Assembly (NCBI GenBank): GCA_963721765.1
Contig: CAVRJP010000005.1
Location: 207,058-271,057, forward strand
Reading direction: 5' to 3'
DNA length: 64,000 nucleotides
DNA from: an uncultured Chloroflexia bacterium
Lineage (GTDB): Bacteria; Chloroflexota; Limnocylindria; Limnocylindrales; CSP1-4
Shown in pieces: positions 1 to 64,000 of this stretch (its first letter is position 1; each line of letters opens with the position of its first letter). The translations under genes and the position numbers were made by a program. Under the pieces are notes generated by a model that worked only from the letters and a program-made list of their open reading frames with translations, was not told the DNA's origin and searched no databases.

Positions 1-40
1 CGTCGTCGGCAACGCGGTCTAGGGGGGTGACCCCCGGTAT

Positions 41-76
41 GCGACCCGTCCAACCGGACGGGTCGCGCCGCGTTTT
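41..76 (+). terminator. GC-rich hairpin (11-bp stem gcgacccgtcc/ggacgggtcgc, loop aacc) followed 6 nt later by TTTT; a second hairpin (ggggggtgaccccc) lies just upstream at ~22-35. Possibly the 3' end of an upstream + strand gene, such as a Flp pilin gene outside the window.
   Basis: Inverted repeat read directly from the sequence, with a short T-run 6 nt downstream. Not adjacent to the stem, so non-canonical. Confidence 0.25.
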
Positions 77-177
77 CACCTTGCTGCGCACCTTGCATCG
101 AGCGTGCGCACTTCCCGAAATCTTGCCAGTGGTCCTAGCCCATTCGTATAGTCGCCGGTCATCTGGCCGATGCTAGA

Positions 178-1104
178 GTGGTGCCACCTGTCACACCGAC
201 AGGCATCCATCGCGAACTCATCCGGGGAGGATCCATAACTGTGCGACGGACCAGTCGGCTCGTCCTGCTGCTCGGCATCTTTCTGGCCGCACTGACGTTC
301 GTCGTCGTGCTGTTCCTGCAAGGGCCCAGCACGAACGGCCCAACAGCTAGCGAGAGCCTGCCACCGCAGAATCTGCCCACCGTTGTGGCGGCCCAGGACA
401 TCCCCCTCGGGACCGTCGTGACCGCGGAGATGGTCAGAAACCAAACGCTCGCCGTGAACTCGCGCGATGCCGATGTGCTCGCGGACGTGTCCCAGGCGAT
501 CGGTGAGACCACCCGCGTGACCATCACCGCCGGCGGGCAGGTCCACTCGAGCGACTTCCAGAGCAAGGCTGTCCCGCTCACGGTGCCCGTCGGCGAGCGC
601 GCCTTCGCCATCTCGGTGAGCGAGCTGACCGCTGTCGGGAACCTCGTCGATACAGGCGACAACATCGACATCCTCATCAGCCTCAGCGGCAGCGCCTTCC
701 CGGTGGTGCAGGTCCTGAGCGACGGCTCCGTGACGATCGTGGAGGGCATCAACCCCCTCAGCGTCAAGCTGCCGCTGCTCCTCCAGGACGTACAGATCAT
801 CGGCGTCATCGACTCGCCGGCGCCGCCGCCCGCGGTCGGCGCTGACGGCCAGCCGCTGCCCAGCGCCGAGCCGGTCATCACCAACCTGACCAAGATGCTC
901 ATCTTGTCGGTCACCCCGGCCCAGGCCGAGGTCCTGCTCTACGCCCGAACCGCCGGCACGCTCGACGTGATCCTGCGCTCGCCCGCGGACGCCGGACAGA
1001 CGGTCGAGACCACCGGTGTCATCCTCAAGACCCTCGTCGATCTGTACGGCATCCTGTCGCCCGAGATCGTCCAGGTCCCGATCCCGACCCCACTCGAGAA
1101 CTAG
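178..1104 (+). CDS. cpaB: Flp pilus assembly protein CpaB/RcpC family (N-terminal TM anchor plus SAF-like domain)
   Basis: 308-aa ORF with an N-terminal hydrophobic helix (LVLLLGIFLAALTFVVVLFL). It is the first gene of a cpaB-cpaE-cpaF-tadB-tadC cluster and has high GC3. Confidence 0.75.
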   Translation: MVPPVTPTGIHRELIRGGSITVRRTSRLVLLLGIFLAALTFVVVLFLQGPSTNGPTASESLPPQNLPTVVAAQDIPLGTVVTAEMVRNQTLAVNSRDADVLADVSQAIGETTRVTITAGGQVHSSDFQSKAVPLTVPVGERAFAISVSELTAVGNLVDTGDNIDILISLSGSAFPVVQVLSDGSVTIVEGINPLSVKLPLLLQDVQIIGVIDSPAPPPAVGADGQPLPSAEPVITNLTKMLILSVTPAQAEVLLYARTAGTLDVILRSPADAGQTVETTGVILKTLVDLYGILSPEIVQVPIPTPLEN

Positions 1105-1133
1105 CAGCGGCTCCAGGAGAGGCCCGCAATCCG

Positions 1134-2387
1134 ATGACCGATCGCATCAAGGTCCTGATCGTCGACGACATCCCGGAGACCCGGGACCACCTGTCGAAGC
1201 TCCTCGGCTTCGAGGGCGACGTCGAGGTGGTCGGGGCGGCTGCGGGCGGTCCCGAGGCAATCGAGCTCGCGACGGCGCTCCGGCCGGACGTCGTCCTGAT
1301 GGACATCAACATGCCGGGCATGGACGGCATCACCGCGACCGAGAAATTGGCCGCGGAGGTGCCGACCGCAGCGGTGATCATGATGTCCGTCCAGGGCGAG
1401 GCGGACTACCTCCGCCGATCCATGCTGGCCGGGGCGCGCGAGTTCCTCGTGAAGCCGTTCAGCTCCGACGAGCTGACGGCCTCGATTCGCCAGGTGTGGT
1501 CGCGCGAGAAGGAGAAGCAGTCCCGGTTCGCGCCGATCGTCTCAGGCACCGTGAGCACCGATGGCTCGGGCGACCCGGGATCGATCAGCGCCGTGTTCAG
1601 CCCGAAGGGCGGCGTGGGCCGGACGACCGTGTCCGTGAACCTCGCCGTTGCGGCGGCCCAGACCGGCAAGCGCGTGGCGCTCGTCGATGCCTCGTTCCAG
1701 TTCGGCGACGTCGGCGTGCTGCTGAACCTCAATCCGCGCAACAAGTCGATCGCGGACGTCGCCGCGGAGCTTCAGACTGGCGAGACCGAGTCGATCGACA
1801 ACTTCATGATCACCCACTCGTCCGGCGTCAAGGTCCTCCTGGCCCCTCCGGTCCCGGAGCAGGCGGAGCTGATCGGTCCGGCGGCGATCCAGAAGGTCCT
1901 CCAGGCACTGCGTCCGAACTACGACCTGATCGTCGTGGACTGCCCGTCGAACTTCAACGAGACGACGCTGGCCGTCCTCGACGAGGCAGATTTGATCCTC
2001 ACGCTGCTCACGCTCGAAATCACGAGCGTCAAGAACATGCGCCTCTTCCTGGAGGTCTGTGAGCAGCTGGGCTACGGGCCGGAGAAGATCCGCCTCGTCC
2101 TCAACCGCGCCGATTCGACGCTGGGCATCCGCGTCGCCGACGTCGAGCACTCGATCGGCCGAAAGGTCGATCACACGATCGTCAGCGACGGCCGCAGTGT
2201 TGTGTACGCCTTGAACAGGGGCGTACCGTTCTTCCTGAGCAATCGCGAGGCGCAGGTGTCGCAGGACATCCAGCGCCTGGCCATGGCAGTCACCGGCCCG
2301 CCGCCGACATCAACGACGGCGGCCAAGCCGGGGGACAAGGCTGCCAAGGGCGCAGCCAATCGCAAGTCACTCTTCGCGTGGCGGTAG
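1134..2387 (+). CDS. cpaE: Pilus assembly ATPase CpaE/TadZ with an N-terminal response-regulator receiver (REC) domain
   Basis: N-terminus (KVLIVDDIPETRDHL...VVLMDINMPGMDG...LVKPF) is a canonical REC domain with a phospho-acceptor Asp. C-terminus is a MinD/ParA-like domain with a deviant Walker A (SPKGGVGRTT). Position between cpaB and cpaF. Confidence 0.85.
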   Translation: MTDRIKVLIVDDIPETRDHLSKLLGFEGDVEVVGAAAGGPEAIELATALRPDVVLMDINMPGMDGITATEKLAAEVPTAAVIMMSVQGEADYLRRSMLAGAREFLVKPFSSDELTASIRQVWSREKEKQSRFAPIVSGTVSTDGSGDPGSISAVFSPKGGVGRTTVSVNLAVAAAQTGKRVALVDASFQFGDVGVLLNLNPRNKSIADVAAELQTGETESIDNFMITHSSGVKVLLAPPVPEQAELIGPAAIQKVLQALRPNYDLIVVDCPSNFNETTLAVLDEADLILTLLTLEITSVKNMRLFLEVCEQLGYGPEKIRLVLNRADSTLGIRVADVEHSIGRKVDHTIVSDGRSVVYALNRGVPFFLSNREAQVSQDIQRLAMAVTGPPPTSTTAAKPGDKAAKGAANRKSLFAWR

Positions 2388-2404
2388 TAGGGGGACCGGG
2401 CTAG

Positions 2405-3826
2405 ATGTCTCTTCTCAAGCGCATCGAATCCGCCCGGCCGGCTGGCCCGGGCGATGAAAAGGTCCCGGCGACCACCGGGCAAGGCGGACGCGAACCAGCG
2501 TCCGAAGGTGGGTCTGGCGGCGGAACCGCCCAGTCTTCCCCTCGGCTGGTCACCCAGCTGCCGGCGCGCGAGTCGTTCCGGGACGTCAAGTTCCGGATCC
2601 AGAACCGCGTCATCCAGGATCTCGACCCGAAGCTCGACCTGACCAACCAGGTCGAGGTCCGGCGCCAGATCGAGGAGATCTTCAGCCGGGTCATCGACGA
2701 GGAGGGCCTTGCCCTCACCCGCGCCGAGCGGGTTCGGATGCTCGAGCAGATCACCGACGAGATCATCGGCCTCGGGCCGCTGGAGCCGCTCCTCCGGGAC
2801 GACTCCGTCTCCGAGATCATGGTCAACGGCCCGCGCCAGGTGTACATCGAGCGCGCGGGCAAGCTCGAGCTCACGAACGTGGTCTTCCAGAACGACGACC
2901 ACGTCATGCGCATCATCGACCGGATCATCGCCCCGATCGGGCGCCGCGTGGACGAGTCGTCGCCGATGGTCGACGCTCGCCTGCCCGACGGCTCGCGCGT
3001 CAACGCGATCATCCCGCCGCTGTCGCTCGTCGGCCCGGTCGTCACGATCCGCAAGTTCGCGGCGAGCCCGTTCACGACGGATGACCTCATCCGGTTCGGG
3101 ACGTCGACGCCGGACATGTTCGAGTTCCTCCGGGCGTGCGTCGAGGCGCGCCTGAACATCTTCGTCTCCGGCGGTACCGGCTCGGGCAAGACGACCACGC
3201 TCAACGTCCTCTCCTCGTTCATCCCGAACGACGAGCGGATCGTGACGATCGAGGACGCGGCCGAGCTGCAGCTCCGCCAGGAGCACGTGATCACGCTGGA
3301 ATCCCGGCCCCCGAACATCGAGGGCAAGGGCGCCATCCCGATCCGCGAGCTCGTCCGCAACTCGCTCCGCATGCGGCCCGACCGCATCGTGGTCGGCGAG
3401 TGTCGTGCCGGCGAGGCGCTGGACATGCTCCAGGCGATGAACACGGGCCACGACGGCTCGCTGACGACCGGCCACGCCAACACCCCGCGCGACATGCTCG
3501 CGCGCCTCGAGACGATGGTCCTCATGGCCGGGATCGAGCTGCCGGTGCGCGCCATCCGCGAGCAGATCAGCTCGGCGGTCGACCTGATCGTCCACCAGTC
3601 CCGCCTCAAGGATGGAACACGCAAGATCGTGAACATCACCGAGGTCCAGGGCATGGAGGGCGACACGATCGTCATGCAGGACGTCTTCGTCTTCGAGCAG
3701 ACCGGCGTGATCGACGGCAAGATCCAGGGCCGGCTCAAGCCGACCGGCATCCGGCCGAAGTTCGTCGAGACCTTCGAGGCGATGGGCATCCATCTCCCCA
3801 ACGGCATCTTCGGCTTCGTGTTCTAG
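2405..3826 (+). CDS. cpaF: Type II/IV secretion system ATPase CpaF/TadA
   Basis: Walker A GGTGSGKTT, Walker B/Asp box (IVTIEDAAEL), His box (TGHDGSLTTGHAN). 473 aa. Confidence 0.92.
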   Translation: MSLLKRIESARPAGPGDEKVPATTGQGGREPASEGGSGGGTAQSSPRLVTQLPARESFRDVKFRIQNRVIQDLDPKLDLTNQVEVRRQIEEIFSRVIDEEGLALTRAERVRMLEQITDEIIGLGPLEPLLRDDSVSEIMVNGPRQVYIERAGKLELTNVVFQNDDHVMRIIDRIIAPIGRRVDESSPMVDARLPDGSRVNAIIPPLSLVGPVVTIRKFAASPFTTDDLIRFGTSTPDMFEFLRACVEARLNIFVSGGTGSGKTTTLNVLSSFIPNDERIVTIEDAAELQLRQEHVITLESRPPNIEGKGAIPIRELVRNSLRMRPDRIVVGECRAGEALDMLQAMNTGHDGSLTTGHANTPRDMLARLETMVLMAGIELPVRAIREQISSAVDLIVHQSRLKDGTRKIVNITEVQGMEGDTIVMQDVFVFEQTGVIDGKIQGRLKPTGIRPKFVETFEAMGIHLPNGIFGFVF

Positions 3827-3836
3827 GATCTCGACG

Positions 3837-4850
3837 ATGACCCCAGTCACCCTGATCATCGCCTCGCTCGCCGCGATCTCCATCGTGCTCATTGCACTTG
3901 GCATCGCGATGGCGGGCTCGGGCGGCGTGACCCTCGAACGACTCGAACGCTATGCGTCGGGCACCAAGGCCGCTGATGGCTCGTCCGGCGAGAAGCAAGG
4001 CATCGCCGAGCTCGTTGCAAAGTCGGCGGCCCTCGCCCAGCTCAACAAGGTGGTCGAGCGCCGTGACTTCGGCGCGAACCTGCTGCGTGACCTGGGAGCA
4101 GCGGACCTGAAGCTGAAGCCCTCCGAATACCTCGGCATCTGGGCGACCTCGACGGTCGCGGTGCCCGTGATCATGTACCTGGCGGGCTTCGCGCTGCCGG
4201 CACTGCAGACGATCTGGATGCTCCTGCTGGGCCTGCTGATCGGGTTCATGGTCCCGCGCTTCTGGCTCGGCAATCGCAAGTCCTCCCGCCTCAAGGCGTT
4301 CAACAAGCAGCTGCCCGACACGGTCACGCTGATCGCGAATGCCCTCCGCGCGGGATCGTCGTTCCTGCAGTCGATCGAGATGGTCGTGCGCGAGTCGCGC
4401 CCCCCGATCTCGACCGAGTTCGGCCGGGTCATCCGCGAGGTCAACCTCGGCCTCCCGTTCGACCTCGCCCTCGAGAACATGGTCAAGCGGGTGAAGTCCG
4501 AGGACTTCGAGCTCATGGCAACGGCCATCGCGATTCAGCACCAGGTCGGCGGCAACCTCGCCGAGATCCTCGACTCGATCGCGTTCACGATCCGCGAGCG
4601 CGTCCGGATCAAGGGCGAGATTCGGACCCTGACCGCGCAGCAGCGCCTGTCCGGCTACGTCGTCGGCGGCCTGCCGATCGGCCTCGCGCTGTTCATCTAC
4701 GTCGTGGCACCGAACTTCTTCGCCCCGATGTTCATCGCTCCACCGGAGTTCCTCGGCATCCCGCTGGGGGTGATCCTGTTCGCGATCGCCGGGATCGCGA
4801 TGGGCGCCGGCTTCCTCTTCATTCGTCGCATCGTGGACATCGAGGTCTAG
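3837..4850 (+). CDS. tadB: Tad pilus inner-membrane platform protein TadB (T2SSF domain)
   Basis: 337-aa polytopic membrane protein immediately after cpaF, with a GspF-like pattern (..LPDTVTLIANALRAGSSF..). Confidence 0.8.
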   Translation: MTPVTLIIASLAAISIVLIALGIAMAGSGGVTLERLERYASGTKAADGSSGEKQGIAELVAKSAALAQLNKVVERRDFGANLLRDLGAADLKLKPSEYLGIWATSTVAVPVIMYLAGFALPALQTIWMLLLGLLIGFMVPRFWLGNRKSSRLKAFNKQLPDTVTLIANALRAGSSFLQSIEMVVRESRPPISTEFGRVIREVNLGLPFDLALENMVKRVKSEDFELMATAIAIQHQVGGNLAEILDSIAFTIRERVRIKGEIRTLTAQQRLSGYVVGGLPIGLALFIYVVAPNFFAPMFIAPPEFLGIPLGVILFAIAGIAMGAGFLFIRRIVDIEV

Positions 4851-4853
4851 GCC

Positions 4854-5768
4854 ATGGAACTGGGCATCATCATCGCCGGGGCAGCCGCCCTCTCGGTCCT
4901 GCTGATCGCGTTCGGCGTCGCCGGCGCGCGCCAGGAGGACCCGCTCAAGGCCCGCCTCTCGCAGCTCGGCCAGATGACGGCCAAGGACCTGCAGGAGCTG
5001 GAGCTCCAGCAGCCGTTCTTCGACCGCACGATCAGGCCCCTCGCGGGGCGGCTCTCGGGTTCTGTCTCGAGGATCACCTCGACGTCGTTCTCGGAGCGCA
5101 CGGAGAAGCGCCTGGCCATGGCCGGCTCACCCGGCGACATGAAGGTCGCCGACTGGCTGGGCATCAAGGCGATCGGCATCGGCGTCGGTGCGGGCATCGG
5201 GTTCATCCTGTTCGGCGTCCTGCTCGGCGATGTCACCCAGGGAATCATCATGGCGCTCGTGGGCGCGGGCATCGGCTACATCGGGCCGGAGTTCTGGCTC
5301 GGCGGTCGGGTTCGGGCTCGCCAGAAGGGGATCCTGCTCCAGATCCCGGACGCCCTCGACCTGCTCACGATCTCCGTCCGGGCCGGCCTCGGGTTCGATG
5401 CCGCGCTGGGCAAGGTCGTCGAGAAGCTGAAGGGCCCGCTCGTCGACGAGTTCCGGCGAGCCCTGGCGGAGGTTCGGGTCGGCAAGGCGCGGCGCGAGGC
5501 GCTGCGCGACATCGTCCCGCGGACCGAGGTCCAGCCCCTCACCAACTTCATCGGCGCGATCATCCAGGCCGAGCAGCTCGGCGTCTCGATCTCGAAGGTG
5601 CTCCAGGTCCAGTCGGAGCAGCTCCGCATCGAGCGCCGGCAGCGCGCCGAGGAGATGGCGGCGAAGGCACCGATCAAGATGCTGTTCCCGCTCGTCGGGT
5701 GCATCTTTCCGTCGCTCTTCGTGGTCATCCTCGGGCCGGCCCTGATCCTGATCATGCAGAACCTCTGA
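4854..5768 (+). CDS. tadC: Tad pilus inner-membrane platform protein TadC (T2SSF domain)
   Basis: 304 aa, paralogous to TadB (..IPDALDLLTISVRAGLGF..), adjacent to tadB. Confidence 0.8.
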   Translation: MELGIIIAGAAALSVLLIAFGVAGARQEDPLKARLSQLGQMTAKDLQELELQQPFFDRTIRPLAGRLSGSVSRITSTSFSERTEKRLAMAGSPGDMKVADWLGIKAIGIGVGAGIGFILFGVLLGDVTQGIIMALVGAGIGYIGPEFWLGGRVRARQKGILLQIPDALDLLTISVRAGLGFDAALGKVVEKLKGPLVDEFRRALAEVRVGKARREALRDIVPRTEVQPLTNFIGAIIQAEQLGVSISKVLQVQSEQLRIERRQRAEEMAAKAPIKMLFPLVGCIFPSLFVVILGPALILIMQNL

Positions 5769-5808
5769 CGGCCGGAGTCCTCACGCTCGCCGCGCCCGCG
5801 GCACTGTC

Positions 5809-6204
5809 TTGACCTCCGGAGCTCAGTCGGCCCTGAACGAAACCCGCGGCACGGTGCTGGCACGCCGAGTCGAGATCGCGGGTTCGCTGTGGGCGCGTTT
5901 CATGGGCCTGATGGGCCGGCGCGCGCTCGCCGATGGCGACGGCCTGTACCTCGACGGCAATGGGATCCACATGTTCTTCATGCGCTTCCCGATCGACGCA
6001 GTGTTCGTCGGGCGCCCAACCGCGACGGGTGAGCGCCCGGTCGTCTCCGTGCATCGTCGGCTCCGTCCGTGGCTGGGGATCGTCCCGCTGATCCGTGGCG
6101 CGGCGGGCGTGCTCGAGCTGCCGGCGGGGACGATCGACGCGACCGCGACGGCGCGCGGCGACACCATTCGCATCGACACCGTCGACGCAAGCCGCCTCGA
6201 CTGA
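5809..6204 (+). CDS. DUF192 domain protein (frequently encoded in tad loci)
   Basis: 131 aa; motif G(L)MGRR...GL.L...IHMFFMRFPIDAVF...LELPAG typical of DUF192. Confidence 0.7.
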   Translation: MTSGAQSALNETRGTVLARRVEIAGSLWARFMGLMGRRALADGDGLYLDGNGIHMFFMRFPIDAVFVGRPTATGERPVVSVHRRLRPWLGIVPLIRGAAGVLELPAGTIDATATARGDTIRIDTVDASRLD

Positions 6205-6217
6205 CCGGCGACGCGGC

Positions 6218-7150
6218 ATGATGCGGGCCGGGCTCCGGTCGCCGGACTGGGTCATCCGTCTGTTCGCGCCGATTGCCGTGGGCTCGCGCCGGTTCCCGTC
6301 CCTGGGGCTGACCATCCTCGCTGCCCTGGGAGCGTCCCTGCTCGTGATCGTCGCCGCGACGGAGTGGCGGCACTTCAACGACGAGCATGCGTACTGGCTC
6401 GCGGCGAGCCGGCTCCTCTCGGGAGAGGCGTTGTACGACCCGACGGCGGCGCCGAACACGCCCTTCGCCTACTGGTACCCGCCGCCGCTCGCGCAGGTGC
6501 TCGCGCCGTTGACCCAGCTCGTGTCTGCCGAGGCCTTCAGCGTGGTCTGGACGGCGCTGCTCCTCGGCTGCCTGTGGTGGCTCGGCGGTCGTAACCTCCT
6601 CGTCGCGCTCGCACTCGTCGCGTTCCTGCCGGTGGCAGTGGAGCTCCGCGTGCGGAACGTGCACCTGCTGATGGCCGTGCTGATCGTGCTCGCGCTGCGT
6701 CGGTCGTGGTCGTTCTGGGTGGCGGCGGCGGCGATCAAGATCACGCCCGCACTGGGCGGCCTGTACCTCGCCGCAGCCGGTCGCTGGCGCGATGCCGTGA
6801 AGGTGGGCGTCCTGGGGCTCGCCGTGCTCGGCGTGAGCGTGGCGCTAGGTCCCGAGGCATGGCGCCAGTTCGTCGAGGTCGTCGGGATGCGGGCCGGCGA
6901 GGACGGCGGCTCCATTTTCCCGATCCCATTCGCCATTCGATTCGGCATCGGCGCCGCACTCGTGGTCATCGCCGGCCGCCTGAGTGCCCGCGCGGCGTCG
7001 CGGGGCGCGCGGTCAATCCGCGGCGAGATGCTGCTGGTCGTCGCCCTGACGATCGCCAATCCCACGCTGTGGGTCACGGCCCTGAGCATCCTCGTCGCCA
7101 TCGTGCCCCTGTGGCGATCGAGGGATGATCGGCTGGTGAGCGCCGCTTAA
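6218..7150 (+). CDS. DUF2029 / GT87-like polyprenol-phosphate-mannose-dependent membrane glycosyltransferase (PimE-like), paralog 1
   Basis: Multi-TM protein. Conserved N-terminal loop HAYWLAASRLL...LYDP....PFAYWYPPPLA is shared with the paralog at 10218..11066. Start chosen at the ATG just after the DUF192 stop. Confidence 0.6.
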   Translation: MMRAGLRSPDWVIRLFAPIAVGSRRFPSLGLTILAALGASLLVIVAATEWRHFNDEHAYWLAASRLLSGEALYDPTAAPNTPFAYWYPPPLAQVLAPLTQLVSAEAFSVVWTALLLGCLWWLGGRNLLVALALVAFLPVAVELRVRNVHLLMAVLIVLALRRSWSFWVAAAAIKITPALGGLYLAAAGRWRDAVKVGVLGLAVLGVSVALGPEAWRQFVEVVGMRAGEDGGSIFPIPFAIRFGIGAALVVIAGRLSARAASRGARSIRGEMLLVVALTIANPTLWVTALSILVAIVPLWRSRDDRLVSAA

Positions 7151-7238
7151 CCCGCGGGTGAGGCCGGCGCAACCGGCGGGTGAGGCCGGCGCAACCGGCG
7201 GGCGAGGGCTGCAGAACCGGCGGGTGAGGGCCACCTGC
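7151..7238. repeat. 4 x 22-bp imperfect tandem repeat (consensus CCGGCGGGTGAGGCCGGCGCAA) in the DUF2029-comF intergenic region
   Basis: Read directly: cccgcgggtgaggccggcgcaa / ccggcgggtgaggccggcgcaa / ccggcgggcgagggctgcagaa / ccggcgggtgagggccacctgc. Confidence 0.8.
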
Positions 7239-7250
7239 CATCGTGGCTCG

Positions 7251-7949
7251 ATGCCGCTCCTGCTCGACGTGCGCCGTGCCCTCGGCGCCGCCGCGAACTG
7301 CGCCATCGACCTCGCGCTTCCGGCCGCGTGCGCCGGATGTGGGCGCGAGGGTGCCGCGCTGTGCCGGGAGTGCCTTCCGGCGCTCGACGTGCGGCTGGCC
7401 GCCGATCCGGGCGTGCCCCTCGGCCTGCCCGCGGACATCCCGGCGCCGCTACTCCAGCTCGAATGGTGCGCGCCGTTCACCGGCGTCGCGCGCCGCGCAC
7501 TCCACTCGCTCAAGTACGACGGCGAGCGCCGCCTCGCCGGCCCGCTCGGCGCGGCCTTGGCACGTCGCTGGAGCCGCGCCGGCGTCGCTGGGGACGTGCT
7601 CGTGCCGGTGCCCGCATCGCCGGATCGGGTGCGCGAGCGCGGCTACGACCAGGCGGGCCTCCTCGCGGCCGAGGCGGGCCGGCGACTCGGGCTCCCGGTC
7701 GTGCCCGCCCTCGAGCGCACGCGGGCGACGACCGCGCAGTTCGACCTCGATCGGGTGGCACGGACGAGCAACCTCGGCGGCGCGTTCCGCGTGGCGGATG
7801 TCGGCGTGCGGCACGCCCTGGATGGTCGGTGGGCGGTGCTTGTCGACGACGTCGTGACGACCGGCGCAACCCTCGCGGCATGTGGCGCGGCGCTCCTCGA
7901 GGCGGGCGCGCTCGCCGTCTCCGCGATCGCGGTGGCACGCGAGCGATGA
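7251..7949 (+). CDS. comF: ComF family protein (ComFC-like phosphoribosyltransferase-domain protein)
   Basis: N-terminal Cys cluster (CAGCGREGAALCREC) followed by a PRTase-type motif (VLVDDVVTTGATL). comF-hpf adjacency as in actinobacteria. Start set at MPLLL downstream of the repeat; a GTG at 7158 is the alternative. Confidence 0.75.
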   Translation: MPLLLDVRRALGAAANCAIDLALPAACAGCGREGAALCRECLPALDVRLAADPGVPLGLPADIPAPLLQLEWCAPFTGVARRALHSLKYDGERRLAGPLGAALARRWSRAGVAGDVLVPVPASPDRVRERGYDQAGLLAAEAGRRLGLPVVPALERTRATTAQFDLDRVARTSNLGGAFRVADVGVRHALDGRWAVLVDDVVTTGATLAACGAALLEAGALAVSAIAVARER

Positions 7950-8009
7950 GGACCATCGAGGCACTCGCCCGCGACGACCTCGGCGGTACGATGGACCACC
8001 TGCGGGGAG

Positions 8010-8621
8010 GTGGCCGTGCGGACCGTCGTCAAGGGCAAGAACTACGAGGTGCCGGAACGGATCCGCGAGTACGCGGAGCGGAAGCTCGGCCGGCTCGAGC
8101 GCCTCCTCGACGATCGTTCGGACGCGACCGTGGAGCTGTCCGTGGAAGCCCATCGCAGCCTCCAGGACTCTCACATCGTTGACGTCACGCTCGTGATCGA
8201 TGGCCAGACCCTGCGCAGCTCGGCCGCCGCGCCGAGCCACAAGGCGGGCATCGACAACGTGCTCGACAAGATCGAGCGGCGGGCCGTCGATCACCGCGAG
8301 ACGAGCAGGGTCCGGATGTCGCCCGATACGGTCCGCGGCGGTGGTCGCGCCGGCGACGCGGAGCGAAGCCCGACGCCGGAGGGCGACGAAGAGCGCCCGA
8401 GCGTCGTGAAGGTCAAGCGCTTCGCGATCGAGCCCATGTTCGAGGAGGACGCCGTCGCCCGGATGGAAGAGCTCGGCCACTCGTTCTTCGTGTTCGTCAA
8501 TGCCGAGAACGAGCGGGTGGCAATCCTGTATCGCCGGCGCGAGGGTGACTACGGACTGATCGAGCCGATGGTCGGCGGCGACTACACGAAGGGTGGGCCG
8601 CCTCGTCGCGGACCGCACTGA
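8010..8621 (+). CDS. hpf: Ribosome hibernation promoting factor, long form (HPF/RaiA N-domain plus C-terminal dimerisation domain)
   Basis: VKGKNYEVPERIREYAERKLGRLERLL... and a C-terminal VKVKRFAIEPMFEEDAVARMEELGHSFFVFVNAENERVAILYRRREGDYGLIEP. Confidence 0.88.
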   Translation: MAVRTVVKGKNYEVPERIREYAERKLGRLERLLDDRSDATVELSVEAHRSLQDSHIVDVTLVIDGQTLRSSAAAPSHKAGIDNVLDKIERRAVDHRETSRVRMSPDTVRGGGRAGDAERSPTPEGDEERPSVVKVKRFAIEPMFEEDAVARMEELGHSFFVFVNAENERVAILYRRREGDYGLIEPMVGGDYTKGGPPRRGPH

Positions 8622-8652
8622 CGAACCAGCGCCCGCCGAGCGACCGACCGGT

Positions 8653-10221
8653 GTGGCCTGGTTCGACAGGCTCGCGCTCGTGGCCGTTATGGGCATGGCC
8701 GCCCTCCTGCGGCTCCCGGGCATCGACGCGCGGGGCCAGTTCGACTCGGACCAGGGCCACGACATGCTCACGCTCGTGGCGTTGACGCGGGACGGTGTCG
8801 TCCCGCTGCTCGGCCCGAGGACGTCGGTGGGTGATTTCCACCACGGCGCGTTCTACTACTACCTCCTCGCCCCCGCCAGCGCCGTCTCGAATGGCGATCC
8901 CGTCGCGGTCACGGCGTTCATCGCCCTGCTCGGGATCGCGGCCGTCGCGCTCACGTGGTGGCTCGCCCGCTCCATGGCCGGCTCTCTCGCGGGATTCCTG
9001 GCCGGGTTCCTCCTCGCGATCTCGCCCGCCGCGATCGAGGAGTCGACGTTCATCTGGAACCCGAACCCGATCGGGTTCTTCGCGGTGCTCTCGCTCGCGG
9101 CAGCGTGGCGCGCGCATACGGGCGGCCGCGCGGCGTGGTGGGCCGTGGCGCTCGGTGCAGCCGGCGCGGTGGTGCAGCTGCACGTGCTCGGGGTCGTCTT
9201 CCTCCTGGCGATCGTGGTCCTCGGCCTGCTCGAGCTCCGCCGCGACCGCTCCGTTGCCTTCGGCCTCCTCGGCGGGCTCGGCGTGATCGCGTTGCTGTTC
9301 CTGCCCCTGCTCGCCCACGAGCTCGGGTCGGGCTTCAGTGAGACGACTGGCGTGCTCGCCTATCTCCAGGGCGGCGATGCGGCTCCATCGGATCCGATCT
9401 CGGCGCTCGCGTTCACGCTCCTCCGGGTCGTCGGCTGGCCGCTCGTCGGCCTCGTGACCGAGGCGCCCCAGCTGGCGGCGATCGCCCTCGCGGTCACCGT
9501 GAGCCTCGTCGTGGCGGGCCTGCGTCTCAGCCGTGGGCGCACCTTGACGGGCATGCACTGGCTCGTCGGCATTCTGGCCTGGAGCACCGTCGCGCTCGCG
9601 CTCGCGGCGCCGTCACTCCAGCGGGTCGTCGCCGGCCTCCCGAACGACCACTACCACGCGTTCGTCGACCCGATCGTGGCGATGCTGATCGCGATTCCCG
9701 CCACCGGCCTGTTCGTCCGTGCCGTTGAGGCCTGGCGGAGCAGCCGGCGACCAACCGGGCTGATCGCTGCCACGGCCATTGCGGCCGGCCTCATCGTGCT
9801 CGCGGCCGTGATGGTCGAGCGCATGCCGCCGGCGGTCGACCCGGACGGTGGCTGGCCATTCGCGAAGCGCGCCGGAGAGCGGATCGTCGCCACGGTCAAC
9901 GGCGCGCCCCTCACCTTGTTCGGGCTGCCAACCTCCAAGTCGACCGAAGGCATCGAATTCCCGATCGATGCCGCCGGAGGGCAGGTCCTCCGGCATATCG
10001 ATCTGATCGGCTTCCCGTCGGAGACGGATGTGGTCGTCCTCGTGTGTGATCGCCTGTTCGAGCACATCATCGGCGCCGCATGTGGCGGTCCGGCCGAGGA
10101 CGCCTTTCTCAACGAGCTCGCAGCGACCGCCTTCGATGGGCCGACACCGACGCTGGTCGAGCGGTTCGACGCCTCGCCAAGGACGGCAATATCGATCTAC
10201 CGGCCGGTCGAGACGCCGTGA
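8653..10221 (+). CDS. GT-C fold membrane glycosyltransferase, PMT_2/ArnT-like (GT39/GT83-like)
   Basis: About 12 TM helices. First-loop acidic motif (QFDSDQGHD) typical of GT-C enzymes. Large C-terminal soluble domain. Start uncertain: GTG at 8653 chosen; the ORF opens at 8593, overlapping hpf. Confidence 0.55.
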   Translation: MAWFDRLALVAVMGMAALLRLPGIDARGQFDSDQGHDMLTLVALTRDGVVPLLGPRTSVGDFHHGAFYYYLLAPASAVSNGDPVAVTAFIALLGIAAVALTWWLARSMAGSLAGFLAGFLLAISPAAIEESTFIWNPNPIGFFAVLSLAAAWRAHTGGRAAWWAVALGAAGAVVQLHVLGVVFLLAIVVLGLLELRRDRSVAFGLLGGLGVIALLFLPLLAHELGSGFSETTGVLAYLQGGDAAPSDPISALAFTLLRVVGWPLVGLVTEAPQLAAIALAVTVSLVVAGLRLSRGRTLTGMHWLVGILAWSTVALALAAPSLQRVVAGLPNDHYHAFVDPIVAMLIAIPATGLFVRAVEAWRSSRRPTGLIAATAIAAGLIVLAAVMVERMPPAVDPDGGWPFAKRAGERIVATVNGAPLTLFGLPTSKSTEGIEFPIDAAGGQVLRHIDLIGFPSETDVVVLVCDRLFEHIIGAACGGPAEDAFLNELAATAFDGPTPTLVERFDASPRTAISIYRPVETP

Positions 10222-11066
10222 TCGGGCTCGTCCGGCGACGCCGGCGCCTGATCGATCGATCCCTGCGCCTGGCGTTCGTCGTGGTCCTCGTCGTGTTCAC
10301 CATCCTTCGGCCGGTCGAGGCCGGGGACGCCCACGCCTACTGGGCGGTCGATCTCGCCGACCCATACACGCGACCCGTGGCCACGCCCGACGCATTCACC
10401 TATCCCCCACCGGCCGCGCTGTTCTTCGGCGTCCTCGGCCAGCTCCCGTTCGAGGCCTTCCAGGCGATCTGGACGCTCCTGATCGGGTTCGCGCTGCTCT
10501 GGCTGACCGGGCCGTGGGCGCTCGCGTTTCTCGTGATCCCCGTGGTCGCGTCCGACCTGTACCTCGGCAACATCCACGTTCTCCTGGCGGCCGCGGTGGT
10601 CGGCTCGCTGCGCTGGCCGGCGCTGTGGGCGATCCCACTCCTGACGAAGCCGACCTGCGGCGTCGCCCTGCTGTGGTTCGCGGCGCGGGGCGAGTGGCGC
10701 CGCCTCGCGGTGGCCATCGGTGTGACCGCGGCGATCGCAGGCCTCACCGCGATCCTGGCGCCGACGCTGTGGCCCAAGTGGGTCGACTACGTGCTCGCGA
10801 CCGGCGTCGCACCGAATGTCGGGTCGGCCTCGTGGGTCCCGCTCCCGTTGCTCCTCCGGCTGCCGGCGGCGGCGATCCTCGTCATCTGGGGCGCCCGCAC
10901 CGATCGACCCTGGACGCTCCCGACCGCCGCCATGCTTGCCCTGCCCGTCCTCTGGCTCGTGGGCCTGGCGATGCTCGCCGGCGCCTTTGCCCTCTCCCCA
11001 TGGGGCCCGCTGCGCCACCTGGGCCGCCCGCACCCAGCGACAGGACTCGTGATCGACCGCCCATGA
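10218..11066 (+). CDS. DUF2029 / GT87-like membrane glycosyltransferase, paralog 2
   Basis: Shares the HAYWAVDLADPY...FTYPPPAALF loop with the 6218..7150 protein. The GTG start overlaps the stop of the preceding gene (GTGA). Confidence 0.6.
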   Translation: MIGLVRRRRRLIDRSLRLAFVVVLVVFTILRPVEAGDAHAYWAVDLADPYTRPVATPDAFTYPPPAALFFGVLGQLPFEAFQAIWTLLIGFALLWLTGPWALAFLVIPVVASDLYLGNIHVLLAAAVVGSLRWPALWAIPLLTKPTCGVALLWFAARGEWRRLAVAIGVTAAIAGLTAILAPTLWPKWVDYVLATGVAPNVGSASWVPLPLLLRLPAAAILVIWGARTDRPWTLPTAAMLALPVLWLVGLAMLAGAFALSPWGPLRHLGRPHPATGLVIDRP

Positions 11067-11069
11067 ATC

Positions 11070-11104
11070 GACGAACGCCGGCGCCCCGAGCGCCGGCGTT
11101 CGTC
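11070..11104. terminator. Perfect 15-bp-stem hairpin (gacgaacgccggcgc-cccga-gcgccggcgttcgtc) between convergent genes; candidate bidirectional terminator
   Basis: Perfect inverted repeat 4 nt after the GT87 stop codon and ~55 nt from the stop of the convergent XRE gene. No U-tract, as is common in high-GC bacteria. Confidence 0.45.
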
Positions 11105-11159
11105 TGCCCCTGGACCGGAGGCGTGGAGGCCACCCCCGGATCAGCTGATGGATTCGGTG

Positions 11160-11714
11160 TTAGCGATCCGAAGGTCGGACCGGACGAAGTCGGGGTGTGA
11201 TCGGTTGCCGCCGCGTTTCGACGGCGACCCGGCTGCTGCCCCCCGCAACGAGGGACGGCCGAGGCACGATGGGCCCGGTCATCGCGGGCGCGAGCGGCCG
11301 CGGTTCGGTTCGATTGGGTTCGGTCCGCTGCACGCGGCTCGCGTCACTCGCGAAGGTCGAGCCGACGCGACGCATCCGCACCGCGAGGTAATACTCCATG
11401 ACCTGGCGGACCTGGGCCTCGCTCAGGGACTCGTCGGCGCGCAGGGCGTACTCGACGCGCGCGGTCGGGTTCTGGACCCCGCCACCGATGAGGCCGAGGT
11501 ACTGCGGGCCGTCGTCGTTCTCGCCCAGCTCACGCAGCCCTCGGGCGAGCTTCGTCGCCGTGCCGAGGGAGGGCATGCGGTCGCCGCGAACCAGCCGCGA
11601 GATCGTCGAATGGTCGACGCCCGACTGTTGTGCGAGCTGTCGCTGCGACATCTTCTTGGCCTTCAGCTGGGCACGCAGCCACTCGTTGAAAGCACGGCCG
11701 TTGGTCCGGGTCAT
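11160..11714 (-). CDS. XRE-family helix-turn-helix transcriptional regulator with an uncharacterised C-terminal domain
   Basis: HTH_XRE signature (MSQRQLAQQSGVDHSTISRLVRGDRMPSLGTATKLARGL). Start set at the internal ATG (MTRTNG...), because the longer ORF prefix is low-complexity R/P-rich. Confidence 0.6.
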   Translation of the reverse strand: MTRTNGRAFNEWLRAQLKAKKMSQRQLAQQSGVDHSTISRLVRGDRMPSLGTATKLARGLRELGENDDGPQYLGLIGGGVQNPTARVEYALRADESLSEAQVRQVMEYYLAVRMRRVGSTFASDASRVQRTEPNRTEPRPLAPAMTGPIVPRPSLVAGGSSRVAVETRRQPITPRLRPVRPSDR

Positions 11715-11965
11715 GGGCCCGATGATCGATGGCACCCGATTCAGTCCATATCCCCCGTTCGTACATGACCCTTCGGCAGATGGGCGACTATCGAGGGGGT
11801 CGACCGTGGGCGGTCCTGTGCGGTCGGTCGCCGAGGGGTGAGGTCCGCTGCGGTCGAGCCGAGATCGACGGGTACCAGTGGATCGCACACCCGGCTTCGT
11901 GGCCCGAATCGGCCACCGATTCGAACCTCGTCGGGGCGTCGAGTCCTATCGCATCGCGAGCAGGC

Positions 11966-13102
11966 TCAGGCGGGCGCAGCGGCCCTCGCGCCGAGCCCAC
12001 GGCGCTTCGGCGAGATGGCATACGCGATCGATCCGATCACGATGATCGAGAGCACGCTGATCGCCCGGTCGACGAGCGTGATCGCCAGCGCGTCGGTCTG
12101 CGAGACGCCGTAGACGATGGTCAGGAGCCCGACCACGCCACCCTCGACGAAGCCGATGCCCGCGGGCGTCAGCGGGACGGCGGTCAGCAGCGAGGCCGCG
12201 AGGGCCACGAAGAACGCGCCGCTGATCCCGAGGTGAACCCCGGGCAGCCCGAGCGCCTGCACGACCAGGTACAGGCGCATCGCCTCGGTCGCCCAGATGA
12301 ACCCGGTCAGGATCACCAGCCGCGGCAGGGCGCGCAGGCCCATCGACGCGAAGACCCCCTCCTCGAACCGGTCGTAGAACTCGAGCACCCGGTGCGGGAG
12401 CGGCAGCCTGGTGAGGATTCGCCGGCCGAAGTTGCGCATCGTCAGCAACCCGCCGGCGAGGACGATCACGAACACCACGCCGATCGCGAACACGATCTGG
12501 ACGTCGGCCGGCAGCCCGCTCCGGAACGAGACGAAGCCCGCCGCGAGGCCCAGGACGACGATCGCGAAGAGGTCCAGGATGCGCTCGATGAACACGGTCC
12601 CGAACGTTCGCGACAGCGAGACCGGGCTGTTGATCTTGAGCAGGTACGCCCGATACACGTCGCCCAGCTTGGCCGGCACGAGGCAGTTCACGAGCCACGA
12701 CAGGAAGATGATCTCGGTCGCGTCCTTGACCTTCAGCGGGAACCCGCTCTGGCGAACGAGGAGCGCCCAGCGCAGCCCGCGCAGCGGGAAGCCGAGGTAG
12801 AAGATCGCGAACGCACCGAGGAGGAGCAGCGGGTTCGCCCCGAGGATCTTGTCGGGCAGCTCCTCGAGCTTGAAGCCGGGCAGGCTGCGCACGAACAGGA
12901 CGAGGAGCACGATCGGCAGGACGAGCGAGATGATCGTGCGCGGCTGACGGAGCCGTCTCGAGAGCGAGAGCTGGTCCGCGCGGACCTGGGCTTCCGCGGC
13001 GGTGGTCTCCGCCGGTCGATCCGAGATCACCGGGTCGTGGGCGGTAGTCGGGTCATCGGCGGTCGCCTGTTGGTCGGCCGCCTTCGGGTCGTCGGCGGTC
13101 AA
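11966..13102 (-). CDS. Lysylphosphatidylglycerol-synthase-TM-like (UPF0104/flippase-like) membrane protein
   Basis: 378 aa, ~8 TM. The pattern LRWALLV...KLGDVYRAYLL matches the LPG_synthase_TM family, which is commonly paired with a PHP-domain gene. Confidence 0.65.
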   Translation of the reverse strand: MTADDPKAADQQATADDPTTAHDPVISDRPAETTAAEAQVRADQLSLSRRLRQPRTIISLVLPIVLLVLFVRSLPGFKLEELPDKILGANPLLLLGAFAIFYLGFPLRGLRWALLVRQSGFPLKVKDATEIIFLSWLVNCLVPAKLGDVYRAYLLKINSPVSLSRTFGTVFIERILDLFAIVVLGLAAGFVSFRSGLPADVQIVFAIGVVFVIVLAGGLLTMRNFGRRILTRLPLPHRVLEFYDRFEEGVFASMGLRALPRLVILTGFIWATEAMRLYLVVQALGLPGVHLGISGAFFVALAASLLTAVPLTPAGIGFVEGGVVGLLTIVYGVSQTDALAITLVDRAISVLSIIVIGSIAYAISPKRRGLGARAAAPA

Positions 13103-13893
13103 CGGGTCGCCATCGGTGGTGGGATGCGGCCCCGACCTCGAGCTCGCTGCACGAGCTTCGCCGCAGGCCCGAGGAGGCGCACGACGGCCGAGGCGCGGCC
13201 GGTCACGAGCTCGGTCAGCCCCGCGAGCGCGGCCCGAAGGCCGTCAGCGGTCGAGAGATCGCCGGAGAGCACGGTCGATGCGATGCCGACCTCGAGCGTC
13301 GTATGGGCGTCGGACACGGCCACGCCGGGGATGCCGAGGCGCGCCGCGAGCTGTGCGGCGCGAGCGTTGCCATCGCCGACCATGAGCCGGGCGTTCCACG
13401 TCTCGATCCAGTCGACCGTGCCGGCGATCGCCTCGATCGCGGGCAGCTCGCCCCGACCCAGGGAGCCGCGGAAGCGATCGAACGGGTGGGCGATCCCCAC
13501 GAGACCACCCTGCTCGCGCACGGCGGCAATCGCCTCTGCCGGCGCGAGGCCCGGCGGGATCTCGCGCTCGAGGAACACCCCGATGAGGTCGCCCTCGGTG
13601 GTCTTGATCTCCTGGCCGACGAGGACGGTCAGGTTCGGGGCCTCCTCGCGAGCACGCGCCTGCGCCTCCAGCGCGCCGTCGATCCGATCGTGGTCGGTGA
13701 TCGCGAGGTGCGTCAGCCCGCGAGCGGCAGCGGCTCGGACGATCGCGGCCGGCGCCGCGAGCGAGTCGAAGCTCGCCGACGTGTGGCAGTGGAGGTCGAT
13801 GAAGGCGCGGCTCGCCGGTGTGGCCGTCGGCGAATCCCCGGACCGCGGATTCGCAGGGGCGTCGCCGTGGTCCTCTGAGTGCCGGTCGGGCAT
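13099..13893 (-). CDS. PHP-domain metal-dependent phosphoesterase
   Basis: FIDLHCHTSASFDS...HLAITDHD... are PHP motifs; 264 aa. Confidence 0.75.
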   Translation of the reverse strand: MPDRHSEDHGDAPANPRSGDSPTATPASRAFIDLHCHTSASFDSLAAPAAIVRAAAARGLTHLAITDHDRIDGALEAQARAREEAPNLTVLVGQEIKTTEGDLIGVFLEREIPPGLAPAEAIAAVREQGGLVGIAHPFDRFRGSLGRGELPAIEAIAGTVDWIETWNARLMVGDGNARAAQLAARLGIPGVAVSDAHTTLEVGIASTVLSGDLSTADGLRAALAGLTELVTGRASAVVRLLGPAAKLVQRARGRGRIPPPMATR

Positions 13894-13918
13894 GGCCGCT
13901 GCTACGTGCGTGCCCTCG

Positions 13919-14923
13919 TCAGATGCTCTGGACCAGCGACTTCTTGAAGAAGTCGTAGTGCTTGAGCGCCTCGCCGGTGCCCAGCGCCACGCAGTTCATC
14001 GCGTTCTCGGCGACATGGCAGGGCACGCCAGTGACCTGGGTCAGCAGCTTGTCGATGTTGCGCAGCAGGGCGCCGCCACCGGACATGACCATGCCCTTGT
14101 CGATGATGTCGCTCGAGAGCTCAGGTGGGGTCTGCTCGAGGACGTGACGAACGGCCGCGACGAGCTGCTGGAGCGGCAGCTCGATGGCCTCCATGACCTC
14201 GGACGACGTGATCGGGATCGTGCGCGGAAGGCCGGCGATCAGGTCTCGGCCGCGGACCTCCATCGACAGCTCGCGCTCCAGCGGGAGCGCGGTCCCGATC
14301 GTGATCTTCACCTCTTCGGCGGTGCGCTCGCCGATCATCAGGTTGTACTTCTTGCGGATGTACGAGGCGATCGCCTCGTCGATGCGGTTCCCGCCGACGC
14401 GCAGCGAGGTCGAGACGACGATCCCGCCGAGCGCGATGACCGCGACCTCGCTCGTCCCGCCGCCGATGTCGATGACCATGTTCCCGGAGGGGCCGGAGAT
14501 CGGCACATTGGCGCCGATCGCGGCCGCGAGCGGCTCCTCGATCAGGTGCGCCTCACGCGCTCCCGCCTTGAGGGCGGCGTCCTTGACGGCGCGCTTCTCG
14601 ACCGAGGTCACGCCTGCCGGGACCGAGATCATCACCGCCGGCCCGCTGAGCCGGAGGCGCATCCGGCCGCTCATCGCCTTGTTGATGAAGAACCGAAGCA
14701 TCGCCTCGGTGATCACGTAGTCCGCGATCACGCCGTCCTTCATTGGCCGGATGGCGTGGATGTTGCCGGGCGTGCGCCCGATCATCTCGCGTGCGTCCTC
14801 GCCCACGGCGCGGATCCGGCCGTCGTCGTCGACGGCCACCACGCTGGGCTCCTGGATCACGATGCCCTTGCCCTCGACGTGGACCAGGACGTTGGCCGTG
14901 CCGAGATCGATCCCGATGTTCAT
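13919..14923 (-). CDS. mreB: Rod shape-determining actin homolog MreB
   Basis: [14 protein letters not shown]...[10 protein letters not shown]...[12 protein letters not shown]...MSGGGALL are actin/MreB phosphate and adenosine motifs. Confidence 0.95.
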
Positions 14924-16266
14924 GCGGGCGTGCGGGTCTCCACTTCCTGGACGCGCTCGATCCTGGCGCCGAGGTCCAGGAACTTGCGTTCGATGTTCTC
15001 ATACCCGCGCCGGACGTGGTGCGCGCCCCCGATCGACGACGTGCCGTTGGCGGCGAGCGCCGCGAGGATCAGCGACGCGCCGGCGCGCAGGTCGGAGATC
15101 TCGACATTCGCGGCGCGCAGCTTCGAGGGGCCGTGGACCACGGCCCGCTGCGGGCTCTTCAGCTCGATCTTCGCGCCCATCTTCTCGAGCTCGCCCGTCC
15201 ACTCCAGGCGGTCTTCGAAGATCGACTCGTGTACGTTGGAGTCGCCCTTCGCCTGGGTGAGGAGCACCGTCGTCGGTGGCTGGATGTCCGTCGCGAGCTC
15301 CGGGTACGGGCCGGTCACGATGTCGATCGCCTTGACCCCGTCCGGGCCCAGGTTGCGCGCGTCGATCTCCATTCGACCCGGGCTGCAGCTCACCGCCAGG
15401 CCCGCACGACCCATGACCTCGACGAGCGCGTTCATCGTGTCGCAGTCGGCGCTCTCGAGGATGACGTGGCCGCCCGTGACGCCGGCGGCGATCGCGAAGG
15501 TCCCCGCCTCGATCCGGTCGGGCATCACCCGATGGTCCGCGCCGCGCAGGCGGCGCTTCCCCTCGACCTCGATCGTGTCCGGATACGTCCGCTGGACGTC
15601 GGCGCCCATCTTCTGGAGGAAGCCCACCAGGTCGTCGACCTCGGGCTCCTGGGCCGCGGGCCGGATGGTCGTGTGCCCGTCCGCGAGCGTGGCGGCGAGC
15701 ATCGCGTTCTCCGTGCCCATGACCGACACGAACGGGAAGCGGACCTCGGCGCCCCGCAGCCGGCCCGGCGCCTTCGCGTAGTAGTAGCCGTACTTGTAGT
15801 CGACCTCGGCGCCCATCGCCCGCATCGCGTCGACGTGGAGGTCGACCGGCCGCCGGCCGATCCGATCGCCGCCCGGGTTGCTGATCACGACCTCGCCGAA
15901 GCGCGACAGGAGCGGCCCGAGGAGCATGAAGCTGGCACGCATCTTGGCGGCAGCCTCGAGCGGCACGAACAGCCAGTCGACGTCGCCCGCGGAGACCTCG
16001 TAGACGTTCGGCTCGGGATGGTCGACGACGACGCCGATATCGGACAGGGTCTCGGCCATCGCGATCACGTCGGCGATCTCGGGCACGTTGGTGAACCGAC
16101 AGCGCTCGCCGGTGAGGGTCGCCGCGGCCAGCATCTTGAGCGCGGCGTTCTTCGCGCCGCTCACGGCGACGGTGCCCTCGAGCGGCACACCGCCGGTCAC
16201 GAGGAACCGCTCGCGCGGCACGCTCGGCGGCTCGTACTCCCAGTGAAACGGGCGTGCGTCAGCCAT
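14920..16266 (-). CDS. murA: UDP-N-acetylglucosamine 1-carboxyvinyltransferase MurA
   Basis: [24 protein letters not shown]...; conserved murA position after the atp operon. The true start may be the in-frame GTG at ~16221 ([11 protein letters not shown]...), preceded by GGAG. Confidence 0.9.
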
Positions 16267-16319
16267 GGGCGGGTATCAACGGGCGGGGAACCTCCCTTGT
16301 GACCACGTGCTTGCCGATT

Positions 16320-16344
16320 GTCGCCGGTGGTGCGTCGCGGCGAC
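16320..16344. terminator. Hairpin (gtcgccg-N11-cggcgac) 16 nt downstream of the atpC stop; possible atp operon terminator
   Basis: 7-bp perfect inverted repeat read from the sequence; no U-run. Confidence 0.25.
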
Positions 16345-16359
16345 GCTCCCCCAAACGAC

Positions 16360-16788
16360 CTATATCCGCCGGCGTGAGCCCTCTCGATGCCGGCGCTCGG
16401 CAAGGCGGATCTTGAGCAGGGCCGTGGCCAGCGCTGCGCGGGCGGCCGAGAGGTCGGCGCCCTCGTCGAAGCCGGATTCGAGCGCGCGTTCCGCCTCGCG
16501 GCGGGCCTCCTGGGCCTTCTCGAGGTCGATCTCGGACGCCATGTCGGCCGTCTCGGCCATCACGACGACCTTGTCCGGCCGCACCTGCACGAAGCCACCG
16601 GCGATGGCGAAGAACTCCTCCTCGCCACCCTTGCGGATCCGGAGCTCGCCCACGCCCAGCGTCGCGAGCAGCGGCGCGTGGTGCGGCAGCACGCCCATCT
16701 CGCCCTCCGCGCCCGGCAGGACGACCGAATCGACCACGTCGTCGTACGCCAGGCGCTCCGGCGTGACGATCTCGAGCTGGAGTGGCAC
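16360..16788 (-). CDS. atpC: F1 ATP synthase epsilon subunit
   Basis: MPLQLEIVTPERLAYDD...GVLPHHAPLLATL...; last gene of the atp operon. Confidence 0.9.
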   Translation of the reverse strand: MPLQLEIVTPERLAYDDVVDSVVLPGAEGEMGVLPHHAPLLATLGVGELRIRKGGEEEFFAIAGGFVQVRPDKVVVMAETADMASEIDLEKAQEARREAERALESGFDEGADLSAARAALATALLKIRLAERRHREGSRRRI

Positions 16789-16791
16789 GGG

Positions 16792-18231
<1,440 letters not shown>

Positions 18232-18256
18232 TCAGCGAGCTGAGCCCGGGCTTGGC

Positions 18257-19108
18257 TCAGCGCGCTCGCGCGCCGGTCGCGATCTCGATCATCTCGCGGG
18301 TGATGTTGGACTGGCGAACCTTGTTGTACGCCAGCGTCAGGTCGTCGATGAGCTCCTCGGCGTTCTCGGTCGCGCTCTTCATCGCGACCATCCGGCTCGA
18401 TTCCTCGCTGGCCTTGCCTTCCAGCACCGCGTGGAACAGTCGCGTGGCGACGTACCGCGGCAGGAGCTGCTCCAGCACTGCCCGTGGGTTCGGCTCGAAG
18501 ATGAACTGGTTCCCCGGGATGCCCTCGGTGTCCTCCGTGGCGTCGATCGGCAGGAGCTGGTCGATGACGGGCTTCTGCGACAGGGTCGAGATGAACCGGC
18601 TGTAGACGAGCTCGATCTTCGCGTACTTGCCGGCCAGGAAGTCCTCGCTGAGCAGTCGGGCAAGCGGCAGCACGTCGGCGAAGGTGGGCTTGTCGCCGAA
18701 TCCGGCGAAGTGGGCTTCGATCGGCACCCTTGCCCGGCGCATCGCGTCGCGGCCCTTGCGCCCCACGCTGACGACTGCCAGGTCGCCCTGGTGCTCCGTG
18801 ATCTCGCGGGCGATGAAGCGGATCGTGTTCGTGTTCAGCGGCCCGGCGAGACCCCGATCCGTCGTGATCAGCACGAGCAGGCGCTTCCCGCCCGTCGGGT
18901 CGGCGAGGAGCGGGTGATCGTCGCTGCCGAGAACCGCCGCCACGTCGGCCAGGACCTCGTCGATCTTCTCGCTGTACGGCCTCGCCGCGAGCGTGGACTC
19001 CTGGGCGCGGCGCAGCTTCGAGGCAGCCACGAACTGCATCGCCCGCGTGATCTGCTTGATGTTCCGGGCGGCGTTGATCCGCCGCCGGATATCCCGCTGG
19101 CTAGCCAT
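18257..19108 (-). CDS. atpG: F1 ATP synthase gamma subunit
   Basis: MASQRDIRRRINAARNIKQITRAMQFVAASKLRRAQ... and a C-terminal ...LAYNKVRQSNITREMIEIATGA. Confidence 0.92.
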   Translation of the reverse strand: MASQRDIRRRINAARNIKQITRAMQFVAASKLRRAQESTLAARPYSEKIDEVLADVAAVLGSDDHPLLADPTGGKRLLVLITTDRGLAGPLNTNTIRFIAREITEHQGDLAVVSVGRKGRDAMRRARVPIEAHFAGFGDKPTFADVLPLARLLSEDFLAGKYAKIELVYSRFISTLSQKPVIDQLLPIDATEDTEGIPGNQFIFEPNPRAVLEQLLPRYVATRLFHAVLEGKASEESSRMVAMKSATENAEELIDDLTLAYNKVRQSNITREMIEIATGARAR

Positions 19109-19453
19109 GCAGCAGGGTCACAGCCGCGAGGGCTGGGCGAATCGGTGGCCTGCGACCGCTTCGACTCGCCTGCCATGCGACCTTGCGCCCCAACGTGTCC
19201 GCTGCATGGTCACCGCGAGCGCTAGCGAGATGGACAAGCCTCGCGATCGCGCTGCCGCGACCCTTGTAACCACCCGCTTCACGCACGAAACGCCCTGCTG
19301 GGGGCGTCGCCCAGGCACGAACGAGGCCGCCTTCGTCGCCTCCGGCGGCGTTATCGAACCGGCTTGTGCTCACGGTGCCCATGCAGCGGGAATCAGAGCG
19401 CTCAAGCCCAGCGAAGGCCGAGTGCGGCGCGACCGGCCGGCCGGGAGCGGTCA

Positions 19454-20986
19454 TCACGCGAGGAATGACTTCCGGAACTCGTCGAGGGCCTCGGTGAGGG
19501 CCTTCGCGATGTCGTCGGACAGCGCCTTGGACTCGGCGAGCTCCTTGAGGACGTTCGGGCGCTCGGATTCGAGGAAGCGGTAGAAGCCGATCTCGAACTC
19601 CTTCACCCGAGGCGTCGGCACGTCGTCGAGCTTGCCGGTCGTGGCCGCGTGCAGGATCGCGACCTGCTTCTCGACCGGGAGCGGCTGGTACTGGGGCTGC
19701 TTGATGACCTCCGACAGCTTCTCGCCGCGGGTCAGCTGGTCGCGCGTGGCCTTGTCCAGGTCGGATGCGAACTGGGCGAAGGCGGCCAGCGCCCGGTACT
19801 GCGCGAGATCGAGCTTCAGCGGACCGGCGACCTTCTTCATCGCCTTTGTCTGCGCCGCGGAGCCGACGCGCGACACCGAGATGCCGATGTTCAGCGCGGG
19901 CCGCTGGCCGGCGTTGAACAGGTCCGTCTCGAGGAAGATCTGGCCGTCGGTGATCGAGATGACGTTCGTCGGGATGTAGGCGGACACGTCGCCGGCCTGC
20001 GTCTCGATCATCGGCAGCGCGGTCAGCGAGCCGCCGCCGTTCTCCTCGTTCATCCGGGCTGCCCGTTCGAGCAGCCGGCTGTGCAGGTAGAAGACGTCGC
20101 CCGGGTACGCCTCGCGGCCCGGCGGGCGGCGCAGCAGCAGGGCCATCTCGCGGTACGCCCAGGCATGCTTGGACAGGTCGTCGTAGACGCACAGCGCGTC
20201 CTTGACGGTCTTCCCGTCGATCTCGACGCCCACCTCCATGACCTCCTCGCCGAATGCGGCGCCGGAGTAGGGCGCGAGGTACTGGAGCGGTGCGGGGTCC
20301 TCGGCGCCGGCGACGACGACGATCGTGTGGTCCATCGCGCCGTACTTCTCGAGCGTGGCGACGGTCTGCGCGACGGTCGACAGCTTCTGGCCGATCGCGA
20401 CGTAGATGCAGACCAGGCCCTGGCCCTTCTGGTTGATGATCGTGTCGATCGCGATCGCGGTCTTGCCCGTCTGGCGGTCGCCGATGATGAGCTCGCGCTG
20501 GCCGCGCCCGATCGGGATGAGGGCGTCGATCGCCTTGATACCCGTCTGGACCGGCGTGTCGACGCCCTGGCGGACGATGACGCCCGGCGCGATGCGCTCG
20601 ACCGGCCTCGTCTTGGTCGTCTTGATCGGGCCCTTGTCGTCGAGCGGCTTGCCGAGCGGGTCCACGACGCGACCGAGGAGTGCCTGCCCGACGGGCACCT
20701 CGACGACGCGGCCGGTCGTCTTGACGGTGTCGCCTTCCTTGATCGCCGAGGCGTCGCCGAGCACGACCGCGCCGACGGTCTCCTCCTCGAGGTTGAGGGC
20801 CATGCCCATGACCCCGCCCGGGAACTCGAGCAGCTCCGAGGACAGGGCGCCCTCGAGGCCGTAGATCTGGGCGATGCCGTCGCCGACCTCGACCACGGTG
20901 CCGACGTTGCGCGTCTCGGCATCGGCGTCGAACGTGTCGATGGCGGACTTGATGATGTTGACGATCTCGTCGGATCGGATGGCCAT
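19454..20986 (-). CDS. atpA: F1 ATP synthase alpha subunit
   Basis: Walker [12 protein letters not shown]; 510 aa; standard position in the operon. Confidence 0.97.
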
Positions 20987-21015
20987 CTGTTCTCCTTGGC
21001 TGGCGGGCGCGGGCG

Positions 21016-21564
21016 CTACCTGGCGCCCGCCACGAGGCGCTCGCGAAGCCGCTCGAGGCGGCCCCGGACGCTGGCGTCATAGAGGGTGTCGCCGACCCGG
21101 ACGGTGAGCCCGCCGATCAGCGATTCATCGATCTCGACCCGGAGGTCGACCGTTCGATCGGTCATCTGCGCGACCTTCTTCTCGAGGGCCGCGGTCTCTT
21201 CCCCGGTCAACGGCGCCGCCGAGGTCGCAACCGCCTCGACGACCCCGCGCACCTGGTTGAGCAGTCGTCGGTACTCCGCGGCCACCCCGCCGATCCGGTC
21301 GATCTTGCCGCGCTGGACGAGCAGTCCGATGAGCTTCAGGACCGGCTCGGGGACGCGCTTCGCGAACAGGGCGTCGACGATGTCCGTGCGGGCACGGAGC
21401 GGGCGCGCTGGGTTGCGCAGGACGCCCATGACCGTCGTGTCGGCCAGGATCGTGGCGGCGAGATCGAGGCCAGCGCCGTACTCGTCGAGGGCCTTATCGC
21501 GGGTCGCGAGCTGGAAGGCTGCCTCCGCATATCGACGCGCCGCGGTTGCACCGGTGCCGGCCAT
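21016..21564 (-). CDS. atpH: F1 ATP synthase delta subunit (OSCP)
   Basis: 182 aa; position between atpF and atpA; [10 protein letters not shown]... is an OSCP-like N-terminus. Confidence 0.85.
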
Positions 21565-21629
21565 CAGGCGCGCCGCCGTTCGACGGGCGGTCGGAACGCG
21601 GGAAGCGTCACGAAATTGTCACCGATTCG

Positions 21630-22184
21630 TCACCGGCTCCCGCCGGGCGTCGGATCGGCGAGGAACTCCTCGACGAGCCGTCGGTGGCGTTGATCGGTCA
21701 TCGTCTCGCCCACGACGCGGCCGGCAGCCTGGAGGGCGAGGTCGGCGACCTCACCGCGGAGCTCGGCGAGGGCCCGCTGCTTCTCGGCCACGATCTCCTC
21801 GGACGCGCGGACGCGCATCCGCTCGAGCTCTTCGCGCGTGGCGGCGATGTCCGCGTCGCGCGTCTCCTGGGCCACCTTCTGGGCGCGCGCGAGGATGTCG
21901 TTCGCCTCGCGCCTCGCCTCCGTCAGGGCGGCCAGGCGCTCCTGTTCCGCGCTCTCGCGGTCGCGCTTCGCCTGCTCGGCGTCGCGCAGGCCCTGCTCGA
22001 TTCGCTCCCGGCGAGCCGCCAGCATGGCGCTGACCTGCTTGCCGAACGCGAGGTACAGGATCACCGCGAAGACGATGAAGTTCGCCGACGCGACGGCGAT
22101 CCAGAAGAAGTTGATCGCGAGGCCTTCAGCTGCCTGAGGCACCCCGCCGGCAGCGGCCGGCCCGGCGAGCGCGAACAGATTCAT
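21630..22184 (-). CDS. atpF: Fo ATP synthase subunit b
   Basis: N-terminal TM (INFFWIAVASANFIVFAVILYLAFG) then a long charged coiled coil. Start set at the internal Met (MNLFALAG); the ORF is open to 22292. Confidence 0.85.
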   Translation of the reverse strand: MNLFALAGPAAAGGVPQAAEGLAINFFWIAVASANFIVFAVILYLAFGKQVSAMLAARRERIEQGLRDAEQAKRDRESAEQERLAALTEARREANDILARAQKVAQETRDADIAATREELERMRVRASEEIVAEKQRALAELRGEVADLALQAAGRVVGETMTDQRHRRLVEEFLADPTPGGSR

Positions 22185-22212
22185 CGACGGCAGTCCCTGG
22201 TGGTCGTCCGCC

Positions 22213-22431
22213 TCACGCGGGCTGGATGACGATGGCGAGGATCGCGACGACGATCGCGAGGACGCCCAGGCCCTCTGCGAACGCAGCGCCAAGAATGAAC
22301 TGCGCGCGGATCTGGGGCGTCGCGTCCGGGTTGCGCCCGATCGCCGTCGCCGCGAGGCCGGTCAGGATCCCGATGCCGATGCCGGGGCCGATGACGCCGA
22401 GCGCCGCGAGGCCCGCTCCGATGTATTCCAC
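22213..22431 (-). CDS. atpE: Fo ATP synthase subunit c
   Basis: 72-aa hairpin proteolipid with a conserved carboxylate (ILGAAFAEGLGVLAIVVAILAIV). Confidence 0.92.
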   Translation of the reverse strand: MEYIGAGLAALGVIGPGIGIGILTGLAATAIGRNPDATPQIRAQFILGAAFAEGLGVLAIVVAILAIVIQPA

Positions 22432-22505
22432 GCTTGTCTCCCTCCAATTCGCGCCGCGAGTCCATCCCGCGATCGCCTGATGGTCCGATTGGTCGTTGAC
22501 GCTGG

Positions 22506-23579
22506 TCAGTGGCTCCCCGCGGCCGCGCCGAGCGGCGGCGCGATGCCACCCTCCGGAACCTCCGCGTGCTCAGCCTTGTGCTCGTCCTCGTGGTGGCTCT
22601 CCACCGCGATGATCGTGTACATCAGCATGAGCGTCGAGAAGATGAGCGCCTGCACGAAGTTGAGCAGGCCCTCGAGCAACAGCATGGCTGCCGGGATGAG
22701 CGCGATGGTCAGTGCGGTGATGACGCCGAGCGCCACCTCGCCGCCGAAGATGTTGCCGAAGAGTCGCATCGCCAGCGTGACGGGCTTGATGAACTCGAGC
22801 AGGAACTCGATCAGCCCCACGAACAGGTCGATGACGCCCGCGGCGATGCCCTGCTTGAAGCCGCTGAAGACGAAGAACTTGCCGAGGTAGCCCCGCACGC
22901 CCAGTCGCCGGAAGCCCTGGTAGTGGAAGTAGAAGAACGCGACGAGCGCGAGCCCGATCGTGACGTTGACGTCGCTCGTCGGCGCGCGCAGCGCCTCGAT
23001 CTTGCCGAAGAACGGCAGCAGGCCGCTCCAGTTCGAGAACAGGATGAAGATGAAGAAGGCGGCGAACAGCGGGATGTGGCGCCGCGCATCGGGGCCGCCG
23101 AGGGAGACGGCCCAATTCTCGAGGCTCTCCCAGATGAACTCGACCGCGTTCTGAAGGCGCCCCGGGACCTCCTTCAACCGCAGGCCAGCGACGATGAACA
23201 CCAGCAGGAGCAGGACGGTCACGATCGCCATCGTCAGCATCGTGTTGGTCACGCTCACACTCGACGAGATGAGGGGCAACGTGTGCTCTGCCTCGCACTC
23301 GTGCGTGACGGGCTCGGGACACGGCTCCTCTGCGGGCCACAGGACGTGCGGCGCAGGGAATTCCAGATTCGCGTTGATCAGGTCGCCGATGCCGGAGATT
23401 GGCTTGCCGGGCTCGCCGATCGGAAACGGCGGGACGATGATCGCGGCCGCAATGTCGACAGCGATGACCGCTGCGATCAGCAGGAGGATTCGGTTGCGTC
23501 GGCTGGAGCCGCGCTTGGGCGCGGGCTCGGTCGCGGCTGGCTCGCCGGCCTCCGTGGCCGGTCGCGGGTCAGTCGTCAC
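22506..23579 (-). CDS. atpB: Fo ATP synthase subunit a, with a ~110-aa N-terminal extension
   Basis: C-terminal LAMRLFGNIFGGEVALGVI (conserved Arg of the a/c interface). The N-terminal extension carries an extra TM and a CPEPVTHECEAEH motif. The start is uncertain; an internal Met at ~23237 would give a canonical ~243-aa protein. Confidence 0.85.
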   Translation of the reverse strand: MTTDPRPATEAGEPAATEPAPKRGSSRRNRILLLIAAVIAVDIAAAIIVPPFPIGEPGKPISGIGDLINANLEFPAPHVLWPAEEPCPEPVTHECEAEHTLPLISSSVSVTNTMLTMAIVTVLLLLVFIVAGLRLKEVPGRLQNAVEFIWESLENWAVSLGGPDARRHIPLFAAFFIFILFSNWSGLLPFFGKIEALRAPTSDVNVTIGLALVAFFYFHYQGFRRLGVRGYLGKFFVFSGFKQGIAAGVIDLFVGLIEFLLEFIKPVTLAMRLFGNIFGGEVALGVITALTIALIPAAMLLLEGLLNFVQALIFSTLMLMYTIIAVESHHEDEHKAEHAEVPEGGIAPPLGAAAGSH

Positions 23580-23625
23580 CCTTCCTCCGGATCGTGAGCA
23601 CCGGCGGTCACCGGGCTCGGCTGGG

Positions 23626-23898
23626 TCAGTCCTTGAACGAAGCGAGAAATCGGTTGATCAGCCGTCGGATGGCCAGCGCCCCGGCCGTCATGCCGAGCAG
23701 CAGCCCCACCAGCAGCAGGATCGGGAACTTGAACCCGAGCTGCAGGTCGAGCCAGCGTCCTCCAAGCGCGCCTCCGAGCGTGAGCACGAAGAGGATGAGC
23801 CCGATCTCCGTGAAGAGAGCGAGATACGCCCCTGTCTTCCCGGGCCCGATCACGCGCCACCTCGCAAGGCGACGGGAGTATACCAGCGGGCCCTCCAT
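23626..23898 (-). CDS. atpZ: AtpZ/AtpI-like small membrane protein (putative F0F1-ATPase gene-1 product)
   Basis: 90 aa, two TM helices, encoded immediately upstream of atpB. Confidence 0.55.
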   Translation of the reverse strand: MEGPLVYSRRLARWRVIGPGKTGAYLALFTEIGLILFVLTLGGALGGRWLDLQLGFKFPILLLVGLLLGMTAGALAIRRLINRFLASFKD

Positions 23899-23911
23899 CG
23901 ACCGTGCACGC

Positions 23912-24754
23912 TCAGAGGCCGGGCACCGTCACGTCGACCTCGGCGAAGTCGGTCGTGGTCCCGTCGGTGCCGGTCACGGTGAGGCGCACCGTGTAGACCC
24001 CTGGCAAGTCGTAGGTCCATACGACCGAAGCGGAACCGCTCCCGCCGCTGTCGAGCGTGCCGGCACCGCCCATGCTCCAGGCTTCGCTGTTGTTCTCGAT
24101 GTTCGTCGACGAGCTCATGCACGTGACCGTCATCGAGAGCAAGGGGACGTTGCACTCGAGAACGGCGTTGGGTGGCGGCGGCTCCGGCGTCGGCGTGGGC
24201 GCGGGGGTTGGGGTCGCGGGGTTGAGCGTTGCCGGTGGCCTGGGCGTCCTGGTGGGGGTGGGCGTTGGGCGGGGCGTCGGCCGAGGCGTGGTACCGGGAC
24301 GGAGCGTCGGCTCGGGCGTTGGCCGTGGTGTCGGGCCCGGGGGCGTGGCGTCGATGCCCAGGCTCGGATCGACGATCGGTCCGAGCGTCTCCCCCGGCGC
24401 AGGGCTGCCCAACGGCTCGAACGAGCTCGTGGGGCTGCCGCTCGGGATCGGCGTCGGCGAGCCCTCGACGACCGCGGATTCGCGGGGTCCGAAGAGCTGG
24501 ACCGCGAGCAGCATGGCCACGACGACCACGAGGATGGTCGCCGAGTCGCGCCACAGGACACGGCGGCGTTCCAGCGAGATGTCCCGATGGTCGATGCGCC
24601 TGACGGGCACTCGATCGAGCGCCGCCTCCGCCGGGACGCGGACGCGATTCGGCCGCACGTCCGTCCGCGTGGGGTCGGCGTCCGCGGTGCCGTCGGCGGC
24701 GCCATCCTCGTCCCAACGCAGCCGGCGGGAAACTCGGCCGGGATCGTCGTCCAT
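23912..24754 (-). CDS. Membrane-anchored protein with a Pro/Thr-rich linker and a C-terminal PKD-like beta-sandwich domain
   Basis: TM (ILVVVVAMLLAVQLF), PTPRPTPEPT... linker, and a C-terminal WTYDLPGVYTVRLTVTGTDGTTTDFAEVDVTV PKD signature. Confidence 0.55.
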   Translation of the reverse strand: MDDDPGRVSRRLRWDEDGAADGTADADPTRTDVRPNRVRVPAEAALDRVPVRRIDHRDISLERRRVLWRDSATILVVVVAMLLAVQLFGPRESAVVEGSPTPIPSGSPTSSFEPLGSPAPGETLGPIVDPSLGIDATPPGPTPRPTPEPTLRPGTTPRPTPRPTPTPTRTPRPPATLNPATPTPAPTPTPEPPPPNAVLECNVPLLSMTVTCMSSSTNIENNSEAWSMGGAGTLDSGGSGSASVVWTYDLPGVYTVRLTVTGTDGTTTDFAEVDVTVPGL

Positions 24755-24792
24755 GTTCGCTCGCGGTCGTCAGCGAGCCGAGACGGCGGCCC

Positions 24793-25869
24793 TCACGACG
24801 CGGCACCCGACGGGTCGCGACGCAGGGCGAACGCGACCACGCCGAGGACAACGAGCGCGCCGAGGAACGCGAGGACGCCCGTTCCGGTCGAGACGAACAG
24901 CGACATCAGCCCGAGCGTCGCGCAGACCAGGTAGATCAGCAACACGGTCGACCGATGGGAGAGCCCGAGGTCGAGCAGGCGATGGTGGATGTGGCCGCGA
25001 TCGGGGGTGAACGGCGATCGGCCCGAGGACAGGCGGCGAACGATGACCCAGAACGTATCGATGATCGGAACGGCGAGCACGAGGAGCGCAACGATGATCT
25101 TGGCCGAGCCAAGGATCGCCAGGACCGCGAGCACGTAGCCCAGGAACATCACGCCCGCGGTGCCCTGGAAGATCACGGCCGGGTGGAAGTTCCAGCGCAG
25201 GAATCCGAGGAGGCCACCGGCCAGCACGAAGCACAGGATCGCGACGAGCGGCTGGTTGACCTGGGGCGTGAGGCTGAGCAGTCCGAGAGTCACCGCCGCG
25301 ATCAGGGCGATCCCGCTCGAGAGGCCGTCAAGCCCATCGATGAAGTTGAGGCTGTTCACCATCCCGACGATCCAGACCGTCGTGAACGCGATTCCCAACG
25401 GCGCTGCGAACGGGATGTTGCCCGGCCCGAAAGGGTTGCTGACGTACGGGACGGTGATGCCGGCGATGACGGCCACGCCCGCGAGCAGGAGCTGGCCGAG
25501 CAGCTGCCACCGGGCGCGCAGGTCGTACCGGTCGTCGAGGAAGCCGAAGACCGCCGCCAGGATCCCGCCGGCGAACAGTCCGAGAAGGTGCGCCGGCTGG
25601 ATCGCGCGCAGCCCCGGCATTCCCGGAAGCGCGTTCCCGAGCGCCACGATCCCGCCGCCCACGACGAGGAACGAGATCACGACGGCGACGCCCCCACCGC
25701 GCGGAAGCGGCTGGTCGTGGACGCGTCGCGCGTCCGGGTGGTCGAGGATCCGCCGGCTCCGAACGAAGCGGTCGATGGATGGGGTCGCCAGCAGGGCGAT
25801 GAGTGCCGCGACGACGAAGCCGCCGATGATCAGGGGCAGCGCCGCCCCCGCGGCGGGAACGAACGTCAC
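24793..25869 (-). CDS. wecA: Undecaprenyl-phosphate GlcNAc-1-phosphate transferase (WecA/Rfe; MraY/WecA GT4 family)
   Basis: Polytopic membrane protein with ...[12 protein letters not shown]..., a DDxxD-like motif (LDDRYD) and ...HIHHRLL. rfe position between tsaC/glyA and the atp operon, as in actinobacteria. Confidence 0.85.
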
Positions 25870-27227
25870 CCCTTGTCGCTCCCGTGCAGCGACGAGGCAG
25901 TCTCCGCAAAGAGCCCGGGCACCGGGAAGCGCGCGACGATGTCGGCGACCTCCTCGCGCAACCGGTCGCGAACCGACGGCTCATCGCGGCGGGCGATCGC
26001 GTCGGTGAAGATCCGGGCGATCGCCGTCATCTCGTCGGGCCCGAAGCCACGCGTCGTCGTGGCCGGAGTCCCGAGGCGGATGCCCGAGGCCGTGTTCGGC
26101 GGCAGCGGGTCGAACGGGATCGCGTTCTTGTTGACCGTGATCCCGACCTCGTCGAGCAGGCTCTCGGCCTCCTTGCCGGTCACGCCGAGCGGGGTCACGT
26201 CGACCAGAAGCAGGTGGTTGTCGGTGCCCCCGGAGACGATCCGCGCCCCGCGCCCGGCCAGGGCATCCGCCAGCACGGCCGCGTTCTCGACCGTCCGTCG
26301 CTGATCCCGCCGGAAGGGCTCGCCGGCGGCGAGGTGGAGGCTCACGGCCTTGCCGGCCACGACGTGCATGAGCGGCCCGCCCTGCACGCCAGGAAAGACG
26401 GACTTGTCGATCTGCGCCGCGAGGGTCGTCTTGACCATCGGGAATGCCGAGCGATCGACGGCCTCCGGCAGGTCCGTGCGGCTGAAGATCAGGCCGCCGC
26501 GGCCGCCGCGGAGCGTCTTGTGCGTGGTCGTCGTGACGATGTCGGCGTGCGGGAATGGGCTCGGATGGACGCCGGCGGCGACCAGGCCGGCGATGTGCGC
26601 CATGTCCACGAACAGGAGGGCGCCGACGCCATGGGCGATCTCGGCCATGCGCGGGAAGTCGAGGATCCTCGGGTAGGCCGACGCGCCCGCAACGACCATC
26701 TTCGGGCGCACCTCGTTCGCCGCGGCAGCAAGGGCGTCGTAGTCGATCCGCTCGGTCGCCTTGTCGACGCCGTACGCGTGCACTTCATAGAGGCGACCCG
26801 AGAAGTTGACGGGAGATCCGTGGGTGAGGTGTCCGCCGTGGGCCAGGTTCATGCCCAGGATCCGGTCGCCGGGCGCCAGGACGCTGAAGTACGCGGCCAT
26901 GTTGGCCTGGGCGCCCGAATGCGGCTGGACGTTGACGTGCTCGGCGCCCGGGAAGAGGGCGAGCGCCCGCTGCTGGGCGAGCCGTTCGGCCATGTCGACG
27001 TACTCGCAGCCGCCGTAGTAGCGCTTGCCGGGCAGGCCCTCGGCGTACTTGTTCGTCAGCCACGAGCCCTGGGCTTCCATGACCGCCGCGAAGGTGTAGT
27101 TCTCGCTCGCGATGAGCTCGATCTTGTCGCGCTGCCGATCCCGCTCGAGGACCATCGCGCTCCACAGCTCCGGGTCCACGTCGGCGAGCCGAGCCCAGCC
27201 GAGCCCCAACGTCGGCGCCTGCGTCAT
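25866..27227 (-). CDS. glyA: Serine hydroxymethyltransferase
   Basis: 453-aa C-terminal part of the 980-aa composite ORF, starting [10 protein letters not shown]... PLP-lysine motif [15 protein letters not shown]; 4-nt overlap with wecA. Confidence 0.95.
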
Positions 27228-27231
27228 AGCC

Positions 27232-27892
27232 CTATCTTCCCACGCCCGATCGTCCCGCCGACTCGAGGCAGCGCGTGATCGCCGCATCCGGGATGGCCCC
27301 GTGGCGGAGGATCCGGATGGTCTCGCCGGTCGCGTCGACGACGGTCGAGGCCGGCCCGCCGACCGATGGCCCGCCATCGAGGATGAGGTCGATCGCATCA
27401 CCCAGGAGCGCCTCGATCTCGTCTGCCGTTCGGCACTCGGGCTCGCCCGATCGATTGGCGGATGTCGTCGGCAGTGGCCCGACCGCAGTCGCCAGCGCGC
27501 GCGGCGGCGGGTGGTCCGGCACGCGCAGCCCGACCGTCGCGACGTCGCCCTGCGGCGGACCCCGTGAGCGCGGCGGGGAGCGGCCGATCCCCTCGCCGCC
27601 GGACGACGAGCGTCAGGCCACCCGGCCAGAACTCCCGGGCGAGCGCCATCGCGGGCGCCGAGAGCTCGCCGATGTCCGTCGACTGGTCCGCGTCGGCCAG
27701 GAGCAACGCGATCGCCTTGTCCGGCGGCCTCGACTTGGCCGCGAACAGGCGCTCGATCCCGCCTGGCGTCTCGAGCGCGACCGCAATCCCGTACACCGTG
27801 TCCGTCGGGACCGCGACGATGCCGCCGTCGGCGAGGATCCGGGCCGCTTCGTCGCGCGCTTCCGGGCCATCGACCAGGCGCCGAGTCGGCAT
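27232..27892 (-). pseudogene. tsaC: L-threonylcarbamoyladenylate synthase TsaC/YrdC, interrupted by an apparent +1 indel in a C-run at ~27560-27563
   Basis: YrdC motifs are split across two frames. Frame A: [13 protein letters not shown]...[24 protein letters not shown]. Frame B: [14 protein letters not shown]...[10 protein letters not shown]...IDLILDGG. Removing one nucleotide from the GGGG run restores ...[14 protein letters not shown]... Confidence 0.7.
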
Positions 27893-28808
27893 CAGGCCGG
27901 CGGGCCCGTCCGGCGCGCGGCGGAGCACGGCCACGCGCGGCAGCCCGCCAAGGTCCTTCTCGAGCTCGCACGACCAGCCGGCGAGGCGTTCGGCCGCGAG
28001 GTCCAGCATCGCCTGGCCCTGGTCCCCACCGATCTCGATCAGCGCGACGCCGTCGGGGGCGAGCGCTGCCGGGAGCTGGTCGAGCAGCCGGGCGATGATC
28101 CGGAGCCCGTCGGGACCGCCGTCGAGCGCGATCGCCGGCTCGAACGACGCCGCCCTCGGCAGCCCCGGGATGGCGTCCTTCTTCACGTACGGCAGGTTCG
28201 CCGCGATCACGTCCCACTGTCCCGTGTCGTCGCCCGGGATCAGGTCCGCCGTGGCGAAGTCGATGCGATCGCCCACCGCGTGGGCGACGGCGTTCTCCTT
28301 CGCGAGCTGGAGCGCGTCGTCCGAGATGTCGCTCGCCCGGATCTCGACCTCGTCCAGCATTCGCCGGCGGCGCAGCAGAACGGCAATCGTTACCGCGACC
28401 GCGCCACTCCCGACCCCGACGTCGAGGAACCGGATCGGGGGCGCGCCCGTGGCGCGCGGCGCGCTGACGAGGCGGCGCACGACCTCGAGCTCCGCGAGCT
28501 CGACGAGCCTCTCGGTCTCGGGCCGGGGAATCAGGGCGCGGGCATCGACCGCCGAACGCGAGCCCGTGGAACTCCTTGACGCCGCGGATGTACGCGACTG
28601 GCTCGCCACCTGCGCGCCGGTCGAGGGCCGCCTCGAAGCGGGCGGCCGAACCGTCGCCGACGGGCGCATCCGTGTGCGCCAGGATCGCCGTTCGATCGGT
28701 ATCGAGCGAATAGGCGAGGAGCAGCTCCGCGTCGAGCCGCGCGCTCTCCGAGCCCGCCTCGCGCAAGCGCGCGATGCCGACGTCGAGGAGCTCGCGCACG
28801 GACGCCAC
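27893..28808 (-). pseudogene. prmC: Release-factor glutamine N5-methyltransferase PrmC/HemK, interrupted by a +1 indel at ~28549-28556 and read through into tsaC as sequenced
   Basis: The N-terminus (...[16 protein letters not shown]) is in the 980-aa frame; the rest ([14 protein letters not shown]...FLDVGVGSG...NLPYV...) is in the 423-aa frame. The junction ttcGGCGGtcgat carries one extra G. There is no stop before the tsaC ATG as sequenced; a TGA sits at +1 overlapping that ATG (cTGATGc). Confidence 0.7.
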
Positions 28809-28810
28809 GG

Positions 28811-29917
28811 TCAGCTCCCGGCGCCGTCGTCGACGAGTGCGGCGAGCCGATCGGCCTGGTCGGTCTGGATGAGGGTGTCGATCAGGTCATCGAGGTCGCC
28901 GCCGAGCACGCCGGGCAAGTTCGACAGGCTCATCCCGATCCGATGGTCGGTCACGCGGTCCTGGGGATAGTTGTAGGTGCGGATCTTGTCCGCTCGATCG
29001 CCCCCACCGACCATCAGCCGCCGGGTCGCGGAGTCCGCCTCTCGCTGGCGCTGTCGCTCGGCCTCCTGGAGGCGCGACCGGAGCACCGCCATCGCCTTGG
29101 CCTTGTTCTTGTGCTGGCTCTTCTCGTCCTGGATCTCGACGACCGTACCGGTCGGCAGGTGCGTGATGCGAACGGCCGAGTCCGTGGTGTTGACCGACTG
29201 GCCGCCGGGGCCGGACGACCGCTTGACGTCGATCCGGAGGTCCCGTTCCTCGTCGATCTCGATGTCGGTCTCCTCGACCTCGGGCATGACGACGACGGTC
29301 GCCGTCGAGGTGTGGATGCGGCCGGACGACTCGGTCGTGGGCACGCGCTGCACGCGATGCGTTCCGCTCTCGAACTTGAGCCGCGAGTAGGCCCCGTCGC
29401 CGGCGATCTCGACGATCGCCTCCTTGACGCCGCCGATCCCGGTCTCGTTGAGGCTCATCACCTCGGTCCTGTAGCGGTGCCGGCCGCCGTAGCGCAGGTA
29501 CATCTGGAGGAGCTCGTTGGCGAACAGCGCCGCCTCCTCACCGCCGGCGCCGGCGCGGATCTCGAGGATGACGTTGCCGTCGTCGGCCGGGTCGCGCGGG
29601 AGCAGGAGCACCTTCAGCTCATCGAGGAGGTTCACCTCGTCGGCCTCCAGGCGCTCGATCTCCTCGTGGGCCATCCGCTTGAGCTCGTCGTCCGACTCGC
29701 TCGCGCGCAGCTCGTGCGCGCCCGCCAGCTCCGTGCGCGTGTCGGTGAGCCGTCGGTAGGCCTCCACGACCGGTTGGAGCCGTGCAGCCTCCTGGCCGAG
29801 CCGTTTGAGCGCGTCGATGTCGCGCAGCGTCTCGGGTCGGGCGAGCTCGGCGTTCACCTGGTCGTACTGGCGCACGACCTCGTCGAGCTTGGCGTCGAGG
29901 CTTTCCGGGGTGCTCAT
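28811..29917 (-). CDS. prfA: Peptide chain release factor 1
   Basis: GGQ motif ([24 protein letters not shown]) and the RF1 PxT-region context; 368 aa. Confidence 0.95.
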
Positions 29918-29942
29918 GGAGCGGGCGGAGGGTGGTGGCGCC

Positions 29943-30881
29943 TCACGCGGGCGCGGGCGCCCGCTCCAGATCGAGCCGTTCGCGCTCCGGCAGCTCCGAT
30001 CCGGCGGGCACGATCTCGCCGTCGGCCTCGAGGGCCTGCTGCATCGACACGATCGCGACCTCGATCTGATCGTCCGAGGGCTGCTTCGTCGTGATCATCT
30101 GGACGAGGATCCCCGGCGCCATGATCGCCTTCACGATCGGGTTGGCCCGGTGCCGTGCGCCGAATCGCAGGATCTCGTAGCCGATTGCGGCGATCACCGG
30201 CACGAGGAGCAGCCTGCTGGCGACCATCCACTCGATCGCCTGGCGGCCGACGAGGCTGAACGCGAAGATCGACAGGATGATCACGACGACGAGGAACTCC
30301 GTGCCGCAGCGGGGGTGGGCTGTCGGGTACTTGCGCACGGCGTCGGTCGTGAGCGGGTCGCCCGCCTCGAGCGCGTGGATCGTCATGTGCTCGGCGCCGT
30401 GGTACTCGAACACGCGCCGGATGTCGGGCATCCGCGCGATCAGCGCGAGGTAGCCGAGGAAGATCGCGACGCGGACCAGGCCCTCGACCATGTGCTGCAC
30501 CCAGTCCTGCTGGACGCTGCCGGCGGTCACCGATGCGATGAACAGGGGCAGCAGGAAGAAGACCCCGATTCCGATCCCGAGCGTCAGCGTGAGCATCAGC
30601 GCGACGGCGCCCTTGCCCAGCTCGATGCCCTCGGCGCTCGCCTGGATGTTCGCGCTCCGGATGAGCCAGCGCGTGCCCACCACGAGGGTCTCGTACAGGA
30701 CGATCAGGCCGCGCACGAATGGGGCGCGCGCGAGCCGCCAGCCATGCGGGCCCTTGCGCAGTGATTCGCTCGCCCAGACGATGTGGCCGTCGGGATGGCG
30801 GAACGCCACCGCGATCGCGTCGCGGCCGCGCATCAGGACGCCCTCGATGAGCGCCTGCCCGCCGTAGTTGAATTTCGGCAT
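29943..30881 (-). CDS. DUF1385 domain membrane-associated protein
   Basis: [16 protein letters not shown]...EYHGAEH...; DUF1385 is commonly encoded between rpmE and prfA. Confidence 0.7.
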
Positions 30882-30981
30882 CGGATCCTCGGTCGGATGG
30901 CTAACGGAGCGTCGCCTCCGACCTCGGAGGGTAGCGCGTGAGCGCCCGCCGCCGACCGCGCCAACCCCTCGTACGGTGCCG

Positions 30982-31194
30982 CTACGCCCGGACCTGGCGC
31001 TCCAGCCGCTTCTGGAACCGCTCGACCTGGCCCGCCGTGTCGATGATGTTCTGCGTGCCCGTGTAGAACGGGTGGCAGTTGCCGCAGACGTCGACGCGGA
31101 GCTCGGGCCGCGTGGAACCGACGATCCACTCGCGGCCGCACGAGCCGCAGTGGACCTTCGATTCGAAGTACTTGGGGTGGATCTCGGGCTTCAT
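30982..31194 (-). CDS. rpmE: 50S ribosomal protein L31 (Zn-ribbon type)
   Basis: [46 protein letters not shown] (CxxC...CxxC). The ATGA overlaps the rpmA stop. Confidence 0.93.
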
Positions 31195-31472
31195 GCCGTG
31201 GTCGCTTCCTCGGCCGCTGTGGCCGGGATCACGCGAACGCGCTTCTTCGACTTCGTGGCGTACTCGAACTTGACGTTGCCCGCGGTCGTCGCGAAGAGGG
31301 TGTAGTCGCCGCCGAGGTCCGTGCCCGAACCGGCGAGGAACGTCATGCCGCGCTGGCGGACGATGATCGTTCCGGCCGAGACGAGCTGGCCGTCGCCGGC
31401 CTTGATCCCGAGTCGTTGACCGCGGCTGTCGCGCCCGTTCTTGACGGAGCCGCCGGCCTTCTTGTGTGCCAT
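31191..31472 (-). CDS. rpmA: 50S ribosomal protein L27
   Basis: [29 protein letters not shown]... is the canonical L27 N-terminus. Confidence 0.95.
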
Positions 31473-31475
31473 GGG

Positions 31476-32220
31476 TCAGCCCTCCCCGCTCTTGCGGGTG
31501 CGTGATGTCTTCGGCTTGCTTGCCTTGGTGCCTGTTGCGGCGTCCGCGGCATCGGCCGCGGCCGCCGAACCGGTGGTATCGGGCTTCGCGCCCTTGGCGC
31601 GGGTCGTCGAGCTCTCCGCAGTCGAGGCCCCGGCTTTCGCGGGCTTGGCCTTCGGTGCGGCGCGTCGATTCCTTCGTTGCCGTCGTGGGCGCCTTGCCGG
31701 ACGGCTCTGCCTTGCTCACGCCACGCTTCGGCTTGCTCGAGGCCTTCGCTTCGTCGGTCTTCTCGGCCTTCGCCGCCCGATCGGCGGCAAGCTTCTCGGC
31801 GAGGGCCGCATCCTGCTCGGCCTGACGTCGGGCGCCTTCCTCGAGTCGCTGGCGCTCGGTCTTGCGCGCCTCCTCGGCCTTGACGGCGGCCTCGGCCGCG
31901 CTCTTGCCGTCGAGCACGATGTCGCTGATCCGGATGACCGTCAGCTCCTGGCGATGGCCCTTCTTGACCCGCCGGCGCGCCTTGGGCCGGTACTTGAAGC
32001 TGATGAGCTTTTCGCCCCGATCGCGTCGCAGGACCTCGGCCGCGACGGAAGCGTTCGCGATGACCGGATGACCAATCGATGCGGTCTCGCCGTCCGCCAC
32101 GAGGAGCACGCGGTCGAACGCGACCGACTCGCCGGCGCCGGCCTCGAGCAGCTCGATCTCGAGCTCCGTGCCGACCTCGACTCGGTATTGCTTCCCGCCG
32201 GTCTCGATGACTGCGTACAT
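31476..32220 (-). pseudogene. rplU: 50S ribosomal protein L21 with a long K/A/P/T-rich C-terminal tail; the reading frame is broken by an apparent 1-nt indel at ~31640-31680
   Basis: MYAVIETGGKQYRVEVG... (L21 core) continues as ...AKAEKTDEAKASSKPKRGVSKAEPSGKAPTTATKESTRR. That frame then runs unstopped through rpmA. A shift to the neighbouring frame gives ...PKAKPAKAGASTAESSTTRAKGAKPD...KASKPKTSRTRKSGEG* ending 3 nt before the rpmA ATG. Confidence 0.7.
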
Positions 32221-32410
32221 GGAACCCCTGGGCGTGGCTGGCGGTCGCGCGGCGACAACCGCGGCCTGGGAGACAGGAAAAGGCGCCTCGGCAGGCCGAG
32301 GCACGAGCCGGGATTGTACGGCCACGCTCAGGGAGCGTCAATTTGCGCCCCGTCCGGGCAGTGTCTCGGTCTGAGCACGGCGGGCGTTGACCTTGCCCAA
32401 GCTCCGGCCC

Positions 32411-32557
32411 ATGCTGAGGGACATGCTCCCGACCACTGCTTCCGGCCGCTTTCGGTTCATGTTCCTGCTGTTGGGCGGCATCTTGCTCGTTGGCGTCGTG
32501 CTAGGCCTCGTGATCGAACTCAACGAGCCAGTCCGGCTCGGTGGGTTCGCGCTCTGA
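32411..32557 (+). CDS. Hypothetical 48-aa single-TM protein
   Basis: ATG..TGA ORF with GC3 >80% (MLRDMLPTTASGRFRFMFLLLGGILLVGVVLGLVIELNEPVRLGGFAL). It lies in the lower-GC 760-nt gap between rodA and rplU. Not in the ORF track because it is under 60 aa. Confidence 0.3.
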   Translation: MLRDMLPTTASGRFRFMFLLLGGILLVGVVLGLVIELNEPVRLGGFAL

Positions 32558-32807
32558 GCGCGAAGCAGTCGAAGCTGCATACCGGGTGCGGCCAGCGAAC
32601 CGATTGACCAAGCCCGAGGGTCGACACATCCTTGCGGACGTGCAGGCAACCATTTCCCGCGCAGTCGTCGGCACCGTGGCGGTGCTGGTCGTGTTGACGC
32701 TGATCCTCGACCTCTTGACGTTCGGCCCTGCGTCGCACGCGCTCGATCCGACGCTTCCGTGGCTCCCCGTCTATATCGATGGACCACCGGGCATGGATCT
32801 GTACTGA
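32541..32807 (+). CDS. Hypothetical small membrane protein (88 aa, or 55 aa from the GTG at ~32640)
   Basis: TM segment VVGTVAVLVVLTLILDLLTF. High GC3 only in the distal two thirds. Overlaps the preceding small ORF in another frame, so the two could be one gene broken by an indel. Confidence 0.25.
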   Translation: MGSRSEREAVEAAYRVRPANRLTKPEGRHILADVQATISRAVVGTVAVLVVLTLILDLLTFGPASHALDPTLPWLPVYIDGPPGMDLY

Positions 32808-32983
32808 GCTAGATCCAGGCGCAAGTCGATCCGCAAGGCGTGCTCAGGCACGCCGTGGCTGGATGGGCAACCGTCAAGACGCAGATCGGTGGGCTGGCGG
32901 TGTTCCTCGCCCTTGCGGCTGGGACCTGGGCGGCCGTCAGGTTTGCGGAGTGTCTCCGGCACCAGCCCTCGCGCCACGGCGCC

Positions 32984-34162
32984 TCACCACTCGGCGCGGC
33001 CCTGGCGGATGTTGATGCTCTGGATGATCCCCAGGGCGAGCGCGATGCTGATGAGCGACGCGCCGCCATGGCTGATGAACGGCAGCGGAATGCCCGTGAT
33101 CGGCATGATCCCGACGACCATGCCGACGTTGACGACGAGCTGGAACAGGACCCACGCCGCGACGCCGCAGGCGAAGACGGTGCCGAACGCGTCACGTGAC
33201 CGCCAGCCGGCGAGCAGGATCCGCCAGAGCAGCGCGACGAACAGGAGGATGACGACCATCATCCCGACGAAGCCCAGCTCCTCCGCCAGCACGGCGGCGA
33301 CGAAGTCGGTGTCCTGCACCGGCAGCAGGCCCTGCGCGTTCTGCAGGCCGTTCGTGAGGCCGACGCCGAACCAGCCGCCGAGCGCCACTGCGATATGGGA
33401 CTGGTACAGCTGGTAGCCGGCGCCCTGAACGTCGGCGAGCGGGTTGAGGAACGACGTGAGACGGGACTTCTGGTAGTCCTCGAGGACATAGGCCCACACG
33501 AACGGCAGCGTCGCGATGGCGCCGACTGCGAGCACGAACAGCCAGCGCAGGCTGGCGCCCGACATGAAGAGCGTCGCCGCGACGATCGCGGCGAAGACGA
33601 GCGCCGTACCGAGGTCGGGCTGCAGCAGGACGAGGGCGAACGGTGGTCCGGCAAGGACGCCTGCCCCGAGGATCGACCAGAGCGACCCGAGCCGGCCCAT
33701 GCGGGTACCGAGGTAGCTCGCCAGCACGACGATCATCAGGACCTTGGCGAGCTCGCTGAACTGGAACTGGAGGCCGAAGATCGAGACCCAGCGGGAGGTC
33801 CCACCCACCCCGCTGCCGATCGCGAGCGTCACCACCAAGAGGCCCAGCTGGACGACGTACAGCGGCCAGGCGAACGTCTTGAGCCAGTGGTAGTCGAATG
33901 TGGTGGCGGCGAGGAAGACCGCCACGGCGATCGCGGTCCACATCAGGCCTCGCAGGAACACCGATCCCCCGTCGAAGATCCCGACTCCGGCAGTGGCCGT
34001 GTTGCTGTAGGCCATCGCCAGCCCGAAGCACAGCAGCAGGGCCGCGTAGGTCGCGAGCTGGAAGTCGAACGCGCGCCACACCGCCCCGACCCTTCGCGCG
34101 ACGAACTCGCTCCGCCGAGGGGTGCTGCTGACCCCGCGGAGGCCGACCGGTCGGACGCTCAT
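32984..34162 (-). CDS. rodA: SEDS-family peptidoglycan glycosyltransferase RodA
   Basis: About 10 TM; ...PDLGTALVF...; C-terminal GIMPITGIPLPFISHGGASL is the FtsW/RodA signature. Confidence 0.9.
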   Translation of the reverse strand: MSVRPVGLRGVSSTPRRSEFVARRVGAVWRAFDFQLATYAALLLCFGLAMAYSNTATAGVGIFDGGSVFLRGLMWTAIAVAVFLAATTFDYHWLKTFAWPLYVVQLGLLVVTLAIGSGVGGTSRWVSIFGLQFQFSELAKVLMIVVLASYLGTRMGRLGSLWSILGAGVLAGPPFALVLLQPDLGTALVFAAIVAATLFMSGASLRWLFVLAVGAIATLPFVWAYVLEDYQKSRLTSFLNPLADVQGAGYQLYQSHIAVALGGWFGVGLTNGLQNAQGLLPVQDTDFVAAVLAEELGFVGMMVVILLFVALLWRILLAGWRSRDAFGTVFACGVAAWVLFQLVVNVGMVVGIMPITGIPLPFISHGGASLISIALALGIIQSINIRQGRAEW

Positions 34163-34170
34163 CTGGTCAC

Positions 34171-36147
34171 CTACGCCCGGTAGTAGGGGCCGCGCTTCAT
34201 GAGGTAGGGAAGGCGGTAGTCCTTCTTCAGCCCGAAGTGCAGCTGGTAGAAGTACTTGGTGATCTCGGTGGAGGAGTTGCCGAGCGTCCCCGCGTTGTAG
34301 GAGAAGACCACCACGGCCAGCTCCGAATCACCCCGCTCGACCGCCTTGAACCCGTTCGGATCGCCGCCCTTCTTCCATGGATCCTTGGGCACGAAGCTCA
34401 CGAACCAGTTGTGGAACGGCAGGTCGCCATTCGGGCCGGCGGTGCCGAACTCGGCGGTGCCCGTCTTGCCCGCGACGACGATCGGCAGGTCGACCAGGTT
34501 GTACGTGTGGCGGATCACGGGCACGTTCCGGGCCGCGTGGCGCATGACTCGAAGCGTCGATCCCGGGGCCGACAGCTCCTGCATCACCTCGGGCTCGACC
34601 GGGGCGCCAACGCCGTCGGGGCCGATCACCTCGGCGACGACATGCGGCCGATACCGCGTCCCGCCGTTGGCGAGCGTCGCGTAGGCGTTGAGGAGCTGGA
34701 GCGGCGTGACCGCGTCGTAGCCCTGGCCGATGCCCGCGTGGTAAACCTCGCCCGGGTAGATCGGGAGGCCCAACTCCTCGATCTTCCACTCGTTCGTCGG
34801 GACGATCCCGCCGACCTCGGCGGGCAGGTCGATGCCGGTCGGTGCGCCGAAGCCGTACTGCTTCGCCCAGTAGCCGAGCCGGTCGATGCCGAGCATCCCC
34901 GCGGCCTGGTAGAAGAACGTGTCGCTCGAATGGCCGAAGCCGCAGTAGATGTTGCAGAGCCCGAACCCGGCGCCGTTCCAGTCGCGGAAGCGGGCGCCGC
35001 CGAGGGTCAGGTACGCGGCCGTTCGGATCCGGGTCGACGGCGTGATCTTCTTGTCCGCGAGCACGCCGGTGCCGGCGACGAGCTTGTACGTGGACCCCGG
35101 TGGGTACTGATCGCTGATCGCGTGGTTGATCAGCGGCTTCTGGGGGTGGCTGAGGAGCTGCTGGTACGTCGCGGGATCGATCCCGCCCGAGAACACGTTG
35201 TTGTCATAGGACGGCGCGCTGACGAGCGCGAGGATCTCGCCGTTCTGGGGGTTCATCACGATGATGACCGCCTGCTTGAGGTTGGCGGCCTTCATGCCCC
35301 ACTGGAGCGCCTTGAGCGCCTCTTCCTGGATCTTCGTGTCGATCGTGAGGCGCAGCGAGCTGCCGGCTGTGGGCTGGCTCTCGGTGCGGATGACCTGGAC
35401 CCGCCGGCCGGACGCATCGCGCTCGACGAGCTGGAGGCCATAGTGCCCTCGGAGCTGGTCCTCGTAGACGGACTCGACGCCCGCCCGGCCGATCAGGTCG
35501 TCGGGGAGGTAGCCGGCCGGGCGGAGGTCGTCGAGCTCGCCGCCATTGATCGGCCCGACGTAGCCGAGGATGTGCGCGAAGAGCGAACCCTGGTCGTACG
35601 TCCGTTTCGTTTCCACGACAACCTGGACGCCCGGCAGGTCGTCGCCCGCTTCCGCGAGGAAGCCGGCGGTCGTCGGATCGATGTTCTGGGCGACGCGAAC
35701 ACTGTCGTAGCGAGAGCCGGGGTTCGAGTCGATGGCGGTGTTGATCTCGCTCGGGTCCATATCGATCAGGGCGCCGAGCGTCTGGAGGACGTCATCACGT
35801 CGTGATTCGGGGAGGTCGACGGGACGGATTCGAACGCTGTAGGACGCGACGTTCGTGACGAGTGGCTTCCCCGCGCGGTCGAAGACGAGGCCACGCGACG
35901 AGGCGATCGCCTCGAGGACCGTCCGATTCGTCGCTGCGAGCGCGGTGTACTGGCCAGTCCCCGCCACCTGCAGCGCGAAGAACCTCGCCCCGAGGGCGCC
36001 CGCACCGAAGATCACGGCGAGGCCGAACACGAGGAAGCGGAGGCTGGAGGGGCCGCTGGAGGTGCGGTCGCCCGGGTGCGCGCTCATCGAGCCCGATTCA
36101 TACGTGACTCGGGGTGGCCGTCTATGGCGAATTCGTTCAGTCACCAA
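34171..36147 (-). CDS. mrdA: Penicillin-binding protein 2 (class B transpeptidase)
   Basis: N-terminal TM, PBP dimerisation domain, and transpeptidase motifs STYK (PGSTYKLVAG), SxN and KTGT (VAGKTGTAEF). Start uncertain (36147 or the internal Met at ~36087). Confidence 0.9.
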   Translation of the reverse strand: MVTERIRHRRPPRVTYESGSMSAHPGDRTSSGPSSLRFLVFGLAVIFGAGALGARFFALQVAGTGQYTALAATNRTVLEAIASSRGLVFDRAGKPLVTNVASYSVRIRPVDLPESRRDDVLQTLGALIDMDPSEINTAIDSNPGSRYDSVRVAQNIDPTTAGFLAEAGDDLPGVQVVVETKRTYDQGSLFAHILGYVGPINGGELDDLRPAGYLPDDLIGRAGVESVYEDQLRGHYGLQLVERDASGRRVQVIRTESQPTAGSSLRLTIDTKIQEEALKALQWGMKAANLKQAVIIVMNPQNGEILALVSAPSYDNNVFSGGIDPATYQQLLSHPQKPLINHAISDQYPPGSTYKLVAGTGVLADKKITPSTRIRTAAYLTLGGARFRDWNGAGFGLCNIYCGFGHSSDTFFYQAAGMLGIDRLGYWAKQYGFGAPTGIDLPAEVGGIVPTNEWKIEELGLPIYPGEVYHAGIGQGYDAVTPLQLLNAYATLANGGTRYRPHVVAEVIGPDGVGAPVEPEVMQELSAPGSTLRVMRHAARNVPVIRHTYNLVDLPIVVAGKTGTAEFGTAGPNGDLPFHNWFVSFVPKDPWKKGGDPNGFKAVERGDSELAVVVFSYNAGTLGNSSTEITKYFYQLHFGLKKDYRLPYLMKRGPYYRA

Positions 36148-36641
36148 TCGAGGCGCTCCGTCGCCGTGCGGCGATCGTGCAGGACGATCACGAGCGGCCC
36201 GACGAACATGCCGATGAGTCCGTCATAGATCGCGCCGGGCAAGACCAGGCCGATCGGATCCGTCACCGACGTGCCGGGTCGAGCAGCAACGGTGAGTCCC
36301 ACGATCAGCATCGAACACACGAAGCTGAAGATCGGGACGGCGACGACAGGAGCAACGAGCCGCAGGCGAGGGAAGGGCTGTGCCACCAGGGCCGCTCCGC
36401 CAACGGCAATGAGGAGGGCGAACGCCGACACGCCGAGTGGCCTGCCGAGCAGCGAGTCAAGAAGCAGTCCTCCGACGAATGCCCAGGTGATTCCACGGTC
36501 GATCCCGGCCGTGATCGTCCAGATGACGCCACCGACCACGACCGGGTTCGGGACCGCACCCCCGACCTTGATGTGCTGAGCGAGCGTGACCTCGACGAGT
36601 GCGATGACCGTCGCCCCGATCGCCGCGAACAAGAGGCTCAT
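36141..36641 (-). CDS. mreD: Rod shape-determining protein MreD
   Basis: 166 aa, ~5 TM, with FVGGLLLDSLLGRPLGVSAFALL; immediately upstream of mrdA-rodA. Confidence 0.7.
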   Translation of the reverse strand: MSLLFAAIGATVIALVEVTLAQHIKVGGAVPNPVVVGGVIWTITAGIDRGITWAFVGGLLLDSLLGRPLGVSAFALLIAVGGAALVAQPFPRLRLVAPVVAVPIFSFVCSMLIVGLTVAARPGTSVTDPIGLVLPGAIYDGLIGMFVGPLVIVLHDRRTATERLDW

Positions 36642-36896
36642 GTAGCGGCGATCGGTCCTCGGCAGGCAGAGGGGACGCGCGCGAACCTGAGCCCTCGCGA
36701 CGACGCGCGGACGGCCATGCCGCGTCGCTGCGCGAAGTATCCCACGGCGGGGTATTCCACGGTAGTTGGCAACGGGACATGAACCTCGTCTTGAGGCCCC
36801 AAATTCTGGCCGCAGCGGAGCCCAGCAACCAACGGTCTGTGGGCCCCGTGGTTCGGTTCAGCCGCCTCCCATCTGGGCGATAGGTCCGTCCGGGAA

Positions 36897-36912
36897 TGTT
36901 TCACGTGAAACA
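36897..36912. promoter_or_regulatory. parS: parS centromere site TGTTTCACGTGAAACA (perfect 16-bp palindrome), 150 nt upstream of parA
   Basis: Exact match to the parS consensus tGTTtCACGTGAAAcA, embedded in gaaTGTTTCACGTGAAACAttt. Confidence 0.75.
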
Positions 36913-37064
36913 TTTGGAGTCGCGGCGTAAGCGCCACATAACCGCCCGCGAAGGGCGATTCGGCAGACTGTCGCGAGCATGCCAGTGGCCGCCGCCAGAG
37001 GGAGGAACGAGCCTCCCGATGCTAGAATCGAGGTCTGTGATGCACCCCAGAATGACCACCTAGC

Positions 37065-37885
37065 GTGGGCGAGACGATCGCCTGTGCCAACCAGAAGGGC
37101 GGCGTCGGAAAGACCACGACGGTTGTCAATCTGGCTAGCTACCTGGCCCTCGCCGGCGATCGGGTATTGGTCATCGACCTCGATCCGCAGGGCAACGCCA
37201 CGAGCGCGCTCGGGATCGAGCGCGTCCGGGAGCGCTCGGTCTACGACGCCGTCATCGACGACGTCCAGCTCGACGAGCTCGCGGTGGAGACATCGGTCGA
37301 CAACCTGACCCTGATCCCGTCGTCGATCGCCCTGGCGGGCGCCGAAGTGGAGTTGACGCCCCTCGAGCAGCGCGAGCGGCGCCTCGCGGGTCTGGTCGAC
37401 CCGATGCGCAGCCAGTTCGACTACATCCTGATCGACTGTCCACCGTCGCTCGGGCTCCTCACGATCAACGCCTTGACCGCGGCGGACTCAACCTTGATCC
37501 CGATCCAGTGCGAGTACTTCGCGCTCGAAGGTCTGGGCCAGCTGCTGGCGACGATCCGGCTCATCACCGACCACCTCAATCCGCGCCTCGAGATCAAGGG
37601 CGCCGTCCTGACGATGTACGACTCGCGCACTCGTCTGAGCGCCGAGGTTGGTGACGAGGTTCGCCGGCACCTCGGCGATCGTGTCTACGAGACCATCATC
37701 CCGCGGGCGGTTCGCCTCTCGGAGGCACCGAGCCACGGCCTCCCGATCCACCTGTTCGCCCCCGGGTCACGGGGTGCCGAGGCGTATCGCGACCTCGCAT
37801 ACGAGATACGTGCTCGCGACGAGCGTCCGGCGAGCCGCCGTCCGATCGACACGCACGCCGACGCGCCAGTCGAGGCAGCCCTCGT

Positions 37886-37889
<4 letters not shown>
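37065..37889 (+). CDS. parA: Chromosome partitioning ATPase ParA/Soj
   Basis: Deviant Walker A KGGVGKTTT; 274 aa; overlaps parB by 4 nt. Confidence 0.93.
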
Positions 37890-40791
<2,902 letters not shown>

Positions 40792-40908
40792 CCGTCGAAC
40801 GACGCGCCGGCCAACCAGGCCGGCGTCGAGTGCCGGCGATATCACCGGCCGGGTGGACGGCCCACGCCTGCCGGTACGCCAGGCGAGCCTCGGAATCGCC
40901 CAAACCCG

Positions 40909-41946
40909 ATGGGTCCTGGCGCCATGAGCGCGAGCGTGGCCGCAGAGCGACCAACGACGCCGCGCACCGGGAGCAGCTGGCCGCAGCCCGCAGCCGGAAC
41001 CGCGGGCGAGCATGCCGCCGCCGTCCTGGCGACCCACGAGGCGCGCGCGGCGGAGCTGGGCACCGGGCTGGCGGCCTGGCTGGACGATCCGGCGGCCTTC
41101 GCGACGCACCTCGCCGCGGCGTTCCGGGAGCTCGCCGACCCGCGCTACGTCGCCGGCCAGGCGTTCGTCGCGCCGGGGATCGGGCCGACCCACGGCGTCC
41201 GAACACCGCTCCAGGTCGCCGTCCGGCGAGCCTTCGCACGCGCCTCCCGCAAGGCATCGCCGTCGCAGATCCTGCCCGTCGTCGACCGGCTCCTGCACGA
41301 GCCGGAGCGCGAGGCGCGCTGGTTCGCGATCTCGACCCTCGATCGAACGCTGAAGGCCGAGCCGGAGCGAACGTGGCAGCTGCTCCGCCGAGCGGCCTCG
41401 GAGGCGGATGACTGGATCACGGTCGACACGCTCGCGTATCCGTATGGCAAGGGCATCCTCGCCGAGCCATATCGCTGGGCCGAGCTCGAGCAGCTGACGA
41501 TCTCGCCATCCCGCTGGGAGCGTCGGCTCGTGGGATCGACCATCGCCACGATGCCCTCCGTGAACCGCAGCGCCGGCCGCGAGCCGGACGTTGCCGCCCT
41601 TTCGCTGGCGCTCCTCGCCACCCTGATCGGTGATCGCGAGCCCGACGTCCAGAAGGCGCTCTCGTGGGCCTATCGGTCGATGACCGTGGTCGACCTTGCC
41701 GCGACAACCGCCGCCCTCGAGCGAGAGGCCCAGACGGCTGCCGATCAGGACGACGGCCATCGGGCCTGGGTCGTCCGGGACAGCCTGTCCAAGCTCGAGC
41801 CCGCGGATGCCCAGCGGCTGCGCGACGCGCTTGCCGGGATCAGGCGCCGTGCGGGCGCTCCGTCGACCTCGCGGGCCGCCGAGCTCGCCACCCAGTTCGA
41901 TGGCATGGGCCTCGGCCGCCGCATGCCTGAGCCGCCGCTCCGATGA
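40909..41946 (+). CDS. DNA alkylation repair (AlkD/AlkC-like HEAT-repeat) family protein
   Basis: ...[16 protein letters not shown]...[18 protein letters not shown]...[14 protein letters not shown]... resembles the PF08713 DNA_alkylation family. Sits between gyrB and gyrA; the ATGA overlaps the gyrA start. Confidence 0.55.
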
Positions 41947-44513
41947 TCGACAACCCGGGCAACATCCGCTCGATCCGCGTCGAGGACGAGATGAAGGTCT
42001 CGTACCTCGACTACGCGATGAGCGTCATCGTGTCCCGCGCCCTGCCGGACGTGCGCGACGGCCTCAAGCCCGTGCACCGCCGGACGCTGTACACGATGGG
42101 CGAGATGGGGCTCTCTGCCACGAGCTCCTACCGCAAGTGCGCGGCGATCGTCGGCGAGGTGATGGGCAAGTACCACCCGCACGGCGACGTCGCCCTGTAC
42201 GACGCGCTCGTCCGGCTCGCCCAGGACTTCTCGATGCGCTACCCGCTCGTCGACGGCCAGGGCAACTTCGGCTCGGTCGATGGCGACGCCCCGGCGGCCA
42301 TGCGCTACACGGAGGCCCGCCTCACGGCGATGGCCGGCGAGATGCTCGCCGACATCGACAAGGAGACGGTCGACTTCGAGGACAACTACGACGGCACGCA
42401 GCGCCAGCCGACGGTCCTCCCGGCGAAGCTGCCGAACCTGCTCATCAACGGCTCGTCCGGCATCGCGGTCGGGATGGCGACCAACATCCCGCCCCACCAC
42501 CTCGGCGAGATCGTCGATGCGACGATCGCGCTGATCGACGACCCGGACATCACCTCGGACGGCTTGTGCCAGTACGTCTCGGGTCCCGACTTCCCAACCG
42601 GCGGCACGATCTTCCGGTTCGAACGCCAGCGCAACACGATCACCGGCGACTGGGAGACCATCGACGCGATCCGCCAGATGTATGCCCACGGCCGCGGGCG
42701 GGTGGTCATGCGCGCCCAGGTCGCGTTCGAGGAGGTCAAGGGCGACCGGATCGCGATCATCGTCACCGAGCTGCCGTACCAGGTGAACAAGTCGGCCCTG
42801 ATCGAGAAGATCGCCGACCTCGTCAAGGACAAGAAGATCGACGGCATCGCCGACCTGCGCGACGAGTCCGACCGCGACGGCATGCGGATGTACATCGAGA
42901 TCAAGCGCGATGCCAACCCGCACAAGGTCCTCAACAACCTGTTCAAGCACACCGCCCTCCAGTCGGCGTTCAACATGAACATGCTGGCCCTGGTCGACGG
43001 GCAGCCCCAGACGTTGCCCCTCAAGTCGGTCCTGGTCCACCACATCGAGCACCGGCGCGAGATCGTTCGTCGGCGGACGGAGTTCGACCTCGGCAAAGCT
43101 CGCGACCGGGCGCACATCCTCGAGGGCCTCAAGAAGGCGCTCGACAACCTCGACGCGGTCATCAAGACGATCCGTGCTTCGGCCGACACCGAGGTCGCAC
43201 GGACGAACCTGATGACTCAGTTCGATTTGTCGGAGCGCCAGGCCCAGGCGATTCTCGACATGCGGCTTGCCCGGCTCGCGGCGCTCGAGCGGAAGAAGAT
43301 CGAGGACGAGTACCTCGAGGTGATCCAGCTCATCGCCGAGCTCGAGGACATCCTCGCAAACCCTCAGCGCGTCCTGCAGATCATCAAGGACGAGCTGACC
43401 GAGCTGAAGCGAAAGTACGCGGGCGAGCGGCGGACGCGCGTTGCCGACGACTCCTCCCGTGAGCTGACGGACGAGGACCTGATCGCCGACGAGGACGTCG
43501 TGATCACGATCAGCGGGCGCGGCTACATCAAGCGCCAGCCGGTCGACACGTACCGCCGCCAGCACCGTGGCGGCAAGGGGATCATCGGCCACGTCACGCG
43601 CGAAGAGGATGCGGTCGAACACCTGCTCGTCGCGAACACGCACGACTGGGCGCTGTTCTTCACGAACCGCGGGCGCGTGTTCTCGGCGAAGGTCCACGCC
43701 ATCCCCGACGCGTCGCGCCAGGCGAAGGGCCTGCCGATCATCAACATGCCCGGCGTGCAGGTCGAGTCCGGCGAGGTCCCCGTCGCCACGATCACGCTGC
43801 CGGAATTTGCGGCCGGGTCGTACCTGGTCCTCGCAACGCGCCGCGGCAAGATCAAGAAGACGCCGCTCGAGCAGTTCGAGCGCGTCCGCTCGACCGGCAT
43901 CCGCGCAATCATCCTCGACGAGAACGACGAGCTGGCCTGGGTCGACGTCTCGACCGGCGAGGACGACGTGATCATCGCCACGGCGCAGGGCATGATCGCC
44001 AAGTTCTCCGAGGACGAGGTGCGGGCGATGGGCCGGGATGCCGGCGGCGTCATCGGCATCCGGCTGCTCAAGAAGGAGGGCGATGAGGTCGTCGCGATGA
44101 GCGTGGTCCAGCCCGGCGCGGATCTGCTCGTCCTGACCGAGACCGGCTACGGCAAGCGGGTCTCGATCGACGACTTCCGCAAGAAGCATCGCGGCGGCCA
44201 GGGCGTCCGACTGATCTCGCTCGAGGGCCGCAAGACCGGCGTCGTCGCCGCCGTCCAGCAGGTCACCGAGCTCGACGAGGAGCTCGTGCTGATCTCGGCC
44301 CAGGGGCAGGTCGTACGGACGGAGCTCGACACGGTGAATCGCTACTCCGCCAACGCCAGGGGCGTGATCGTGATGCGGTTGAACGAGGGCGATCGGGTCG
44401 TCGGGATCGCCGCCTTCCGTCCGGGACTGGCGGAAGGGCGCGACACCGACGACAATGGCGGCCCGGATGCGAGTCCGGGGACCGGCGGTCCGCCCGGCAA
44501 CGGGCAGTCGTGA
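41943..44513 (+). CDS. gyrA: DNA gyrase subunit A
   Basis: Active-site region (...[10 protein letters not shown]...), GyrA box (QRRGGKG as [12 protein letters not shown]), C-terminal beta-pinwheel repeats; 856 aa. Confidence 0.96.
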
Positions 44514-45772
44514 GCGCCGGGTTCGGTCGGCTGGAGGACTCGCCCGTGTACGCGGACCAGTTCCAGATCTACCACGGCAACTCGAACCCGGAGCTCGCCC
44601 GGAAGATCTGCCGCTACCTCGGGATCGAGGCTGGCCCGGTCAAGGTCTTCCAGTTCGCGAACGAGAACATCTTCGTCCAGATCCTGGACAACGTCCGGGA
44701 GAAGGACGTGTTCATCGTCCAGCCCACGAGCAGCCCCGTGAACCAGTCGATCATGGAGCTGCTGATCATGATCGACGCCTTCAAGCGGGCGTCGGCCGGG
44801 CGAATCACGGCGGTCGTGCCGTACTACGCCTACGGCCGCTCCGACAAGAAGGACCAGCCCCGGGTCCCGATCACCGCTCGCCTCGTGGCCGACATGATCA
44901 GCGTTGCCGGCGCGGACCGGGTCCTGACGATGGACCTCCACCAGGGCCAGATCCAGGGCTTCTTCAACATCCCGGTCGACGAGCTGACCGCGGTCCACAT
45001 CCTGTCGAACTACTTCAAGCACAAGCACCTCGAGGACCTCGTGGTGGTCACCGACCTCGGGTTCGCGAAGCGCGCTCGCACGTTCGCGGAGCTGCTTGAC
45101 GCGCCCCTCGCGATCATCGAGAAGCGGCGGGTCGGCAACCTCGACCGGGCCGAGATCCTCAACGTCATCGGCGAGGTCGCGGGCAAGCGGGCGATCATCG
45201 TCGACGACGAGGTCGACACTGGTGGGACGCTCATCGAGACGGTCAACGCCCTGGCGAACGAGGGCGTCACCGAGATCTACGCCTGCGCCACCCATGGCGT
45301 CCTCTCGGGGCCGGCCGCGGGCCGGATCGAGGACTCTGCGCTGCGCGAGCTCGTGCTGACCGACACGGTGCCGCTGCCCGCCGGCAAGCGGATCGGCAAG
45401 ATCACGACGCTCTCGATCGCTCCGCTCATCGGCGAGGCGATCAAGCGCATCCATCGCGGAGAGTCCGTCGGCGCGCTCTTCTCCAGCGAGGTCGAGTTCA
45501 CCCAGGAGATGCTCCTGTGGGAGGACGGCGTCGCCCGCAAGCTCGACATCCGGGTCCAGCCGGGCGAAGGCGACGACGGCCCCGACACGGCGAACGGCAA
45601 CGACGGCCCGAGTGCCGGCCCGGACTCGAGTGGCGACAGCGGGACCGACGAGGACGCCGGCGATGGGCCGGGACCCGATGGGCCGAAGGACGAGCCCAGC
45701 GGCCCGCTCGATGACAAGCCCGCGGCGTGGCTGGATCGCCTCTCGCCGTCGAGGACCGCGGAACGGCGATGA
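44510..45772 (+). CDS. prs: Ribose-phosphate pyrophosphokinase with a ~100-aa acidic Gly/Pro/Asp-rich C-terminal tail
   Basis: PRPP-binding loop ([11 protein letters not shown]) and Prs core of ~320 aa, then ...[51 protein letters not shown].... Confidence 0.85.
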
Positions 45773-46029
45773 GCCTCCAGCTCCACCGGCCGGACGAGCG
45801 CGGCAACCTGAAGCCCGAGCCGGGCCCGCCGCCCGACTACCGCGACCAGCTGCGTTCGCCGCGATGGGGCCTCGCGCTGAAGGGCGGCCGCCTGCCCGCG
45901 ATGAAGAACCCGGAGATGCGCCCGACGTCGCGCCTCGTGGCGGTGATGTTCTGGGCCGGCCTCGCCGTGCTCACCTTCGTCGTCCTCGTGGGCGGGTACG
46001 GCCTCGGGATCTGGCAGTTCCCCTCCTGA
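45769..46029 (+). CDS. Hypothetical small protein with a C-terminal TM helix
   Basis: The ATG overlaps the prs stop (ATGA); 86 aa ending LVAVMFWAGLAVLTFVVLVGGYGLGIWQFPS. Confidence 0.4.
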   Translation: MSLQLHRPDERGNLKPEPGPPPDYRDQLRSPRWGLALKGGRLPAMKNPEMRPTSRLVAVMFWAGLAVLTFVVLVGGYGLGIWQFPS

Positions 46030-46068
46030 TCGGGGACCGAAGCGGGTCGCACCTATACTTCAGGCCCC

Positions 46069-49050
46069 ATGCGCAATTTCTTTTCCCGGTTCGTCGATTC
46101 GAACGACCGTGAGCTGAATCGGATCCAGCCGTTCGTCGACGAGGCGAACGAGCTGGAAGCCGAGATCAAGGCCCTGTCCGACGAGGACATCCGGTCGCGG
46201 TTCCTCGGCCTTCGCGAGGAGTTTCGCGAGACCCTCGTCGAGGAGGAGCCGTCCGACGACGAGCTCCATCACGCTGACCTGGAGCGCCGCCGCGAGCTCG
46301 CGAAGGCGCGCCGCAAGCGAAACAACGAGGCAATCCAGGAAGCCCTCGACGACATCCTGCCGGACGTCTTCGCGATGGCCCGCGAGGCGATGGTCCGGAC
46401 CCTCGGGATGCGCCATTTCGACGTCCAGCTGGTCGGTGGTGCCGTCCTCCACCAGGGCAAGATCGCGGAGATGCGGACGGGCGAGGGCAAGACGCTCGTC
46501 GCCCCGCTCGCGGCGATCCTGAACGCGATCGCCGACAAGGGCGTCCACATCGTGACCGTCAACGACTACCTCGCGCGCCGCGACCCGCAGTGGATGGGCC
46601 CGATCTATCACTTCCTCGGGCTCTCCGTCGGCATGATCATGGGCCAGCAGTCGGACGGCGGGCCGGCGTCGTACGTGTTCGAGCCGGGCTTCCCCACGAA
46701 CGACGAGCGGCTCATCAACCTGCGCCCGGCATCACGGAAGGAGGCGTACGCCGCCGACGTGACCTACGGCACGAACAACGAGTTCGGGTTCGACTACCTG
46801 CGCGACAACATGGCGACCGACCTCGAGTCCCGAGTCCAGCGCGAGCGCTACTTCGGGATCGTCGACGAGGTCGACAACATCCTCATCGACGAGGCGCGCA
46901 CGCCGCTGATCATCAGCGGCCAGGCCGAGGAGTCGGCGGACCTGTACTACACGATGGCCCGCCTCGTGCCCCGGCTCCGGGAGCGCCGGTCGGACTGGGT
47001 GGCGGGCGACGAGGACGATGGCGACTACTTCATCGACCTCAAGGACAAGGCCGTCTCACCGACCGAGGATGGGGTCGAGAAGATCGAGAAGCTGCTCGGC
47101 GTCGACAACCTGTACGACACGGACCCGCGCTTCGCCCGGCACTTCGAGCAGGCGCTCCGTGCTCATGCGCTCTACAAGCGCGACCGGGACTACATCATCA
47201 AGGACGGCGAGATCATCATCGTCGACGAGTTCACCGGGCGGCAGATGCCCGGACGGCGCTGGAGCGAGGGTCTGCACCAGGCGATCGAGGCGAAGGAGGG
47301 CCTGCGCGTCCAGCGCGAGAGCGTGACCCTCGCCACGATCACGTTCCAGAACTACTTCCGGCTGTACGACAAGCTCGCCGGGATGACCGGCACCGCGATG
47401 ACCGAGGCGGAGGAGTTCCACAAGATCTACCAGCTCGAGGTCGTCGGGGTGCCAACCCACCGCCCGATGGTCCGCGAGGACGACACCGACCTCGTCTACC
47501 TCAACGAGAAGGCCAAGTTCAACGCCGTCATCGACGAGATCGAGGACCTCCAGGCGGAGGGCCGGCCGGTCCTCGTCGGTACCGTGTCGGTCGAGAAGTC
47601 GGAACGGCTGTCCGATCTGCTCAAGCAGCGCGGGGTCAAGCACGAGGTCCTGAACGCCAAGTTCCACGAGAAGGAGTCGGGCATCGTCGCCCAGGCGGGC
47701 CGGACCGGCGCGGTGACCATCGCGACGAACATGGCCGGCCGCGGGACCGACATCCTCCTCGGCGGCAACCCGGCGGGCCTCGCCTCCGAGCTGCTCCACA
47801 AGCGCGGCCTCAACCCGGCGGAAGTCGACAAGGACACCTACGCCGAGGCGCTCGCGGAAGCCAGGAAGGTCACCGACGAGGACCACGAGCGCGTCGTCGA
47901 GGCGGGCGGCCTGCACATCGTGGGCACCGAGCGCCACGAGAGCCGGCGGATCGACAACCAGCTCCGCGGCCGCGCGGCCCGCCAGGGCGACCCCGGTTCG
48001 TCCCGCTTCTACCTGTCGCTCGACGACGACCTGATGAAGCGCTTCGCTTCGGACCGCGTCGCCGGGATGATGGAGCGCCTCGGGCTCGATGAGGACAACT
48101 ACATCGAGTCGGGCATCGTCGGCAAGACGATCGAGAGCGCGCAGACGAGGGTCGAGGGCTTCAACTTCGACATCCGCAAGCGAGTGGTCGAGTTCGACGA
48201 CGTCATCAGCCGCCAGCGCGAGACGATCTACGCGGAGCGTGACAAGGTCCTCCGCAACGAGGACCTGACCGAGACCATCCGGGTCTTCCTCGACGAGGAC
48301 CTCGAGGAGGTCGTGGAGCGCCACCTCGGCGGGCCCAACGAGGGCGCCGACGAGGAGACCATCGCGGCGCTCGTCCTCGAGCTGGGTCGGATGGGTATCG
48401 GCCGGGATCGTGCCGATCCCGCTGCGTTGCTCGAGCTTCGCTCGGCGGGCGCGATCACGGACCACCTCCGGGACATCGCCGACGAGATGCTCGAGGCGAA
48501 GGAGGCCGAGGTCGGCGCGGAGACCTGGGCGACGATGGAGCGCTTCGTCCTCCTCCGGACGATCGACTCGCTGTGGGTGGAGCACCTCACCGAAGTCGAC
48601 GACATGCGCCGGGGCATCGGCCTCCGGGGCTATGCCCAGCAGGACCCGCTCAACGAGTTCCGCAAGGAGGCGTTTCGCCTCTACGAGGAGCTCTCCGGGT
48701 TCATCCGCCACCAGGTCGCGAGCACGATCTTCCGGGTGTCACTCCAGGCCCAGCCACAGGCGCCATCCGGGGCGTTCGCGATGCCCGGCCCAGGGCAGCG
48801 GGCGAGAGGTGCGGTTGGGGCCGGCGCCGTGCGCGGCTCCGGAGCGCTCGGTGGGGTGGTCGCCCGTCCCGGCGTCCGCGCGATGGCCGGTCCGGGCGTG
48901 AGCGGGACGGCGGGCTCCACGGGCATGGCCACGGCCGGAGCGGCGCAGCAGGCCCGCCCGGGCTACACGCCGACCGGCGCGAAGATCGGGCGCAACGACA
49001 CATGCTGGTGCGGGTCGGGGCTGAAGTACAAGAAGTGCCACGGGCGCTAG
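46069..49050 (+). CDS. secA: Preprotein translocase ATPase SecA
   Basis: DEAD-like motor motifs (MRTGEGKTLVA, ...TNMAGRGTDI); ~100-aa Gly/Ala-rich insertion; C-terminal Zn-finger CWCGSGLKYKKCHG. A TATACT box 12 nt upstream of the ATG suggests a near-leaderless mRNA. Confidence 0.96.
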   Translation: MRNFFSRFVDSNDRELNRIQPFVDEANELEAEIKALSDEDIRSRFLGLREEFRETLVEEEPSDDELHHADLERRRELAKARRKRNNEAIQEALDDILPDVFAMAREAMVRTLGMRHFDVQLVGGAVLHQGKIAEMRTGEGKTLVAPLAAILNAIADKGVHIVTVNDYLARRDPQWMGPIYHFLGLSVGMIMGQQSDGGPASYVFEPGFPTNDERLINLRPASRKEAYAADVTYGTNNEFGFDYLRDNMATDLESRVQRERYFGIVDEVDNILIDEARTPLIISGQAEESADLYYTMARLVPRLRERRSDWVAGDEDDGDYFIDLKDKAVSPTEDGVEKIEKLLGVDNLYDTDPRFARHFEQALRAHALYKRDRDYIIKDGEIIIVDEFTGRQMPGRRWSEGLHQAIEAKEGLRVQRESVTLATITFQNYFRLYDKLAGMTGTAMTEAEEFHKIYQLEVVGVPTHRPMVREDDTDLVYLNEKAKFNAVIDEIEDLQAEGRPVLVGTVSVEKSERLSDLLKQRGVKHEVLNAKFHEKESGIVAQAGRTGAVTIATNMAGRGTDILLGGNPAGLASELLHKRGLNPAEVDKDTYAEALAEARKVTDEDHERVVEAGGLHIVGTERHESRRIDNQLRGRAARQGDPGSSRFYLSLDDDLMKRFASDRVAGMMERLGLDEDNYIESGIVGKTIESAQTRVEGFNFDIRKRVVEFDDVISRQRETIYAERDKVLRNEDLTETIRVFLDEDLEEVVERHLGGPNEGADEETIAALVLELGRMGIGRDRADPAALLELRSAGAITDHLRDIADEMLEAKEAEVGAETWATMERFVLLRTIDSLWVEHLTEVDDMRRGIGLRGYAQQDPLNEFRKEAFRLYEELSGFIRHQVASTIFRVSLQAQPQAPSGAFAMPGPGQRARGAVGAGAVRGSGALGGVVARPGVRAMAGPGVSGTAGSTGMATAGAAQQARPGYTPTGAKIGRNDTCWCGSGLKYKKCHGR

Positions 49051-49095
49051 ACCCGAGCGAACCTCCCAACCGACCTGCCGACCCTGCCTCGATCC

Positions 49096-49737
49096 GTGAA
49101 CCGCCCATCGATCCGCCGCACCGCGACCCAGCTCGTGATCGGGGCGTTGATCGGCTCCGTGGTGCTCGTCGGGTACATGGCCCATCAGATCTCGACCCAG
49201 GGATCACGCGACGAGCGGCGTCAGGTCGATGCGATCGTGGTGCTGGGCGCCGCGCAGTTCAACGGCCGCCCGAGCGACGTGTTCAAGGCTCGCCTCGAGC
49301 ACGCGGTCGCCCTGTACAAGGAGCAGCACGCGCAGTACCTCGTGGTCACCGGCGGCAAGGTGCCCGACGACTCGACGACCGAGGCCGCCGTCGCCCGGGC
49401 GTGGGCAATTGCGCATGGCGTCCCCGAGGAAGCGATCCTCGCCGAGGACGAAGGCCGCACCACGCTCGAGTCGCTGGAGGCTGTGGCCCGGATCTTTCGA
49501 GCGAACGGGTTCACGACCGGCCTGTTCGTGAGCGACGAGACGCACATGCTCCGCGTGCTCCGGATCTCGTCCGACCTCGGGATCGAGGCGTGGGGCTCGC
49601 CAACCCGGACGAGTCCGGCCGACCTCGACGAGTCGCGGCGCCGACGAGCGACCTTGCATGAGATCGCCGGCCTCGCGGTGTACTACCTCGGCGGCGCGAA
49701 CCTGGTCGGCGACGCCGCGACCGCGAGCAGCCCCTGA
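49096..49737 (+). CDS. DUF218 (YdcF/ElyC/SanA-like) domain protein
   Basis: N-terminal TM plus the DUF218 pattern (DAIVVLGAAQ...YLVVTGGK...). 213 aa. Confidence 0.65.
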   Translation: MNRPSIRRTATQLVIGALIGSVVLVGYMAHQISTQGSRDERRQVDAIVVLGAAQFNGRPSDVFKARLEHAVALYKEQHAQYLVVTGGKVPDDSTTEAAVARAWAIAHGVPEEAILAEDEGRTTLESLEAVARIFRANGFTTGLFVSDETHMLRVLRISSDLGIEAWGSPTRTSPADLDESRRRRATLHEIAGLAVYYLGGANLVGDAATASSP

Positions 49738-49827
49738 CGGGGGATTGGATCTGGCGAACCGGGTGCTCCCGACGCCTGGTTACCGCCCCGGGAATCGTCC
49801 GCCGAGGCAGATCGGCCATTTTCCCTC

Positions 49828-49856
49828 TTGGCGTGACGAAACCCGCAACCTATACT
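49828..49856 (+). promoter_or_regulatory. Sigma-70-like promoter (TTGGCG-17 nt-TATACT), ~110 nt upstream of the Cys-rich ORF/prfB pair
   Basis: Hexamers and spacing read directly from the sequence; followed by a GAGAGGG Shine-Dalgarno 6 nt before the GTG at 49968. Confidence 0.4.
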
Positions 49857-49967
49857 CCGAAAAACCCCCCAACGCGTCGCCCAGCGCCCCCTCGGCGAGT
49901 CGCGCCTGAGGCCGTGCCGCGCGCCGCGAATCGAATTTCCGGCCCCCGCCGCTGAAGAGAGGGATTC

Positions 49968-50195
49968 GTGAAGCAGGCTGAGGAAACGACCTTCGTCGAC
50001 CTGATCGCCTGCGAACGTGATTGCCGCAACTGCTCCTACGCCGCCGCTCTCGACTGCGACGGCAACTGTGGCGTCTGCCCCCACAACAGCTACTGTCCCT
50101 GCGTGAACCCCGTCGTCGTCCGGAGCAAGTCGGCCCTGCGGCTGATCGAGCTCCGCCCGATCCTGCTCCAGGACCTCCGGGTCCAGAAGAACTAG
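49968..50195 (+). CDS. Small (75-aa) cysteine-rich protein with 8 Cys (C-x3-C-x2-C ... C-x3-C-x2-C-P-x5-C-x-C), translationally coupled to prfB
   Basis: GTG start with a strong RBS, high GC3, and the stop codon overlapping the prfB GTG (TAGTG). Sequence ...LIACERDCRNCSYAAALDCDGNCGVCPHNSYCPCVNP... Confidence 0.55.
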   Translation: MKQAEETTFVDLIACERDCRNCSYAAALDCDGNCGVCPHNSYCPCVNPVVVRSKSALRLIELRPILLQDLRVQKN

Positions 50196-51329
50196 TGGAC
50201 GCCGCGCGCGTCCGCGACCTCGTGGAGCGGATCCGATCGACCTCGGGGCGTCTTTGACCTCCCAGGCAAGCAAACGCGGCTGACTGAGCTCGAGGCCCTC
50301 GCCTCGGAGCCGGGATTCTGGGAGGACAGCCGAGCAGCCCAGGACGTGCTCCGCGAGGCCGACGCGCTTCGCGGCGATGTGGAGCTCTGGTCCGGCCTGC
50401 TCCGGCGCACCGATGACCTCGAGGCGACGCTCGAGCTCGCCCAGGAATCGGGCGACGCCGAGCTCGAGGCCGAGGTGGATCGCTCCATCGACGACCTCGA
50501 CCGCGACTTCGCTCGCGAGCGCACCCAGCTCCTGTTCTCCGGCGAGTACGACGAGCGCCCGGCGATCCTGACGATCAGCGCCGGCGCCGGTGGCACCGAG
50601 GCGACCGACTGGGCCGCGATGCTCCTTCGGATGTACCTCAGGTGGGCCGAACGCCACCGCTGGAAGACCGAGGTCATCGACCAGCAGGAGGGCGAGCAGG
50701 CCGGCCTCAAGAGCGTCTCCGTCGCGGTCGACGGTCGCGGCGCCTACGGCTGGCTCCGTGCCGAGCGCGGCGTCCACCGGCTCGTCCGCATCAGCCCGTT
50801 CGATGCCCAGAACCGGCGCCAGACGACGTTCGGGCTCGTCGAGGTCATGCCCGAGCCCGACGAGGACGCGCCGATCGAGCTCGACTGGGATGAGATCCGG
50901 GTCGACACCTACCGCTCGCAGGGTGCGGGCGGGCAGCACGTCAACAAGACCGACTCGGCGGTGCGGCTGACCCACCTGCCCACGGGCATCGTCGCGCAGA
51001 GCCAGAACGAGCGGAGCCAGACCCAGAACAAGGAGACCGCGATCAAGGTCCTGAAGGCACGGCTCCTCGAACAACAGCTGGAGGCGAAGGAGGAGGAGCT
51101 GCGCAAGCTCCGCGGCGAGCACGTCGAAGCCGGCTGGGGCAACCAGATCCGGAGCTACGTCCTGCACCCGTACCAGATGGTCAAGGACCTGCGCACCCAG
51201 GTGGAGACATCGAATACAACAGCCGTGCTGGACGGCGATCTCGACGCCTTCATGCAGGCGGAGCTGGAGCGGCTCGCGACTCGGACAGACGACCCGGGCG
51301 ATGGGTCAACCGCGGGACCGCGGGACTAG
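50195..51329 (+). CDS. prfB: Peptide chain release factor 2, requiring a programmed +1 ribosomal frameshift
   Basis: ORF1 is VDAARVRDLVERIRSTSGRL-stop. The +1 frame from GAC continues DLPGKQTRLTELEAL... into the RF2 body (SPF motif; GGQ as GAGGQHVNKTDSAVRLTHLPTG). The shift site gGGGcgtCTTTGAC matches the E. coli SD-like/CUU UGA C paradigm. Confidence 0.93.
50247..50258 (+). promoter_or_regulatory. RF2 autoregulatory +1 frameshift site (internal SD-like GGGG, slippery CTT, in-frame TGA followed by C)
   Basis: Sequence GGG CGT CTT TGA C at codons 18-21 of prfB. Confidence 0.85.
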
Positions 51330-51336
51330 GCGAACG

Positions 51337-52305
51337 ATGGTCGTCCGGGTTGGGATCGCTGCCGGCTCGGACCTGGAGCCGCGCGGAATCACCTTTCGCG
51401 CCGCGACCTCCGACGACCTGCCCGACTGCCACCGGATCTGGCGCGAGGGAATCGACGCCTATCTCCAGCCGATGGGCTTCCCGCCGCTGCCCACCGACAA
51501 CCAGGGCCTGCGTCGGCTGCACGCCCACACCCTCGCGACGGACCCGACGCGATTCATGGTCGCGGAGCGTCGGGGGCGGTCGGGCCGGCAGCACGTCGTC
51601 GCGTTCGGGTCGGCGGTGGAGCGTGGTGAGCTGTGGTTCCTGTCGATGCTCTTCGTGGAGCCGGAGGAGCAGTCCCGCGGACTCGGGCGGGCGCTGCTCG
51701 CGCGGCTGCTCCCCCCGGATATCGAGCGGCGGATCCTCGCGACGTGCACGGACTCTGCCCAGCCGATCTCGAACGGGCTGTACGCCTCGCTCGGGATCGT
51801 GCCCCGGATGCCGCTCTTCAACCTCCTCGGCCGGCCGCGCCCTGGTGCAGCGTGGCCCGCGCTCCCGGCGGGCATCGTCGTCGAGCGCATCGCGGATTCC
51901 GCCGCGTGGCGCGAGAGCCCGGAGGTCGCGGCACTCGATCGGGAGCTCCTCGGCTTTGACCACCCACAGGACCACGCCTGGGTGCTGGACGAGCCACGGC
52001 GGGCGTTCACGTACCGGAGCGGAGCCGGCGAGCTCCTGGGCTACGGCTACGCCGGCGATGTCGGCCGGGTCGGCCCCATCGCCGTGACCGACGCGGCGCT
52101 CCTGGCGCCTGTGGTCGGGCACCTGCTGACGACCGTCGAACCGAGGGGCGCCTCGTCGATCTGGCTGCCCGGCGAGGCAGGCGAGGCGATCGCCAGCAGC
52201 ATTCGTGCCGGCCTCCGAATGGACGGCTTCCCGATCCTCGCCGGCTGGACCCGGTCCTTCGCAGACTTCACCAGATACGTACCAACGTCACCTGGCCTCA
52301 TCTGA
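51337..52305 (+). CDS. GNAT-family N-acetyltransferase (two-domain, ~320 aa)
   Basis: Acetyl-CoA binding motif (FVEPEEQSRGLGRALLARLL). The longer ORF from 51301 overlaps prfB, so the internal ATG was taken as the start. Confidence 0.6.
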   Translation: MVVRVGIAAGSDLEPRGITFRAATSDDLPDCHRIWREGIDAYLQPMGFPPLPTDNQGLRRLHAHTLATDPTRFMVAERRGRSGRQHVVAFGSAVERGELWFLSMLFVEPEEQSRGLGRALLARLLPPDIERRILATCTDSAQPISNGLYASLGIVPRMPLFNLLGRPRPGAAWPALPAGIVVERIADSAAWRESPEVAALDRELLGFDHPQDHAWVLDEPRRAFTYRSGAGELLGYGYAGDVGRVGPIAVTDAALLAPVVGHLLTTVEPRGASSIWLPGEAGEAIASSIRAGLRMDGFPILAGWTRSFADFTRYVPTSPGLI

Positions 52306-52447
52306 TCGGGTTATTGTTGGATGCAGAACCGGTGGTAGTTTCGAGGAGACGTGGCTCCAGACGCCGAACCTGCGATCGGAGTCCAGCCGTAACGGCGCGT
52401 CGCGTCCGCCGCGACCAGCCGTCGAGCCGACGACCTTGGAGCCGAGC

Positions 52448-53257
52448 GTGATTCTCCAGCGCCCCCGGGACCCGCACCTCAATTCGGCCGCCGATCAGGT
52501 CGATCCACTGCCGTATCGCGACCTCCTCGATCGGACGAACGGCCACGACGCCCGGACCTCCCGCCGACCCGTCCTCGTGCTCAACGACGTCACGAAGACC
52601 TACTCCACGGGTCGCGATGCGCTGAAGGACGTCGACCTCATCGTGCCCGAGGGCGACTTCGTGTTCCTCGTCGGTGCGTCAGGCGCGGGCAAGTCCACGC
52701 TCATGAAGCTCCTCATCCGCGACGAGCTCCCGACCCAGGGCACCGTCATCCTCGACGGCGACGACCTCGCCCGCCTGCCGCGCCGGAAGGTGCCGATGGT
52801 GCGCCGCAAGATCGGCATCGTGTTCCAGGACTTCAAGCTCCTCCCCACCAAGACGGTGCGCGAGAACATCGCGTTCGCCCTCGAGGTGACCGGCACGTCG
52901 CGCCGCAAGATTCGGCCGGCAGTCGACCGGGCGCTCTCGATCGTCGGGCTCACGGCGCAGGCCGACCAGTATCCGAAACAGCTCTCCGGTGGCGAGCAGC
53001 AGCGCACGGCGATCGCGCGGGCGCTCGTTCACGATCCCCGGATCGTCATCGCCGACGAGCCGACGGGCAACCTCGACCCCCTGATCAGCTGGGAGATCCT
53101 CCAGCTCCTCCTCAGGATCAACGAGCTCGGGGTGACCGTGCTGATGGCCACCCACGACGCCGACATCGTCACCGCGCTGCGCAAGCGGGTCGTTGCCCTC
53201 GAGGAGGGCCGGATCATCCGCGACGAGATCGGCGGCAGCTACCACCGCACGGACTGA
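52448..53257 (+). CDS. ftsE: Cell division ABC ATPase FtsE
   Basis: VLNDVTKTYSTGRDALKDV..., Walker A GASGAGKST, signature LSGGEQQR, Walker B IVIADEP. Start uncertain (GTG 52448 with GGAG, or GTG ~52577); the ORF is open from 52205. Confidence 0.85.
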   Translation: MILQRPRDPHLNSAADQVDPLPYRDLLDRTNGHDARTSRRPVLVLNDVTKTYSTGRDALKDVDLIVPEGDFVFLVGASGAGKSTLMKLLIRDELPTQGTVILDGDDLARLPRRKVPMVRRKIGIVFQDFKLLPTKTVRENIAFALEVTGTSRRKIRPAVDRALSIVGLTAQADQYPKQLSGGEQQRTAIARALVHDPRIVIADEPTGNLDPLISWEILQLLLRINELGVTVLMATHDADIVTALRKRVVALEEGRIIRDEIGGSYHRTD

Positions 53258-53261
53258 CCGG

Positions 53262-54146
53262 ATGCTCTCCTTCCTCTTCTTCAGCATCTCGCGCGCCTGG
53301 CAGGGCTTCTGGCGGAACGCGGCGATGAGCCTCGCCGCCACGGCGACGATGACCCTGATGCTGCTGCTGCTGTCCGGCTTCTGGATCGTCCAGGCCGGCT
53401 TCCTCGCGAGCCTGTCCTACGTCGAGGAGAAGGTCGGCGTGGTCGCCGACCTGAACGACGATGCGACGACGGCCGAGATCAGCGGCACGGAGGCGAGGAT
53501 CGCCGCGTTGCCCGAGGTCCGGTCCGTCGAGTACGTCTCGAAGGATGAGGCGCTCCGCCGCTACCGCGAGGAGCGCGCGGCGCAGGGCCAGCAGGACTTC
53601 ACGCCGTACCTGCCCGAGAACCCGCTCCCGGCGAGCTTCGAGGTCAAGCTTCGCCAGGCGGACGACTATCGCGCGGTCTCGGACGCGTTGAAGGCCGAGC
53701 CGATCGTCGCGATCGTGAAGAACATCGAGGACACGACCGAGCGGCTCGTCACGCTCACGAACTTCCTGCGCACCGCCGGCGTGGTCCTGCTGGCGGTCAT
53801 CGGCTCGATCGTCCTGTTCATCGTGATCAACACCATCCGCCTCGCCGTCCTGGGCCGGGCCGAGGAGATCGAGGTGATGCGCCTCGTCGGCGCGTCCGAC
53901 GCGTTCATCCGCTGGCCGTTCGTGTTCGAGGGCGCGCTCGTCGGCCTGCTCGGCGCGGCCGTCACGATGGGCGTCCTGCTCGGGGCAGCGGAGCCGCTGT
54001 CGCGGACGATGGTCGTCTTCTTCCAGATCCTGCCGATCAACATCGGCTCGATCTCGCGCGACGTGACTTTGCTCGTCGTGGGCGCGGGCACGGGCCTCGG
54101 CGTCGTCGGCGCGTGGGTGTCCGTGCGGACCTACCTGATCCGCTAG
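53262..54146 (+). CDS. ftsX: Cell division permease-like protein FtsX
   Basis: Four-TM FtsX topology with a large first periplasmic loop; follows ftsE. Confidence 0.85.
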   Translation: MLSFLFFSISRAWQGFWRNAAMSLAATATMTLMLLLLSGFWIVQAGFLASLSYVEEKVGVVADLNDDATTAEISGTEARIAALPEVRSVEYVSKDEALRRYREERAAQGQQDFTPYLPENPLPASFEVKLRQADDYRAVSDALKAEPIVAIVKNIEDTTERLVTLTNFLRTAGVVLLAVIGSIVLFIVINTIRLAVLGRAEEIEVMRLVGASDAFIRWPFVFEGALVGLLGAAVTMGVLLGAAEPLSRTMVVFFQILPINIGSISRDVTLLVVGAGTGLGVVGAWVSVRTYLIR

Positions 54147-54276
54147 CAACCCGCGGACGCATCAATGCGTCGAAGGGGCTTCACGACCCCCCACGCCATC
54201 GTCGCCTAGGCTTGCCGGTCCCGGCCAGCTCGTCCGGCCGACTCGTCCGTCCGACCTCGAGAGGAACCCGCGAACC

Positions 54277-55746
54277 ATGCTTCCCCACGATCCCGCAACC
54301 CAGGCAGGCTCGACGTCCGAGGAGACCGGCCAGTGGCCGGCGCCGACCGGGCTCGTCGACGAGCCGGTCCTCACCCCCGTCGTCCCGATCCGGCCCGAAC
54401 GCCGGCGCTCGTGGCCGTTCGCGATGGCCCTGGTCCTCGTCACCGTCCTCGGTGGCAGCGCCTTGTTCCTCTCGGGCTATACGGTGGGACGCGACCAGGA
54501 TCGATCGTCCGCGACCGCGATCTCGGAGCGCGAGGCGTGGCAGCCCTTCTGGGACGTCTACGACGCGGTCCGCACGCGCTACCCCCTGGAGCCGGTCGAA
54601 CGGAAGACGCTCATCCAGGGCGCGATCAAGGGCCTGGTCGAGTCGGTCGGGGACCCGTACTCGTCGTACCTGAACCCGGAGGACTACCGGGGCACGCTCG
54701 ACGACATCTCGGGCACGTTCGAGGGCATCGGTGCCGAGATCGGGTCCGTCGATTCCGCGGGGAATGCGAGCGACTGCAACCTGTTCGGGCCGGAGTGCCA
54801 CCTCGTGATCATCGCGCCGATCGAGGGCTCGCCCGCCGAGAAGGCCGGCCTGAAGCCCGGCGACGTCATCCTCGAGGTCGACGGGAAGACGCTCGACGGA
54901 CTGACCCCCGACGAGGCGCGCGATCGCGTCCGCGGCAAGTCGGGCACCGAGATCAAGCTCCACATCCAGCGGTTCGCAGCACCGGTGGCGGCGTCGCCGG
55001 GTCCGACCGGCTCCGTGGGCCCGACCGGCTCGCCGGCGCCCGCGGCTTCGCCGGTGGCGCGTGAGCTCATCGATGACTTCGAGATCACGCTCGTGCGAGC
55101 CAAGATCCAGCGCCGGGAGGTCTCGTCGCGCGTGCTCGCGGACGGGAACGTGGGCTACATGAGCCTGTCCGGCGTCTCCAGCGACAGCGCGAAGCAGCTC
55201 GAGGTGGCGATCAAGGCCCACCTCGACGCCGGGATCAAGAAGCTCGTGCTCGACCTCCGCGGGAATCCGGGCGGCTTCCTCTTCGACTCCCTCGACATCG
55301 CGAGCGAGTTCATCGGCAGCGGGCCGATCTACTGGGACGAGGACGCCCAGGGCAAGCAGACGGTGAGCGACGCCCGTGAGGGCGGGATCGCCACGGATCC
55401 CTCGATCGAGATCGTCGTCCTCATCGATCGGGGTTCCGCCTCGGCGGCCGAGATCATCGCCGGCGCGCTCCAGGATCGCGACCGGGCGACGCTCATCGGC
55501 GAGACCTCGTTCGGCAAGGGAACCGTGCAGCAGTGGCTCGACCTGGGCGAGGTCGGGGGCGTGAAGCTGACCACGTCCAAGTGGCTGACGCCGAACAAGC
55601 GCTGGATCCACAGGATCGGCCTCACGCCGGACATCGCCGTGACGGTGCCCGCCGACAACCCCGACGGCAACGACCCGGTGCTCGACGCGGCGCTCGAGGA
55701 GCTGGGCGCGACGGCGTCCGTGGAGGTCCTGCTCCGCGCCGCGTGA
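54277..55746 (+). CDS. ctpA: Carboxyl-terminal processing protease (S41 family) with a PDZ domain
   Basis: N-terminal TM, PDZ (SPAEKAGLKPGDVILEVDGK), S41 catalytic region (LVLDLRGNPGG..., ...DRGSASAAEI). ftsE-ftsX-ctp synteny. Confidence 0.85.
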   Translation: MLPHDPATQAGSTSEETGQWPAPTGLVDEPVLTPVVPIRPERRRSWPFAMALVLVTVLGGSALFLSGYTVGRDQDRSSATAISEREAWQPFWDVYDAVRTRYPLEPVERKTLIQGAIKGLVESVGDPYSSYLNPEDYRGTLDDISGTFEGIGAEIGSVDSAGNASDCNLFGPECHLVIIAPIEGSPAEKAGLKPGDVILEVDGKTLDGLTPDEARDRVRGKSGTEIKLHIQRFAAPVAASPGPTGSVGPTGSPAPAASPVARELIDDFEITLVRAKIQRREVSSRVLADGNVGYMSLSGVSSDSAKQLEVAIKAHLDAGIKKLVLDLRGNPGGFLFDSLDIASEFIGSGPIYWDEDAQGKQTVSDAREGGIATDPSIEIVVLIDRGSASAAEIIAGALQDRDRATLIGETSFGKGTVQQWLDLGEVGGVKLTTSKWLTPNKRWIHRIGLTPDIAVTVPADNPDGNDPVLDAALEELGATASVEVLLRAA

Positions 55747-55948
55747 GGTTGCTTGCGTCGAACGGCGAGTTCCGATACGGTTCTCCGCGAACGAAAGGAG
55801 GTGATGTGCAGTGTCAGAACACAGTCGCTGCACCACCTCGCAGGAGATGACCGTCTAGCCGGTCACTCCACGCGGGTGGTCAGCCGCAACCGAACGCCGG
55901 TCCTTCGGGACCGGCGTTCGTGCTTTCATTGCAGCCCGCCTGGAGCCT

Positions 55949-56431
55949 GTGCAGCCCCGATCCATGCCTGACAAGACGATCGCCCTGAACCGGCGCGCCC
56001 GCCACGAGTACTCGATCGAGGACTCGATGGAGGCGGGCATCGTATTGTCCGGGACCGAGATCAAGTCGATCCGCGCCGGCAAGGTCAACCTCGCCAACTC
56101 GTTCGCCCGCATCGACAAGGACGAGGCCTGGCTGGTCGGAGCCCACATCGCGCCATGGGATGGCGGCAACCGGCTCAATCACGAGCCGAAACGGGATCGG
56201 AAGCTGCTCCTGCATCGCCGCCAGATCGACGAGCTCCTGGGCAGGACGAAGGCCAAGGGCCTGACGCTCGTCCCGCTCAAGCTCTACATCACCGCTCGTG
56301 GCAAGGCCAAGCTGGAGCTCGGGCTGGGACGGGGCAAGCAGCTGTACGACCGCCGGCGCGAGATCGCGGCGCGGGACGTGCGGCGTGAGGTGGAGCGCGA
56401 GCTCGCCGAGTCCGGTCGAGGTCGTCGCTGA
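55949..56431 (+). CDS. smpB: SsrA-binding protein SmpB
   Basis: IALNRRARHEYSIEDSMEAGIVLSGTEIKSIRAGKVNLANSFAR...; tmRNA lies 1.9 kb downstream. Start may be the internal Met (MPDKT) at ~55964. Confidence 0.9.
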   Translation: MQPRSMPDKTIALNRRARHEYSIEDSMEAGIVLSGTEIKSIRAGKVNLANSFARIDKDEAWLVGAHIAPWDGGNRLNHEPKRDRKLLLHRRQIDELLGRTKAKGLTLVPLKLYITARGKAKLELGLGRGKQLYDRRREIAARDVRREVERELAESGRGRR

Positions 56432-56529
56432 CCTGCGCCCGTGTGTCCCGCCCGCGATGCAAGGTCGCCGTCACCTGCCCCGTCGGTCAACCGGTCCTGC
56501 CGTTGCAGTCAGCGACCTAGCGTCGCGCC

Positions 56530-57528
56530 ATGGTGACTGACGTTCGCTTCGGCTACGCGCTCTCGAGCGAGGAGCACCGGCCCAGCGCCCTGGTCGCGAA
56601 CGCGCGCCGGGCGGAGGAAGCCGGATTCGAATTCGCGATGGTCTCCGACCACTTCCACCCGTGGATCGACCGCCAGGGCCAGAGCCCATTCGTGTGGTCC
56701 GTCCTGGGCGGCATCGCGACGGCGACGACGCGCCTGAGGGTCGGGACCGGGGTCACGGCGCTCAGCGTCAGGATCCACCCGGCGATCCTGGCGCAGGCGG
56801 CCGCCACGGTCGCCGACATGCTGCCGGGCCGGTTCTGGTTCGGCGTCGGCACGGGCGAGAACCTCAACGAGCACATCTTCGGCGATCCATGGCCCGAGCA
56901 CGAACAACGACTCGCGATGCTCGTCGAGGCGATCGATCTCACGCGACGCCTGTGGACCGGCGAGCTCGTCAGCCATCACGGCGAGTTCTACGATGTCGTG
57001 CGAGCCCGGATCTATACGGTGCCCGAGCAGCTGCCGCCGATCCTCGTCGCCGCGAGCGGCCCCGAGACCGCCGAGGCGGCCGGCAGGGTTGCCGATGGTC
57101 TGATCGCGACGGGCCCGGAGAAGGAGTTGCTGACGGCCTTCGCGAAGGGTCGGGGCCGGAAGCGCTCGGACGCCCCGCGGGTCGGCCAGGTCACCGTGTG
57201 CTGGGCGAAGGACGAGGCGTCAGGCCGTAAGACGGCCCTTGACTGGTGGCCGACTGCCGCGATCGCGGGCGACAGCGGGCAGGAGCTGCCGCTGCCATCG
57301 AGCTTCGAGGCGCTTGCCAAGCTCGTGACGGAGGACGCCATCGCCGAGCAGATCCCGTGCGGGCCCGAGCCGGCGGTCCACCTCGCGAAGATCCAGGCGT
57401 ACCTCGACGCCGGCTTCGACCATGTCTACCTGCACCAGGTCGGGCCCGACCAGGAGGGGTTCCTCCGCTTTGCCGAACGCGAGCTGCTGCCTCGACTCAC
57501 GGGCCGCTCGAAGCGGCGAGCGGCCTAG
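56530..57528 (+). CDS. Luciferase-like (LLM) F420-dependent oxidoreductase, G6PD-like subfamily
   Basis: ...FEFAMVSDHFHPW...LRVGTGV...GRFWFGVGTGENLNEHIFGDPWPEHEQRLAMLVEAI is the TIGR03557-type pattern. Confidence 0.7.
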   Translation: MVTDVRFGYALSSEEHRPSALVANARRAEEAGFEFAMVSDHFHPWIDRQGQSPFVWSVLGGIATATTRLRVGTGVTALSVRIHPAILAQAAATVADMLPGRFWFGVGTGENLNEHIFGDPWPEHEQRLAMLVEAIDLTRRLWTGELVSHHGEFYDVVRARIYTVPEQLPPILVAASGPETAEAAGRVADGLIATGPEKELLTAFAKGRGRKRSDAPRVGQVTVCWAKDEASGRKTALDWWPTAAIAGDSGQELPLPSSFEALAKLVTEDAIAEQIPCGPEPAVHLAKIQAYLDAGFDHVYLHQVGPDQEGFLRFAERELLPRLTGRSKRRAA

Positions 57529-57865
57529 CCGTCTCGACTGGCCCGAGCGGCCGGTGACAGCACATGGCACGGCCGCAACTCCTGCCGCACGGTCGGTCGC
57601 CGTTGCGTGGCAGACATGGTTTCGGTGCGAATCTCACCGGTAGCCGTGTTCAGGCGGCGACCTACCCCGATTCCATGACTTCTGGACAAGAAATCGGCGG
57701 AAACGATCCACTTACGACGGCGATCCTGAACCGATCGCCCAGGATCTTGTCTCGGACGCATGGAATTGATCTCAACGTGGTCGGAGTCGAGGGCACGGGA
57801 ACGGTCGCGGCCGAAATCATGACCAACAAGCATGGGCGACCCTGTCCCGATGCGCGGAATCGCCG

Positions 57866-58273
57866 TTATCGAGCGGAGCGGGGAATCAGCGCCACGCGGG
57901 CAGCCTCGAGGACCAGCTCGGTCGCGATGGCTTCGTCGACCTCGTCACCCGGCTCGTAGGTCAGCCAGCGCGCCAGCTTGGTGATCCCGCGTCCATGCAT
58001 GACCCCGTCGGGATCCTCCATGTCAACGCCGCGCGGAAAGCCGAGGTGGACGTGCTCCGGTTCCAGCCACACCCAGGCGAACATCGCCGTGCGTTTGCGG
58101 ATGGGGATGTCATACCCGATGAGCCGCCAGCCGCTGCGCACGCGCTCCATCGCATCCGGCACCGCATCGAGGACGATCCGGCGAAGCCGGGTCGCGATGA
58201 CCCCGTGCGCCGGCGAGTAATCGGCGAGCAGCGCCTCGGGCGGGATCGTCTCGATGGGGGCTCGGGAGGGCAT
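57866..58273 (-). CDS. DUF1801 (YdhG-like) domain protein
   Basis: 135 aa; a weak DUF1801/YdhG-like pattern (...WRLIGYDIPIRKRTAMFAWVWLEPEHVHLGF...). Confidence 0.5.
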   Translation of the reverse strand: MPSRAPIETIPPEALLADYSPAHGVIATRLRRIVLDAVPDAMERVRSGWRLIGYDIPIRKRTAMFAWVWLEPEHVHLGFPRGVDMEDPDGVMHGRGITKLARWLTYEPGDEVDEAIATELVLEAARVALIPRSAR

Positions 58274-58312
58274 ACGGTAGAATATGCGTTCGAACGTTGA
58301 CGTTCGACCCGT

Positions 58313-58686
58313 GGGGATGCGTGGTCTCGACAGGGTCTGGTTGTCAGCGGACGCGAGCCGAGGTTGCCGTCAGGCCTCGTTAATCAGGCGGCAAAACGAA
58401 GTACCTGCCAACAAGCAGTCGACTCTCGCCCTCGCGGCTTAGGCCGTAAGGTGAGCGTGGAAACGGCCTCCGTCCCGCGGGCCGCGGAAGCGTCATGCAG
58501 CGGGGCTGCGAACCGGACGAGCGTCGCGTAGTCCGGGAACAAGCCCGATCTAGGGGCACGTGACTGGACCTCGGAGCAGGGTGCCGATCCTCGGCCCCGG
58601 GGTTGACGAAAATGATCGGACACGCTCGTAGTGGACGCTGTCGAAGGGCTCTGGACGGGGAGTTCGACTCTCCCCCATCTCCACCA
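58313..58686 (+). ncRNA. ssrA: Transfer-messenger RNA (tmRNA, SsrA)
   Basis: 5' GGGGATGCGTGGTCTCGACAGGG pairs with the 3' ...GGACGGGGAGTTCGACTCTCCCCCATCTCCACCA (T-arm plus acceptor, G3:U wobble, ends CCA). Internal tag reading frame ...GCC AAC AAG CAG TCG ACT CTC GCC CTC GCG GCT TAG gives ...ANKQSTLALAA*. Confidence 0.9.
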
Positions 58687-58764
58687 AATCTCCTGGCTCG
58701 GCCTCAGCCTGAGGCGCGATCGAGGGCGGACGCTCGCCTCGATCGAGGGTGTACGGTGCGCGCC

Positions 58765-59610
58765 ATGTCGGTCGGACCCGCCCTCGAGACGAATGGGCTC
58801 ACCAAGCGATTCCGGCGGACGGTCGCGGTCCGCGATCTCACCGTGTCGATCCCGGTCGGCGGCATCACCGCGCTACTGGGCCCGAACGGGGCCGGCAAGT
58901 CGACGCTCCTCAAGATGTGCATCGGATTCGAGCGGCCGACCTCGGGCAGCCTTCGCGTGCTCGGCATCGATCCGGTCCGGAGGCGGCGGGACGCGCTCTC
59001 GATGCTCGGCTATGTGCCCCAGACGGCGTCGCTCTACCGGGACATGCGGATCGAGGACCACCTTCGCCTGTCGCGGGCTCTGCGACCGGGCTTCGACATC
59101 GACCATGCCCGGGAGCGCGTCGTCACGCTCGGCATCTCACCCGCTGCCACCGCCGGTCACCTGAGCGGCGGGGAGCAGGCCCAGGTCTCCCTTGCGATCG
59201 CGCTCGGCACCCGGGCGCCGCTCCTGCTGCTCGACGAGCCGCTCGCGAACCTCGATCCGCTCGCCCGGCGCGAGTTCCTCGAGGTCGCCTCGGATGCGGC
59301 GAAGCGCGGCGACGTGAGCATCGTGCTGTCGTCCCACGTCATCTCCGAGATCGAGCCGGTCGCGGACCGGCTGCTGGTCCTGGGCGAGGGCCGCGTCCTC
59401 TTCGAGGATTCCGTCGCGGCGTCGATCGGGCAGCATCGCGTCCTCGACGACGGCGCCGCCGTGGACGGCCTCGACGTCGTGGCGCGGTTCCCAGGCCAGG
59501 GCAACGCCCGCCACCTCCTCGTGCGGTCGACCGACCCTTCGATCGGGCGGACCGGGTCGCTCGAGGAGGTCGTGATCGGCTACCTCGCGCTCGGAAAGCG
59601 CGCGGCATGA
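58765..59610 (+). CDS. ABC transporter ATP-binding protein
   Basis: Walker A GPNGAGKST, signature LSGGEQAQ, Walker B LLLDEP. Start set at MSVGP, because the longer ORF would overlap the tmRNA. Confidence 0.85.
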   Translation: MSVGPALETNGLTKRFRRTVAVRDLTVSIPVGGITALLGPNGAGKSTLLKMCIGFERPTSGSLRVLGIDPVRRRRDALSMLGYVPQTASLYRDMRIEDHLRLSRALRPGFDIDHARERVVTLGISPAATAGHLSGGEQAQVSLAIALGTRAPLLLLDEPLANLDPLARREFLEVASDAAKRGDVSIVLSSHVISEIEPVADRLLVLGEGRVLFEDSVAASIGQHRVLDDGAAVDGLDVVARFPGQGNARHLLVRSTDPSIGRTGSLEEVVIGYLALGKRAA

Positions 59611-60542
59611 CCACCCTGCGAGCGACGCTCCGGCCGCTGCGCACCGAGCTGATCGGCGTCGCCGGACTGACGGCGCTCCTGGGGTTCGCGGCCGGGTTCG
59701 TAGCCGCGCGGCTCCTCGCGTTCGACCTGCCCGCGGCTTGCCTGGGCGGGGAGTCATTCGAGATCGTCTGCCGCGGTCGCCAGGCCGACGCGATCGAGTA
59801 CCAGAATTTTGCAAGCAGCTGGGCGAGCGGTATCGCGTATCTCTCGGTTCTGCTCCCGCCGCTTGCCGGCATCGTTCTCGGGATCGCCACGATCGCCAAG
59901 GAGCTCGATCAGCGCACCGCTGTTCTCGCCTGGTCGGTCGGGCCATCACGGCGACGATGGCTGCTCCAGCGGGTCGCGCCGCTGACGGGCATCCTCGTCA
60001 TCCTTGGGATCGGCAGCACCTTCGTCTTCGAGGCGATGACACAGCTCGGCAATCCAGGAGCGGTCGCACGGGCCGAACGGCAGTTCGAGCTGATCGCGGT
60101 CACGGGCTTCGGTCCGGCTGCGGCAGGAATCTCGGCGTTCGGGATCACCGTCGTGGTCGGCGCGATGCTGGGGCGCCTGCTCCCGGGCATACTGGCGGCG
60201 GGCACCTTGGTGCTGTTCGGATCGCTGCTGATCCAGCAGGGCAACGACCGCATGATGGCGGGCGAGAGCGTGGTCGCCGAGGCCAGCGTGGCGGGGCAGG
60301 GCCGCCAGGTGGATTGGCTCCTGCGAGCGCCGGACGGCCGGATCCTCGGTTGGGAGGAGGCGTATGCCCTTTACGGTGACCTGGAGACGGGCGAGCTGGG
60401 CCCGGAGGTCATCGAGATGACCCGCTATGTCCCGATCGAGATCTACCCAGAGGTGGCCGCGCGCTATGTGCTCTTCCACCTGGTCGCCGGGCTGATGGCG
60501 TTGACGCTCGCGTTCGCGGTCGTCGAGCGCCGGAGTCCCTGA
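59607..60542 (+). CDS. ABC-2-type transporter permease (hypothetical)
   Basis: 311 aa, ~6 TM; the ATGA overlaps the stop of the ATPase gene. Confidence 0.6.
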   Translation: MTTLRATLRPLRTELIGVAGLTALLGFAAGFVAARLLAFDLPAACLGGESFEIVCRGRQADAIEYQNFASSWASGIAYLSVLLPPLAGIVLGIATIAKELDQRTAVLAWSVGPSRRRWLLQRVAPLTGILVILGIGSTFVFEAMTQLGNPGAVARAERQFELIAVTGFGPAAAGISAFGITVVVGAMLGRLLPGILAAGTLVLFGSLLIQQGNDRMMAGESVVAEASVAGQGRQVDWLLRAPDGRILGWEEAYALYGDLETGELGPEVIEMTRYVPIEIYPEVAARYVLFHLVAGLMALTLAFAVVERRSP

Positions 60543-60553
60543 AGAGGCGGCGA

Positions 60554-61580
60554 CTACCGCCAGCCGAGGTCCGGGGCCACGAACCTGAGGATGCTCTCGA
60601 CGGCGTGGGCGTTGTACTCGACGCCGAGCTGGTTCGGGACCGTCAGCAGCAGGGTGTCCGCGGCCTGGATCGCGGTGTCGTCGGCGAGCTGCTTGACGAG
60701 GACGTCGGGCTCCGCGGCGTACGAGCGTCCGAAGATCGCCTTCGTCTGGGCGTCGATGTAGCCGACCTTGTCGGCGTCCTCACCGCATCCGTCCGAAGTA
60801 CGCCCGGTCTCGATCATCGACCAGCGCGAAGATGCTCCGGCTGACCGAGACGCGCGGCTCGCGCTGGTGCCCGGCCGCCGCCCAGGCCTCCCGGAAGAGC
60901 CGGATCTGCTCGGCCTGGAGCTCGTGGAAGGGCACACCGGCGTCCTCGGTCATGAGCGTCGAGGACATCAGGTTGAGGCCCTGCCTGGCCGCCCATTCGG
61001 CGGTCGGGCGTGAGCCGGCGCCCCACCAGATGCGGTCGCGAAGCCCGGGCGCGTGCGGCTCGGGTCGCAGCAGCCCCGGCGGATTCGGGAACATCGGGTT
61101 CGGGCTCGGCTCGGCAAACCCCATGCCGGAGAGCACGCCCAGGAACACCCCGGTGTGGTCGCGCGCCAGGTCGGCGCCGACCGGGTCGTCCTCGGCAGGC
61201 TGGTAGCCAAAATGCCGGAAGCCATCGATGACCTGCTCAGGCGAGCCGCGGCTGATCCCCAGCTGCAGCCGGCCACCGGCGATCAGGTCGGCGGCCCCGG
61301 CGTCCTCGGCCATGTACATCGGGTTCTCGTAGCGCATGTCGATGACCGCCGTGCCGATCTCGATCCGCTTCGTCCTGGCACCGATCGCAGCGAGCAGTGG
61401 AAAGGGCGAGGCGAGCTGCTGGGCGAAGTGGTGGACGCGGAAGTAGGCGCCGTCGGCCCCGAGGTCCTCGACCGCCTCGGCGAGCTCGATCGACTGGATG
61501 AGGGCGTCCGAACCCGATCGCACCTGCGAGTAGGGCGACGTGGACCAGTGCCCGAACGAGAGAAACCCGATCTTCTTCAC
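60554..61580 (-). pseudogene. Luciferase-like (LLM) flavin/F420-dependent oxidoreductase, interrupted by an apparent +1 indel at ~60783-60790
   Basis: N-part (VKKIGFLSFGHW...RVSVSRSIFALVDDRDRAYFGRMR*) in one frame; C-part (...GEDADKVGYIDAQTKAIFGRSYAAEPD...LLLTVPNQLGVEYNAHAVESILRFVAPDLGW*) in the +1 frame. Junction taCTTCGGACGGATGCGGtgag. Confidence 0.65.
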
Positions 61581-61606
61581 GTGGGGATTCTGGGCGCGGT
61601 CGGCGA

Positions 61607-62104
61607 TCAGCGCCCGGCGGCCGACCAGCGCGTGTAGCGCGGCGGCCACTCGTCCGCGGCTCGCTCGCCGAGGATCGCCGACCCGACCTGGAGCTCGAAC
61701 AGCCAGTACGACTCGTCGACCTGGAAGAACCAACCGGACGCAACACGCTCTCGCAGGTCGCCCGCAGGGATCAGATGCGCTCGCCCGCGGACCGAGAACT
61801 CGTCGGGTGTCGCCTGGTCCTGGTGCGAGTGCAGCGCGTATCGACCGTCCTCGACCAGGTCGCGGCGCTTCGCCGAGTCGAGCAGGAAGACGTACAGGCC
61901 ACCATCGACGATGCCGACCGTCACCGGATGGATCCGCGGTGGCGCATCGGCGCGGATGGTGGCGAGCAGGGCCGCGCCCTGCGCTCGATCGAGCAACGCG
62001 GCTCCCGCCGAGGCCACCCTCGGCGCGCCTGCCTCGAGGTCTCGCCAGGAGGCGGGGGACGTTGGTTTCGTGTCGGCGTCCATGACCGTAGGATCGCAGG
62101 ACAT
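61607..62104 (-). CDS. Pyridoxamine 5'-phosphate oxidase (PPOX)-family protein, probably F420/FMN-dependent
   Basis: 165-aa split-barrel pattern (...AALLATIRADAPPRIHPVTVGIVDGGLYVF...HLIPAGDLRERVASGWF...). Confidence 0.6.
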   Translation of the reverse strand: MSCDPTVMDADTKPTSPASWRDLEAGAPRVASAGAALLDRAQGAALLATIRADAPPRIHPVTVGIVDGGLYVFLLDSAKRRDLVEDGRYALHSHQDQATPDEFSVRGRAHLIPAGDLRERVASGWFFQVDESYWLFELQVGSAILGERAADEWPPRYTRWSAAGR

Positions 62105-62148
62105 TCGTCACGTTGCCCGTTGTCGACACCCCGTCCACCATTCGGGGC

Positions 62149-64000
62149 ATGTCGACCGCTCGCGACGTCGCGCAACCGGCCGCCCACGTCCGCCCCGAAC
62201 GGGGTGGTACCGCCACTGGGCGGGTGGCCCGGATCGCGCTCGCACTGCCCGCCGGGATCCCGTTCGGCGCGACGATCGGGCTATCCGCGTTCCTCCTGTT
62301 CAGCGTCGAGCCGCTGGTCGGGCGGCTGGTGCTGCCCGTGTTCGGCGGCGCGGCCGGTGTCTGGGCCACGGTGCTCGCGTTCTTCCAGGCGGTGCTGCTG
62401 CTCGGCTACCTGTATGCCCACGTCTCGGCAACGCGCCTGTCCGTCCGCGTCGGCGTCACGCTCCATCTCGCCCTGGCCGCGGCGGCCGTCGTCGCGACGC
62501 TTTTCGCGCCGACGCGCCTGGCAGACGTCCCCATCGGCGATCTCCCGACACTGCTCGGCCTGATCGTGCTGCTCACGATCACGATCGGCCCGGCGGCGTT
62601 CGTGCTCACGGCGACGACGCCACTGATGTCCTCCTGGTACGCGCGCGTCCGAACGACGGGCGACCCGACGGCCTCCCGCTCCGATCCGTACTGGCTTTAC
62701 GCGCTCAGCAACGGCGCATCGCTCATCGCGTTGCTCGCCTACCCCTTCGTGCTGGAACCGACCGTCGGGCTCGCGGCCCAGCGTGGCGCATGGGCGATCG
62801 GCTTCGGCCTCCTCGCCGTCGTCCTCGTCGGCGCATCGCTGCGGTACGTCGGCACCGTTCGATCGGCTGGTCGCGACGCTGTCGTCTCCCAGGAAGCGAC
62901 GACGCCGGTGACGACGCTCGGTCGCGGTCGGCGCCTCCGATGGCTCCTCCTCTCGGCGGTCCCGGCCGGCCTGCTGTCGGCGGTCACGAACTTCGTGACG
63001 ACGGACCTGATCTCGGCGCCCCTTCTGTGGGTCGTCCCACTGGCCGTGTACCTGGGCTCGTTCGTGGTCGCCTTCTCGGCCCGAGGACGCGCCCGCATCG
63101 TGCCGTTGGTGCTGGCGCTGGCGCCGGCGGCGGCGACGCTCCTCTGGGTGCCGATCGGATCATCGGCGGGCTGGCCGATCGTGCCGCTGCTCATCGTCGA
63201 GTACGTCGGGTTCGCGATCGTCGCCACTGCGATCCACGGCCGCCTCGCCGCGGACCGTCCGGCCGGCGATCACCTCACGGACTTCTACCTGACGATGTCG
63301 ACCGGCGGCGTCATCGGCGGCGCATTCGTTGCCGTCGTCGCGCCGCTCGCGTTCGACGGCGTCTGGGAGTACCCGCTCCTGATCGTCGGCGCGCTCGCGG
63401 CGTTGGCCGTGCCCATCGCAGGCTCCATGTCGGAGGCAGCAAGCACGACCGACTCCGCCCGAGCCGCGACGTCGCAGCGTCCGATCCGCCGCCTGCTCTC
63501 GGGCGCGCGGACCCGGGTCGTTCCCTTCGCCCTCGTTGCGGCGGCACTGATCGCGATCATGGCGAGCGACCGATCGCTCGCGTTCGAGGCCGGGGTCAGG
63601 TGGCTGCTCGTCGGGGGCTTGATACTCGTCGTGGGCGGCGTGCGCTGGTTCCTGGTCGCGACGAGCGCCCTCGTGCTCGTCCTGGCCACGTTCATCCTCC
63701 CGCAGGCGGCGCTGCTCCGTGATCGGAGCTTCTTCGGGGTCGTCGAGGTGATCCGGGGACCGGATTCCACGTCCCTGCTGCACGGGACGACGGTGCACGG
63801 CCAGCAGTGGCTGGATCCCGCGCGGCGGTCCGACCCGGGCTGGTACTACGCCCGCCGCGGTCCGGTCGGCGACCTCTTCGCCGAGTACGGGGCGGCACAT
63901 CCGGCCGGCGGCGCGATCCGGGTTCTCGGTCTGGGTGCCGGCACCTTGGCGGCGTTCACCCGGAGCAGCGACCAGATGGTGTTCTACGAGATCGACCCGC
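62149..64000 (+). CDS. Spermidine-synthase-family protein with an N-terminal multi-TM domain (fused polyamine aminopropyltransferase-like), 3'-partial at the window end
   Basis: Open frame from the ATG at 62149 to the window end, so absent from the ORF track. About 10 TM helices, then ...HGTTVHGQQW...IRVLGLGAGTLAA..., which is a spermidine synthase fold motif. Confidence 0.55.
   Translation, partial: MSTARDVAQPAAHVRPERGGTATGRVARIALALPAGIPFGATIGLSAFLLFSVEPLVGRLVLPVFGGAAGVWATVLAFFQAVLLLGYLYAHVSATRLSVRVGVTLHLALAAAAVVATLFAPTRLADVPIGDLPTLLGLIVLLTITIGPAAFVLTATTPLMSSWYARVRTTGDPTASRSDPYWLYALSNGASLIALLAYPFVLEPTVGLAAQRGAWAIGFGLLAVVLVGASLRYVGTVRSAGRDAVVSQEATTPVTTLGRGRRLRWLLLSAVPAGLLSAVTNFVTTDLISAPLLWVVPLAVYLGSFVVAFSARGRARIVPLVLALAPAAATLLWVPIGSSAGWPIVPLLIVEYVGFAIVATAIHGRLAADRPAGDHLTDFYLTMSTGGVIGGAFVAVVAPLAFDGVWEYPLLIVGALAALAVPIAGSMSEAASTTDSARAATSQRPIRRLLSGARTRVVPFALVAAALIAIMASDRSLAFEAGVRWLLVGGLILVVGGVRWFLVATSALVLVLATFILPQAALLRDRSFFGVVEVIRGPDSTSLLHGTTVHGQQWLDPARRSDPGWYYARRGPVGDLFAEYGAAHPAGGAIRVLGLGAGTLAAFTRSSDQMVFYEIDP

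Follow-up and report, generated by a model that had tools for sequence, protein, structure and literature searches.

In the genome of an uncultured member of the Chloroflexota from soil (Limnocylindria), a run of genes places a Tad/Flp pilus assembly machine beside three GT-C membrane glycosyltransferases. Does it constitute a pilus glycosylation locus? The run lies within a 64,000-nucleotide stretch (hereafter the window), and the initial annotation had linked it to O-mannosylation of pilin or secreted proteins, or to an envelope glycolipid made alongside the pilus. Our analysis points to an 11-kb run made up of several adjacent units, in which the first GT87 gene (GT87-1) would be tied to the Tad genes through glycosylation of the Flp tail or a pilus-associated surface glycan. 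We give this reading a probability of roughly 0.45, i.e., somewhat below even odds.

Gene content of the Tad locus

ORF calling and searches against Pfam and NCBIfam recovered eleven genes, all on the + strand, in the order cpaB-cpaE(REC)-cpaF-tadB-tadC-DUF192-GT87-1-comF-hpf-PMT-like-GT87-2 (Table 1). The gene content and order that had been claimed were thereby confirmed in full, with corrected boundaries. This order is not a product of chance, since it recurs in 25 fetched loci. The presence of cpaB stood, but its start was moved from 178 to the GTG at 241, which is preceded by a Shine-Dalgarno sequence conserved in the alignment of relatives. Likewise, the start of the PMT-like gene was corrected to 8653, as backed by an exact 522-aa database entry (P0271), and the overlap with hpf disappeared upon this correction.

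Table 1. Features in and around the run of Tad and glycosyltransferase genes, with positions counted from the first nucleotide of the window
Feature	Position	Strand	Evidence
flp pilin gene, 3' end	2-22	+	Last six codons VVGNAV*; alignable with flp C-termini of relatives
Pilin-gene intrinsic terminator	41-76	+	11-bp stem GCGACCCGTCC/GGACGGGTCGC, 4-nt loop, TTTT tract
Putative assembly-operon regulatory region	77-152	+	Direct repeats and promoter-like site
cpaB/rcpC-like	241-1104	+	PF16976 (RcpC), PF08666 (SAF), TIGR03177
cpaE/tadZ-type ParA-like ATPase, N-terminal REC	1134-2387	+	PF00072 E 6e-28, PF13614 E 7e-17
cpaF/tadA secretion ATPase	2405-3826	+	PF00437 (T2SSE) E 9e-66
tadB platform protein	3837-4850	+	PF00482 (T2SSF) E 4e-20
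tadC platform protein	4854-5768	+	PF00482 (T2SSF) E 5e-20
DUF192 protein	5809-6204	+	PF02643 E 4e-14
GT87-1, 310 aa	6218-7150	+	PF09594 48.4 bits (gathering cutoff 25)
Tandem repeat, GT87-1/comF spacer	7130-7229	+	Tandem Repeats Finder
comF (ComFC-type phosphoribosyltransferase-like)	7251-7949	+	PF00156; TIGR00201 E 3e-22, under trusted cutoff
hpf with its own -10-like element	7987-8621 (start GTG 8016)	+	PF02482, PF16321, TIGR00741
PMT/ArnT-like GT-C glycosyltransferase, 522 aa	8653-10221	+	PF02366 27.9 bits (cutoff 22.7)
GT87-2, 282 aa	10218-11066	+	PF09594 36.2 bits (cutoff 25)
GC-rich hairpin between convergent GT87-2 and HTH genes	11070-11104	.	dG -40.4 kcal/mol, z-score -5.5
Flippase-like membrane protein (LPG_synthase_TM)	11966-13102	-	PF03706 E 1e-46, TIGR00374

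The core of a Tad system was found, namely the CpaF/TadA ATPase, the platform proteins TadB and TadC, CpaB/RcpC (TIGR03177, 93.7 bits, cutoff 71), and CpaE/TadZ, in which Pfam detected AAA_31, CbiA, and REC domains. The pilin had been expected upstream, and this part of the expectation held: the window opens with the tail of a flp gene, and every relative with sufficient sequence has 2-4 complete flp genes (GQGLAEYALILA...) immediately upstream. Flp proteins of relatives carry the processing motif (Gly, four residues, then Glu-Tyr), and each pilin tail holds 3-5 Ser/Thr residues, a feature that is common among Flp pilins and hence not diagnostic. On the other hand, the guess that prepilin peptidase and pseudopilin genes lie just upstream was not borne out, because neither the peptidase (TadV/CpaA) nor pseudopilins (TadE/F) had a Pfam match among the window ORFs scanned, which took in only part of the small ones, and neither was seen in the ~3 kb upstream of flp in loci L001 and L002, which are filled by histidine kinases and a response regulator. 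Both may be encoded at another place in the genome.

The pilin terminator hairpin keeps its position in 12 loci in the alignment of relatives. It is followed by a CACCTTGC direct repeat in two copies (77-84, 89-96) upstream of cpaB and by a promoter-like TTGCCA-N18-TATAGT at 123-152 that was retrieved by a promoter scan, in a region conserved in 12 loci. A first transcription unit would comprise the assembly operon cpaB-cpaE-cpaF-tadB-tadC-DUF192, read from this conserved promoter-like site, which lies 3' of the pilin terminator, with GT87-1 as its likely last gene and comF next. Within this clade, the Tad operon always has DUF192 as its penultimate gene; it follows tadC in 23 loci as well as in the layout of L088 described below.

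Family and fold of the three glycosyltransferases

Both GT87 proteins scored above the PF09594 cutoff, in agreement with the family first assigned to them, and they are true paralogs as had been claimed (37% identity over 171 aa, E 6e-18). The AlphaFold2 model of GT87-1 (pLDDT 77.8) had as its best PDB matches in Foldseek the PimE structures 9dm7/9dm5 (probability 1.0, TM 0.59-0.60, identity 21-22%), and a sequence search against the PDB entries of PimE gave no detectable match. GT87-1 is not an ortholog of PimE, because it scored only 37.8 bits against the NCBIfam PimE equivalog PRK13375 (cutoff 413), to which it is ~120 residues shorter. Its invariant residues are D55/Y59, E142, N147, H149, K174, and R191. 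Among them, D55, which opens the helix following TM1 in the model, and Y59 were invariant across 11 divergent homologs as well as 54 orthologs/co-orthologs, and the paralog alignment places D37/Y41 of GT87-2 at the same positions. By analogy with D58/Y62 of PimE, Asp55 held by Tyr59 would act as the catalytic base, and K174 may be the counterpart of the phosphate-binding K195 of PimE.

The assignment of the PMT-like protein was only partly upheld by profile searches: PF02366 was marginally above its cutoff, whereas PF13231 fell below (23.5 against 26.1 bits). According to precomputed domains, many of its homologs carry both. The AlphaFold2 model (pLDDT 85.1, pTM 0.87) combines a GT-C-A fold and an extracytoplasmic domain at the C terminus. 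Its top Foldseek match was ArnT (5f15, E 7e-8, TM 0.58), with AglB/STT3, ALG9/12, AftA, and Pmt4 (E 2e-4) among the further matches. After TM1, loop 1 holds the invariant motif F30-D31-x-D33-Q34-G35-x-D37, which is acidic and non-canonical when compared with the DE motif.

Taken together, PF09594 in both GT87s, the PimE fold of GT87-1, and the ArnT-like fold of the PMT-like protein bear out the GT-C type proposed for all three enzymes. Each would take its sugar from a polyprenol-phosphate donor at the outer face of the membrane. No GT2 donor synthase was found among the ORFs scanned in the window. The enzymes are members of a family rich in paralogs, which in sister lineages is found in glycan clusters together with such a polyprenol-phosphate-sugar synthase (GT2). 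In locus L087, the gene for a homolog of the flippase-like protein shares 4 nt with a GT87 gene, and a GT2 gene comes next; the window's flippase-like protein is possibly a polyprenol-phosphate-sugar or glycolipid flippase serving the GT-C enzymes.

Genomic contexts of the GT87 genes

The sequence tadC-DUF192-GT87-1 was present in 23/23 syntenic loci, with a DUF192/GT87-1 junction of -55 to +87 nt. Nevertheless, collinearity throughout this clade extends over the whole region of 20 kb, with mreB, murA, and the atp operon included, so the adjacency of GT87-1 and Tad genes within it is weak evidence. The closest co-orthologs of both GT87s were found at 58 other Limnocylindria loci, in dedicated glycan clusters devoid of tad and flp genes, with the caveat that the gene trees are rough neighbor-joining trees. 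Besides further small GT87 genes, neighbors in these clusters include polyprenol-phosphate-sugar GT2, GT4, PIG-L, PIG-V-like, PMT_2, and GNAT genes, and 50 of the 58 non-syntenic loci had one or more neighbors from the latter set. For the closest co-orthologs of GT87-1 in particular (54 loci for which 2 kb or more of upstream sequence was available), tad, flp, or DUF192 were not found nearby; the surrounding genes form operon-like arrays that contain GT2, GT4, PIG-L, and additional GT87 members. No site was conserved differently between Tad-linked and cluster-linked GT87-1 orthologs (42 sites were common to both); therefore, GT87-1 probably catalyzes one and the same reaction whether Tad-linked or cluster-linked, and judging from these alignments it could be a plain envelope-glycan step.

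These contexts, the lack of functional-shift sites, the synteny of the entire region with its housekeeping genes, and the fact that Tad-bearing genomes can lose GT87-2 and the PMT-like gene all favor an explanation without any pilus function, in which the three GT-C enzymes build an envelope lipoglycan or polysaccharide (PIM/LM-like or GPI-like) and merely lie beside tad, comF, and hpf. We consider this a realistic possibility, though we lean against it. What speaks against it is that deeper-branching small GT87s of different subfamilies adjoin flp/tad genes in three further, structurally distinct layouts. The first (L088) reads flp-flp-GT87-cpaB...tadC-DUF192-comF, with a GT87 of another subfamily that is flanked by the pilin terminator on one side and the cpaB promoter on the other and has its own promoter-like site; identical spacings were observed in a second assembly. 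The second (L090, L091, and L094) is a divergent SAF/ParA-like/T2SSE/TadBC-like operon that ends at its 3' side in HTH-GT87 with a 4-nt overlap, and the L090 system showed no recognizable Flp pilin. In the third (L096), a GT87 gene is convergent with two flp genes on a contig of only 2.6 kb. By comparison, 995 kb around 114 other GT87 ORFs contained no Tad locus and a single flp gene, a base rate close to zero. According to our own rough estimate, which assumes 1-2% per lineage and counts three further matches among about eight lineages, chance is very unlikely to have produced the three pairings.

The tie between GT87-1 and Tad genes is thus genomically real, and GT87-1 and the GT87 relatives that adjoin pilus genes in the three further layouts are therefore candidate pilin- or surface-sugar-adding enzymes. 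Gene identities, folds, and synteny patterns are established here; the sugar donor, the acceptor, and co-transcription are predictions. A functional link is plausible, and glycosylation of Flp is our leading guess. Most simply, the tie would be explained if GT87-1 glycosylates the extracytoplasmic, Ser/Thr-bearing C-terminal tail of Flp or builds a pilus-associated surface glycan. A broader and rather doubtful proposal is that small PimE-like GT87s are dedicated Tad/Flp accessory glycosyltransferases in Chloroflexota and related soil bacteria, which would modify the exposed Flp C-terminal tail from a polyprenol-phosphate donor. If true, no enzyme family would have been assigned to the glycosylation of Tad pilins before small GT87s. 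It is also conceivable, if unlikely, that GT87-1 serves the Tad system without modifying pilin, through an adhesive (holdfast-like) surface glycan or envelope remodeling at the pilus site, co-expressed for attachment. That scenario draws on the very same genomic association, on the multi-enzyme glycan pathways in which GT87-1 orthologs act, and on the apparent likeness of GT87-1 function in both contexts. However, Pfam and NCBIfam searches identified no polysaccharide export or polymerase genes in the locus, and the sequence data fit a surface glycan and pilin glycosylation alike.

The pilus-linked reading is plausible for GT87-1 and does not extend to the PMT-like gene and GT87-2, so that the initial interpretation was supported only in part. 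Both of the latter genes are missing at some loci, and the closest co-orthologs of GT87-2 reside in Tad-free glycan clusters. GT87-2 was absent from 5 of 13 informative syntenic loci, all of which kept the Tad genes, and in L022 only a 63-codon remnant of the PMT-like gene is left next to an intact Tad system. The GTGA start/stop overlap between the two genes was confirmed; closely packed or overlapping unrelated genes, such as mreB/murA, are common in the source genome. The pair is a separate, dispensable unit that is not Tad-specific. The GT87-1/comF spacer contains 4.5 copies of a 22-nt tandem repeat (RNA fold z-score -2.6), and repeat arrays occupy the same place in relatives. Further downstream, hpf is preceded by a -10-like TACGAT (7987-7992) and the Shine-Dalgarno sequence GGGGAGG; -10-like hexamers are kept upstream of hpf in 14 loci, and we infer that TACGAT is a promoter element. 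A second unit would then consist of hpf, the PMT-like gene, and GT87-2, joined in many relatives by an AP endonuclease gene (AP_endonuc_2) that is inserted directly after hpf and before the PMT-like gene, with transcription of the + strand probably ending at the hairpin directly 3' of GT87-2, which has a perfect 15-bp stem. A single co-transcribed pilus-glycosylation module comprising the Tad genes and all three GT-C genes, as suggested by the common strand, the short gaps, the gene order kept in the closest relatives, and the lack of a strong-scoring terminator-like hairpin along the + strand run before the end of GT87-2, is very improbable, because Tad is kept at loci that have lost GT87-2 or the PMT-like gene; the interleaved comF, hpf, and AP endonuclease genes and the conserved -10-like element of hpf also speak against it.

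Comparison with known systems

PimE is a mycobacterial GT87 that acts as a polyprenol-phosphate-mannose-dependent alpha-1,2-mannosyltransferase, and its catalytic Asp (D58), which caps the first juxtamembrane helix, is stabilized by Y62 (PMC12041525). GT87-1 shares with it the Pfam GT87 domain, the best structural match, and an Asp after TM1 with a Tyr four residues later, in the spacing of D58/Y62, but it is shorter (~300 versus ~430 aa) and belongs to a member of Chloroflexota instead of an actinobacterium. In actinobacterial protein O-mannosylation, a PMT (GT39) starts the chain and a GT87 such as PimE extends it (PMC12757957). By analogy, the PMT-like/GT87-2 pair most likely consists of an initiator and an elongator: a GT87 gene comes directly after a PMT-family GT-C gene, to which it is translationally coupled, and both enzymes would be expected to use a polyprenol-phosphate sugar outside the membrane. 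The differences are that the PMT-like protein is structurally closer to ArnT than to Pmt4, that it has FDxDQG instead of DE in loop 1 and a PF13231 score under the gathering cutoff, and that GT87-2 is missing in several relatives of this locus.

In Pseudomonas aeruginosa, type IVa pilin genes are accompanied by genes for enzymes that glycosylate the pilin, namely the GT-C arabinosyltransferase TfpW and TfpO/PilO. The likeness would lie in a lipid-linked-sugar membrane glycosyltransferase inside a pilus locus, and in L088 the GT87 gene directly follows the pilin genes. By contrast, the pilins here are Flp/Tad pilins of ~40 residues, the enzyme family is GT87, and in the clade of the window GT87-1 closes the assembly operon, at a distance of 6 kb from the pilin genes.

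As for Tad pili themselves, that of Caulobacter showed no glycan density (PMC10710030), while Flp1 of Aggregatibacter actinomycetemcomitans has been reported to be glycosylated, in passages that name no enzyme (PMC6182317). The earlier statement that such a modification is not described for Tad pili was accordingly too strong. The present locus has CpaB, CpaE, CpaF, TadB, TadC, and the Flp processing motif in common with the Tad systems of Caulobacter crescentus and A. actinomycetemcomitans. It differs from them in that no secretin was found in its tad gene set, in the receiver domain carried by CpaE, and in the DUF192 and GT87 genes appended to the operon.

Gene order and control regions of the Tad-linked stretch

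The window (G+C about 0.69) opens with the 3' end of an flp pilin gene, and ORF listing together with Pfam and NCBIfam scans bore out the forward-strand gene order proposed in the initial annotation, with the starts of cpaB, GT87-1, comF, hpf and the PMT-like gene corrected by aligning relatives. It was confirmed that the PMT-like gene and GT87-2 overlap by GTGA and that GT87-1 and GT87-2 are paralogs (37% identity, 171 aa aligned). Among the families suggested for the three enzymes, PF09594 was matched by both GT87 proteins, but the PMT-like protein passed the cutoff of PF02366 and not that of the suggested PF13231. The remaining window carries core housekeeping genes (atp operon, murA, mreB, rodA, PBP2, parAB, gyrBA, secA, prfA/B, and ftsEX), and no polyprenol-phosphate-sugar synthase gene was found within it. 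A 447-codon ORF with an N-terminal ribosomal L21 domain and a C-terminal L31 domain probably represents two genes, merged by read-through of a frame with high GC and few stop codons.

Coordinates of features in the window and in related loci
Feature	Locus	Position	Strand	Evidence or remark
flp pilin gene, 3' end	window	1-22		
Conserved control region	window	41-200		pilin terminator, two direct repeats, promoter-like site, cpaB leader
cpaB	window	start 241	+	RcpC and SAF domains; TIGR03177 above cutoff
cpaE/tadZ	window	after cpaB	+	receiver domain
cpaF	window	after cpaE	+	T2SSE, E 9e-66
tadB, tadC, then DUF192	window	after cpaF	+	Pfam/NCBIfam scans
Stretch from Tad operon through comF	window	5768-7949		
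GT87-1	window	6218-7150	+	PF09594, 48.4 bits
22-nt tandem repeat	window	7130-7229		4.5 copies
comF	window	start 7251	+	
hpf	window	start 8016	+	
PMT-like GT-C	window	8653-10221	+	PF02366, 27.9 bits, slightly over cutoff; PF13231 slightly under
GT87-2	window	10218-11066	+	PF09594, 36.2 bits
LPG_synthase_TM	window	11966-13102	-	0.9 kb from GT87-2
L21/L31 ORF	window	30982-32325	-	
Fused MFS/spermidine synthase	window	62245-64000		runs off the end
AP_endonuc_2	L004	8568-9653		
AP_endonuc_2	L031	12756-13985		
AP_endonuc_2	L038	10134-11150		
AP_endonuc_2	L012	5277-6470		
Glycan cluster	L061	5875-12000		no Tad genes
Glycan cluster	L041	8128-18200		no Tad genes
Fused MFS/spermidine synthase	L081	14146-16569		
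LPG_synthase_TM, GT87, GT2	L087	1588-4291		4-nt overlap of the first two
comF region	L088	16768-17960		comF immediately 3' of DUF192
Divergent Tad-like operon	L090	1-11100		

The upstream pilin genes were read from the loci of relatives, in which a histidine kinase, a GerE-type response regulator and a second kinase precede two to four flp genes. An intrinsic terminator ends the pilin block, and past it lie two direct CACCTTGC repeats (period 12 nt), a promoter-like site (TTGCCA-N18-TATAGT) between these repeats and cpaB, and the cpaB leader GCTAGAGTGGTGCCACCTGTCAC, which includes the palindrome GGTG-C-CACC; each of these elements is kept in 12 loci. The repeat pair may serve as binding site for the response regulator of GerE type whose gene lies upstream of flp in relatives. 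In front of hpf stand a strong Shine-Dalgarno sequence and conserved -10-like hexamers, which read TACGAT or, in remoter relatives, TATACT; past GT87-2, the forward-strand run closes with a hairpin of 15 bp (z-score -5.5). Read from sequence, at least two transcription units may be present, namely cpaB to GT87-1 (possibly with comF) and hpf to GT87-2. A tandem repeat of 22 nt, CGGCGGGTGAGGCCGGCGCAAC, covers the stop of GT87-1 and the spacer up to comF, and in relatives this spacer contains arrays of similar GTGAGC/GTAAGC units. The repeat region folds modestly (z-score -2.6), no dispersed copies above chance were found elsewhere in the window, and window 1-12000, including the repeat, had no Rfam match to known RNA families.

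GT87 genes with and without Tad neighbours

The homologs and the 80 genome loci came nearly all from MAGs labelled Chloroflexota or Candidatus Limnocylindria. The genome collection was scanned with a profile from a 6-sequence alignment, an 11-sequence alignment being too diverse, and mapping by tblastn of these 80 loci and three from look-ups gave two groups. The 'Dormibacteraeota' label of one relative was set aside, as almost all genome records are Chloroflexota/Limnocylindria. Conflicting labels (Dormibacteraeota, Eisenbacteria, and Gemmatimonadales; L002/L005 on DASQIK010000016.1, L011, and L096) likely derive from binning or labelling errors, since the loci concerned are collinear with Limnocylindria ones or have nearly identical pilins. 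The fusions seen in some database proteins (P0141 and others) were put down to frameshift artefacts.

Group A, the syntenic Tad-linked loci, comprised 25 loci (GT87-1 identity 54-75%) which retain the entire order from flp to the atp operon, with a DUF192/GT87-1 junction of -55 to +87 nt. Their right-hand part was variable in gene content. In many, hpf and the PMT-like gene are separated by an endonuclease IV-like gene (AP_endonuc_2) that is absent from the window and its closest relatives, and one (L039) has a 1-kb insert 5' of hpf. Of 13 informative loci, counting the window and 12 relatives, five had no GT87-2, and in one locus (L022) the PMT-like gene is down to a 63-codon remnant, with Tad and GT87-1 still present.

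Group B comprised 58 loci (identity 43-59%), of which 54 had at least 2 kb of upstream sequence. These loci lacked tad, DUF192, comF and hpf, and their sole flp gene lies 9.5 kb away; conservation of the neighbourhood held for Tad and GT87-1 in group A but not in group B. There, the GT87-1-like gene stands among additional small paralogs of GT87 and further glycan genes, including GT4, PIG-L, PIG-V-like and PMT_2 GT-Cs, GNAT, membrane-fused spermidine-synthase-like proteins, and a GT2 resembling dolichyl/undecaprenyl-phosphate sugar synthases; GT87-2 relatives occur in the same clusters. The clusters (L016-L083) have two to five small GT87 paralogs, and two polytopic proteins without annotation, a PIG-L deacetylase and a GNAT (Acetyltransf_6) are also encoded in them. 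Their gene content is reminiscent of glycolipid synthesis of the PIM/LM or GPI-like kind, and no description of such a cluster for Limnocylindria was found in the literature searched. The GT87 glycan clusters repeatedly contain members of three fused membrane/spermidine-synthase-like families, and the window's own copy, a large membrane protein with a spermidine-synthase-like domain, is 50% identical to one adjoining GT87-1-like genes in three of the clusters (L024, L032, and L081).

In a rough neighbour-joining tree the nearest relatives of GT87-1 were group B genes, and a comparison of group A and group B orthologs for a functional shift found no differently conserved site. Taken alone, these results would make the enzymes envelope-glycan steps, with a Tad adjacency specific to one clade. 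The main rival reading, somewhat less likely than the composite working favoured below, is that the linkage is purely positional and the enzymes act in making an envelope lipoglycan; against it, GT87 genes stand beside flp/tad in three further layouts, with a base rate of about zero.

These layouts came from looking up the contexts of deeper-branching GT87 representatives, a small sample with rough trees. Four contexts lacked Tad (tandem GT87s; GT87 with GT2; LPG_synthase_TM-GT87-GT2; and GT87-GNAT-GT4), and three adjoined pilus genes, each differently. In L088, whose Tad proteins are 62-82% identical to those of the window, a GT87 of a different subfamily (42% identical, nearest to the cluster type) lies downstream of the pilin terminator and upstream of the conserved promoter of cpaB, and DUF192 has no GT87 after it; the spacings are identical in a second assembly. 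In L090, L091, and L094, a divergent SAF/ParA-like/T2SSE/TadBC-like operon (CpaF 33% identical) ends 3' in an HTH-GT87 pair with a 4-nt overlap, and no Flp-like pilin was recognised there. In L096, a short contig, a GT87 gene and two flp genes are in convergent orientation. Since no Tad locus was found in 995 kb around 114 GT87 ORFs, chance recurrence is unlikely, within the limits of a small sample, rough trees and the short L096. The reading of the linkage as purely incidental, based on the Tad-less loci, was softened because of these flp/tad neighbours. Scanning metagenomes with deep-branching GT87s gave only three loci, and a viral scan with GT87 found no locus. The divergent operon adjoins FtsK/SpoIIIE, DUF6744, and M23 peptidase genes, and its GT87 (P0160) points to a widespread organism or mobile element, with 20 near-identical database members that come from many samples and dozens of contigs.

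Enzyme identities and proposed working

The predicted structure of GT87-1 was of moderate confidence (pLDDT 77.8), with mycobacterial PimE as the best solved-structure match (probability 1.0, TM ~0.6). D55, Y59, and K174 are invariant across its homologs, and D55/Y59 are spaced as the catalytic D58 and its partner Y62 of PimE (PMC12041525). However, GT87-1 is about 120 residues shorter and scores 37.8 bits against a cutoff of 413, which ruled out PimE orthology. The PMT-like model (pLDDT 85, good) was closest to ArnT, followed by oligosaccharyltransferases, ALG9/12, AftA, and Pmt4, and its predicted fold is that of a generic GT-C-A enzyme. Sequence searches of PDB chains with GT87-1, the PMT-like protein and the GT87 profile gave no match; fold comparison alone did. 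Near GT87-2 lies a flippase-like LPG_synthase_TM gene. A role as candidate flippase for a lipid-linked sugar is hinted at by L087, where a homolog overlaps a GT87 gene with GT2 next.

We tentatively favour a composite working (probability about 0.45), for which comparative genomics of uncultured organisms is the sole basis. On the membrane's outer face, all three enzymes would draw on a polyprenol-phosphate sugar. PMT-like and GT87-2 would together act as a general initiator and elongator with no tie to the pilus, and GT87-1 would truly belong to the Tad locus as an accessory. The simplest substrate for GT87-1 would be the extracytoplasmic tail of the Flp pilin (e.g., GTQVSGILSTVGASV), which is on the topologically correct side of the membrane; alternatively, it might make a pilus-associated surface glycan. 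The losses of GT87-2 and the PMT-like gene, and the housekeeping genes that lie in between, speak against the single module of Tad and three GT-C enzymes first proposed.

Comparison with known systems

Tad pili are drivers of adhesion and of biofilm formation. Known kinds of system include PimE, other GT87s, PMT-initiated O-mannosylation, and glycosylation of pilin by enzymes whose genes neighbour those of type IVa pilins. The DNA-uptake protein ComFC is encoded by the comF gene 3' of the Tad operon. This gene forms an old, conserved pair with hpf, but a Tad-comF link in DNA uptake is conceivable, since natural transformation of Micrococcus luteus is driven by Flp pili (review: PMC6370729). 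Modification of Flp1 is reported for A. actinomycetemcomitans (PMC6182317), and the Caulobacter Tad pilus is unglycosylated (PMC10710030). The papers searched tied no enzyme to Flp pilin modification, and a GT-C gene in a Tad locus was not described in the literature searched. A GT-C enzyme recurring in flp/tad loci is a concrete, testable candidate for this modification; were the link only positional, the finding would be an ordinary one of envelope glycosyltransferases within a collinear core region. In actinobacterial protein O-mannosylation PMT initiates and GT87 elongates (PMC12757957), a pattern that the translationally coupled PMT-like/GT87-2 pair fits. The composite working would extend polyprenol-phosphate-sugar-dependent surface glycosylation, known from actinobacteria, to the abundant uncultured soil class Limnocylindria.

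Follow-up and report, generated by a model that had tools for sequence, protein, structure and literature searches.

Five +1 frame breaks in prmC, tsaC, rplU and an LLM-class oxidoreductase gene as probable errors in a long-read metagenome consensus

The window, which is the whole 64,000-nucleotide stretch of DNA that was analysed, contains five frame changes, all on the minus strand and each amounting to a net gain of one nucleotide. They are situated in prmC, tsaC, rplU and the gene of an LLM-class oxidoreductase (Table 1). Judged from sequence comparison, the five breaks are very likely single bases wrongly inserted into the consensus when long metagenome reads, most likely from Nanopore alone, were assembled. 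The organism very probably has intact and separate prmC, tsaC, rplU and LLM genes. An earlier note on this DNA had counted five single-base insertions and blamed sequencing or assembly errors. The count was confirmed, and the proposed cause is supported by near-identical contigs, by the repair of the genes and by a census of relatives.

Table 1. Affected genes and positions of the frame breaks in the window
Feature	Position	Strand	Remarks
prmC (release-factor glutamine methyltransferase)	27892..28808	-	304 aa after removing 28551 and 27908; Pfam PrmC_N and methyltransferase hits
prmC extra base	28551	-	absent from L161; C on the gene strand, G on the plus strand; parts PrmC_N from the methyltransferase
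prmC 3' extra base	27908	-	absent from L161 and L162; abolishes the prmC stop
tsaC (L-threonylcarbamoyladenylate synthase)	27232..27892	-	219 aa after removing 27553
tsaC extra base	27553	-	absent from L162; G on the gene strand
rplU (L21)	31476..32220	-	extension of about 145 aa; core intact, tail shifts frame once
rplU break interval	31625..31715	-	one net extra base; from target-frame stop and tail homology
LLM-class oxidoreductase	60554..61580	-	last ~75 codons in the next frame
LLM break interval	60783..60793	-	one net extra base; from spacing against homologues

Structure of the broken genes

At all five sites homology and an open frame are found on both sides of a net single-base break, the pattern of a single-base indel artefact. 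A six-frame Viterbi scan of coding potential over the whole window showed that the coding signal carries on over each break. The scan gave no further unexplained frame change; beyond the breaks it picked out just one site, the genuine programmed one of prfB. Once corrected, the frames are all open as far as the orthologous stop, with no in-frame stops and no larger indels. Each gene has one lesion, except prmC, which has two; neither the multiple lesions nor the relaxed constraint of a pseudogene were found. Three other regions were considered as frameshifts and rejected: the atpE start region (22.2-22.5 kb) has an ordinary GTG start, the zinc-finger end of the SecA tail (48.75-49.05 kb) is intact, and 32.2-33.0 kb holds no conserved gene.

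The first 85 codons of prmC, encoding the N-terminal part, lie in one frame, the methyltransferase codons in the next. The spacing between the 'LAF' and 'DARAL' motifs is 7 nt in the window and 6 in all relatives. Alignment with L161, one of two near-identical contigs described below, identifies the extra base as 28551 (TTCGG[C]GGTCGAT on the gene strand), where the earlier note had expected it, at about 28550. The closest syntenic relative, L081, reads TTCGGC-GTG at this site. As read, prmC and tsaC occupy a common frame with no stop between them. This apparent PrmC-TsaC fusion is seen because a second extra base, 27908, removes the prmC stop. Base 27908 is missing from two contigs of two different runs, L161 and L162. 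Without it, the PrmC stop TGA (27894-27892) overlaps the tsaC ATG (27892-27890), in agreement with the earlier proposal that a further indel had created the fusion and hidden such an overlap. The repaired PrmC is identical to P0002 at 296 of 304 residues, with no gaps.

In tsaC the Sua5_yciO_yrdC profile (Pfam PF01300) is divided between two frames, the first holding positions 2-90 and the next positions 97-178. Alignment with L162 places the extra base at 27553 (GCC[G]CAG). It had been attributed to a GGGG run at about 27560, which is 6-9 nt off; that run (27559-27562) is the same in both near-identical contigs. Repaired TsaC matches the intact protein P0240 at 215 of 219 residues without gaps; the corresponding P0240 sequence is [14 protein letters not shown].

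The L21 domain encoded by rplU is complete in a single frame (Pfam PF00829, positions 1-99 of 99), and the frame change is located in a lineage-specific, Lys/Ala-rich C-terminal extension. The statement that essential genes are disrupted is too strong for L21, where the essential core is intact and the tail alone is affected. As it stands, the L21 frame runs over rpmA and stops in the frame of rpmE. The next frame ends in '...RKSGEG' and a stop one codon ahead of the rpmA ATG; in relatives the L21 gene is in one frame and ends in '...RKSDEG' and a stop at the same distance from rpmA. The break, known as an interval rather than a single base, is bounded upstream by the target-frame stop at 31718-31716. 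Its downstream bound is the tail homology, 'AKPDTTGS' and the 'RKSGEG' end being matched by 'AKADTTE/GG' and the 'RKSDEG' end of the relatives. Contigs carrying the exact L31 of the window are 78-87% identical to it in DNA and confirm the architecture of L21 rather than the exact site. A concatenated TsaC and L21 query, which returned proteins of at least 256 aa only, did not find a near-identical L21. Among proteins of at least 256 aa, fused L21-L27 and L21-L31 frames (n = 13) occur only in ENA long-contig proteins, with none from JGI and none from Logan.

The LLM gene has 'AYFGRMR' and a stop in one frame, and 'EDADKVGYID...GWR' and a stop in the next. From 'FGR' to 'VGY' there are 22 nt in the window compared with 7 codons in homologues, which have 'AYFGR', seven residues and 'VGYID' in a single frame, continuous over the junction. 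Past the break, the 78-aa piece aligns with the C-termini of hundreds of homologues and by itself gives no Pfam hit; Pfam PF00296 (positions 14-235 of 314) is found in the upstream frame only. The Pfam, NCBIfam and PDB alignments of the repaired protein end just short of the junction, which was confirmed solely through a search of a representative library. The earlier observation that motifs continue in the neighbouring frame was confirmed, and the breaks it had noticed in rplU and the LLM gene were both recovered.

Near-identical contigs and relatives

Contigs L161 (run ERR11593888, 98.5% identical to the window over 1560 nt) and L162 (run ERR11593400, 97.6% over 1047 nt) come from Logan, in which every SRA run was assembled at k = 31. 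A search of the Microflora Danica papers for the platform of these two runs gave no result. Relative to the window the two contigs show substitutions and exactly three 1-nt gaps, all of them extra bases of the window (28551, 27908 and 27553). The comparison covers these prmC and tsaC sites; for those in rplU and the LLM gene no near-identical sequence turned up. Deleting the three bases gives full-length PrmC and TsaC, 97-98% identical to intact orthologues, and restores the usual TGATG stop/start overlap. Because near-identical strains lack the extra bases, an artefact is the favoured reading, and it is a strong inference that the bases are errors and not strain-specific mutations. In L081, which has 82% nucleotide identity to the window, PrmC, TsaC and L21 are each in a single frame. 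Comparison with orthologous loci had been suggested as a check, and the near-identical contigs and L081 proved intact. With PrfA as query, none of the matches listed in scans of genome and metagenome contigs exceeded 80% protein identity. Looked up as exact sequences, the PrfA, L27 and DUF1385 proteins of the window and its product P0001 matched no contig.

The relatives were surveyed for seven conserved genes in 17 loci from Nanopore-only MFD MAGs and in 49 other loci, 8 of them in other MAGs and 41 on metagenome or Logan contigs. The Nanopore-only MAGs have 13 frame breaks, in 6 of the 17 loci. None was found in the 49 loci, whose short-read label is based on contig naming (k141, NODE, metabat, JGI Ga and the like). 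The difference between 6 of 17 and 0 of 49 has a hypergeometric P of about 1.4e-4. The 13 breaks are +1 without exception and scattered in position. The LLM orthologue on L172, a Flye-style ENA contig, has two single-base insertions of its own, at places with no break in the window. Every recorded break is thus an insertion (5/5 in the window, 13/13 in the MFD relatives, 2/2 in L172). Since the breaks in L172 and the unrelated Nanopore-only MAGs are scattered and exclusively +1, they point to the method rather than the lineage.

The MFD-LR MAGs were assembled with Flye and one round of Medaka, without short-read polishing (PMC12313526). On inspecting the catalogue for errors of the Nanopore type, their authors saw a lower coding density in MAGs of lower coverage and tied the errors to low coverage (PMC12313526).

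Other explanations of the extra bases

The breaks could be genuine, very recent frameshifts of this strain, with prmC, tsaC and the LLM gene as young pseudogenes and L21 altered in its tail, the loss being tolerated through a second copy elsewhere or in a defective lineage. The contigs lacking the bases are indeed strictly from other strains (1.5-2.4% divergent from the window), and the 64 kb analysed is part of a larger genome, where a second copy might lie. However, four independent frame-breaking insertions would be needed inside 4.1 kb, and the genes hit are conserved, occur once in the window and are intact in 49 of 49 other MAG and contig loci. No other lesions remain after correction, and the same +1 signature recurs, at other positions, in L172 and in unrelated MAGs built from Nanopore reads only. 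Pseudogenes of degrading genomes such as that of Mycobacterium leprae are likewise frameshifted forms of otherwise conserved genes. In reductive evolution of that type, pseudogenes carry multiple lesions in both directions and have lost their codon bias. Unlike them, the window genes, core translation factors among them, are restored by removing single bases and have an intact coding signal. Recent mutation in this strain is therefore improbable, though it is the best of the alternatives.

A little less probable still is that the extra bases are real in this strain and represent a local burst of +1 insertions in prmC, tsaC, the L21 tail and the LLM gene, which the cell would tolerate or else read through by +1 frameshifting of an unprogrammed kind. 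If this were true, the all-insertion signature in long-read Limnocylindria genomes would be biology that short-read assemblies have missed.

PrmC-TsaC might be a natural bifunctional fusion, with errors at the other sites: the genes are adjacent, share a frame with no stop and would be joined by a plausible linker of about 10 residues. However, among the 120 best matches to the repaired-fusion query, the window's own product P0001 is the sole protein with both a PrmC-type domain and PF01300. The near-identical strains have PrmC and TsaC as two genes, L161 and L162 lacking base 27908 and having the TGATG overlap, and in L081 and L020-L025 prmC and tsaC do not share a frame. The fusion is thus very unlikely to be natural.

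Finally, the earlier note had raised the possibility of tolerated or recoded frameshifts, and real extra bases might be bypassed by programmed +1 frameshifting or transcriptional slippage, giving full-length proteins. The window contains a control, the canonical programmed site of prfB (RF2), CTT TGA C at 50252-50258 with GGGG 3 nt upstream. The programmed prfB site is conserved across bacteria. The five breaks have the same +1 direction, but none of them (0/5) has a slippery codon before a stop or rare codon, or a Shine-Dalgarno-like stimulator further upstream, and none has the long A/T run for transcriptional slippage. Recoding is contradicted because the sites are not conserved, even strains about 98% identical and L081 lacking the bases, and with the breaks of relatives scattered and confined to Nanopore-only assemblies it has next to no probability.

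Character of the insertions and their significance

We return to consensus errors as the preferred explanation. Four of the five breaks lie within 4.1 kb (simulated P = 0.005 in a post hoc test), and this clustering calls for some local cause. The earlier description of an extra G/C in a homopolymer holds loosely: the inserted C or G splits or adjoins a short run and does not lengthen it. Compared with the near-identical contigs, GGGG becomes GGCGG, AGGG becomes ACGGG and CCC becomes CCGC. Four of the five insertions create a CpG. The three base-resolved insertions (28551, 27908 and 27553) are at or adjoining strain-variable positions, in the less conserved genes. The genome has a GC content of about 70%.

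The local cause could be low coverage, or co-occurring strains that have been collapsed into one sequence. With regard to the latter, the strain-variable positions and the new CpGs would fit a C/G variant written as 'CG' by the consensus step, and a plain over-call beside a SNP fits equally well.

The breaks resemble the indel errors of Nanopore-only assemblies in several respects: they are net single-base breaks with both halves homologous and open, the three base-resolved extra bases are missing from independent near-identical sequence, and among relatives such breaks are confined to Nanopore-only ones. The classic account of Nanopore errors, however, emphasises deletions in long homopolymers and in low-GC genomes, whereas here C or G is inserted, at about 70% GC, so as to split or adjoin runs of 3-4 bases, usually forming a CpG.

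The finding is not new biology but a matter of data quality. A few single-base consensus errors make core genes appear as pseudogenes and produce false 'fusion' proteins. Such errors have already spread into public protein collections: these contain the 423-aa PrmC/TsaC chimera of the window (P0001, whose NCBI/ENA record derives from a 948,798-bp contig) and L21-L27 fusions from similar assemblies. The signature described here (insertions only, of C or G at runs of 3-4 bases, usually giving CpG, and concentrated in the less conserved and strain-variable genes of a lineage with 70% GC) may aid polishing tools, and both the developers and the users of Nanopore-only MAG catalogues may benefit from it.

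Frame breaks in the window

The gene block glyA-tsaC-prmC-prfA-DUF1385-rpmE-rpmA-rplU lies on the minus strand, and the G+C content is about 70% across the whole window. Three-frame translation, combined with Pfam domain matches in each frame, found all five frame breaks claimed in the earlier note, with minor corrections. The prmC gene starts with GTG and is read in the correct frame to "...EFHGLAF", its remainder lying one frame over; PrmC_N is found by itself in the first piece. The second prmC frame enters tsaC without a stop. A further frame change occurs just after "LPAALTG" in tsaC and splits the Sua5_yciO_yrdC domain, with positions 2-90 in one frame and positions 97-178 one frame over. 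The luciferase-like monooxygenase (LLM) gene reads "DRAYFGRMR*" in one frame and has its final ~75 codons in the next.

The rplU gene is also broken as claimed, but its conserved L21 domain is not disrupted: the domain is complete in one frame (Pfam positions 1-99 of 99) and the frame changes beyond it, within a long C-terminal extension rich in Lys and Ala. Read as it stands, the ORF crosses rpmA and terminates in the frame of rpmE. The further contigs with the window's exact L31 protein all carry single-frame L21 genes that end "...RKSDEG*" just before rpmA. The window's shifted frame ends in the homologous "...RKSGEG*", which bounds the shift. Throughout the lineage, L21 has a low-complexity Lys/Ala/Thr-rich C-terminal extension of ~100-145 residues (seen also in loci L163-L169), always ending one codon before the rpmA start. 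This extension is a hot spot of false L21-L27 and L21-L31 fusions in long-read assemblies.

A six-frame coding-potential Viterbi scan of the full 64 kb, for which the window's long ORFs served as training set, recovered the known break sites; the sole additional frame change was the programmed site of prfB. The scan can thus detect such events, and it shows no others in the remainder of the window. A stretch of 4.1 kb contains four of the five breaks (simulation P = 0.005, a post hoc test).

The ~770 nt upstream of rplU lack a coding signal and gave no Rfam match at the gathering threshold. Conservation there is limited to the nearest 110-190 nt, perhaps a leader or promoter, with 82-85% identity in L081, L163 and L164; L163 has four additional small genes in this region. 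The window carries a tmRNA gene (Rfam RF00023, 111.9 bits; tag peptide ANKQSTLALAA) and no tRNA genes.

Coordinates of the frame breaks and neighbouring features
Feature	Contig	Position	Strand
prmC GTG start	window	28808	-
prmC extra base	window	28551	-
prmC 3' end extra base	window	27908	-
tsaC extra base	window	27553	-
rplU frame shift	window	31625-31715	-
LLM frame break	window	60783-60793	-
LLM orthologue insertions	L172	1824, 2105	
L21 extension	window	31476-31915	-
L21 extension	L081	2512-2922	
PrmC "ANLPYV"	window	~28185-28196	-
prmC hypervariable patch	window	28120-27900	-
Region upstream of rplU	window	32230-32990	
prfB (ORF0 GTG at 50195)	window	50195-51329	+
prfB SD-like GGGG	window	50245-50248	+
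prfB CTT TGA C	window	50252-50258	+
tmRNA	window	58313-58686	+

Near-identical contigs and repair of prmC and tsaC

Near-identical sequences were sought with the repaired PrmC-TsaC protein and, separately, with TsaC. The first query returned P0001, the window's own 423-aa chimeric ORF as recorded in NCBI/ENA on a 948,798-bp contig (an out-of-frame start, the C-terminal part of PrmC, the N-terminal part of TsaC and an out-of-frame end), and P0002, an intact PrmC of 304 aa with 97% identity. The source of P0002, Logan contig L161 (ERR11593888), matches window 29119-27558 with 98.5% identity and differs from it by substitutions and exactly two 1-nt gaps, both extra window bases (28551 and 27908). 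The TsaC search returned P0240 (219 aa, 98% identity), encoded on Logan contig L162 (ERR11593400). This contig is 97.6% identical to window 28178-27130 and lacks base 27553 as well as 27908, the second contig to lack the latter. In Logan, the contigs of every SRA run are built from unitigs of k = 31, with singleton k-mers dropped.

Deletion of these three bases from the window yields a PrmC of 304 aa (296/304 identical to P0002) and a TsaC of 219 aa (215/219 identical to P0240), both aligned without gaps, and the TGA of repaired prmC overlaps the tsaC ATG (TGATG). The recovery of two separate full-length genes bears out the prediction that the apparent PrmC-TsaC fusion hides a further indel, base 27908 being extra relative to both contigs. 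The tsaC insertion had been assigned to a GGGG run, but neither contig differs from the window in that run; the extra base is 6-9 nt further downstream.

Towards its 3' end, prmC has a locally hypervariable patch of 220 nt with 17 of the 23 substitutions relative to L161; the flanks of the patch are >99% identical, suggesting recombination or strain mixing there.

Frame breaks among relatives

PrfA scans place the window in Chloroflexota near 'Candidatus Limnocylindria', with a top protein identity of 78-80% among the matches listed; many of the relatives listed are Microflora Danica (MFD) MAGs. The closest syntenic relative among those listed is the JGI contig L081 (82% nucleotide identity), which keeps the prmC-tsaC adjacency. 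The comparison with orthologous loci that the earlier note had proposed gave single-frame genes: PrmC, its stop preceding tsaC, TsaC and L21 in L081, the last having a similarly long tail and a stop one codon ahead of the rpmA ATG, and likewise the LLM homologues. Hundreds of homologues match the 78-aa downstream LLM piece at their C-terminal ends. P0362, P0363, P0367 and P0373 read "SRSIFALVDDRDRAYFGR - 7 residues - VGYID..." in a single frame, and the window has 22 nt in place of the 7 residues.

The prmC and tsaC genes are also directly adjacent in L020-L025; most relatives (L004, L008, L009, L013, L023 and others) have another gene of ~0.9-1 kb between them. PrmC normally carries an NPPY catalytic motif, where the window, L081 and P0002-P0004 read "ANLPYV", a variant conserved across the lineage.

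Breaks were counted in seven conserved genes with the intact proteins of L081 as reference. Six of 17 MFD MAG loci (L006, L012, L015, L017, L019 and L020) contained 12 breaks; none was found in 8 loci from other MAGs or in 41 from metagenome or Logan contigs (hypergeometric P ~1.4e-4 from these counts, the "short-read" group label being inferred from contig names). A finer analysis gave 13 breaks, all +1 and at scattered positions; under the coarser split one more transition is possible in L015, either -1 or two +1 events. The poorly conserved prmC holds 8 of the 13, and prfA, L31 and the L21 core hold none. The MFD long-read MAGs are Nanopore-only, assembled with Flye and one Medaka round without short-read polishing; their authors checked the catalogue for Nanopore-associated errors and reported a lower coding density in MAGs of lower coverage (PMC12313526). 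The +1 breaks suggest an insertion bias, dependent on context or diversity, in these high-GC assemblies. The LLM orthologue on L172, a Flye-style ENA contig, has two more single-base insertions, both at places where the window itself is unbroken. Every event, whether in the window (5), in the MFD relatives (13) or in L172 (2), adds a net single base, a direction that points to a signature of method and not to a mutational spectrum.

Origin of the extra bases

The L161 and L162 contigs, the repair test and the census support the original interpretation, and the sequences make it very probable that the five breaks are indel artefacts and not a real biological feature. That they are young pseudogenes, the extra bases being genuine in the strain, is most improbable, since this would need four independent insertions in 4.1 kb, all in core genes that are otherwise undamaged, and the window breaks share their signature with assemblies of unrelated samples. 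Judged by sequence, recoding of real extra bases by programmed frameshifting is ruled out: prfB, the positive control, has a canonical +1 site, in which a short ORF0 leads to CTT TGA C with an SD-like GGGG 3 nt upstream and the PCRF and RF-1 domains lie in the +1 frame thereafter, whereas the five sites all lack such a motif and none of them is conserved.

The five insertions that could be placed at a single base, three of them in the window and two in L172, are C or G, as had been claimed, but they split or abut short runs (GGGG to GGCGG, AGGG to ACGGG, CCC to CCGC) instead of extending a homopolymer. Four of them make a new CpG and three the pentamer CGCAG (CCGCAG in the window's tsaC, ACGCAG twice in L172), possibly a signature of basecalling, of polishing or of a methylation motif. 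The three in the window lie at or beside strain-variable positions. They could be consensus errors where reads of co-occurring strains collapse, for example a C/G variant written "CG"; this would fit the variable positions, the variable patch in prmC and the excess of prmC among MFD breaks. A plain over-call beside a SNP, or a methylation-related miscall, would fit equally well.

Thirteen "fused" L21-L27 or L21-L31 proteins (P0136, P0154, P0155, P0184, P0186, P0190, P0191, P0198, P0211, P0212, P0219, P0222 and P0235) are all ENA long-contig entries, with none from JGI or Logan. Together with P0001, they show that public protein collections already hold artefactual proteins from such assemblies.
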